IMG/VR virus record: IMGVR_UViG_3300021600_000003
Location: 1-19,248 of that record
Strand: one strand, 5' to 3'
Source of the DNA: a virus
Lineage: Duplodnaviria > Heunggongvirae > Uroviricota > Caudoviricetes
Length of the DNA stretch: 19,248 bases
Within the stretch, counting starts at the first letter, position 1, and every line of letters begins with the position of its first letter. Shown here in pieces: positions 1 through 19,248 of this stretch. The notes beneath the pieces are model-generated. The model had not been told where the DNA came from. It made no database searches and saw only the letters and a program-made list of their open reading frames with translations. The position numbers and the translations under genes are program-made.

Positions 1-354
1 TGGAGAAGGACGATGCGTTGATATTTTAGCTTCAGGTATTAAAGTTAAAATTGCATCATTAAATAATTTAATAAATTGTATTGGTTGGTCACTAAATACT
101 CTAACAATTATACTAGATTCATTAGTGTAAACTACACCTGAATTCAATACAGATAATAATCTTATATTATCAAAACTAATAGGAATTTTATCTATATTAA
201 TAAATTTATCTAATGAATATTCTCCATGTATTGATAAAGTATCATTATTTGGTTTCATAACTACAATAATAGGTTCTGGAAATGACATTTTTGAACCTAA
301 ATCACTAATAGCTTTTCTTCTAGCAGCAGTTACTATCTCTTTTATTAATCTCAT
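1..354 (-). CDS. Hypothetical protein, partial (118 codons, runs off the left edge; not in the ORF track)
   Basis: Hand translation: ATG at 354-352 directly follows the TAA (357-355) of the upstream gene. MRLIKEIVTAARRKAISDLGSKMSFPEPIIVVMKPNNDTLSIHGEYSLDKF...KISTHRPSP has no stop to base 1. No family recognised. Confidence 0.8.
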   Translation of the reverse strand, partial: MRLIKEIVTAARRKAISDLGSKMSFPEPIIVVMKPNNDTLSIHGEYSLDKFINIDKIPISFDNIRLLSVLNSGVVYTNESSIIVRVFSDQPIQFIKLFNDAILTLIPEAKISTHRPSP

Positions 355-1041
355 TTAGATATAATTTATAATAGATAAAGGATTAAATGTTAAAAGATTT
401 ATTAAGTCACCATCAGGATTACCACTATCACATGTTTGTAATACATTACTAACTGTTATTGTAGGATTACTATATATATTAGTAAATATATTATTACTAT
501 CTGTAGTAGTTCCTAAAGTTATACATAGTGGAGCATATACTGTTTTTAACAAAGAATTTCCATTAAAGCATTCATTACCTATAAAAGTTGTAACAGGAAC
601 ATTTACAGAAACTAGTGCTGTATCATTAAAGAATGTCAAATCTGCAATACTAGTTGCAGCTGGAAGACTTACAGTAGTAAGAAGTGAACATAACCAAAGA
701 GAACCAGATCCAGTACTAGTAATACAATTTGCTGTATCTATAATACTTACTAAATTACCCCCAGTTTTACCAACCTGAAATAGATAATCTCTAAGATGAA
801 TATTACTTCCACCTATTAATTTTACTGTATTTCCTTGTATCATAAGTCTTGTAAAGGGATTTCCATTAGTTGGAAAATCAAAAAAAGTATTCCAAGCTAA
901 AAGACTTGTATAATTAGTTACAAGATTACTTGCATTAGTAATATTATCAAAAGTTAATAGTAAAGCTGGTCCATATGCATAACAATAGCAGTAAGGACCT
1001 GTCATCATATTTATAATATCTTGTGATAATGTCTGAGACAT
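355..1041 (-). CDS. BspA/TpLRR-like leucine-rich-repeat protein, possible virion-surface adhesin
   Basis: C-terminal half has about 2-3 TpLRR-like units (SLPAATSIADLTFFNDTALVSVNVPVTTFIGNECFNGNSLLKTVYAPLCITLG), matching the LP..SIG..AF..C..L..V..P pattern. N-terminal half is Thr/Asn-rich and beta-prone. No signal peptide seen. Confidence 0.6.
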   Translation of the reverse strand: MSQTLSQDIINMMTGPYCYCYAYGPALLLTFDNITNASNLVTNYTSLLAWNTFFDFPTNGNPFTRLMIQGNTVKLIGGSNIHLRDYLFQVGKTGGNLVSIIDTANCITSTGSGSLWLCSLLTTVSLPAATSIADLTFFNDTALVSVNVPVTTFIGNECFNGNSLLKTVYAPLCITLGTTTDSNNIFTNIYSNPTITVSNVLQTCDSGNPDGDLINLLTFNPLSIINYI

Positions 1042-1047
1042 AATTAA

Positions 1048-1557
1048 TTATAAAGTTGACATACATGAAATAATCACTGTTGCATCTCCTGTTGTAGTCC
1101 ACGATATATCACCTGTTCCAAATACTGTAGAAGCAACAAAGTTAATTGAAAATCCTACAGGAAGTCCTGTTGCTGTTTGTACACCACCACCTAAACTACC
1201 TGTCATATCTACTGTACCTGTAGTTCCAATAATAGTAATAGCTACAGAATGTAATTTTGTTACATCTACATTACCAGCAAGAGTATCACTAGCATTAGGA
1301 CCTACTATAATCATGTTTGGAACATTATATGTACCAACTATAGCATCTGTATTACAAATAGACACATCTTGTTTGGCTATGCTTACAGTAGCCATAACGT
1401 CGATAGGGGACCCAACAGGATCCCCATTACAATCGATAGGTTGATAATTTTTTACTACTGTTCCACTTAATTGGGAAAGGTTGCAGTCTAAAGTACATTG
1501 TAGACTACGGAGCTTTTTAGCTACTTCTGATAGCTGCTCTAGAGGTGATTTTGCCAT
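1048..1557 (-). CDS. Hypothetical beta-rich protein, possibly a virion structural or decoration protein
   Basis: 169 aa. Short helical N-terminus (PLEQLSEVAKKLRSLQC) then a Thr/Gly/Val-rich beta-strand region. A-rich initiation context (AAAAAAAAAGATATAAAAT-ATG). Function is inferred from composition only. Confidence 0.55.
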   Translation of the reverse strand: MAKSPLEQLSEVAKKLRSLQCTLDCNLSQLSGTVVKNYQPIDCNGDPVGSPIDVMATVSIAKQDVSICNTDAIVGTYNVPNMIIVGPNASDTLAGNVDVTKLHSVAITIIGTTGTVDMTGSLGGGVQTATGLPVGFSINFVASTVFGTGDISWTTTGDATVIISCMSTL

Positions 1558-1578
1558 ATTTTATATCTTTTTTTTAAC

Positions 1579-1605
1579 GCCTTTTGGGGCCAGCCCTTAG
1601 AAGGC
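1579..1605 (+). other. GC-rich intergenic stem-loop
   Basis: GCCTTTTGGGG-CCAGC-CCTTAGAAGGC gives an 11-bp stem (8 Watson-Crick, 3 G-U) as plus-strand RNA. No downstream U-tract on either strand, so it is not called a terminator. Confidence 0.5.
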
Positions 1606-1622
1606 TCACATAGATAATATAG

Positions 1623-1630
1623 CAAATTTA
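1623..1630 (-). promoter_or_regulatory. Possible Bacteroidota -7 promoter element (TAAATTTG, followed by C)
   Basis: Matches TAnnTTTG and overlaps the stop codon of the 157-aa gene, 65 nt before the next ATG. No TTTG -33 element at 19-21 nt spacing, so it may be chance. Confidence 0.3.
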
Positions 1631-2101
1631 TTTCAAATTACCAAAACTTTCTACTACTTTTCTTACTTCCTCTGGAGAAACGAATGCTTGCTCGACAAAA
1701 TCAGTATCTTCCCATGGTCCAAACTGATCCCAACGTAGGAAGTTTTCTGATTTTAGTAGATTTTTATTCTCAGGATATCCAAATATCTCAGGATCACTTT
1801 TACCAAATAGAACTATTCCGTTCTTTAAACCCTTAAAGTTGAAATGAACCATATGTGGAAAGAAGTTCTCTACAGATATAAACATATCTGCTCCTCTCAT
1901 TAACTCTATTAACTCTTTAGAGGATAATCCAAACTGGGTTGCAGAAGCTAATTGTCTTTCTCCTAGAGCTCCAACTTGTATAACTTCATGATTATCAGCT
2001 AGTAATAGAGATATTAAAGGTTGCCAATATGGATAATTCTTAGGGTGAGGAGTATCTTTTTCTCTTAACTGTTTACTAAATGGTGATATTATAATTTTCA
2101 T
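1628..2101 (-). CDS. GT9 (heptosyltransferase-like, GT-B fold) C-terminal donor-binding half encoded as its own gene
   Basis: IISPFS...HPKNYPYWQPLISLL...EVIQVG..GE...LSSKELIELMRGADMFISVENFFPHM...GIVLFGKSDPEIFGYPEN follows the GT9 C-domain pattern (hP.s...K.Wp...l...L..v..G...e...sL.el..li..adl.i..Ds...Hla...v.lFG.t.p..wgP). Confidence 0.7.
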   Translation of the reverse strand: MKIIISPFSKQLREKDTPHPKNYPYWQPLISLLLADNHEVIQVGALGERQLASATQFGLSSKELIELMRGADMFISVENFFPHMVHFNFKGLKNGIVLFGKSDPEIFGYPENKNLLKSENFLRWDQFGPWEDTDFVEQAFVSPEEVRKVVESFGNLK

Positions 2102-2184
2102 TCTTTCATTTTTATGTGTAAGATTTCTTCTACCTGCATACGATTTTTTAGGTTACTATCCAACCATGTTTGTTTAAATGTCAT
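2098..2184 (-). CDS. 28-aa mini-ORF bridging the two GT9-like halves
   Basis: MTFKQTWLDSNLKNRMQVEEILHIKMKE*. Its ATG overlaps the upstream TGA (ATGA at 2184-2181) and its TGA overlaps the downstream ATG (ATGA at 2101-2098). It fills the 79-nt gap exactly. Confidence 0.5.
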   Translation of the reverse strand: MTFKQTWLDSNLKNRMQVEEILHIKMKE

Positions 2185-3197
2185 AGATACATTCTCCTGA
2201 AACCCTCTATAAGATGGATTTTCTCTTTTGTATCCCATAGTAATTTATATACTTGGAAAGGTGTAATATCTCCATATATAGCTTTAGCATCTGCTATAGA
2301 AATAATGTTTAACTCTGGCTCATCCCAAAAGACATCTGGAAAACATGCTGCTATAGTAATATGTTTATGTTTTTCCTTTAATTCTGGTAAGATATTCTTA
2401 AAAGCCCAATGATCTCCAATTCCACAATCTAATATAACCATCTTACTATCTTCCTCAGATACATTCCAAAGTGATAGATAGGCTTTGAATATCTTCTCAT
2501 CATGTTCCCATAATATTGGGTCATTAAATGTACGAATACCTCCTTCTCTAGCTTGGAAGTGATATACCTGAGCATTCATATTTACCATTAATTTATATCC
2601 TGCTCTCTTGAGTGAGTGAGAGAATATAGTCTCTTCACGGTGAGCTACGGTAGATAATGTCAAATCATAGTTCATCAATCCTTTTCTGTATAGAAAACAT
2701 GAATAAAGATGATCTGCTTCGTGAATACCTTCTCCTTTAAACCATTGGATATTAGGTGTTTTTAGGTTATCTATTCTATTTTTGAGTCCTACTGGGAGTG
2801 GCTGAGGATTAGGCATAGTGACAGAAGGAGCAACAGCACCAATCTTCTCGTCCTTAGATATGATTGCATTTAGTTTTCTTAAGGTTTCTGGTTCAGCAAT
2901 ACAATCATCATCGATTCGGAAGACTAATTCTGTCTCAGCACAATCCTGAATCATCTGATGGGAGTGATGCTGACCTTTCTTCACTCCAAATTTAACCTGC
3001 CACTTTATGTTCTTCTCGTCAAATAGACGGAAGATATACTCATAATGTGGAATAGTGGTAAGATTTATTGGCTTATCACTATCATCTACAATAATAACCT
3101 CATATGGAGGTACAGATTGTAACGCAATAGATAAGAGAGTCTTATCCAGACTCTCATATCTATTTTTTGTGGGGATACCGCAAGTGATTTTAGTCAT
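2181..3197 (-). CDS. GT2-family glycosyltransferase fused to a GT9-like N-terminal module
   Basis: GT-A motifs CGIPTKNRYESL, IIVDDS, VFRIDDDC (DxD) and AHREETIFS. The last ~88 aa (KMVILDCGIGDHWAFKNILPELKEKHKHITIAAC) resemble the GIGD start of GT9 acceptor domains. Confidence 0.8.
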   Translation of the reverse strand: MTKITCGIPTKNRYESLDKTLLSIALQSVPPYEVIIVDDSDKPINLTTIPHYEYIFRLFDEKNIKWQVKFGVKKGQHHSHQMIQDCAETELVFRIDDDCIAEPETLRKLNAIISKDEKIGAVAPSVTMPNPQPLPVGLKNRIDNLKTPNIQWFKGEGIHEADHLYSCFLYRKGLMNYDLTLSTVAHREETIFSHSLKRAGYKLMVNMNAQVYHFQAREGGIRTFNDPILWEHDEKIFKAYLSLWNVSEEDSKMVILDCGIGDHWAFKNILPELKEKHKHITIAACFPDVFWDEPELNIISIADAKAIYGDITPFQVYKLLWDTKEKIHLIEGFRRMYL

Positions 3198-3273
3198 TTA
3201 AGTAATTTATTGCATTATATTGCTTCTTCTTGTATTCTAGATTCTTCTGTTTCTTTTCTTCTAACGTTTGCAT
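3190..3273 (-). CDS. Possible 27-aa Lys-rich mini-ORF overlapping the end of the giant enzyme and the start of the next gene
   Basis: MQTLEEKKQKNLEYKKKQYNAINYLND*, preceded by AAAAACAAAT. It starts just after the point where the GT2 domain ends like its sister domains (LKNKY versus LLERY, LLQKY, LYNKY). Confidence 0.25.
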   Translation of the reverse strand: MQTLEEKKQKNLEYKKKQYNAINYLND

Positions 3274-6200
3274 ATTTGTTTTTAAGTAATTGTGTTTTCT
3301 CTTCTGTTCTTTTAGGAGCCATTCCTGTTGATTTCACAGTATAGGTTAATAACTTCTCGGGATTATGGATAAATGAACAACCTAAATCATCTAACCTTAA
3401 CCACATATCCCAATCCTCTATACTATCTAATCTATCATCAAAACGTTGGTGAGATAAAACATGATATCTACACACTACTCCTGATATAAAGATAAAAGGT
3501 GTCTCTAACATTATCTTTCCACCGGGATACTCTAGAGGATCTGGTATACCATACGGAATTGCTTCTTGACCATTATCGAATTGATGTCGAACTGATGAGT
3601 ATATAATATCATTGATGTCGATTTTATTTAACTGTTTCATCATGTAATCTTTATCCCATATATCATCGCTATCACAGAAGGCAATATGTGTAAAATCTCC
3701 ACTTGTTACTTTATTTAATCCCATATTACGAGCAGATGATGGACCACCATTCTCTTTCTCTATAATAGTAATCTTAGGATGACTAGCTAGAATTTTTACT
3801 GCTTTTTGTCTATCTTCACTACCATCATCTATTATAAATAATGTCCAATTAAGGAATGACTGTCCTGTGATTGCTGATACTGACTTTAAAAGATTAGCTT
3901 CATCATTATAATAAGGCATAATTATAGCTACTTTGCTTACATCTAGTAATCCCTTATCTGTTAAATACTGTTGATTTTCTTGTACAAAGATAGGAAAACT
4001 ATGATCAATTTCCCATTTTTTTGTAATTATATTAGAATTTCTTCCAAAATGCTCTCTTCCCTGTGAGATAAGATAATTAATACGAGTACTATCCTTATAC
4101 TCTAAAGTATTTAACTCCTGATGAGCCCATCCTTCTAATTTCTGTATAATAGCTTTACTACCACCCATCCATGAGAAATGCCATCCACCATCAGATATCT
4201 TTTGGTCATTAGACATCTCCTCATATCTTAATCCTGTTAGAGATAATTTTCTTTCTCTTATAAACTTCATTGGAGCTATACGTGAGAAGGTAGAAGGTGC
4301 TATAGTAGAAATACCTACATTATAGTTAAGATAATAACTAAACTGATTCTGCTCAAAGAATTTAGGTTCTTCATAGTTATCAATCTTACTAGCTCTAGGT
4401 ATTTCATCTAAATCAGATACTATAATCATATCCTCATCTTTAGCTATAGGTTCTAGAGCATTTATTATAAAGTCTCTCTGATGATGTTCTCTTACCCAAG
4501 GATCAACAGTTTCTATATTTGGTGGGATAACGATTATAATCTTATCTGACCATTTAGCAAAAAGTTCTAGATTCTCTGATAGATATAATGGTTTAGGCTT
4601 ACCTGAATGAGTTTGTTCCATTTCAGATATGATAAAGTAATCTACCTGATTATATAACTCATTTAATCGTATCTCTAATAAGTCTAACTCATTAAAGAAA
4701 GAAAAACAATCAAATACTTTATAACTTCTTGTTTGTGAGGAAGTTATTAATTGCTTATCTTTATAATATTGTAAGTTATCCTGTACATACTTTGGATGAT
4801 TAGAGAAGTCTATTATCTTAGTAAAGTGTAAATTTCTTCTAAAAATATCTTTACCATTTAATATAGCATCTTCTAAATGTTGGTCATTAGTAAAGTAGTC
4901 ATTATTAAATTCAGAGTGTGAGTAGGCTTGAATCTTCTGTTTAACAGATTTAACATCTCCTAAGAATGAGAAGTGCCATCCACCATTAGGAATAATCATA
5001 TTATATACATAATCATCTTTACCTCTATAACTCTGCATATCCTTTCCAAATAAAGCTGAGAATGGGAAGATACGAGCTTTAAACCATCTCTCCTCTATCT
5101 GCCAATCTAACTTATAGTAGAATAAAGACATCTCAATAGCACATACTCCCATATCTACTTGATACTTCTGTATTACTTCTTTTCTTACTATCTCATCACA
5201 ATCAGACATTATAATAATATCATTAGGCTGATAGTCAGCTAAACCATCCATTATAGCACGTCTCTGATAATGTTCTCTATCCCAAGTAGATGTACAATTA
5301 GGAAATTCATGTAGTAATATATAATGTACCTTATCTGCTTTATCTCCTAGAGATTTCCAGTCAAAATACATTGGTTTTGCATTCCCTTGATGGTCAAATA
5401 ATGATTCTACCACAACAAACTTATCTACTACATCATATAATTCCTCTACACGCATCTTAAATAACTCTACTTCATTATAGAAAATGCATGTATCAATTAC
5501 TTTACCTCTAGGGATAGGTTGTTTAAACCATTTCTTATAACGATTTTCAGGTAATACATACCAGATATTAGCTCCACTAAACACATTTTCCCTTCCAAAT
5601 AAGTCATATAAGGCAGGTGCTACACTATCATTCCACTGAATATCATGACCAGTAATCAGACATCCATCCTTAACTTTTGGAAGCCAAGCTTTTACATCTC
5701 TTTGAACTCCCTCATAACGATGGTCAGCATCTATGAATACTAAATCACAAGATTTATCATTAAATAAGAAAGCAGAATCTGCACTATCCATAGGATATAT
5801 CTTAACATAATCTGTTAATCCAAATCTCTCAATATTGTCTTTAAAGATTTGAAGTAAGTCCATACCTTTTACTTGTGCACCATCTTCCATTTCCCAAGGT
5901 GAACCTTTAAATGTATCAATAGCATGTACTTGTATATTCTTCTCTTTGATTATTTCTGCAGCAGAACATAATGAACGTCCCATCCATACACCAATTTCAG
6001 CCATTACTCCTCCATCTGGAATTCTTCTAATTAATTCTTTATAGAATGCTTGATCATCCCATCCAAACCATCCTCCGGGTAATTCTTTCTCTAGATAAAC
6101 ACCATACTTATTATATAAGTGATGAACATATTGTTCTAAACGTTGTTTGGATTGACCATATAATGGAGCAAATGTACCACCACCTATATGCATAATAGGA

Positions 6201-9088
6201 AAACTACCAACTCTACTAGAGTCTCCCTGATTTTCATGATTGTAATTAATATCCTCTGGAGTCTCTACTAATTTGAATCCTGCTTGTTGTGCACGAATAC
6301 AAAAGTCAACATCTTCATGATAACCTTCTCCAAATATTTCATCAAGTAAACCTATTTCCTTAAAGACTTCTCTTTTAATCATAACACACCAAAATAACAT
6401 ATATTCTGCACGTACATCATCTCTCCAAGCTTTCATAGGTCCAACAATACCTACATTATCTACAAAACGAGTTAGTAGTAACTTAATCCATTGATCCTTT
6501 TCTTGAGGACGTAATTCTACATCATTATTTAGAAGAATAATAAATTCACCCATACTTTCCTTTATACCTGCATTAGTAGCTTTGATAAAACCTACTCTTT
6601 GATCTATCCAGTATAACTTAAAAGGATTACCTAGTGAGTAAACATACTCCCGTGTGGCGTCAGTACAACCATTAGCTACTATAATTACCTCAATCTCTGT
6701 TAAGTCTGTATATCTCTGAATAGAAGCAATACAACCTTTAAGTAAATCTAGATTATTATATGTAGGAATTACTATAGATATACGAGGCTTTGTAGGATAT
6801 TTCTGTAGAAGAGAGGTCTTTTTAGTAGAATCCCAAGTAGATATTCCTATTAATTTATTCTTCTCTAGAGAAAATGTCATGGCATCTTTATGGATAAGAG
6901 GAAATTCTCTCCATAGTTGATTAGGATTATTTGATAGATATTCTTTGGTTAGACTTAAGTCATCTTTTCTATCGGTAGGAACTTGTACTAACTTATATCC
7001 TAACTTCTTTACACGAATAGCAAAGTCTATATCTTCCTCATATCCCATTCCAAAATCTTCATCCAATAAACCAACTTTATCTATAATAGCTCGGGTTGTC
7101 ATAGCACAAAAGAATACCATATACTCTTCTCTAAAGGTTAATACATTATCATCCCAAAAGAATCTCCAATCTTTATATGGACCAGTTATACCTACATTAG
7201 TACCTTCTATAAATGGCTTTTTCAAGATATTAAGCCATGTAGATTTAAGTACCTCAGTATCATTGTTTAAAAAAACAATATACTTACCTATAGCAGCTCT
7301 TATTCCTGCATTGGTAGCCTTAATAAAGCCTACAGGTTCATCTATCCATATTAACTTAAATGTACCTCCTAGACTATCTACATATTGTTTAGTGTCATCA
7401 GTGCATCCATTAGCTACAACTATAACTTCAACATTACTTAAATCTGTAGTGTTTATAATACTTTGAAGACATGATTTAAGACAGTCTTCTAAATGGTTAT
7501 ATGTGGGTATAATTATTGATACGTCTTTCACAGGGTCTGTTTTTTCTAATTTAAAAGGGGTATATCTAAACATAGAAATACCTTTTCTCATTTCAGGATT
7601 AGGACTTTCATATGCAGATATTAGTTGCATATCAGGTTTATACTCATAAAAGAAACGAGTTACACCTTCACATGCTATGTGGTCATGATAAGCAAAGATA
7701 GCTCCATCTGCAGCATACTTCTTAGCTAATTCTGTATCCTTAACTACGTCTTCGTACTCGTGCCCAGCATCTATAAAGATAAAGTCGAACTTTTTACCTT
7801 CAAGAAATTTTTCTACTTCTGGAGCATGACTATCCCCACGGTAAATATCTATCTTTCCAGTATTCTGACAGTTTAGAAGATTCTGACGATAGTTTAGAGG
7901 ATAGTTCATATCAGCCCAGCCAATATCTATAGTAGTAATATCTTTAACCTGAACTACATCACAGAATATACGTGTTACTCCACCATCAGCTACTCCTATC
8001 TCTAGATAGTGTTCTACCTTTAAATCTCTGCAGTCAAATAAGTATTCTGATAATTCATCTATATCTTGCTGTAGACAATATCCACCTTGAAATCTTCCAC
8101 CAAATTGGTAGAGATTTTTACTTCCTGCACTTAATACAAATTCTCTTATACTCTCAAGAGAAGATATATCACAAAGATTTTCATTTCTGTTAAGAAGGGG
8201 AGTACCATCTTTCCCAATAAATATACCATTAGCAAATCCACCTCTAGAGAGAGCCATACGTGTTCTATTATCTATGGTAGATGTCATTTTTCCATCCTCT
8301 GCCAAATGAGCAGTAATCTTATCTAGACGAGGAATAACTTCCCAACTATTAACTGTGTCAAGTAAGTTACCTATCTCTATATGTTTAGCTTTATCTTTAT
8401 ACCTCTCGAGAAGAATAGCTTCATTCCTTGGAACAACTTGTGACCATTCAGGTACCTCATTTACTGTGACTGACCCTTTATGCCATATAGGAAATTGTAA
8501 GATATGTTCATCAGTTGGACGAACAGTTGTAAGAGATATCTCATTTGGTACCTGAACTATCTTATAACCAAGCTGTTTTAATTTATGACAAAAGTCTATA
8601 TCTTCTCCATATCCGGGATTAAAGATTGGATCAATTCCTCCAACTCTTTCTAAGATATCTCTTCTAGTCATTGAACAGAAGAATAATATAAACTCACTCT
8701 CTGTTTCTTTATGATAGTTTTTAGCTGCTCCTGTTATACCTACTTCATTATCCAATAAAAAAGGAGCTTCTAGCATTTCCAGCCAGTTAGCTCCCATTAT
8801 CTGTAAATCATTATTTAATAAAATTATGTATTCTCCCTTACTAACCTCAATACCCATATTTGTAGCATTAGTAAAACCCAATGCTCTATCTACAGATATA
8901 GAAAATATATTAGGATATCTTTTATGTAATTCATAAATATAAGATAGAGTACCATCATCACTACAACCATTAGCTACTACAATTATCTCAACATCTTGTA
9001 AATCAGTATGTTGTATAATACTTTCTAAACATGGTTTTAGGCAATCCTCAAAATGCTTATATGTAGGTATAATTATTGAATACTTCAT
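3215..9088 (-). CDS. 1957-aa eight-module glycosyltransferase/methyltransferase (GT2-MT-GT2-GT2-MT-GT17-GT17-GT2)
   Basis: Three GT2 modules with SII(I/V)PTY, IVVANGC, (L/F)LNND and Y(G/E/H)EDxDF motifs. Two Methyltransf_24-like modules (LEIGVADGG..FIDAGHEYEDV..YHDH; AEIGVWMGRS..FIDADHRYEGV..GHDI). Two GT17-like modules (F(Y/F)NE..R..ELY..VD.F, RE..QR, SD(C/L)DEI, GGWHFS(F/W)). One canonical C-terminal GT2 (IMPYYN, IIDDGS, ARNMG, FCDSDD, EDWDMWLR). No signal peptide or obvious TM helix. Confidence 0.92.
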   Translation of the reverse strand: MKYSIIIPTYKHFEDCLKPCLESIIQHTDLQDVEIIVVANGCSDDGTLSYIYELHKRYPNIFSISVDRALGFTNATNMGIEVSKGEYIILLNNDLQIMGANWLEMLEAPFLLDNEVGITGAAKNYHKETESEFILFFCSMTRRDILERVGGIDPIFNPGYGEDIDFCHKLKQLGYKIVQVPNEISLTTVRPTDEHILQFPIWHKGSVTVNEVPEWSQVVPRNEAILLERYKDKAKHIEIGNLLDTVNSWEVIPRLDKITAHLAEDGKMTSTIDNRTRMALSRGGFANGIFIGKDGTPLLNRNENLCDISSLESIREFVLSAGSKNLYQFGGRFQGGYCLQQDIDELSEYLFDCRDLKVEHYLEIGVADGGVTRIFCDVVQVKDITTIDIGWADMNYPLNYRQNLLNCQNTGKIDIYRGDSHAPEVEKFLEGKKFDFIFIDAGHEYEDVVKDTELAKKYAADGAIFAYHDHIACEGVTRFFYEYKPDMQLISAYESPNPEMRKGISMFRYTPFKLEKTDPVKDVSIIIPTYNHLEDCLKSCLQSIINTTDLSNVEVIVVANGCTDDTKQYVDSLGGTFKLIWIDEPVGFIKATNAGIRAAIGKYIVFLNNDTEVLKSTWLNILKKPFIEGTNVGITGPYKDWRFFWDDNVLTFREEYMVFFCAMTTRAIIDKVGLLDEDFGMGYEEDIDFAIRVKKLGYKLVQVPTDRKDDLSLTKEYLSNNPNQLWREFPLIHKDAMTFSLEKNKLIGISTWDSTKKTSLLQKYPTKPRISIVIPTYNNLDLLKGCIASIQRYTDLTEIEVIIVANGCTDATREYVYSLGNPFKLYWIDQRVGFIKATNAGIKESMGEFIILLNNDVELRPQEKDQWIKLLLTRFVDNVGIVGPMKAWRDDVRAEYMLFWCVMIKREVFKEIGLLDEIFGEGYHEDVDFCIRAQQAGFKLVETPEDINYNHENQGDSSRVGSFPIMHIGGGTFAPLYGQSKQRLEQYVHHLYNKYGVYLEKELPGGWFGWDDQAFYKELIRRIPDGGVMAEIGVWMGRSLCSAAEIIKEKNIQVHAIDTFKGSPWEMEDGAQVKGMDLLQIFKDNIERFGLTDYVKIYPMDSADSAFLFNDKSCDLVFIDADHRYEGVQRDVKAWLPKVKDGCLITGHDIQWNDSVAPALYDLFGRENVFSGANIWYVLPENRYKKWFKQPIPRGKVIDTCIFYNEVELFKMRVEELYDVVDKFVVVESLFDHQGNAKPMYFDWKSLGDKADKVHYILLHEFPNCTSTWDREHYQRRAIMDGLADYQPNDIIIMSDCDEIVRKEVIQKYQVDMGVCAIEMSLFYYKLDWQIEERWFKARIFPFSALFGKDMQSYRGKDDYVYNMIIPNGGWHFSFLGDVKSVKQKIQAYSHSEFNNDYFTNDQHLEDAILNGKDIFRRNLHFTKIIDFSNHPKYVQDNLQYYKDKQLITSSQTRSYKVFDCFSFFNELDLLEIRLNELYNQVDYFIISEMEQTHSGKPKPLYLSENLELFAKWSDKIIIVIPPNIETVDPWVREHHQRDFIINALEPIAKDEDMIIVSDLDEIPRASKIDNYEEPKFFEQNQFSYYLNYNVGISTIAPSTFSRIAPMKFIRERKLSLTGLRYEEMSNDQKISDGGWHFSWMGGSKAIIQKLEGWAHQELNTLEYKDSTRINYLISQGREHFGRNSNIITKKWEIDHSFPIFVQENQQYLTDKGLLDVSKVAIIMPYYNDEANLLKSVSAITGQSFLNWTLFIIDDGSEDRQKAVKILASHPKITIIEKENGGPSSARNMGLNKVTSGDFTHIAFCDSDDIWDKDYMMKQLNKIDINDIIYSSVRHQFDNGQEAIPYGIPDPLEYPGGKIMLETPFIFISGVVCRYHVLSHQRFDDRLDSIEDWDMWLRLDDLGCSFIHNPEKLLTYTVKSTGMAPKRTEEKTQLLKNKYANVRRKETEESRIQEEAI
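3270..3935 (-). other. Module 8: canonical GT2 domain
   Basis: VAIIMPYYN, FIIDDGSED, ENGGPSSARNMGL, IAFCDSDD, IEDWDMWLRL. Confidence 0.88.
3950..5505 (-). other. Modules 6 and 7: tandem GT17 (MGAT3/GnT-III-like) domains
   Basis: IDTCIFYNEVELFKMRVEELYDVVDKFVVVES..WDREHYQR..SDCDEI..GGWHFSFLG..KQKIQAYSHSE (about 5505-4750) and VFDCFSFFNELDLLEIRLNELYNQVDYFIISE..WVREHHQR..SDLDEIPR..GGWHFSWMG..QKLEGWAHQE (about 4723-3950). Confidence 0.85.
5555..6090 (-). other. Module 5: class I SAM methyltransferase (Methyltransf_24-like)
   Basis: MAEIGVWMGRS, AIDTFKGS, PMDSADSA, LVFIDADHRYEGVQRDVKAWLPKVKDG, GHD. Confidence 0.88.
6105..7525 (-). other. Modules 3 and 4: tandem GT2 domains (ANGC/LNND type)
   Basis: VSIIIPTYNH..IVVANGCTDD..VFLNND..YEEDIDF (about 7525-6795) and ISIVIPTYNN..IIVANGCTDA..ILLNND..YHEDVDF (about 6785-6105). 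Confidence 0.85.
7550..8130 (-). other. Module 2: class I SAM methyltransferase (Methyltransf_24-like)
   Basis: YLEIGVADGG (motif I), TTID, RGDS, FDFIFIDAGHEYEDVVKD, YHD. Boundaries approximate. Confidence 0.85.
8400..9088 (-). other. Module 1: GT2 domain (ANGC/LNND type)
   Basis: YSIIIPTYKH, IVVANGCSDDG, ILLNND, GYGEDIDFC. Boundaries approximate. Confidence 0.85.
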
Positions 9089-9103
9089 GCGATGGTTTTC
9101 CTA

Positions 9104-9135
9104 CAAAGATATAGTATATAGTAATATCTTCCAAA
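9104..9135 (-). promoter_or_regulatory. Bacteroidota housekeeping-sigma-type promoter upstream of the giant enzyme
   Basis: Minus strand reads TTTG (9135-9132), a 20-nt spacer, then TATCTTTG (9111-9104), an exact match to TTTG-N19-21-TAnnTTTG. It sits in the 48-nt intergenic gap and ends 15 nt before the ATG. Confidence 0.75.
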
Positions 9136-9136
9136 T

Positions 9137-9748
9137 TTATTTTACTTGTATAACTCCTATACCTGCCCAATCTGCAGTATTATCTAAAAACTCTTTCTTA
9201 TCTCCTTCTAACTCTTTCCAGAAACGATGTACCTCACAACTATAATCCTTATGAGTTTTTGTTTCTTTGATATCATGCATACCTATATATCCACCTTTTT
9301 TAACAAAAGGAAGATAATTATAGTAATCTGCCTTTACACCCTCATAAGAATGGTCTGCATCAATAAATATAAAATCTAATTTATCTTCTCCTAATTTCTC
9401 CTTAACCCAATCTATAGATACTTTCTCTTTTGTATCATTGAATAGAACATGACAGTTTGGAGCAAATGTCTCAAACATATGCTTATTTTGTTCAATCTCT
9501 CTATCAGTTCTTACATGACCTACTCCCCATGGTCCATTAGGTAAATCTATACCCAACTTAATTCCTCCGGGAGTAGCTATTGAACACCATACATAAAAGC
9601 TGCCACCCTGACATAATCCTAATTCAAGAAAGTTTTTAGGTTGTACTATCTTATCAACAAATTCCATAAAAGGAATAATCTCGTTAGGTAATTGTAATAA
9701 AGCTCCTGTTGTTAGAGCTGCTGTATTTGCTATTGCTTGATAGTTCAT
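9137..9748 (-). CDS. Stand-alone class I SAM-dependent methyltransferase (Methyltransf_24-like), probably a sugar O-methyltransferase
   Basis: FLELGLCQGGSF, LGID, LDFIFIDADHSYEGVKADY..FVKKGGYIGMHDI, VHRFWKEL, WAGIGVI. Same FIDAxHxYExV signature as the two MT modules of the giant enzyme. The sugar substrate is inferred from context. Confidence 0.88.
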   Translation of the reverse strand: MNYQAIANTAALTTGALLQLPNEIIPFMEFVDKIVQPKNFLELGLCQGGSFYVWCSIATPGGIKLGIDLPNGPWGVGHVRTDREIEQNKHMFETFAPNCHVLFNDTKEKVSIDWVKEKLGEDKLDFIFIDADHSYEGVKADYYNYLPFVKKGGYIGMHDIKETKTHKDYSCEVHRFWKELEGDKKEFLDNTADWAGIGVIQVK

Positions 9749-9749
9749 A

Positions 9750-10544
9750 TTAATATATTTTTTCAGTTGTTATATCAAGATGACCACATCTAATATTCGT
9801 ATCAACACATATCTTAAATCCTGCTTCTTTAGCCTTCTTGTAAAAGAATAAATCTTGAGTAAATCCTATTGGACCAGCTTCTGTCATTTCATTAACAGAT
9901 TTGAAGAATGGAGAAGATATCTTTCCACTCTCAAATATAGACCTTTTCATTAATGTAAAACCCATACCACTTCCATTAACATTTACTACATCTCCCGGTC
10001 TCCAGTTTATATTTACCTCAAATGGTTTTGAGGAGTTGATATCTCCATCTCCATATATAAGAGGAAGAGATGGATCACCTTTTGTCCAATATAATCCTGA
10101 GGCTATATCATAGCCACTCTCGAGGTGTTTATACATCTCGATTAAAGGTCCATATGTTCCGGGAATAAAAGGGATAATAACATCATCTTCCATGAAGAGA
10201 AGATACTTAAATTGAACAAGATTAGGATTTGTAAGAACTTGTTTAATAGCTTCTTCATAAGCTTCTCCTACTTCATGACCACTGACAACTAATTCAGTTA
10301 CAGGTACATTCATTGGTTTTATTAAGCGTTTCCAGCTTTCAACTATCCAAGGATGGAATCCCACTTGATATTCTATACATACATCTTTACCACACTCACA
10401 TTTCTTTGTGACTTCTTTCTTACCTCTTGTGGCAATTATAATTAAAGTAGCATAGTTTTTATAGGAATTTCCCTCTATAAATAGATTTTTCCATGCTTTG
10501 TTTTCACTCTCATCAATGAGAGTATCTAATTTTTGTACTTCCAT
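9750..10544 (-). CDS. GT-A fold (GT2-like) glycosyltransferase
   Basis: LIIIATRG, YLLFMEDDV (DxD-like), IASGLYW, NGSGMGFTLMKRSIFE, PFF, TQDLFFYKKAKEAGFKICVDTNIRCGH. Its stop is 1 nt before the next ATG. Confidence 0.8.
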   Translation of the reverse strand: MEVQKLDTLIDESENKAWKNLFIEGNSYKNYATLIIIATRGKKEVTKKCECGKDVCIEYQVGFHPWIVESWKRLIKPMNVPVTELVVSGHEVGEAYEEAIKQVLTNPNLVQFKYLLFMEDDVIIPFIPGTYGPLIEMYKHLESGYDIASGLYWTKGDPSLPLIYGDGDINSSKPFEVNINWRPGDVVNVNGSGMGFTLMKRSIFESGKISSPFFKSVNEMTEAGPIGFTQDLFFYKKAKEAGFKICVDTNIRCGHLDITTEKIY

Positions 10545-10558
10545 ATGTTGGTTTTTAG

Positions 10559-10566
10559 CAAATATA
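10559..10566 (-). promoter_or_regulatory. Bacteroidota-type -7 promoter element in front of the glycan cassette
   Basis: Minus strand GTTG-TATATTTG-C lies in the 31-nt gap between the fibre stop and the GT start, 14 nt before the ATG. No clear -33 TTTG. Confidence 0.6.
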
Positions 10567-10575
10567 CAACTTTTA

Positions 10576-13500
10576 TTACATTGCTGTTAATAATATCCAA
10601 GGTTTTCTTAAACCTAGTGCTATATCATTATATACAAATCCAGTAGCTGTACTAGCAACACTTGTTACTACAGCATTTGTTGTAGCATTACTATGACCCC
10701 AATAAGGAACCATAGCATTATTAAGTCCTGCTACACTTGCTACAGTTGTTGAGCCAGCTATATTAACAGTACCTGCAGCACTACTCATACCATATAAAGT
10801 AGCTGCTAAGTTTCCTCCTGTTAAGAAAACATAACCAAACCACCATTCTCCGGGAGTTAAGCTAACATTAGATGCTATTTGATAATATCTTATTGAAGAA
10901 TATCCACCCCACTGAGTAGCTACAGTTGATAAGTTACTTGATGCTGCATTACTTGACCATGACCAAGTTCCTGTAGCTGCACTAGCAAGAGATAATGTAT
11001 TAGCATTTTTAGTATAAAATCCTGCATATAAAGAGAAACCAGCTGTTACGTTAGTTGTTTGTGAAGCATTTAACATGAACTTCAAAGCTGTAGCATTTAT
11101 ATTTCCATCTACATAGAATGGAACAGCAAAGAATGAACCATGAGTAATACCACCATTAGGAAAAGGAACACCTTGGAATGGTTCAAATAAATTATATGTA
11201 GGTGCACCTGTACCACTATAACCAGAATATCCAGTATAACCACTATAACCACTATAGCCAGTGTATCCTGAGTAGCCAGAAATACCACTGTATCCTGAGT
11301 AACCACTAAATCCTGAATAACCACTAAATCCTGAACTACCTGTTGCACCACCACTGTACCCACTATATCCAGTATAACCAGAATATCCAGAAGGTCCACT
11401 ATATCCACTATAGCCACTTAATCCAGTATAACCAGAATATCCAGAAGGTCCACTATATCCAGAGTATCCTGAGATACCTGAATAACCACTAAAGCCACTA
11501 GTACCATTTCCTCCACCACTATAGCCACTATAACCTGTATATCCACTATATCCACTTATACCTGAGTATCCTGAATAACCAGAAATACCTGAGTACGCAC
11601 TATAACCAGAGTATCCAGAAGAACCACTATACCCACTATAACCACTAGAACCAGAATAACCACTAAATCCAGAAGAACCAGTACCACCTCCACTATAACC
11701 AGAATATCCTGTATAACCAGAGTAACCTGATAGACCTGAGTACCCACTAAATCCTGATATACCTGTATAACCAGAATAGCCTGAATTTCCTGAGTACCCA
11801 CTAAATCCACTACTTCCTGCTCCACCACCTGAATAACCTGAATAACCAGTAAAGCCTGAATAACCACTTATTCCACTATAACCACTGTACCCAGATAGAC
11901 CACTGTATGCAGAATAACCACTGTATCCTGACAGTCCACTATATCCACTAAATCCTGAACTACCAGCTCCTCCACCACTATATCCTGAGTAACCAGTATA
12001 TCCACTGTATCCACTTAATCCACTGTAACCAGAGAAACCACTTATACCAATATAACCACTGTATCCTGAGTTTCCTATGAATCCAGAGTAACCTGATAAA
12101 CCAGAATATCCACTATAACCACTCAATCCACTATATGCAGAATAACCAGATAATCCTGAATAAGCACTATAGCCACTTAATCCACTATAGCCACTAAAAC
12201 CACTACTACTAGAGTAACCACTATATCCTGTGTAACCACTGAATCCACTAGAACTGCTATAGCCTGAATATCCAGTGTATCCAGAGTAACCTGTATATCC
12301 TGAGTATCCGCTATAACCCGTATAACCACTATAACCACTTTTACCACTATATGCAGAGTATCCTGTATATCCTGAATAACCACTTATACCGCTATATGCT
12401 GAATAACCACTTATTCCTGAATAACCTGAGAACCCTGAAATACCACTATAAGCTGAATAACCTGTATATCCAGAGTAACCACTTAAACCAGAGTAAGCAG
12501 AATAACCTGATAGACCACTGTAAGCTGAATATCCACTGTAACCAGATATTCCAGTATAACCTGAATATCCTGAAGTACCTATATAACCTGAATATCCTGA
12601 ATAGGCTGAGTAACCACTAATTCCAATATATCCACTATATCCACTTTCACCAGCTAATGTAACAGATACTGATATATTTTGATTGTTGGTAAATGTACCT
12701 CCACCTGTAACATATGTTACTGTATAACCATCATATAATGGAGAACCTGCACTTCCAAGATTTACATCTATATGCCAAATATGTGCTTTAGATAAATCAC
12801 TAGGATCAAATATCATAAAATGATCACCGGGACCAAGACTATCTAAGAAAGCATCCATTGGTAAACTAAACCTATCTAGTTCAGATAGATTAATTTGTGT
12901 AGTAGATGAATAAGTAACAGGATCACTAAAGTTTATAAATCCAGCTGCAGGATTTCCTCCAGTAGAATTACTCCATTGATAATCTAGAGTAAATCCTCCA
13001 ACATTTCCACTAAATCCTGAGTTTCCTGAGTATCCTGAGTATCCACTTATTCCAGTATAACCACTATAACCACTAGTTCCTATGAAACCACTATATCCAG
13101 AATATCCACTAATACCACTTCCTGAGTAACCAGAATAACCAGTATAACCCGAATAACCACTGTATCCAGTATATCCTGAGTAGCCACTCTTTCCAGAGTA
13201 ACCAGAGTATCCACTAATACCAGAGTAACCTGAGTAGCCTGTATAACCACTAAAGCCACTAATACCTGAATAGGCTGAGTAACCACTATACCCACTTATA
13301 CCACTTCCGCTATAACCTGAATATCCACTCAAACCTGAGTATGCAGAATAACCACTAAATCCTGATTGACCACTATAACCACTATAACCAGAAGAACTAC
13401 TATAACCTGAATAACCTGATGAACTACTATAACCACTATACCCTGTATATCCAGAATATCCCGAATAACCAGTATAACCACTGTAACCACTCTTTCCACT

Positions 13501-14910
13501 GTAGGCAGAATAACCTGAAATACCTGAGTAGGCAGAATAACCTGACAATCCAGAATAAGCTGAGTAACCAGATAGTCCTGAATAACCAGAGAAACCAGAT
13601 AGTCCACTATATCCTGAATACCCTGTGTAACCACTGAATCCTGATAAACCTGAATATGCAGAGTATCCACTTAGTCCAGAGTATGCAGAGTATCCTGATA
13701 AACCACTATATGCTGAATATCCTGATATACCAATAAAGCCACTATATCCACTTATTCCACTATAAGCTGAGTAACCAGATACACCACTTCCTGAATAACC
13801 ACTATATCCAGAACGTCCTGAATATGCTGAATAGCCACTGTAACCACTAGTACCAATAAATCCACTGTATCCACTAGTACCTACTGTTGCTGTACCATCA
13901 TAACCACTCCATCCAGAACGTCCACTATATCCACTATAACCTGATGCTGCTGAACCATTTACAACAAATCTTCCAGCAAAACGTTTATCAGGAGTTCCTA
14001 AAACTGTAACTCTTACAACATTAGAAGAAATTTCTTCTACTAAATATGGAGTTACAAGGAAAGGAGTAGATGTCATATCCCATATATCTACAACTAAATT
14101 GAAAGAGTTTAGATTATGAGTAAAATCTATATAGTAATTTCCTCCAGAGGAAACCCAGTCTACTAGAGAAAATACTTGACTCCAAGCTACAGATCCACTT
14201 CCACTATATCCAGAAAAACCACTACTTCCTATTCCACTGTAACCACTATAACCACTAATACCTATTGGTCCAATATAACCACTGTAACCACTTAATCCTA
14301 ATCCACTATAACCTGACCAGCCACTCAAACCACTGCCACTATAACCAGAGTACCCAGTCCAACCACTTTTGCCACTATATCCACTATATCCAGTTCTCCC
14401 ACTTATACCACTATAGGCTGAGTATCCACTAATACCTAGTCCACTATATCCACTCCAACCTGATATACCACTACCACTATAACCAGAATAACCACTATCT
14501 CCACTGTAAGCTGAGTATCCACTCTCTCCTGAATATGCAGAATAACCTGATAACCCCGAGTAGGCAGAATAACCACTTGCACCTAAATAACCACTGTAAC
14601 TAGAGTAGCCACTCTTACCTGAATAGGCTGAGTAACCTGACAATCCTATACCAGAGTAACCACTTATACCCCTTCCAGAATAGCCCGAGAATCCAGAGAA
14701 GACAGCATCACCATCTCTTCCAGAATAACCAGAGTAACCAGATTTTCCATCTATACCATCTGATCCTTGTGCTTGATTACAAATCTTATTTAAAATCGAA
14801 GTGAGTGACTCACCTTTTGTAGTAGGGACACATAACTTTCCCGGACAGTCATCGACTATCTGGGATATACCTATTTCAGGATCAGTGACTACTATGTATT
14901 TCTTATCCAT
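10576..14910 (-). CDS. 1444-aa (Gly-Tyr-Ser)n repeat fibre-like protein, probable tail/head fibre or receptor-binding protein
   Basis: Cys-containing N-terminal cap and three Gly-X-Ser triplet blocks. A FTHNL..VVD.WD small beta domain and a GGFTLDYQW..NPAAG domain separate the blocks; both resemble spacer domains I recall from collagen-repeat phage fibres. Ends in a ~205-aa beta-rich domain (VPFYV..YAGFY..LTPGEWWFG). The virion role is inferred. Confidence 0.75.
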   Translation of the reverse strand: MDKKYIVVTDPEIGISQIVDDCPGKLCVPTTKGESLTSILNKICNQAQGSDGIDGKSGYSGYSGRDGDAVFSGFSGYSGRGISGYSGIGLSGYSAYSGKSGYSSYSGYLGASGYSAYSGLSGYSAYSGESGYSAYSGDSGYSGYSGSGISGWSGYSGLGISGYSAYSGISGRTGYSGYSGKSGWTGYSGYSGSGLSGWSGYSGLGLSGYSGYIGPIGISGYSGYSGIGSSGFSGYSGSGSVAWSQVFSLVDWVSSGGNYYIDFTHNLNSFNLVVDIWDMTSTPFLVTPYLVEEISSNVVRVTVLGTPDKRFAGRFVVNGSAASGYSGYSGRSGWSGYDGTATVGTSGYSGFIGTSGYSGYSAYSGRSGYSGYSGSGVSGYSAYSGISGYSGFIGISGYSAYSGLSGYSAYSGLSGYSAYSGLSGFSGYTGYSGYSGLSGFSGYSGLSGYSAYSGLSGYSAYSGISGYSAYSGKSGYSGYTGYSGYSGYTGYSGYSSSSGYSGYSSSSGYSGYSGQSGFSGYSAYSGLSGYSGYSGSGISGYSGYSAYSGISGFSGYTGYSGYSGISGYSGYSGKSGYSGYTGYSGYSGYTGYSGYSGSGISGYSGYSGFIGTSGYSGYTGISGYSGYSGNSGFSGNVGGFTLDYQWSNSTGGNPAAGFINFSDPVTYSSTTQINLSELDRFSLPMDAFLDSLGPGDHFMIFDPSDLSKAHIWHIDVNLGSAGSPLYDGYTVTYVTGGGTFTNNQNISVSVTLAGESGYSGYIGISGYSAYSGYSGYIGTSGYSGYTGISGYSGYSAYSGLSGYSAYSGLSGYSGYTGYSAYSGISGFSGYSGISGYSAYSGISGYSGYTGYSAYSGKSGYSGYTGYSGYSGYTGYSGYTGYSGYSSSSGFSGYTGYSGYSSSSGFSGYSGLSGYSAYSGLSGYSAYSGLSGYSGYSGLSGYSGFIGNSGYSGYIGISGFSGYSGLSGYSGYTGYSGYSGGGAGSSGFSGYSGLSGYSGYSAYSGLSGYSGYSGISGYSGFTGYSGYSGGGAGSSGFSGYSGNSGYSGYTGISGFSGYSGLSGYSGYTGYSGYSGGGTGSSGFSGYSGSSGYSGYSGSSGYSGYSAYSGISGYSGYSGISGYSGYTGYSGYSGGGNGTSGFSGYSGISGYSGYSGPSGYSGYTGLSGYSGYSGPSGYSGYTGYSGYSGGATGSSGFSGYSGFSGYSGYSGISGYSGYTGYSGYSGYTGYSGYSGTGAPTYNLFEPFQGVPFPNGGITHGSFFAVPFYVDGNINATALKFMLNASQTTNVTAGFSLYAGFYTKNANTLSLASAATGTWSWSSNAASSNLSTVATQWGGYSSIRYYQIASNVSLTPGEWWFGYVFLTGGNLAATLYGMSSAAGTVNIAGSTTVASVAGLNNAMVPYWGHSNATTNAVVTSVASTATGFVYNDIALGLRKPWILLTAM
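11205..12653 (-). repeat. GYS triplet repeat block 3 (about 483 aa)
   Basis: Longest block. Its distal part holds five TGYSGYS-GG(G/A)X-G(S/T)SGFSGYSG higher-order units. Confidence 0.95.
13005..13945 (-). repeat. GYS triplet repeat block 2 (about 313 aa)
   Basis: Recurrent SGYSAYSGL and SGYTGY units and YSSSSG substitutions. Confidence 0.95.
14195..14750 (-). repeat. GYS triplet repeat block 1 (about 185 aa)
   Basis: SGYSGYSG..SGYSAYSGLSGYSAYSGES.. with frequent G-X-G interruptions (SGRGIS, SGIGLS, SGSGIS, SGLGIS). Confidence 0.95.
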
Positions 14911-14986
14911 CTAAGTTTAAAATAATTTTTTTTATGCAGATGACAAAACAATATATCTATCTCATTAAAAATGAGGACAATATATC

Positions 14987-15223
14987 CTAATCCAAATCTA
15001 TCTTTTCATCAATTATCTCCATCTCAGGAATCTCAGGAATATCCTCAACTTCTAATCTTCCTTGAGACATTCTATGAGAAAATGGGTCCTCTATAAAGGT
15101 ACCCAAATCATCTGCTATACAGTTTTGAAAAAATTCATCTACATTCTTTTCCTCTAGTTGAAAGTAGTACTCATATGTTGAGATATAAATAACCTTTCCT
15201 GTGGGTAATGATATATTAGGCAT
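14987..15223 (-). CDS. Small acidic hypothetical phage protein
   Basis: 78 aa (LPTGKVIYISTYEY..DEFFQ..IEDPF) with an acidic tail. The ATG overlaps the upstream stop (TAATG, 15225-15221). It resembles from memory a small LPxGKxIxIS protein of Bacteroidota phages; this is unverified. Confidence 0.75.
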   Translation of the reverse strand: MPNISLPTGKVIYISTYEYYFQLEEKNVDEFFQNCIADDLGTFIEDPFSHRMSQGRLEVEDIPEIPEMEIIDEKIDLD

Positions 15224-18200
15224 TATTTTATACGGTTTTGCATTGAGTTATAAGTCTGCATATAAACTGCAGGTTCAAAAGTATATCCTGTATATCCAAT
15301 AGTATTAAACAATAAAGCAAACAATTTACTATCTCCTTTATCTTTAAATGCACCTAATCCTCCAAAGTTATATGAATAACTCTTACCATTCTGATAGTAT
15401 AATTCTCTACTATAATCTTGACCAAAAGCTTGTAGTATATGTTCCATTGTTAACTTTAGAATACCTGACATATTATCTACTGTAGTTCTAGGAAGTCCAA
15501 TAGGATCCATTATAGCTCTCTTCATCTCCATATATCCTAATCCCCACATAGGTAAAGGAATAAATGTACCAACCTCACCACCAACCCTCATCATTACTAA
15601 TAACATTAACTGTTTAAGATAACCCATTTCTCTCAACTTCTTATTTTTATCCTTATCATCATAATCATATCCAAATCCAAAGAATACGATCATACCAAAT
15701 ATAGCTGTCCATAAAAATTCAGCAAGAGAACGTCTTAAAGCTAATTGTTCTTGAGGACTTTTAGCTATTACATTCCAGTAATCACTAGCGTGTTGAGCAT
15801 CTCTATTCCAAAAAGCTTGAGCAAGATTTCCAATTAAGTTACCCATAGCATAATGGTTACCCATTCTTTCTCTCTGGAGGAAAGGGTCATTTACTCTTCC
15901 ATGCATACGACGTAAGAAGTTACTTGGGAACCATTGTTTTAAAGCTAATCCCCATTGTCCAGCTGTAGTATAAGATATCCATGGTTTATTTGTAGGATAA
16001 TAGTTACCTTGTAAAATAGTATATAATTGCATAAGTTCTCTTCTAACTAATACAACTTGTTTACCATCTAATGGATTCCAATCTTCCTCTAAAGATTTAT
16101 ATATATCTTTAAGACGAATAAATCCATCTGGTCCTAATTCATATAATTCATCTACTGATAAATGTTCTCCATTAAATACTACATTTCTAGATAACATTAC
16201 ACCTAATCCAGTTTGTATAGCCATTAACTTTTCACCCTCAGTACGAGGAGCCATCATCTTAGAACGAATACTACTATATAAAGCCTTCATAGATAATTGA
16301 TGAGATACATGATGAGGAGTAGGTATCATATTAAATACTGCTATAAGCTGTGTATTTAATCCCCAATTTGATTGTTGCCAAAAATCATAATCAAAATCTT
16401 TTAACCATTCTCCTGCTTTTACACTAGATTTAAGATAGTTAGCCCATGCTGATTTTGACATATTAGCCTCAATAAACATTTGAACATTACCTGCAAGAAA
16501 GTTAATTGCACCACCCGGTAAATCCATCATCAAACGCATTCCAGTTAATTTTAATATAAGTTGTGTTGCTTTAGCTAGGAATGGATTATTTAAAATATTT
16601 ACAGGAATCTTATCTAATATTTTTGTATTATACATATCATTAAATATCTCAGCTCTATTAGCATTAACATTTGTAACACCTTTTATTATTGCTTTATCTC
16701 TTGATGCAGTAAATACATCTCTGAATGCTTTAAAGATAGGTTCTACTTCAGTTTTAGCAGACCATTCATTCATATCCTCAAAAAACATAGCAACTCCAGC
16801 AATAGCATCTTCACTAACTCTTTCTATAGGCATAGTACGTGATGAACGTAATTTTACAGTTTCATTGTTTATTGCTAATCCTGTATAAATATCATTATTC
16901 TTAATAGTTGTCTGACCAATATCTTCAAGATAGTTTTGTTCTTCTACTTGTGCTTTTTTACTTCCTAAAAGAGGAACAGCATTTCTTATATAACTCCACA
17001 TACCTTTGGCTTGAGTAAGCATAAACTTTTTCTCCTCAAATTTATCTATATGTCTAGCTGGTAATACTCCATCCAATCTATCTCCCTCATCTAAATCTAA
17101 TTGTTTAGTTAGATAAGCATGTCTAGTAGCAATAAGTAATTTAAAAGCTGTTGGATTAGTATTTTTTAGATTATTATACTCTTTACTCCAATATGGATTT
17201 TCAGTTCCATCTTCTAAATGTTGTGTGGGTAATGGTAACCATTGTCCATTTATATCAACTGTTGCTTTCTCTTTACCAGATAATACATCCTCATCCATCT
17301 CATTTCTTTTCTGGACAACAAATTTATCTCTAACTTTACTTTGAGTAAGAAAACGTGGAGGTTTTTTATCGGTTAATAATGGATCAACTATAGCATTTCT
17401 TACATAAGAGATTGGTGTCCAAGTATTTATATGTTCACCTTCACTAAAATAACTTTTTCTTTTATGAATTGATATATAGTAATCAATTAAATCAGCTAAT
17501 GGATATCCTTCATCAGGATCCTTTTCATTAGCCTCAAGCATTTTCATATAACTTAAAGTGCTCTCAAATAAACCATCACCCATAAATTTCTCAATATCAC
17601 TAGTTAAAGCCATATCAAATGATGATCTATCCTCAACTCTACTTCTATGTAACCACTTGTTCTCTGAATTAAAACTATCATCATTAAGATATTGTTCTAA
17701 GTACATATAGAAATCATGCATTACAACTGAATACTGGAAAGATACACTATTTTGATAAAGTGAACCCAATTGTTGATATAGAGATTCTAATCTAGCTTGT
17801 TGTTCATCAGTTCTTGAACTTCTCTTTAATTGAGAAAATGAACGATACATTATTTCTTCAGCATTATCTAAATTCTCTAGAGTAGTAAATGCTTTCTCTT
17901 TTAAAGTAGCAAAAGCTATTTCAGCTCCTTTTGTCTTAAAAGTAGGATTTAGACTAGATAAATTTTGGAAATCTGAATTATCTCCAGTCTCAGTTTTCTG
18001 TATAGCAGATAAAATTTGTTGAGCTTGAGAATCAGTTAACCCAATATAGTCAGAGAATATTCTTTTAACATCTTCTGCTTTATATATAATAGAATTTTGT
18101 GATATAAGAGTTAATCCAGTTATCATATCAATCCAAGCTAATAACTTTTCTCTTGTTTCTGGTTCTTCTACTTGATTTAGAACTTGAGAATATAAACCTG

Positions 18201-19248
18201 TTCTTGATCTTAGCATATCAATCTCACCTTCCATCTGTTTTAAAACTTTACTAAATAAAACATCTGTTCCATTATCATCTTTAACAGTCATTTGTTTAAG
18301 AGAAGACATATCAGCATCTCCTCTAAAGTCTCTAAGTTGTTTAATATACTTTCTTTCTTTATCAGATAATTGTTGAATTCTATCTTGCATTGCTTTAAAT
18401 GCAATATTTTTACCTAATAAACCATTAAGTTCATCAAATATTTTTGTACGAGCATCATAAAATTCTTGCTTTGGTACATTTAATGTATATAGAGCATCAT
18501 ATTTTTCACCTACTTCTTTTTGAATTTCATCTCTTGTTTTAGTTCCAATTTGTTTACCTGCACTATTATATATAGCATTTCTACCTATATCAATTAAGTG
18601 ACTAACAACATCAGTTACTGTTCTATTACGATGTCCTTGAAGAAGACGAGATGTCCGTAACTCATCTATCTCATATAAATCATTTGTAATATCATATGTA
18701 GTTTTCTCTACATCAGGTAACTTATCAGATAATACTATTAATTTACTTCTTAATCTTGCTATTTTTTCTGTAAGTTCATCATATTGTTTATTTCTAAAAG
18801 TCTCATCAATCATAAAGGCAGCATATTGATGCTGTTCTAATATTAGTAATTTCTTTCTAATATCCTTCATTTCTTTTAATACAGGACTATCATTTTTATT
18901 TTCTTTTAATAAAGCTAACTTATCATAGTAGTCATCAGTAAATGGACGATAAGCTACCTTTCCAAGCCACTTATTAAATTCATCTTTTAATTTTTCTATC
19001 TCAGCTTCTTTAGCAGATATTTCATCTTGAGAACCTGTACTATATAGTATATTTAACTCTTTCTGCATACTATAAATAGCTTTCCACTTTTGTTGTTTAT
19101 GGAAATTAAAGTTAAAGCTATTAGTTTCTGCTAGAAGACATCTTTTTAAAACTTCATTAGTTTCAGAGAAAGGAGTATAAAAAGACTGAATATTTTGTAT
19201 AAGAAGATTTGCATTATAATAACCAATTCCTTGCTTTTCTAATTCATC
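15223..19248 (-). CDS. Giant alpha-helical protein, C-terminal part only (>=1341 aa); probable internal/ejected virion protein
   Basis: The frame stays open upstream of the tracked Met to the window edge (DELEKQGIGYYNANLLIQ..KWKAIYS-MQKE), so 19068 is probably not the start. Charged helical body. C-terminal hydrophobic segments (AEFLWTAIFGMIVFFGFGY; QLMLLVMMRVGGEVGTFIPLPMWGLGY) flank a charged loop (DYDDKDKNKK), as in large cargo/ejection proteins of podovirus-like and crAss-like phages. Confidence 0.7.
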   Translation of the reverse strand, partial: DELEKQGIGYYNANLLIQNIQSFYTPFSETNEVLKRCLLAETNSFNFNFHKQQKWKAIYSMQKELNILYSTGSQDEISAKEAEIEKLKDEFNKWLGKVAYRPFTDDYYDKLALLKENKNDSPVLKEMKDIRKKLLILEQHQYAAFMIDETFRNKQYDELTEKIARLRSKLIVLSDKLPDVEKTTYDITNDLYEIDELRTSRLLQGHRNRTVTDVVSHLIDIGRNAIYNSAGKQIGTKTRDEIQKEVGEKYDALYTLNVPKQEFYDARTKIFDELNGLLGKNIAFKAMQDRIQQLSDKERKYIKQLRDFRGDADMSSLKQMTVKDDNGTDVLFSKVLKQMEGEIDMLRSRTGLYSQVLNQVEEPETREKLLAWIDMITGLTLISQNSIIYKAEDVKRIFSDYIGLTDSQAQQILSAIQKTETGDNSDFQNLSSLNPTFKTKGAEIAFATLKEKAFTTLENLDNAEEIMYRSFSQLKRSSRTDEQQARLESLYQQLGSLYQNSVSFQYSVVMHDFYMYLEQYLNDDSFNSENKWLHRSRVEDRSSFDMALTSDIEKFMGDGLFESTLSYMKMLEANEKDPDEGYPLADLIDYYISIHKRKSYFSEGEHINTWTPISYVRNAIVDPLLTDKKPPRFLTQSKVRDKFVVQKRNEMDEDVLSGKEKATVDINGQWLPLPTQHLEDGTENPYWSKEYNNLKNTNPTAFKLLIATRHAYLTKQLDLDEGDRLDGVLPARHIDKFEEKKFMLTQAKGMWSYIRNAVPLLGSKKAQVEEQNYLEDIGQTTIKNNDIYTGLAINNETVKLRSSRTMPIERVSEDAIAGVAMFFEDMNEWSAKTEVEPIFKAFRDVFTASRDKAIIKGVTNVNANRAEIFNDMYNTKILDKIPVNILNNPFLAKATQLILKLTGMRLMMDLPGGAINFLAGNVQMFIEANMSKSAWANYLKSSVKAGEWLKDFDYDFWQQSNWGLNTQLIAVFNMIPTPHHVSHQLSMKALYSSIRSKMMAPRTEGEKLMAIQTGLGVMLSRNVVFNGEHLSVDELYELGPDGFIRLKDIYKSLEEDWNPLDGKQVVLVRRELMQLYTILQGNYYPTNKPWISYTTAGQWGLALKQWFPSNFLRRMHGRVNDPFLQRERMGNHYAMGNLIGNLAQAFWNRDAQHASDYWNVIAKSPQEQLALRRSLAEFLWTAIFGMIVFFGFGYDYDDKDKNKKLREMGYLKQLMLLVMMRVGGEVGTFIPLPMWGLGYMEMKRAIMDPIGLPRTTVDNMSGILKLTMEHILQAFGQDYSRELYYQNGKSYSYNFGGLGAFKDKGDSKLFALLFNTIGYTGYTFEPAVYMQTYNSMQNRIK

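What the first reader, a model, noticed from the sequence alone, without database searches (positions are those of the whole stretch)
1628..14910. Candidate phage virion-glycosylation system: glycan assembly line next to a Ser-saturated fibre
Seen: directly after a fibre-like gene with roughly 300 Gly-X-Ser triplets come five enzyme genes. Together they hold about 9 GT units (six GT-A/GT2-like, two GT17, one split GT9-like) and 3 SAM methyltransferase domains. None has a signal peptide or TM helix, and the window has no flippase, polymerase, GtrABC or nucleotide-sugar synthesis gene. Established: serine-rich repeat adhesins (Fap1/GspB/PsrP) are O-glycosylated by adjacent cytoplasmic GT clusters; chlorovirus PBCV-1 (A064R, a GT+MT fusion) and some mycobacteriophages glycosylate their own virion proteins. 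Inference: this phage builds a multi-sugar, O-methylated glycan on the fibre or other virion proteins from host donors. It could hide the particle from proteases or antibodies, mimic host capsule, or tune adsorption. I cannot tell whether this arrangement has been described.
Basis: partly seen in the sequence, partly recalled or inferred. Interest (0 to 1): 0.9.

Follow-up and report, generated by a model that had tools for sequence, protein, structure and literature searches.

The report
Phage fibre with its glycosylation kit
A lake-water crAss-like phage encodes a 1444-residue, almost proline-free Gly-Tyr-Ser repeat fibre followed by five soluble sugar-adding and methylating enzyme genes; the core enzyme pair travels with such fibres in many unrelated phages, so the fibre is probably sugar-coated, though no experiment shows it.

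Summary
On the minus strand, a 1444-aa fibre-like protein (295 in-register Gly/Ala-X-Y triplets, mostly G-Y-S) is followed by five genes. They encode 4+1 GT2 domains, 2 GT17 domains, 3 sugar-type SAM methyltransferase domains, a small phage-type GT-A-like protein and a split GT9-like unit. None has a TM segment. The 130-kb genome has no nucleotide-sugar, flippase or ABC-exporter gene.

New here:
- The last two genes (338 aa and 157 aa) are a conserved pair: 79 of 80 IMG/VR relatives keep both, usually with a 4-nt overlap.
- The 157-aa protein folds as the donor domain of GT9 heptosyltransferases.
- It is predicted to dock on the small C-terminal domain of the 338-aa protein, and natural fusions of exactly these parts exist.
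- 46 of those 80 loci carry a (G-X-S)n gene in the flanks, against 0 of 120 random viral loci.
- The only isolate with the pair, Methylophilaceae phage P19250A, has it right after a 1201-aa GXS protein mis-annotated as tape measure.

Best reading (about 0.65): cytoplasmic O-glycosylation and O-methylation of the fibre's serines. Glycosylation itself is untested. This scan has already flagged the same theme on at least 23 other genomes. I found no paper that describes it.

The parts
10576..14910 (-). Fibre-like protein, 1444 aa. Collagen-like (Gly/Ala-X-Ser/Thr) repeats in 17 blocks, interrupted by globular inserts (about aa 232-322 and 638-756), with a 190-aa C-terminal domain. Proposed acceptor.
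   Evidence: The non-repeat parts match no informative family.
9750..10544 (-). p264, a small soluble GT-A-like protein of a phage-only family, with an EDD motif. Found only in the closest relatives (L004 at 75% identity; L134).
   Evidence: Weak evidence.
9137..9748 (-). p203, a stand-alone SAM methyltransferase (Methyltransf_24, with RMNT_CmcI rhamnosyl O-methyltransferase-like and Methyltransf_3 hits).
3215..9088 (-). 1957-aa eight-module enzyme. Modules in nucleotides: GT2 9088-8369, MT24 about 8011-7679, GT2 7519-6809, GT2 6781-6089, MT24 5998-5639, GT17 5533-4838, GT17 4732-4046, GT2 3925-3218.
   Evidence: 481 multi-domain homologues in metagenomes.
2451..3197 (-). p338 N-terminal GT-A domain (aa 1-249), with invariant R94 and D96-D97-D98.
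   Evidence: Best structural matches are polypeptide GalNAc-transferases at Z 20.6, statistically tied with other GT-A enzymes.
2184..2447 (-). p338 C-terminal mini Rossmann domain (aa 251-338), with invariant G259-x-G261-D262-H263. Proposed reduced acceptor-side half of a split GT9-like GT-B.
1628..2101 (-). p157, the donor-side (C-terminal) domain of a GT9-type glycosyltransferase, encoded as a separate gene.

Best explanation
This is a phage-encoded, cytoplasmic protein-glycosylation system whose substrate is the phage's own (Gly-X-Ser)n fibre.

Proposed sequence of events (all steps are inferred):
1. Late in infection the fibre and the five enzymes are made from the same co-directional, tightly spaced gene block.
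2. The p338/p157 pair does the conserved, fibre-specific chemistry. It is a GT-A domain plus a two-gene GT9-like GT-B unit and is the only part of the cassette that accompanies GXS fibres across unrelated phages. Most likely it attaches the first sugar or sugars to serine hydroxyls at the exposed Y position of the triplets.
3. The lineage-specific enzymes then extend and cap the glycan: p264, p203 and the eight-module enzyme (four GT2, two GT17 and two sugar-type O-methyltransferase modules). Donors are host nucleotide sugars and SAM.
4. The result would be a fibre densely coated with short, partly O-methylated glycans.

Likely uses are stabilising and solubilising a proline-free, Tyr-rich repeat, protecting it, and shaping adsorption.

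Shown here: domain content, the fold of p157, the conserved pairing, and the co-occurrence with GXS fibres. Inferred: the acceptor, the donors, the order of action and the biological role.
For: 1. Forward co-occurrence. At least 580 IMG/VR loci encode p338 relatives. Of the best 80:
- 79 have p157 beside p338.
- 46 have a (G-X-S)n ORF in the flanks, nearly always on the same strand and 0.4-9 kb away. This is 16 of 24 when at least 5 kb is available on both sides.
- Random IMG/VR loci give 0 of 120 in 976 kb, Fisher p about 1e-23.
- The association survives dereplication: 25 of 45 clusters at 70% identity and 10 of 17 at 55%.

2. Reverse co-occurrence. Of 25 bona fide GXS-ORF loci found by a DNA pattern, 14 carry p338 or p157 within the short locus. 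Four more carry it elsewhere in the same record.

3. Base rate in isolates. p338 hits 1 of 50,697 GenBank phage records, Methylophilaceae siphovirus P19250A. There a 1201-aa G-[YFIW]-S protein is followed directly by a SAM methyltransferase-like gene, the p338 homologue and the p157 homologue.

4. Range of carriers. They span unrelated phage types: this crAss-like phage, a siphovirus of Betaproteobacteria, a contig with a T4-type portal, and 134-338-kb contigs. Only 10 small MAG contigs carry it among 185,579 species genomes. A conserved acceptor supplied by the phage explains this better than host-specific glycans would.

5. The p338/p157 unit.
- The p157 model (pLDDT 91) matches GT9 donor domains: WaaF 181-347 at Z 15.8, rmsd 2.2, 135 aligned; TibC 217-391 at Z 15.5; WaaC at Z 14.6. 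The next GT-B scores Z 10.9 or less.
- 9 of 15 family members hit Pfam Glyco_transf_9, best E 5e-7.
- The predicted complex with p338 scores 0.77 against a best control of 0.01. In the tool's calibration that mark was reached by 58 of 80 solved complexes and 2 of 110 mismatched pairs. Partner pLDDT is at least 88 and the runs agree in 100% of contacts. My own alignments were used, so those counts hold only roughly; the model supports binding and does not show it. The interface uses the invariant G259-H263 loop.
- Natural fusions exist. P0127 (496 aa) is p338 plus p157. P0140 (252 aa) is the p338 mini-domain plus p157 with no GT-A domain.
- The genes overlap by 4 nt in 58 of 94 loci.
- GT9-fold enzymes include TibC, which heptosylates serines of adhesins (PMC4358343).

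6. The methyltransferases are of the sugar or small-molecule O-methyltransferase kind (Methyltransf_24, RMNT_CmcI, Methyltransf_3; TylF hits in relatives).

7. All five enzymes are soluble, and the genome has no export or nucleotide-sugar genes.

8. The fibre is the only GXS-repeat protein in the genome.
Against: - There is no biochemical or proteomic evidence that any GXS fibre is glycosylated.
- Soluble GT2 and GT9 enzymes also act on lipid-linked glycans at the inner face of the membrane, and GT9 is best known from the LPS core.
- The window's own p157 and p338 do not reach Pfam GT9 or the NCBIfam BAHT models.
- About 40% of p338 loci show no GXS gene in the sequence available. In the closest complete relative the fibre lies about 18 kb from the cassette.
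- Six of 25 GXS loci have no detected cassette, among them one complete 56-kb record with a marginal repeat.
- The GT-A match to polypeptide GalNAc-transferases is tied with polysaccharide-making GT-A enzymes.
- That the GXS protein is a virion fibre is itself inferred from repeat-driven PHROG hits and gene position.
Confidence: 0.65

Rival explanations
1. The enzymes glycosylate other virion proteins (capsid, tail, Thr-rich linkers), or build a glycan that is not covalently attached to the GXS repeats. On this reading the fibre and the cassette are linked only because both sit in a mobile host-range module.
For: Relatives carry proteins with long poly-Thr or poly-Ser tracts next to the cassette (L002 and L004). 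This genome has a 456-aa protein with a 9-residue S/T run. Mycobacteriophage glycans sit on capsid and tail-tube C-termini (as cited in PMC12619734). Mega-GTs lacking GT17 occur beside non-GXS fibres (L009, L011).
Against: The specific partner of p338/p157 across lineages is the GXS repeat. The minimal P19250A-type module contains only fibre, methyltransferase, p338 and p157. Random loci show neither feature.
Confidence: 0.14
2. The cassette remodels host envelope glycans (LPS core, O-antigen, capsule) from the cytoplasmic face, for example to block superinfection or stop progeny re-adsorbing to debris. It lies next to the fibre because the fibre recognises that glycan.
For: GT9 is the LPS heptosyltransferase family, and GT2 and GT17-like enzymes commonly build polysaccharides. 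PHROG labels several hits 'GtrB-like O-antigen conversion'. From my own knowledge, O-antigen modification genes lie beside tailspike genes in some temperate phages.
Against: No TM segments, flippase, polymerase, ABC exporter or over-threshold GtrA. The same enzyme pair at 36-45% identity occurs in phages of hosts from different phyla, whose envelope glycans differ. The link is to one unusual repeat composition, not to fibres in general. The family is essentially absent from cellular genomes.
Confidence: 0.12
3. The enzymes hypermodify phage DNA by glycosylating and methylating bases.
For: Phage glycosyltransferases often glycosylate DNA (reviewed in PMC12619734, PMC9614988). PHROG calls the methyltransferase hits 'DNA methyltransferase'.
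Against: The genes lie in the structural or late block, not the replication module. The methyltransferases match sugar or small-molecule O-methyltransferase families. The link to GXS fibres would be left unexplained.
Confidence: 0.03

Closest known systems
TibC/TibA and Aah/AIDA-I (bacterial autotransporter heptosyltransferases, PMC4358343)
   Same: A soluble cytoplasmic GT9-fold enzyme that hyper-glycosylates serines of a long repetitive surface protein encoded next to it. p157 matches the TibC donor domain at Z 15.5.
   Different: Here the GT-B unit is split over two genes and its acceptor-side half is cut to about 90 aa and fused to a GT-A domain. There is no beta-barrel and no iron-finger cysteines (p157 has no Cys), and the BAHT NCBIfam model gives no hit. 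WaaF and WaaC match equally well. The donor sugar is unknown.
BclA of the Bacillus exosporium (and C. difficile BclA3/SgtA): O-glycosylated collagen-like filaments
   Same: A collagen-like Gly-X-Thr/Ser repeat on a surface filament, O-glycosylated in the cytoplasm by dedicated enzymes. Its glycans include methylated sugars (my own knowledge; BclA context in PMC12357932 and PMC11923368).
   Different: Different enzymes. The repeat is GPT rather than GYS. The carrier is a bacterial spore rather than a phage. Homology was not tested.
Mycobacteriophage virion glycosylation (Freeman et al. 2023, as cited in PMC12619734; the paper itself is not held)
   Same: Phage-encoded glycosyltransferases modify the phage's own virion proteins.
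   Different: There the targets are the C-termini of capsid and tail-tube subunits. Here the proposed target is a repeat fibre with hundreds of sites, with a different and far larger enzyme set. Sequence relationship not tested.
Chlorovirus PBCV-1 A064R and A111/114R (PMC9614988, PMC7826918)
   Same: Virus-encoded, soluble, multi-domain GT-GT-MT fusions that build methylated glycans on a virion protein without host ER machinery.
   Different: These are eukaryotic giant viruses that put N-linked glycans on the capsid protein, with three domains against eight. No homology is shown.
Mimivirus collagen-like proteins with L230 (PMC9614988)
   Same: A virus encoding low-proline collagen-like proteins together with an enzyme that glycosylates them.
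   Different: L230 hydroxylates lysine and glucosylates hydroxylysine. In this window no hydroxylase is present and serine is the likely acceptor. A relative, L011, does carry 2OG-Fe(II) oxygenases.

Membership tests
CAZy GT9 / Pfam PF01075 (heptosyltransferase-type GT-B) | C-terminal nucleotide-sugar (donor) Rossmann domain of the GT9 type | tested here: met
   The p157 model matches WaaF 181-347 at Z 15.8 (rmsd 2.2, 135 aligned), TibC at Z 15.5 and WaaC at Z 14.6. Other GT-B enzymes score Z 10.9 or less.
CAZy GT9 / Pfam PF01075 (heptosyltransferase-type GT-B) | Match to the family's sequence model | tested here: inconclusive
   The window's p157 has no hit even at E up to 10. Nine of 15 aligned family members hit PF01075, best E 5.2e-7.
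CAZy GT9 / Pfam PF01075 (heptosyltransferase-type GT-B) | One polypeptide with a full-size (about 170 aa) N-terminal acceptor domain | tested here: not met
   The acceptor-side part is an 88-aa mini-domain at the end of p338, on a separate gene from p157. Fused forms exist elsewhere.
BAHT (TibC/Aah) protein heptosyltransferases | Family sequence model, N-terminal beta-barrel, and iron-finger cysteine motif (PMC4358343) | tested here: not met
   No NCBIfam hit for p157, and none of p338's NCBIfam hits is the BAHT model. p157 contains no cysteine. The N-terminus of p338 is a GT-A domain.
BAHT (TibC/Aah) protein heptosyltransferases | Transfers heptose from ADP-heptose to serines of a protein | not testable with these tools
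   Needs an enzyme assay.
GT2 (Pfam PF00535) | Sequence model above the curated cut-off, with an acidic DXD-type motif | tested here: met
   Five domains score 45-82 bits against a cut-off of 23.3. NND or DSDD motifs are visible in the sequence. D96-D98 is invariant in p338.
GT17 (Pfam PF04724) | Sequence model above the curated cut-off | tested here: met
   Two domains score 101.9 and 98.0 bits against a cut-off of 26, covering profile positions 65-299 of 348. No solved relative was found by sequence. Activity is unknown.
Methyltransf_24 (Pfam PF13578) SAM-dependent O-methyltransferases | Sequence model above the curated cut-off | tested here: met
   Scores of 49.8 and 84 bits in the mega-enzyme and 48.9 bits in p203, against a cut-off of 26.3.
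Collagen triple-helix repeat (Pfam PF01391) | Uninterrupted Gly-X-Y repeats | tested here: inconclusive
   The score is 297.6 bits. However, Ala replaces Gly in 27 of 295 triplets, Pro is 1.6%, and X is mostly Tyr. Whether a triple helix forms cannot be tested here.
Serine-rich-repeat adhesin glycosylation (GtfA/GtfB, accessory Sec) | GT4-type GtfA/GtfB initiating pair next to the substrate gene | tested here: not met
   No Glycos_transf_1 (GT4) domain appears in any window protein. The only link is a generic GT2 match to GalT1 (5hea, E 1.5e-9).

The most novel reading that the evidence does not exclude
Glycosylation is a structural requirement and not mere decoration. On this reading the proline-free (Gly-Tyr-Ser)n chain cannot form its fibre fold until p338/p157 glycosylate the serines. 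The precedent is Ac-(Gly-Pro-Thr)10, which becomes triple-helical only when its threonines are galactosylated (PMC11923368). The enzyme pair would then act as a dedicated folding factor for a whole class of 'glyco-collagen' phage fibres. The variable mega-enzymes would write lineage-specific, methyl-capped glycan codes that set host range.
Probability: 0.2. Interest if true: 0.85.

Novelty: new variant of a known kind. Interest (0 to 1): 0.72.

Why it matters
Virion glycosylation by a phage's own enzymes is documented only for a few mycobacteriophages. Here a specific enzyme pair and a specific, very unusual substrate class (proline-free Gly-X-Ser collagen-like fibres) recur together in hundreds of environmental phage contigs from unrelated lineages. 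That would make glycoprotein fibres a widespread feature of aquatic phages. Consequences would follow for adsorption, particle stability and how fibre genes are annotated. The module also includes a conserved split GT9-type enzyme and an eight-module GT/MT assembly line. Because the isolate P19250A carries the minimal module, the idea can be tested directly.

Tried and rejected
- The giant upstream protein (P0003) has no match in GenBank phages.
- The fibre's non-repeat parts have no informative Pfam or PHROG family.
- p338 and the GT17 didomain have no solved relative by sequence.
- The p338 mini-domain alone gives no Pfam hit.
- The DNA pattern for GYSGYSG[YF]SGYSGY was a poor proxy. Only 25 of 120 hits are long GXS ORFs, so the first tallies (16 of 120 loci, 5 of 20 records) understate the link. 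Three of the four complete records without p338 (G001, G009, G018) are not bona fide GXS loci. The fourth, G008, has a marginal 19-triplet repeat.
- Only 20 of 50 requested viral records are held for whole-record searches.
- The Bacteroidota promoter motif TAnnTTTG is present in each spacer but not enriched in the window: 27 observed against 22.8 expected.
- Sigma-70-type promoters are not above shuffles, and terminator-like sites barely are (9 against 6.0, sd 2.5). There is no convincing terminator between the fibre and the enzymes.
- Literature searches found no description of GXS fibres with this cassette.
- Freeman et al. 2023 is not held.
- Sequencing runs: two lake-water DNA holders, and no RNA holder listed.
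- The ppGalNAc-T resemblance of the p338 GT-A domain is not distinctive: Z 20.6, against 19.8 and 19.5 for unrelated GT-A enzymes.
Full report
CONTEXT. The window is the first 19,248 nt of a 129,865-nt IMG/VR record. CheckV puts it at about 90% complete and it is classed as linear. Earlier notes of this scan read the record as a distant crAss-like phage whose injected-protein and RNA-polymerase module starts just past the window. Near-identical DNA occurs in two lake-water metagenome runs. All genes in the window are on the minus strand. In the order of transcription they are:
- the end of a 2095-aa protein (from beyond 19248 down to 15223);
- a 312-nt spacer;
- the fibre (14910-10576);
- p264 (10544-9750);
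- p203 (9748-9137);
- the 1957-aa enzyme (9088-3215);
- p338 (3197-2181);
- p157 (2101-1628);
- three small genes without informative matches (1557-1).
Spacers inside the block are 0-79 nt.

OBSERVATION. The fibre is 24% Gly, 24% Ser, 15% Tyr and 1.6% Pro. It has 295 triplets in Gly/Ala-X-Y register, in 17 blocks. The Y position is Ser in about four of five triplets and the X position is mostly Tyr. Ala replaces Gly in 27 triplets. Pfam Collagen scores 297.6 bits, and the PHROG tail-fibre hits all come from the repeats. The globular inserts and the C-terminal domain match nothing informative.

The 1957-aa protein reads GT2 - Methyltransf_24 - GT2 - GT2 - Methyltransf_24 - GT17 - GT17 - GT2, each module above its curated cut-off. 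p203 is a Methyltransf_24 / RMNT_CmcI-type methyltransferase. p338 begins with a GT2 domain. p264 has only weak glycosyltransferase PHROG hits and resembles phage-only GT-A-type clusters by language-model features.

None of the five enzymes has a hydrophobic 19-residue window at or above 1.6. The whole genome has no NTP_transferase, Epimerase, Polysacc_synt or ABC2_membrane gene, no over-threshold GtrA, and no GT2 outside this block. The fibre is the only GXS-repeat protein in the genome.

THE CORE PAIR. p338 and p157 turned out to be the key to the cluster. Relatives of the mega-enzyme are numerous and very variable in module content: 481 proteins of 1,078-2,997 aa. In every context I fetched, they are followed by a p338-like gene of about 320-350 aa and a p157-like gene of about 150 aa. 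In L008 the p338 part is fused to the end of the mega-enzyme.

- Fold of p157. With an alignment of 15 homologues, p157 folds with pLDDT 91. It matches the C-terminal, donor-binding domains of GT9 enzymes: WaaF at Z 15.8, TibC at Z 15.5, WaaC at Z 14.6. These stand clearly above other GT-B enzymes at Z 10.9 or less. Nine of the 15 homologues reach Pfam Glyco_transf_9, although the window's copy does not.
- Fold of p338. The model (pLDDT 91.4) has a GT-A domain with invariant D96-D98. It also has an 88-residue C-terminal mini Rossmann domain carrying an invariant G-x-G-D-H loop. From memory, that loop recalls the Gly-Asp loop after the first strand of heptosyltransferases that holds their catalytic aspartate. 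I could not test this correspondence.
- Predicted complex. The prediction places p157 against exactly this mini-domain. The score is 0.77 against a best control of 0.01. In the tool's calibration the mark was reached by 58 of 80 solved complexes and 2 of 110 mismatched pairs. Partner pLDDT is at least 88 and the runs agree in 100% of contacts. My own alignments were used, and likeness to solved GT-B enzymes may help the score.
- Independent support from natural fusions. A profile search of 1.84 billion representatives found 305 family members at E up to 1e-30. Most are stand-alone proteins of about 155 aa. One 496-aa protein is p338 (39% identity over the full length) fused to p157. One 252-aa protein is only the mini-domain (45% identity, E 1e-21) fused to p157.
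- Gene overlap. In 58 of 94 loci the two genes overlap by 4 nt.
So p338 C-terminus plus p157 is best read as one GT9-like unit that is habitually encoded in two pieces.

LINK TO THE FIBRE.
- Forward test. IMG/VR holds at least 580 loci with p338 relatives. Among the best 80, 79 have p157 and 46 have a (G-X-S)n ORF in the flanks available. I defined such an ORF as at least 12 G-x-S triplets covering at least 15% of its length. The figure is 16 of 24 when 5 kb is present on both sides. The ORF is almost always co-directional and 0.4-9 kb away.
- Control. In 120 random IMG/VR loci (976 kb) there were no GXS ORFs and no p338 relatives. Fisher p is about 1e-23.
- Dereplication. The association holds in 25 of 45 clusters at 70% identity and 10 of 17 at 55%.
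- Reverse test. A degenerate DNA pattern for GYS repeats gave 120 or more stretches, but only 25 contain real GXS ORFs. Of those, 14 carry p338 or p157 inside the short locus. Four more carry it elsewhere in the same record, and one has mega-type GT2 modules. The remaining six are mostly on incomplete or unsearchable records.
- Isolates. Among 50,697 GenBank phage records, p338 hits a single one, Methylophilaceae phage P19250A, a 38.7-kb siphovirus of a freshwater betaproteobacterium. After its host-specificity protein J and tail-fibre genes comes a 1201-aa G-[YFIW]-S protein annotated 'tail length tape-measure protein'. It is followed directly by a 209-aa SAM methyltransferase-like gene, the p338 homologue and the p157 homologue.
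- Range of carriers. These also include a contig with a T4-type portal and contigs of 134-338 kb. Among 185,579 prokaryotic species genomes only ten small MAG contigs carry the family.
The unit 'GXS fibre + methyltransferase + p338 + p157' therefore behaves as a mobile, phage-borne module. GT17-bearing mega-enzymes are an optional extension seen mainly with GXS fibres.

MECHANISM. An enzyme pair kept at 36-45% identity in phages of hosts from different phyla needs a conserved acceptor, and the only conserved neighbour is the GXS repeat. Combined with soluble enzymes, late-operon position and the absence of export genes, the best reading is cytoplasmic O-glycosylation of the fibre's serines.

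I propose that p338/p157 do the conserved first steps and that p264, p203 and the eight-module enzyme extend and O-methylate the glycan from host nucleotide sugars and SAM. The methyltransferase domains belong to sugar or small-molecule O-methyltransferase families. A relative (L006) adds an RmlA/B/D-like trio next to its 2990-aa enzyme, which hints at a dTDP-6-deoxyhexose donor in that lineage. Which of the two catalytic units of p338/p157 touches the protein is open. GT9-fold TibC heptosylates serines (PMC4358343). The GT-A domain's best structural matches are polypeptide GalNAc-transferases, but these are tied with other GT-A enzymes.

Function is inferred only. Tyr at X and Ser at Y are, from my own knowledge of host-guest peptide studies, poor triple-helix formers. 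Glycosylated Thr can rescue a Gly-Pro-Thr helix (PMC11923368). Stabilisation, solubility, protection and adsorption tuning are therefore all plausible. I put the fibre-glycosylation reading at about 0.65.

RIVALS.
- Other virion proteins or a non-covalent glycan (0.14). Thr-rich tracts lie near the cassette in relatives.
- Host envelope remodelling (0.12). GT9 and GT2 are classic LPS and polysaccharide enzymes. Against this stand the phage-only distribution, the cross-phylum conservation and the specificity for one repeat type.
- DNA modification (0.03).

COMPARISON AND NOVELTY. The system works like TibC/TibA or BclA glycosylation, and like the virus-encoded virion glycosylation of mycobacteriophages and chloroviruses. 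It is not a member of the BAHT family: no model hit, no iron finger, no beta-barrel. It is also an atypical GT9, being split with a reduced N-domain. My literature searches found no description of GXS fibres with this cassette.

This scan has noted the same theme before on other DNA: 26 notes in at least 23 genomes, mostly with TibC-like enzymes. The present case adds five things:
- the split-gene architecture;
- the Rosetta-stone fusions;
- a controlled two-way co-occurrence test;
- the cultured carrier P19250A;
- the largest enzyme, with eight modules including two GT17 domains.
I rate it a new variant of a known kind, of high but unproven interest.

Noticed in passing
L011:1-15646: A 338-kb phage contig has two Gly-X-Gln / GPQ collagen-like fibres ending in Peptidase_S74 chaperone domains; the gene caller had fragmented them. 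Two 2OG-Fe(II) oxygenases, GT/MT genes and p338/p157 homologues follow. This looks like a hydroxylation-plus-glycosylation variant that recalls mimivirus L230.
   Followed up: partly
L006:19752-22280: A 170-kb relative carries RmlB-, RmlD- and RmlA-like genes directly after its 2990-aa mega-glycosyltransferase, and has three G-Y/F-S proteins around it. This hints at a dTDP-6-deoxyhexose donor.
   Followed up: partly
L132:1408-8358 (KX815270.1): In phage P19250A the gene annotated 'tail length tape-measure protein' is a 1201-aa G-X-S repeat protein. It lies after the host-specificity and tail-fibre genes, so the annotation is probably wrong. The neighbouring 'PE family protein' is a Gly/Thr/Ala-rich protein, not a PE protein.
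   Followed up: yes
L002:3-3481 and L004:20066-22298: The closest relatives encode several small proteins with poly-Thr/Ser tracts of 9-20 residues near the cassette. These are possible additional glycan acceptors.
   Followed up: no
window 10559-10566, 9104-9111, 14993-15000, 1623-1630 (minus strand): Each intergenic spacer of the block holds a TAnnTTTG motif, the Bacteroidota -7 promoter type. The motif is not enriched in the window as a whole.
   Followed up: partly
window 1-1557: Three small downstream genes (169, 228 and at least 118 aa) have no homologues in any fetched locus. The first two are 22% Ser+Thr, and the 228-aa one has a sub-threshold BspA-type LRR hit.
   Followed up: no
L012-L014, L022, L027, L036 and other GVMAG loci: The GYS-repeat DNA pattern also hits many giant-virus metagenome bins, yet none passed my long GXS-ORF criterion or has p338. 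I did not examine what the repeat encodes there.
   Followed up: no
P0145, P0141 (representative library): The p157 domain occurs in further fusions: behind a methyltransferase-like N-terminus (328 aa) and at the end of a 1700-aa protein. The unit is shuffled freely among these enzymes.
   Followed up: partly
window 3135-3155: A perfect 8-bp stem with a 5-nt loop lies just inside the 5' end of the p338 coding region, 17 nt spacer plus about 45 nt after the mega-enzyme stop. Its role is unknown.
   Followed up: no

Follow-up and report, generated by a model that had tools for sequence, protein, structure and literature searches.

A candidate fibre-glycosylating multi-enzyme of a crAss-like phage, with eight glycosyltransferase and methyltransferase modules in one chain

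The window analysed here, that is, the whole stretch of 19,248 nucleotides, encodes a soluble mega-enzyme, P0001 (positions 3215 to 9088; this and all features below lie on the minus strand), and there is good ground for viewing it as an enzyme that builds and methylates glycans in several steps, because it is a real single chain whose eight modules are folded and have intact catalytic motifs. In the ORF listing, the gene is a single 5874-nt frame with an ATG start and no internal stops, encoding 1957 residues with no TM-like segment. Pfam searches with the whole chain and with eight slices of it gave the module order GT2-MT24-GT2-GT2-MT24-GT17-GT17-GT2 from N- to C-terminus, with all eight matches above the gathering cut-offs, and thus bore out exactly the order of six glycosyltransferase and two methyltransferase modules proposed from the sequence alone. 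We infer the acceptor, sugars, order of action and biological role of P0001, and the best reading, to which we assign a probability of about 0.55, is that P0001 and its accessory enzymes directly O-glycosylate and methylate the adjacent Gly-Tyr-Ser fibre in the cytoplasm, the acceptor being suggested by gene linkage. The chain comprises three paralogous GT2, one distinct GT2 and two GT17 modules, and two methyltransferase modules that are probably SAM-dependent sugar O-methyltransferases.

The AlphaFold2 models of P0001 have a mean pLDDT of 87.9 over residues 1-1010 and 92.1 over residues 1011-1957. Low-confidence segments are found only at short linkers (residues 513-517, 741-756, 1004-1010 and 1186-1192), and the modules are separated by 5-16 residues; the linkers are therefore short, as the sequence-only reading had described them, and the scan and structure prediction that it had proposed as a check show all eight domains to be matched by Pfam and confidently folded. 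The metal/donor-binding and SAM motifs are invariant wherever a relative carries the module (n=7; n=5 for the second methyltransferase module, MTb) in a comparison set with 57-65% full-length identity to P0001. That separate genes were joined by misassembly or sequencing error is vanishingly improbable given the 5874-nt stop-free frame and the recurrence of the fusion. When domain order was compared among homologues, four independent metagenomic orthologues (P0002, P0003, P0005 and P0007; 55-58% identity) were found to keep the identical eight-module order, which together with the frame rules out an assembly artefact. Eight-module orthologues or the seven-module relative P0004 come from at least six assemblies or samples (SRR31616087, GCA_040364335.1, ERZ27258478, SRR9852168, SRR22808009 and the IMG/VR record behind locus L010), the last of which matches residues 2-1943 of P0001 at 57%.

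Four modules match the CAZy GT2/PF00535 profile (cut-off 23.3 bits): GT2a (module 1, residues 1-235, 8384 to 9088) over residues 4-125 with 75 bits, GT2b (module 3, residues 521-765, 6794 to 7528) over residues 524-634 with 81 bits, GT2c (module 4, residues 771-1005, 6074 to 6778) over residues 776-898 with 59 bits and GT2d (module 8, residues 1718-1952, 3233 to 3937) over residues 1722-1843 with 80 bits. A GT-A fold is indicated by AlphaFold2 (pLDDT > 85) and, for GT2a, GT2b and GT2d, by VIA-align Z-scores of 20-25 against SpsA, TarP, RmlT, AvpGT and ppGalNAc-T; the structural match of GT2c is seen only inside tandem alignments to K4CP. GT2b and GT2a are paralogues (42% identity), as are GT2c and GT2b (48% identity), and these three modules share a variant N-N-D motif, of which only the last Asp is retained, and a GYxED(I/V)D motif (LLNND(94) and GYGED(163)I in GT2a, LNND(610) and GYEED(686)ID in GT2b, LNxD(856) and GYHED(926)VD in GT2c), all invariant in seven relatives. 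Judging from the sequence, the N-N-D variant may serve as the metal/donor motif. GT2d belongs to a distinct lineage and has the canonical DDGS (1754-1757), DSDD (1806-1809) and EDW (1891-1893) motifs, likewise invariant in the seven relatives. The best structural match of GT2a is ppGalNAc-T2 (Z 20.5, rmsd 2.5, 212 aligned), with other GT-A enzymes scoring almost as well; GT2b matches 6p61 (Z 22.6), WrtF (Z 21) and TarP (Z 19), and GT2d matches AvpGT (Z 25.1), WrtF (Z 24.2) and CgT 5hea (Z 24.0). Since teichoic-acid, polysaccharide and lipid-linked GT2 enzymes score nearly the same as the protein-O-glycosylating ppGalNAc-T and CgT, structural likeness does not identify the acceptor class.

Two modules match the CAZy GT17/PF04724 profile (cut-off 26 bits): GT17a (module 6, residues 1186-1445, 4754 to 5533) over residues 1186-1417 with 102 bits and a pLDDT above 90, and GT17b (module 7, residues 1453-1712, 3953 to 4732) over residues 1453-1681 with 98 bits. 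They share 31% identity, and their SDxDE and GGWHFS motifs (SD(1296)xD(1298)E and GGWHxSF in GT17a, SD(1559)LD(1561)EIP and GGWHFSWMGG in GT17b) are invariant; sequence searches found no relative with a solved structure. The founding member of GT17, MGAT3, transfers GlcNAc in beta-1,4-linkage to beta-mannose. The remaining two modules match Methyltransf_24/PF13578 (cut-off 26.3 bits) and conserve E-I-G-x-x-x-G and D-x-D/G-H. MTa (module 2) has its core at residues ~362-469 (50 bits; motifs LEIGxAxGG, DAxH and HDH) and shares the segment 7544 to 8383 with a small, confidently folded alpha/beta subdomain (residues ~234-330 in the AlphaFold2 model) that separates it from GT2a; Pfam has no match over residues 196-360. 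MTb (module 5, residues 1011-1185, 5534 to 6058) matches over residues 1031-1150 with 84 bits, is missing in two seven-module relatives (P0004 and P0006), and resembles a characterised sugar O-methyltransferase, MeT1 (6g80; Z 19.6, rmsd 2.7, 179 aligned), with a sequence match to 6g7d at an E-value of 3.5e-4.

P0001 and its relatives make up a large and as yet undescribed family of multi-enzyme proteins in phages; their modules are shuffled, and the relatives have 4-12 modules in 53 architectures. The sequence-only reading had described its precedents correctly, WsaE as a methyltransferase with two rhamnosyltransferase domains (PMC2943079) and A064R as a three-domain protein (PMC9614988), and its claim that eight modules go beyond precedent stands for characterised enzymes but not for nature: among the best 120 metagenomic relatives, 17 have eight assigned modules and nine have more, up to 12 in one protein of 2997 residues. 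In 23 of 32 instances a GT17 module comes next after the MTb-type module, and a tree places the orthologous GT2b module N-terminal to GT2a in relatives of 2400-3000 residues. A farther-reaching and rather doubtful reading takes these proteins for a family of combinatorial glycan synthetases specific to phages, in which cassettes of modules such as GT2-MT24-GT17 and GT17-GT2d would be swapped and module order and content would program glycan sequence and methylation pattern on serine-collagen fibres, colinear in the style of an NRPS. Such a template-like carbohydrate assembly line, if real, could allow phages to diversify their surface quickly. The strict retention of module order in orthologues down to 55% identity, the recurring cassettes and the action of the A064R domains in the order D1, D2, D3 (PMC9614988) speak for colinearity; against it stand the swapped GT2b and GT2a and the N-terminal methyltransferase of WsaE, which acts last (PMC2943079), so that WsaE is not colinear.

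The source genome is that of a ~130-kb crAss-like phage (an IMG/VR record estimated to be 90% complete) with a portal (phrog_6547), TerL (phrog_6681), rIIA/B and DNA polymerase; a CrAss_Ring_1 match of 33 bits, above its cut-off, completes the ring protein, portal and terminase set that marks it as Crassvirales-like. The genes from 1 to 21486 lie on one strand with tight spacing directly after giant virion-protein genes, and the P0001 gene sits in this late virion block, flanked by a collagen-like fibre gene and four further glycosyltransferase- or methyltransferase-like genes. These encode a 338-aa stand-alone GT2 (2181 to 3197), which every orthologous locus carries downstream of the mega-enzyme; a half-size, 157-aa GT9-like (heptosyltransferase-family) protein (1628 to 2101), which resembles phage GT9 mini-proteins with an Atlas feature score of 0.96 and a structural TM of 0.91 and has no Pfam or NCBIfam match; a 203-aa stand-alone Methyltransf_24 protein resembling rhamnosyl-O-methyltransferase (9137 to 9748); and P0122, a distant GT-A-like protein of 264 aa (9750 to 10544) with weak PHROG glycosyltransferase matches and an Atlas feature score of 0.98 to phage GT-A clusters. 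Here and at the L028 locus, P0122 comes immediately after the fibre gene, and the order of fibre, 264-aa GT-like and MT24 genes is conserved, being complete at both; the latter two are also paired at L007. All GT2 domains of the genome are confined to this cluster, and one relative's locus also has nucleotide-sugar synthesis genes. The phage record has no match to TIGR04414 or the PF01075 heptosyltransferases (TibC/Aah-type, BAHT).

This context bears on what the enzyme acts upon. The cluster could remodel the host envelope, altering LPS, capsule or S-layer glycans to mask receptors against superinfection or ease progeny release: serotype-changing phage glycosyltransferases are well known (reviewed in PMC12619734), the GT2 modules match teichoic-acid and polysaccharide decorators (TarP, RmlT, heparosan and chondroitin synthases) and the 338-aa GT2 shows weak similarity to EPS glycosyltransferases. 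We think this unlikely, however, as TM segments are absent, the phage has lytic-type genes and carries the P0001 gene in its late virion block rather than in a lysogeny module, there is a specific linkage to Ser-rich collagen fibres, and no lipid-carrier initiating transferase, ligase or polymerase was found in the phage record. Neither the glycosyltransferase and methyltransferase proteins of the cluster nor the fibre have TM-like segments, and the record contains neither Bac_transf nor a Wzy_C/O-antigen-ligase-type transferase; these absences lower the case for lipid-carrier assembly of the WsaE/O-antigen type but do not remove it, because host enzymes could substitute. An epimerase is likewise missing from the record. 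Glycans could also be attached to or extended on modified phage DNA bases, evading restriction, and virus glycosyltransferases adding diverse glycans to DNA are known (Pyle 2024, as far as cited in PMC12619734); yet the record has no thymidylate-synthase-like DNA-base hydroxymethylase, the gene lies among virion rather than replication genes, and the fibre linkage would be left unexplained, making this very improbable. Direct cytoplasmic O-glycosylation of the fibre is the best reading because membrane segments, lipid-carrier enzymes and a DNA-base hydroxymethylase are all lacking.

The proposed acceptor, P0121 (10576 to 14910), is a collagen-like fibre of 1444 aa with a globular C-terminal domain and ~600 residues in strict G-X-Y runs, where X is mostly Tyr, Y is mostly Ser and Pro is nearly absent. 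It is the sole G-X-Y protein of the genome and its most Ser/Thr-rich ORF (29%). This likely substrate went unnamed in the sequence-only reading. A Gly-[Tyr/Phe]-Ser collagen-like protein is encoded within 10 kb of the mega-enzyme at 10 of 14 distinct viral loci; at the other four, the available flanking sequence encodes no Gly-Tyr-Ser protein, and some of these loci are truncated. In the reverse direction, modules of the P0001 family occur at 24 of 120 viral Gly-Tyr-Ser loci and at three of 118 Gly-Pro-X control loci, that is, about eightfold more frequently (odds ratio 9.6, Fisher p = 1.8e-5), among loci that are phylogenetically non-independent and with a control set differing in GC content (0.49 vs 0.41); about 80% of the Gly-Tyr-Ser loci have no module within their short flanks. 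The four loci with no visible Gly-Tyr-Ser gene, the late structural context and a precedent for capsid and tail-tube glycosylation (Freeman 2023, as far as cited in PMC12619734) would suit a general glycan shield, in which the enzymes glycosylate capsid, tail or other virion proteins and the main acceptor is something other than the collagen-like neighbour. The association in both directions and the conserved order of fibre, 264-aa GT-like and MT24 genes make this improbable.

Under direct fibre glycosylation, P0001 would be a soluble, late-expressed phage multi-enzyme acting in the host cytoplasm with the 264-aa GT-A-like protein, the 203-aa MT24, the 338-aa GT2 and the half-size GT9-like protein, and drawing on host nucleotide sugars and SAM. 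Methylated O-linked glycans would be built directly on fibre serines, possibly also on Thr or Tyr, before or during virion assembly. With the modules fused, the activities would stay in fixed proportion and near one another while working on a substrate that is highly repetitive. The glycan coat may make the fibre more stable or more soluble, shield it, or tune adsorption.

The PBCV-1 proteins A064R and A111/114R, soluble multidomain GT/MT proteins that build capsid glycans (PMC9614988, PMC7826918), are similar in being virus-encoded, in combining several GT-A-type domains with a sugar O-methyltransferase per chain, and in making virion-protein glycans without host ER/Golgi or lipid carriers, as proposed for P0001. 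However, the chlorovirus enzymes comprise three domains (638 aa), compared with eight in P0001, and make N-linked capsid glycans for a eukaryotic virus, and A064R has no GT17 modules; the likeness is of architecture and is not established by sequence. Geobacillus stearothermophilus WsaE likewise joins a methyltransferase and two GT domains in one soluble chain, a trifunctional methyl-rhamnosyltransferase whose methyl-capped glycan is destined for a surface protein, but the glycan that WsaE elongates is lipid-linked and depends on Wzm/Wzt for export and on the oligosaccharyltransferase WsaB for transfer (PMC2943079), whereas an initiating transferase or ligase-type enzyme was not found in the phage record.

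The collagen-like BclA of Bacillus anthracis bears a methylated rhamnose-anthrose oligosaccharide (PMC6222408). The proposed system resembles BclA and the serine-rich repeat (Fap1-type) adhesins in having a repetitive Ser/Thr-rich fibre, multi-sugar, partly methylated O-glycans and soluble transferases, and for GT2a and GT2d, CgT/GalT1 (PDB 5hea) ranks among the top matches by sequence and by structure, near-tied with many other GT2 enzymes. Those systems use separate bacterial enzymes in place of fused modules, and the acceptor here is Gly-Tyr-Ser rather than Gly-Pro-Thr. Mycobacteriophage virion glycosylation reportedly relies on single-domain enzymes acting on capsid and tail-tube C-termini, in contrast to the eight-module chain of P0001. 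These mycobacteriophages (Che8/Corndog type), as far as Freeman et al. 2023 is cited in PMC12619734, nevertheless provide a precedent for phage-encoded glycosyltransferases that decorate the phage's own virion proteins.

The mega-enzyme is encoded by one unbroken ORF on the minus strand of the window (3215-9088 (-)), which begins with an ATG and specifies a chain of 1957 amino acids. A Pfam search of this chain recovers eight modules, all of them above the curated cut-offs, viz., GT2 (GT2a; residues 4-125, 75 bits), Methyltransf_24 (MTa; residues about 362-469, 50 bits), GT2 (GT2b; residues 524-634, 81 bits), GT2 (GT2c; residues 776-898, 59 bits), Methyltransf_24 (MTb; residues 1031-1150, 84 bits), GT17 (GT17a; residues 1186-1417, 102 bits), GT17 (GT17b; residues 1453-1681, 98 bits) and GT2 (GT2d; residues 1722-1843, 80 bits), an order identical to that proposed in the sequence-only reading. 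The first three GT2 modules are mutual paralogues with 37-48% identity and GT2d belongs to a separate GT2 lineage, while GT17a and GT17b share 31% and MTa and MTb 28% identity. AlphaFold2 models of the two halves of the protein, computed with alignments of orthologues and module fragments as input, have mean pLDDT values of 87.9 and 92.1, in agreement with eight folded domains; low pLDDT is limited to residues 513-517, 741-756, 1004-1010 and 1186-1192, so that the linkers are indeed short, as had been claimed. Since the pTM is only 0.53-0.58, the models are best viewed as a string of well-folded beads whose relative placement they do not define. A small alpha/beta subdomain between GT2a and MTa (residues about 234-330) is also folded with confidence and has no match in Pfam.

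In structure comparisons, GT2d matches AvpGT, WrtF and CgT (Z 24-25), GT2a the polypeptide GalNAc-transferases (Z about 20), GT2b a Leptospira GT2, WrtF and TarP (Z 19-23) and MTb the mycobacterial sugar O-methyltransferase MeT1 (Z 19.6); in the multi-domain structure search, the list of matches was taken up by GT2d. The GT-A matches of these predicted structures are near-tied and establish the fold, not the acceptor. An alignment of the mega-enzyme with seven relatives of full length (identity of 55-66% in the best BLASTP alignment and of 57-65% in the full-length alignment) reveals motifs that are invariant among the relatives carrying the respective module. These are LLNND and GYxED(I/V)D in GT2a, GT2b and GT2c, DDGS, DSDD and EDW in GT2d, SDxDE and GGWHFS in both GT17 modules, and the SAM motif E-I-G-x-x-x-G together with D-x-D/G-H in both methyltransferase modules. 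Judged from sequence, none of the eight looks decayed. By profile, fold and motifs, the modules are members of GT2, GT17 and Methyltransf_24, and the mega-enzyme is very probably a genuine multi-catalytic glycosyltransferase/methyltransferase.

The eight-module order recurs unchanged in four relatives (P0002, P0003, P0005 and P0007), MTb alone is missing from two others (P0004 and P0006), and one viral locus, L010, gives a near-full-length match at 57% identity. Because the P0002-P0007 proteins and L010, among them the orthologues of equal module order, trace to six or more separate assemblies or samples, the explanation that the fusion is an assembly artefact is excluded for practical purposes. 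Protein searches retrieve at least 481 relatives of 1076-3425 amino acids; a search for relatives of 3426-5000 amino acids at E <= 1e-50 found none, which is weak evidence. The best 120 of these relatives, annotated with module HMMs, have 4-11 assigned modules in 53 distinct architectures, with eight modules in 17 of them and more in nine, and P0009 (2997 aa) reaches 12 modules if one also counts an FkbM methyltransferase and an additional GT2-like domain. Of these 120 proteins, 115 begin with a module of the GT2a/b/c type and 12 end in GT17-GT2d; GT17 comes next after 23 of the 32 MTb-type methyltransferases.

In a maximum-likelihood tree of the GT2a/b/c-type modules, the GT2a and the GT2b clade are starred and that of GT2c is weaker; four relatives of 2050-3000 amino acids (P0008-P0011) carry the GT2b orthologue first and the GT2a orthologue second, opposite to the mega-enzyme. 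The tree therefore indicates that the modules are paralogues of old standing, subject to insertion, loss and permutation. The largest versions, with 10-12 modules and 2400-3000 amino acids, reside on viral records of about 170-494 kb (G003, G004, G006 and G007), in which no match to the crAss ring, crAss TerL or NCLDV capsid families was found; the family therefore covers at least two viral lineages. At the viral locus L009, positions 19752-23691 (+) encode an NDP-sugar epimerase/dehydratase, an RmlD-like reductase, a nucleotidyltransferase and an extra methyltransferase. When about 186,000 bacterial and archaeal species genomes were scanned with two peptide patterns, the relatives in the best 80 cellular loci were all single-domain and often encoded by separate clustered genes; within this limited two-pattern sample, the multi-module fusion looks phage-typical.

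The mega-enzyme comes from a single 129,865-bp IMG/VR virus record, of which the window is the left end; the record has a GC content of 32.5%, is 90% complete according to CheckV and lacks a terminal repeat. Among its genes are those for a portal, a large terminase, rIIA/rIIB and a DNA polymerase. These phage genes, a CrAss_Ring_1 protein above the Pfam cut-off in the record, and the presence of CrAss_Ring_1 and CrAss_Ring_2 on the contig of one mega-enzyme orthologue identify it as a distant crAss-like phage. From position 1 to about 81 kb of the record, every ORF lies on the minus strand, and the mega-enzyme is positioned at the distal end of a giant virion/injected-protein gene block. In transcription order, a gene for a 2087-aa protein (15223-21486 (-)) comes first, followed by those for the 1444-aa collagen-repeat protein P0121 (10576-14910 (-)), a 264-aa distant GT-A glycosyltransferase-like protein recognized by language-model and PHROG comparisons (9750-10544 (-)), and a 203-aa Methyltransf_24/rhamnosyl-O-methyltransferase-like protein (9137-9748 (-)), which precedes the mega-enzyme. 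Directly after the mega-enzyme lie a 338-aa GT2 (2181-3197 (-)) and then a 157-aa half-size GT9-like protein (1628-2101 (-); language-model features 0.96, predicted structure TM 0.91). With these neighbours, the locus totals about nine GT-type domains and three methyltransferases, and the GT2 domains of the whole record are confined to this cluster.

The 157-aa protein groups with phage GT9 (heptosyltransferase-family) mini-proteins; the HMM libraries gave no match to it and no partner half was found. A 169-aa ORF (1048-1557), considered as the missing half, was rejected. Proteins of 151-162 amino acids also come after the stand-alone GT2 in orthologous loci, where the likeness to the 157-aa protein is one of length. 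At the end of the window, a truncated first ORF (1-354 (-)) weakly matches a Gly-Xaa-Xaa repeat protein C-terminal domain (NF033147, E 0.033) and a 228-aa Ser/Thr-rich protein (355-1041 (-)) has a sub-threshold BspA-type LRR_5 match; both possibly belong to the same block as additional components of fibres or adhesins. The 2087-aa gene is separated from that of the fibre by 312 nt, which appear to contain a small acidic ORF (about 14990-15222 (-)), below the ORF length cut-off, whose start was read by eye as MPNISLPTGKV... A sigma-70 promoter and terminator scan performed no better than on shuffles. A Bacteroidetes-type promoter-like box, TTTG-N20-TATCTTTG, lies at 9104-9135 (-), within the 48 nt that precede the mega-enzyme gene and 16 nt from its ATG; no other such match occurs in the window, but the box is not significant alone (chance match in 85 of 200 shuffles) and could be an internal promoter of the enzyme genes.

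The collagen-like P0121 has about 600 residues within strict G-X-Y runs, in which Tyr occupies X in 119 and Ser occupies Y in 155 of the counted triplets and proline is almost absent. The runs are broken by two non-collagen interruptions (about residues 245-330 and 690-800), and a globular domain of roughly 250 amino acids forms the C-terminus. It is the sole G-X-Y protein of the genome and the ORF richest in Ser/Thr. Its triplets follow a higher-order period, GYS-GYS-GxS, in which Ala or Ser at times takes the place of Gly, and GYSGYSGYS is absent despite the 119 Gly-Tyr-X triplets.

The enzyme and the fibre are linked across viruses. Exact look-ups of the proteins and a scan of IMG/VR gave 14 distinct loci of mega-enzyme relatives; in 10 of them a Gly-[Tyr/Phe]-Ser collagen-like protein is encoded no more than 10 kb from the relative, and several of the other four are truncated. 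The full order of fibre, 262-264-aa GT-like protein and about 200-aa MT24 protein is also found in locus L028, the 264-aa and MT24 pair is present in L007, a locus that ends within the upstream protein, and a GT2 of roughly 340 amino acids lies downstream of the mega-enzyme in every orthologous locus. In the reverse direction, degenerate DNA patterns for (G-Y-S)2-G-x-S-(G-Y-S)2 and, as a control, (G-P-x)5 were used to collect viral stretches of similar total length, which were scored with HMMs built from the mega-enzyme. Modules occur in 24 of the 120 Gly-Tyr-Ser stretches among the matches listed, against 3 of the 118 Gly-Pro-x control stretches (odds ratio 9.6, Fisher p = 1.8e-5, with loci that are not phylogenetically independent, short flanks and a more GC-rich control). 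Gly-Tyr-Ser collagen-type repeats are widespread in IMG/VR (at least 120 stretches, L109-L228, including several giant-virus MAG contigs (GVMAG)), and two or three Gly-[Tyr/Phe]-Ser proteins are encoded at several of the large-record loci.

In the scheme that we infer for the acceptor, donors, order of action and role of the mega-enzyme, the enzyme set would glycosylate the neighbouring fibre directly, in the cytoplasm; we put the probability that the fibre is the acceptor at roughly 0.6. The first sugar would be placed on Ser by one GT-A enzyme, the candidates being the conserved 264-aa protein and the N-terminal GT2a-type module, whose fold comes closest, in a near-tie, to that of the ppGalNAc-transferases. 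The other GT2 and GT17 modules would lengthen the glycan chain, and the MT24 modules may O-methylate particular sugars, as a decoration or a chain-terminating cap. Strict colinearity of module order and glycan, suggested earlier as an ordered assembly line, is unlikely. The proline-poor cuticle collagen of Riftia is stabilised by galactosylated threonine; by analogy, a proline-free Gly-Tyr-Ser helix might require sugars for structural reasons. At L028, positions 15124-16796 (+), between the 7-module relative and the stand-alone GT2, encode a BCS1_N/AAA ATPase and a 2OG-Fe(II) oxygenase (PF13532); the company of an oxygenase, glycosyltransferases and a collagen-like fibre brings to mind, as an analogy, the hydroxylation-dependent collagen glycosylation of Mimivirus L230.

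The enzyme set might instead remodel the host envelope, a role disfavoured by the late structural gene context, the linkage to the fibre and the absence of membrane and lipid-carrier components: the GT/MT proteins of the locus have no hydrophobic segments, and neither an initiating phosphoglycosyl transferase nor a Wzy_C/ligase-type enzyme is encoded by the phage record. Nor was a sugar epimerase or dehydratase found in the record. Glycosylation of other virion proteins is possible and is compatible with the fibre being the acceptor. That the modules glycosylate DNA is highly improbable, given that the base-modifying enzyme, a thymidylate-synthase-like hydroxymethylase, was not found in the record.

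The analysis brings to light a well-populated phage family whose chains hold 4-12 catalytic modules each and which is linked to proline-free Gly-Tyr-Ser collagen-like fibres. Should the fibre be glycosylated, virion O-glycosylation would reach the crAss-like and very large phages, beyond actinobacteriophages and giant viruses, with a bearing on the adsorption, stability and immune recognition of abundant phages; the 7-, 8- and 12-module and permuted variants would form a tractable natural series on domain order versus glycan sequence, and the modules a parts list for glyco-engineering.

To our knowledge, described multi-domain glycosyltransferases range up to two to four predicted domains (PBCV-1 A064R, WsaE and Tupanvirus R496), and the claim that eight modules go well beyond known enzymes holds against these but not among the phage relatives, which have up to 12. 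We found no published description of a GT2/GT17/MT24 phage family, weak evidence given incomplete literature coverage. By the available tests, the locus is not of the lipid-linked type of WsaE, and TibC/GT9 HMM searches of the genome for an initiating enzyme gave no match, so that a TibC-type heptosyltransferase is absent from the record. The specific features of the present system are the eight-module fusion, the shuffled GT2/GT17/MT24 family of up to 12 modules and the crAss-like phage host. In its predicted function, the mega-enzyme resembles A064R, in which a beta-Rha-transferase, an alpha-Rha-transferase and a 2-O-methyltransferase follow one another in acting order (PMC9614988), and WsaE, which combines a methyltransferase with two rhamnosyltransferases (PMC2943079), a likeness of function rather than of established kinship. 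Three glycosyltransferase functions are likewise united in A111/114R (PMC7826918), and the collagen-like BclA bears a 2-O-methylated anthrose-rhamnose oligosaccharide (PMC6222408).

Follow-up and report, generated by a model that had tools for sequence, protein, structure and literature searches.

The window, meaning the whole stretch of 19,248 nucleotides of the tailed-virus record IMGVR_UViG_3300021600_000003 that was analysed, contains a fibre gene, P0001, read as one open frame with a stop-free translation of 1444 aa, and a series of enzyme genes downstream of it:

10576..14910, minus strand: fibre gene P0001, a single open frame matching Pfam Collagen (1.3e-90) and PHROG tail-fibre families with collagen repeats
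14782..14910, minus strand: N-terminal region, aa 1–43, with the Cys-x-motif DDCPGKLC...GESLTSILNKIC, from translations
14668..14781, minus strand: collagen-like segment 1, aa 44–81, more charged (repeat parse)
14185..14652, minus strand: collagen-like segment 2, aa 87–242, GYS/AYS with five G-X-G register breaks (repeat parse)
13957..14184, minus strand: globular insert 1, aa 243–318, non-repeat sequence with one weak relative
12982..13956, minus strand: collagen-like segment 3, aa 319–643 (repeat parse)
12667..12981, minus strand: globular insert 2, aa 644–748, a domain common to other G-x-Ser fibres
11197..12666, minus strand: collagen-like segment 4, aa 749–1238, five units of 16–19 triplets with GGG(A/T/N)G ends (repeat parse)
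10579..11196, minus strand: C-terminal beta-sandwich domain, aa 1239–1444 (206 aa), from homologues, an AF2 model and a fold match; trimer predicted
9750..10544, minus strand: 264-aa protein with weak glycosyltransferase likeness (PHROG glycosyltransferase families, 9e-6), specific to this lineage
9137..9748, minus strand: 203-aa SAM methyltransferase (Pfam Methyltransf_24, rhamnosyl O-methyltransferase-like)
3215..9088, minus strand: 1957-aa soluble multi-domain enzyme with four GT2, two GT17-like and two methyltransferase domains (domain matches, orthology)
2181..3197, minus strand: w338, a 338-aa GT2 with a conserved C-terminal domain, core cassette gene (orthologues, alignment)
1628..2101, minus strand: w157, a 157-aa remote homologue of the GT9 C-terminal half and obligate w338 partner (fold, profile, pairwise comparison, context)

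As read by eye from the translations, three proteins from the tail module of this genome also have the motif near their N-termini, and aa 1–43 are likely to be the virion anchor. No Pfam family was found on insert 1, and insert 2 gave BLASTP matches to the related proteins P0014 (2e-13), P0030, P0028 and P0009 and to collagen-like ORFs of three loci (L068, L323 and L325). The two non-repeat inserts, the register shifts and the 206-aa C-terminal globular domain were absent from the initial annotation of this DNA.

That annotation described a collagen-type Gly-X-Y repeat over 11205–14750 that was almost free of Pro, and both points are confirmed: the four segments agree with this span and sum to 1009 residues, with 4 Pro and 20 D/E/K/R. 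Imino-acid (Pro/Hyp) or charge-pair stabilisation, typical of the characterised animal and bacterial collagens, is accordingly lacking from the repeat. A phase-tracking parse gave 339 triplets, in which position 1 is Gly in 302 (89%), Ala in 27 (8%) and Ser in 6 (2%), together 99%; X is Tyr in 194 (57%) and Ile, Leu or Phe in 76 (22%), and Y is Ser in 270 (80%) and Thr in 28 (8%). Gly recurs at +3, +6 and +9 with a frequency of 0.81–0.85 against 0.06 at the remaining offsets, and the longest in-phase run reaches 19 triplets for Gly and 44 for Gly/Ala, where 2000 shuffles gave 12 at most. This spacing of Gly is the pattern of the collagen triple-helix repeat proteins of Pfam (PF01391), whose profile scored 297.6 bits (cut-off 27.2). 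Ala or Ser takes about 10% of the Gly positions, in places in each third triplet (GYS-AYS-GLS), and shifts in register, of G-X-G or GGGA/GGGT form, make about 14 breaks, the GGGA/GGGT shifts recurring each 16–19 triplets in the last five units.

The Ser codons of the repeat are divided between AGT (48%) and TCN (51%), GYS is written in 25 spellings, and exact DNA repeats of 12–18 nt are not commoner than when synonymous codons are shuffled. Since the repeat draws near-equally on two Ser codon families that are not connected and synonymous sites are randomised, the repeat is maintained at the protein level and not at the DNA level. The previously proposed total length of about 280 nm is close to the sum of up to about 290 nm expected if all segments were fully helical; the idea of one continuous rod is not supported, because the two globular inserts and the register breaks would divide the fibre into pieces of about 11, 45, 93 and 140 nm.

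The C-terminal domain has 34 homologues, being C-terminal in all of them and following GYS repeats in some. No BclA_C (C1q/TNF-like) or other Pfam family was found on this domain, and the BclA structure 1wck matches P0001 through the repeat alone. The best PDB match of its AF2 model (pLDDT 71.7) was 9jwb_Z (TM 0.51, E 4.5e-4), a chain in the capsid asymmetric unit of cyanophage A4. Of the proteins in this unit, it is the trimeric gp25 that has been described as having the CBM fold (PMC12002296), and the assignment of chain Z to gp25 is our own. The three-copy prediction of aa 1188–1444 scored 0.72 against 0.00 for the best control, which supports binding but does not show it, with a contact agreement between runs of at least 29% and a partner pLDDT of at least 55; in the benchmark, 20 of 30 proteins whose structures were solved as pairs attained this mark, as did 1 of 23 with single-chain structures. 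The domain adjacent to the collagen repeat is therefore predicted by the model to trimerise, and all confident inter-chain contacts in aa 1188–1444 lay in this domain, with none inside the GYS segment.

Concerning the enzymes, no transmembrane segments were found in any of them, including the 1957-aa one. Glycos_transf_2 matched ORF 2181–3197 with 44.7 bits and ORF 3215–9088 with 286.4 bits (cut-off 23.3), which places both in GT2, and no Pfam family was found on the 264-aa protein. The first three GT2 modules of the 1957-aa enzyme are orthologous to a 420–445-aa GT2(+MT) gene, which together with the 338-aa GT2 and the 157-aa GT9-like half-enzyme forms a cassette present in at least 568 viral contigs; full-length orthologues of w338, with 35–44% identity and 72 invariant columns, occur in at least 568 viral stretches. 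The w157 protein resembles the sugar-nucleotide-binding C-terminal half of GT9 heptosyltransferases (fold TM 0.57–0.65, profile E 0.0024, pairwise z 7.5), including the protein-Ser heptosyltransferase TibC, and a search of the entire genome with Glyco_transf_9 (PF01075) found nothing up to E 10. Of the GT-B fold, w157 matched the C-terminal half; the C-terminus of w338, tried as the candidate N-terminal half, gave z below 0 against WaaC/WaaF. Gene fusions, such as that of w338 and w157 in L326, tie the cassette modules together.

The orthologues of ORFs 3215–9088 (GT2 modules), 2181–3197 and 1628–2101 lie in the same order beside Gly-aromatic-Ser collagen-like genes at many loci, including L013, L019/L039, L048, L058, L071, L084 and L118. 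Among the 77 viral loci found through w338, w157 adjoins it in 74 and a Gly-aromatic-Ser/Thr collagen-like ORF is present in 50 at a median distance of 1 kb, counts that overstate independence, since many of the sampled phages are related and come from similar freshwater or soil samples; at 70% identity these loci form 30 clusters, 17 of them with a fibre. Where the flanks extended for at least 4 kb on both sides, a collagen-like ORF lay near the cassette in 18 of 22 loci. All 55 collagen-like ORFs neighbouring w338 are of the Ser type (Y position: Ser 84%, Thr 0.8%), and the cassette was present in 8 of 20 Ser-type loci and in none of 72 Thr-type loci (Fisher p = 1.4e-6). Likewise, any GT2 was found in 17 of 25 records with (GY[ST])5 and in 9 of 47 with (GP[QKE])4 (p = 7e-5). 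The same pairing of cassette and fibre occurs in the cultured Methylophilaceae phage P19250A. Judging from this distribution, the cassette is virus-specific and dedicated to Ser-type collagen-like fibres. The initial annotation had tied the adjacent glycosyltransferases to the repeat, and their specific co-occurrence with Ser-at-Y genes in many diverged contigs bears this out. Because the cassette tracks Ser-type genes, O-glycosylation of the Y-position Ser is well supported by context, and it is likely that these residues are sugar-coated.

Based on this evidence, P0001 is somewhat more probably than otherwise a homotrimeric fibre of great length on the virion of a crAss-like phage, and its Y-position Ser residues are O-glycosylated by the cassette enzymes. 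A short N-terminal anchor would be followed by four collagen-like segments of consensus Gly-Tyr-Ser, joined by two small globular domains and hinged at the G-X-G and GGGA register breaks, and the carbohydrate-binding-module-like C-terminal beta-sandwich would trimerise and set the register of the three chains. The fibre gene heads a same-strand run of genes for soluble glycosyl- and methyltransferases with the cassette as its core, and the cassette enzymes would act in the host cytoplasm using host sugar nucleotides. About 300 Ser/Thr per chain, or about 900 per trimer, would thereby receive short, partly methylated glycans, which could hydrate and stiffen the helix in place of Pro or charge pairs and cover the Tyr-rich surface. 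Weighing against this reading are the absence of confident predicted contacts from the GYS segment and the substitution of Ala/Ser at Gly positions, which is far above classical triple-helix tolerance. Aromatic residues at X and Ser at Y are also reportedly poor helix formers on the host-guest propensity scale of Persikov et al. 2000.

Alternatively, the helix may be bare and held together by water bridges and by contacts of the Tyr and Ser side chains, while the transferases have another task: remodelling the host surface against superinfection, modifying a different virion protein or making a free glycan. Bacterial collagens do fold unmodified via hydration networks (PMC8968730), and pelagiphage glycosyltransferases beside tail-fibre genes have been interpreted as modifiers of the host O-chain (PMC7029224). 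Moreover, some cassette loci with long flanks (L255, L262 and L291) have no collagen-like gene within 8–10 kb, so the cassette may have other substrates or the fibre gene may lie further off. Nevertheless, a host-surface function leaves unexplained why the cassette follows Ser-type and never Thr-type arrays, the enzymes are soluble, and cellular genomes have almost no members of the family, with 11 matches, each on a short MAG contig. We therefore regard this explanation as rather unlikely.

The repeat itself might not be a triple helix, being instead a flexible Tyr-rich low-complexity tether with FUS-like [G/S]Y[G/S] stickers, or a polyglycine-II or beta-solenoid stack, with the Pfam Collagen match reflecting Gly periodicity only. 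The Ala and Ser substitutions, the missing Pro or charge stabilisation and the lack of confident predicted inter-chain contacts in the repeat would agree with this, as would the PDB matches, all of which are due to Gly periodicity alone and none of which is a solved structure with the repeat composition of P0001. However, the Gly-aromatic-Ser/Thr design is shared with hundreds of metagenomic viral proteins, which apparently form a large class undescribed so far, and in 91 related proteins Gly takes 98.0% of position 1, Ser 1.05% and Ala 0.65%, with scarcely anything else. The initial annotation had cautioned that Ala and Ser at Gly positions are poorly tolerated in collagen; the substitutions in P0001 are real, and P0001 is an outlier of the class in its Ala load, but since position 1 admits only the smallest residues across the class, as for a packed axial position, the caveat now leans to a triple helix. 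Such a Gly content, and a three-residue phase kept for up to 44 triplets, appear to fit a triple helix better than a disordered chain, for which they would be needless, or a polyglycine-II chain. A polyglycine-II bundle, as in snow-flea antifreeze protein or the adhesin tips of phage gp38, has small residues at most positions, whereas X is aromatic or large aliphatic in 79% of the P0001 triplets, and we infer on steric grounds that one bulky aromatic per triplet would hardly fit between stacked helices. In addition, trimerisation is predicted for the adjoining C-terminal domain, and some relatives end in known trimeric fibre modules, BclA_C (in P0002) and Peptidase_S74. A non-helical repeat is thus distinctly improbable.

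Glycosylation of Tyr, the commonest X residue, like that of the Tyr-linked S-layer glycans of the bacteria Paenibacillus and Thermoanaerobacter, is very improbable, since X varies freely across the class among Tyr, Phe, Trp, Ile and Leu, most of which have no hydroxyl, while Y stays hydroxylated, which suggests that Y carries the hydroxyl under selection, and since the cassette tracks Ser versus Thr at Y and not the identity of X.

Among known systems, the glycosylated Y-Ser fibre proposed here recalls the cuticle collagen of Riftia pachyptila, the model of the initial annotation, in which a sugar on the Y-position hydroxyl stabilises the triple helix with little Hyp, as in (Gly-Pro-Thr(Gal))n peptides. 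That collagen is an animal protein with Thr at Y and Pro at X, whereas P0001 has Ser at Y and an aromatic X. As for the half-enzyme, TibC glycosylates Ser of repeat proteins in the cytoplasm. The w157 protein matches the C-terminal donor-binding domain of the autotransporter heptosyltransferases TibC and AAH and of the LPS heptosyltransferases WaaC/WaaF (GT9), but it is only half of the GT-B fold.

The gene neighbourhood of BclA likewise has transferase genes close by. BclA and the BclA-like exosporium proteins of Bacillus and Clostridioides share with P0001 long Gly-X-Y arrays, a hydroxy residue at Y and a C-terminal beta-sandwich that trimerises, in P0001 by prediction, and BclA is a glycosylated collagen-like protein with O-glycans on the repeat (PMC8968730), whereas O-glycans on P0001 are proposed from gene context. 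BclA_C is carried by the relative P0002 and not by the C-terminal domain of P0001. Further, BclA is (Gly-Pro-Thr)n, where P0001 has Tyr/Phe for Pro and Ser for Thr, the enzymes of P0001 belong to a different, virus-specific GT2/GT9-like cassette, and the carrier is a phage particle instead of a spore.

Phage and prophage collagen-like tail fibres, such as those of the E. coli O157 EPclA type, PRD1 P5 and the mycobacteriophage minor tail proteins, also have collagen-like stalks between non-collagen modules (PMC3368898; PHROG matches), but their repeats, unlike those of P0001, are short and have a high content of Pro or charged residues; in our sample, fibres of this Pro/charge type rarely had glycosyltransferase neighbours, with 2 of 120 loci and 9 of 47 records. 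Virus-encoded transferases that decorate the virus's own structural proteins are described for the mycobacteriophages Che8 and Rita, whose own enzymes glycosylate the virions (Freeman 2023, as cited in PMC11256854), and for giant-virus fibrils (PMC9614988). In these accounts, the transferases act on capsid and tail-tube proteins or on the fibril proteins of Mimivirus, as opposed to a Ser-saturated collagen-like fibre, and the enzymes are unrelated to the P0001 cassette at the level tested.

A wider and more tentative hypothesis is that "bottle-brush" fibres of Pro-free Gly-aromatic-Ser collagen are made by many phages in the environment and possibly by giant viruses as well. A dedicated, virus-only enzyme set, comprising GT2 modules and a GT9-like enzyme in split form, would recognise the triplet and attach a methyl-capped glycan to almost all Ser residues, which would allow or stabilise the triple helix. 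If true, the problem of collagen stability would have been solved a second time and independently, and a widespread way of glycosylating phage virions would have gone unrecognised.

The evidence partly supports the view that the fibre is of a kind already known, a glycosylated collagen-like surface fibre, with an unusual Pro-free aromatic/Ser chemistry; the enzyme cassette beside it is widespread, virus-specific and previously unnoticed. The window covers the first 19.2 kb of an IMG/VR record (129,865 bp, completeness estimated at about 90%) in which portal (phrog_6547) and large-terminase (phrog_6681) genes were identified, together with a series of giant ORFs on the minus strand (3156, 2087, 1689 and 1570 aa). 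The features that carry the argument are as follows.

10576-14910, minus strand: collagen-like fibre, 1444 aa
Fibre aa 44-81, 87-242, 319-643 and 749-1238, minus strand: repeat segments, 1009 residues in total
Fibre aa 243-318 and aa 644-748: globular inserts 1 and 2
9750-10544, minus strand: glycosyltransferase (GT)-like protein, 264 aa
9137-9748, minus strand: methyltransferase
3215-9088, minus strand: multi-domain enzyme, 1957 aa (w1957)
2181-3197, minus strand: GT2 enzyme, 338 aa (w338)
1628-2101, minus strand: GT9-like half-enzyme, 157 aa (w157)

A phase-tracking parse resolved the repeat segments into 339 triplets, in which position 1 is Gly in 89% (Ala 8%, Ser 2%), X is Tyr in 57% and Ile/Leu/Phe in 22%, and Y is Ser in 80% and Thr in 8%; among all 1009 residues, Pro occurs 4 times and charged residues 20 times. 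The frequency with which Gly recurs is 0.81-0.85 at +3, +6 and +9 (0.06 at other offsets), the in-phase Gly runs are well above those in 2000 shuffles, and the Pfam Collagen model scores 297.6 bits on the ORF. Parse, periodicity and Pfam thus bear out the initial annotation of a Gly-X-Y repeat nearly free of Pro. One continuous rod of about 280 nm, the total length given in that annotation, was considered and rejected because the repeat is broken by the two globular inserts and about 14 register shifts, every one of the G-X-G or GGG(A/T/N)G type, with the latter spaced 16-19 triplets apart in the last five units. The inserts, the shifts and a 206-aa C-terminal domain had been absent from that annotation.

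Half of the Ser codons in the repeat are AGT and half TCN, and the AGY and TCN families cannot be interconverted by a single synonymous change. As many as 25 codon combinations spell GYS, and exact 12- to 18-nt repeats are as numerous as after shuffling of synonymous codons among positions, with an excess confined to the very longest ones, 24-mers and a single 41-nt repeat. At the DNA level the array is therefore old, its maintenance being at the level of the protein, and recent DNA-level repeat expansion was rejected as its main cause, since the excess is limited to the longest repeats. Compared with the rest of the genome, the repeat is rich in TAC (33% vs 11%), AGT (48% vs 30%) and GGC (6% vs about 0%), a bias for which tRNA supply or the avoidance of repeated DNA may be responsible. 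Outside the window, the same genome carries adjacent genes for tRNA-Ser(GCT) and tRNA-Ser(TGA) (G000:C1:55250-55425), which read AGY and TCN, the Ser families used about equally in the fibre; no tRNA-Gly or tRNA-Tyr was found in the phage genome. The two phage tRNA-Ser may aid translation of the fibre.

Using aa 376-643 as the query, we retrieved a set of at least 223 proteins from metagenomes, 794-2527 aa long, whose G-[Tyr/Phe]-Ser repeats are poor in Pro; many of these proteins end in known fibre modules (Peptidase_S74, BclA_C, DUF2793, K1-lyase_C). In 91 members of the class, Gly occupies 98.0% of interior first positions, Ser 1.05% and Ala 0.65%, with hardly any other residue, as expected for a tightly packed axial position; a disordered Tyr-rich linker would not need it. 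This fibre, for which it was cautioned initially that Ala and Ser at Gly positions are poorly tolerated in collagen, is an outlier of the class in its Ala load (locally GYS-AYS-GLS, with an Ala-rich stretch at aa 376-536). The (Gly-Tyr-[Ser/Thr])5 pattern, searched as DNA, matched at least 119 viral stretches, some of them false positives (e.g., G014), and giant-virus MAG contigs were among them. Long G-Tyr-Ser/Thr arrays were observed on eight such contigs (L017, L024, L027, L035, L043, L076, L077 and L080); therefore, the repeat chemistry extends beyond tailed phages. Among the matches listed, Thr-type loci were commoner than Ser-type loci (72 vs 20), and one 27-kb viral contig (L021/G002, IMGVR_UViG_3300025413_000107) holds 320 overlapping (Gly-Tyr-Thr)5 matches at 10966-19856, several kb of almost pure GYT repeat. 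Literature searches on GYS/GYT repeats returned nothing relevant, and in the PDB the repeat sequence matched by periodicity only (animal collagens and a GAPGLQ fibril), with no structure of such composition among them. No match in cultured phages came from tblastn with the C-terminal domain, the giant ORF upstream or the repeat; for the repeat, the low-complexity filter probably explains this.

Downstream of the fibre gene, on the same strand and with gaps of 0-79 nt, lie the genes for the 264-aa GT-like protein, the methyltransferase, the 1957-aa enzyme (four GT2, two GT17-like and two methyltransferase domains), w338 and w157, and no transmembrane segments were found in these five proteins. 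GT2 genes adjoin the fibre gene in all three unrelated class members looked up. BLAST of the window proteins against the retrieved loci revealed a cassette of conserved order, namely a GT2(+methyltransferase) gene of about 420-445 aa followed by orthologues of w338 (35-44% identity over the full length) and w157 (37-44%), and BLAST of these loci placed it beside G-aromatic-Ser collagen-like genes. In locus L326 (3379-6432), w338 and w157 are fused into one 1018-aa protein, and in locus L266 (3878-11026) a 2383-aa enzyme combines several w1957-type GT2 modules with a w338 module at its end.

The w157 family has 31 invariant positions, and by fold its model (pLDDT 79.5) matched WaaC, WaaF and the protein-Ser heptosyltransferase TibC (TM 0.57-0.65). 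Its profile matched WaaC residues 180-295 (E 0.0024), and pairwise comparison with the C-terminal half of WaaC gave a z of 7.5. By these three comparisons, w157 resembles the part of GT9 heptosyltransferases that binds the donor, their C-terminal half, and the genome has no match to Pfam Glyco_transf_9. For the 338-aa family, the profile found only the GT2 enzyme SpsA in the PDB, weakly, and the ESM Atlas gave no usable match for the w338 C-terminus. Pairwise comparison of the w338 C-terminus with the N-terminal halves of WaaC and WaaF was not significant, which leaves the w157 half and the L326 fusion as the grounds for a putative split GT-B enzyme.

Several counts bear on the linkage between transferases and fibre. 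A GT2 gene of any kind was present in 17 of the 25 (GY[ST])5 records vs 9 of the 47 (GP[QKE])4 records (p = 7e-5), the latter being a control set that differs in host range and GC content, and, among the matches listed, within 18 of 119 vs 2 of 120 retrieved loci. Relatives of w338 are coded in at least 568 viral stretches; 77 loci were examined, not independent and many incomplete, of which 74 had w157, 46 the GT2-methyltransferase gene and 50 a collagen-like ORF of the G-aromatic-Ser/Thr type (median distance, 1 kb), the last rising to 18 of 22 where at least 4 kb was available on both sides. A few cassette loci were without a collagen-like gene in the retrieved DNA, and at 70% identity the w338 relatives form 30 clusters, 17 of them with a fibre in the retrieved DNA. 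All 55 collagen-like ORFs adjoining w338 are Ser-type (Y is Ser in 84% and Thr in 0.8%), and in the pattern-derived set the cassette accompanies 8 of 20 Ser-type vs 0 of 72 Thr-type loci among the matches listed (p = 1.4e-6); other GT2 genes sometimes lie near Thr-type arrays. These data uphold the link first suggested between the adjacent GTs and the repeat. The w338 family is nearly absent from 185,579 prokaryote species genomes, the 11 full-length matches all being on short MAG contigs of inconsistent taxa, all with w157.

One cultured phage carries the module, Methylophilaceae phage P19250A (L335, KX815270.1, 4753-8358). Its gene _0023, mis-annotated as a 'tail length tape-measure protein', codes for a collagen-like protein of the G-x-Ser type (1201 aa) in which Y is Ser in 80% and Pro occurs 4 times, and genes resembling w338 and w157 come after it. 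The adjoining 'PE family protein' is Gly/Ser/Thr-rich and fibre-like. In the limited library searched, no paper on the fibre and cassette module was found.

The fibre may sit on the tail or on the head: the homologous gene follows the tail-tip genes in P19250A and lies after the capsid genes in locus L013. By eye, the Cys-containing N-terminal motif of the fibre (window 14782-14910, minus strand), which ends G-[DE]-[ST]-[LI]-x(2,3)-[LI]-x(2)-[IK]-x(3)-I, also starts three tail-module proteins of 354, 454 and 556 aa in the same genome (58425-62541, minus strand), and this shared sequence may be a common docking peptide. Insert 2 is common to other G-x-Ser fibres. An exhaustive HMMER search found 34 shorter relatives of the C-terminal domain, in which the domain is always C-terminal and in three is preceded by GYS repeats; a word-indexed search among proteins of 794-2527 aa found no match, nor did related-locus searches with this domain and with the 264-aa ORF. 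AF2 models the C-terminal domain as a beta-sandwich (pLDDT 71.7) whose top PDB match is cyanophage A4 chain 9jwb_Z (TM 0.51, E 4.5e-4). The entry is the capsid asymmetric unit, in which trimeric gp25 is the CBM-fold protein (PMC12002296); equating chain Z with gp25 is our own assignment.

A trimer structure prediction, suggested initially as a check, scored 0.72 for three copies of aa 1188-1444 (best control 0.00); among proteins of solved structure, that mark was attained by 20 of 30 pairs and 1 of 23 single chains. Across the runs, contact agreement was at least 29% and partner pLDDT at least 55; the confident contacts all lie in the C-terminal domain and none is named in the GYS part. The model supports, but does not show, self-binding of this region as three copies. 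Given these predicted contacts, the fibre is probably a trimer; the triple helix of the repeat is an inference. A trimeric collagen-like fibre overall appears likely, the structures here being predictions, not measurements.

In the mechanism proposed here, the C-terminal knob would trimerise and the Gly-X-Y segments would zip into triple-helical rods with hinges and small domains between them. In the cytoplasm, soluble phage transferases would O-glycosylate the Y-position Ser, and the same enzymes would extend and methylate the Ser-linked sugars. As judged from sequence, the hydroxyl under selection sits at Y, since the residue at X may be Tyr, Phe, Trp, Ile or Leu whereas Ser persists at Y, and it is Ser rather than Thr that the cassette accompanies; the same observations leave Tyr a glycan acceptor of low likelihood. 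Glycosylation of the fibre Ser by the cassette is favoured, if modestly. On the Persikov host-guest scale of 2000, aromatic X and Ser Y are said to be poor helix formers, and Riftia collagen is sugar-stabilised. Stabilisation of a Gly-aromatic-Ser helix by sugars is plausible by analogy because such residues form helices poorly, and a stabilising role of sugars has been proposed for BclA (PMC8968730). Glycosylation may also be needed for folding, at a fairly low probability.

Around these genes, a short reading frame of ~76 aa (MPNISLPTGKVIYISTYEYYFQLEEKNVDEFFQNCIADDLGTF...; window ~14990-15222, minus strand), shorter than the ORF length threshold applied, occupies most of the 312-nt gap from the 2087-aa gene to the fibre gene. 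A sigma-70 and terminator scan found no excess of promoter-like sites over shuffles. Downstream of the cassette, a 228-aa protein (355-1041, minus strand) has a weak, below cut-off match to BspA-type leucine-rich repeats (LRR_5), and a Gly/Thr/Val-rich 169-aa protein (1048-1557, minus strand) belongs to no known family; both may be additional virion surface proteins.

Collagen stability is explained by Hyp/Pro, charge pairs or sugars on Thr (Riftia, BclA). With aromatic X and Ser Y, this natural and abundant class follows none of these usual rules and therefore offers a direct test of other ways to hold a triple helix. If its enzymes act in the bacterial cytoplasm to glycosylate a triplet as simple as G-x-S, they would be a useful glyco-engineering tool. 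The fibre and cassette module is common in environmental viral contigs, judging by the abundance of its marker GT. If these fibres are glycosylated, phage surfaces in lakes, soils and perhaps guts would carry far more glycan than assumed, which would bear on adsorption, adherence to mucus and particles, and immune recognition.
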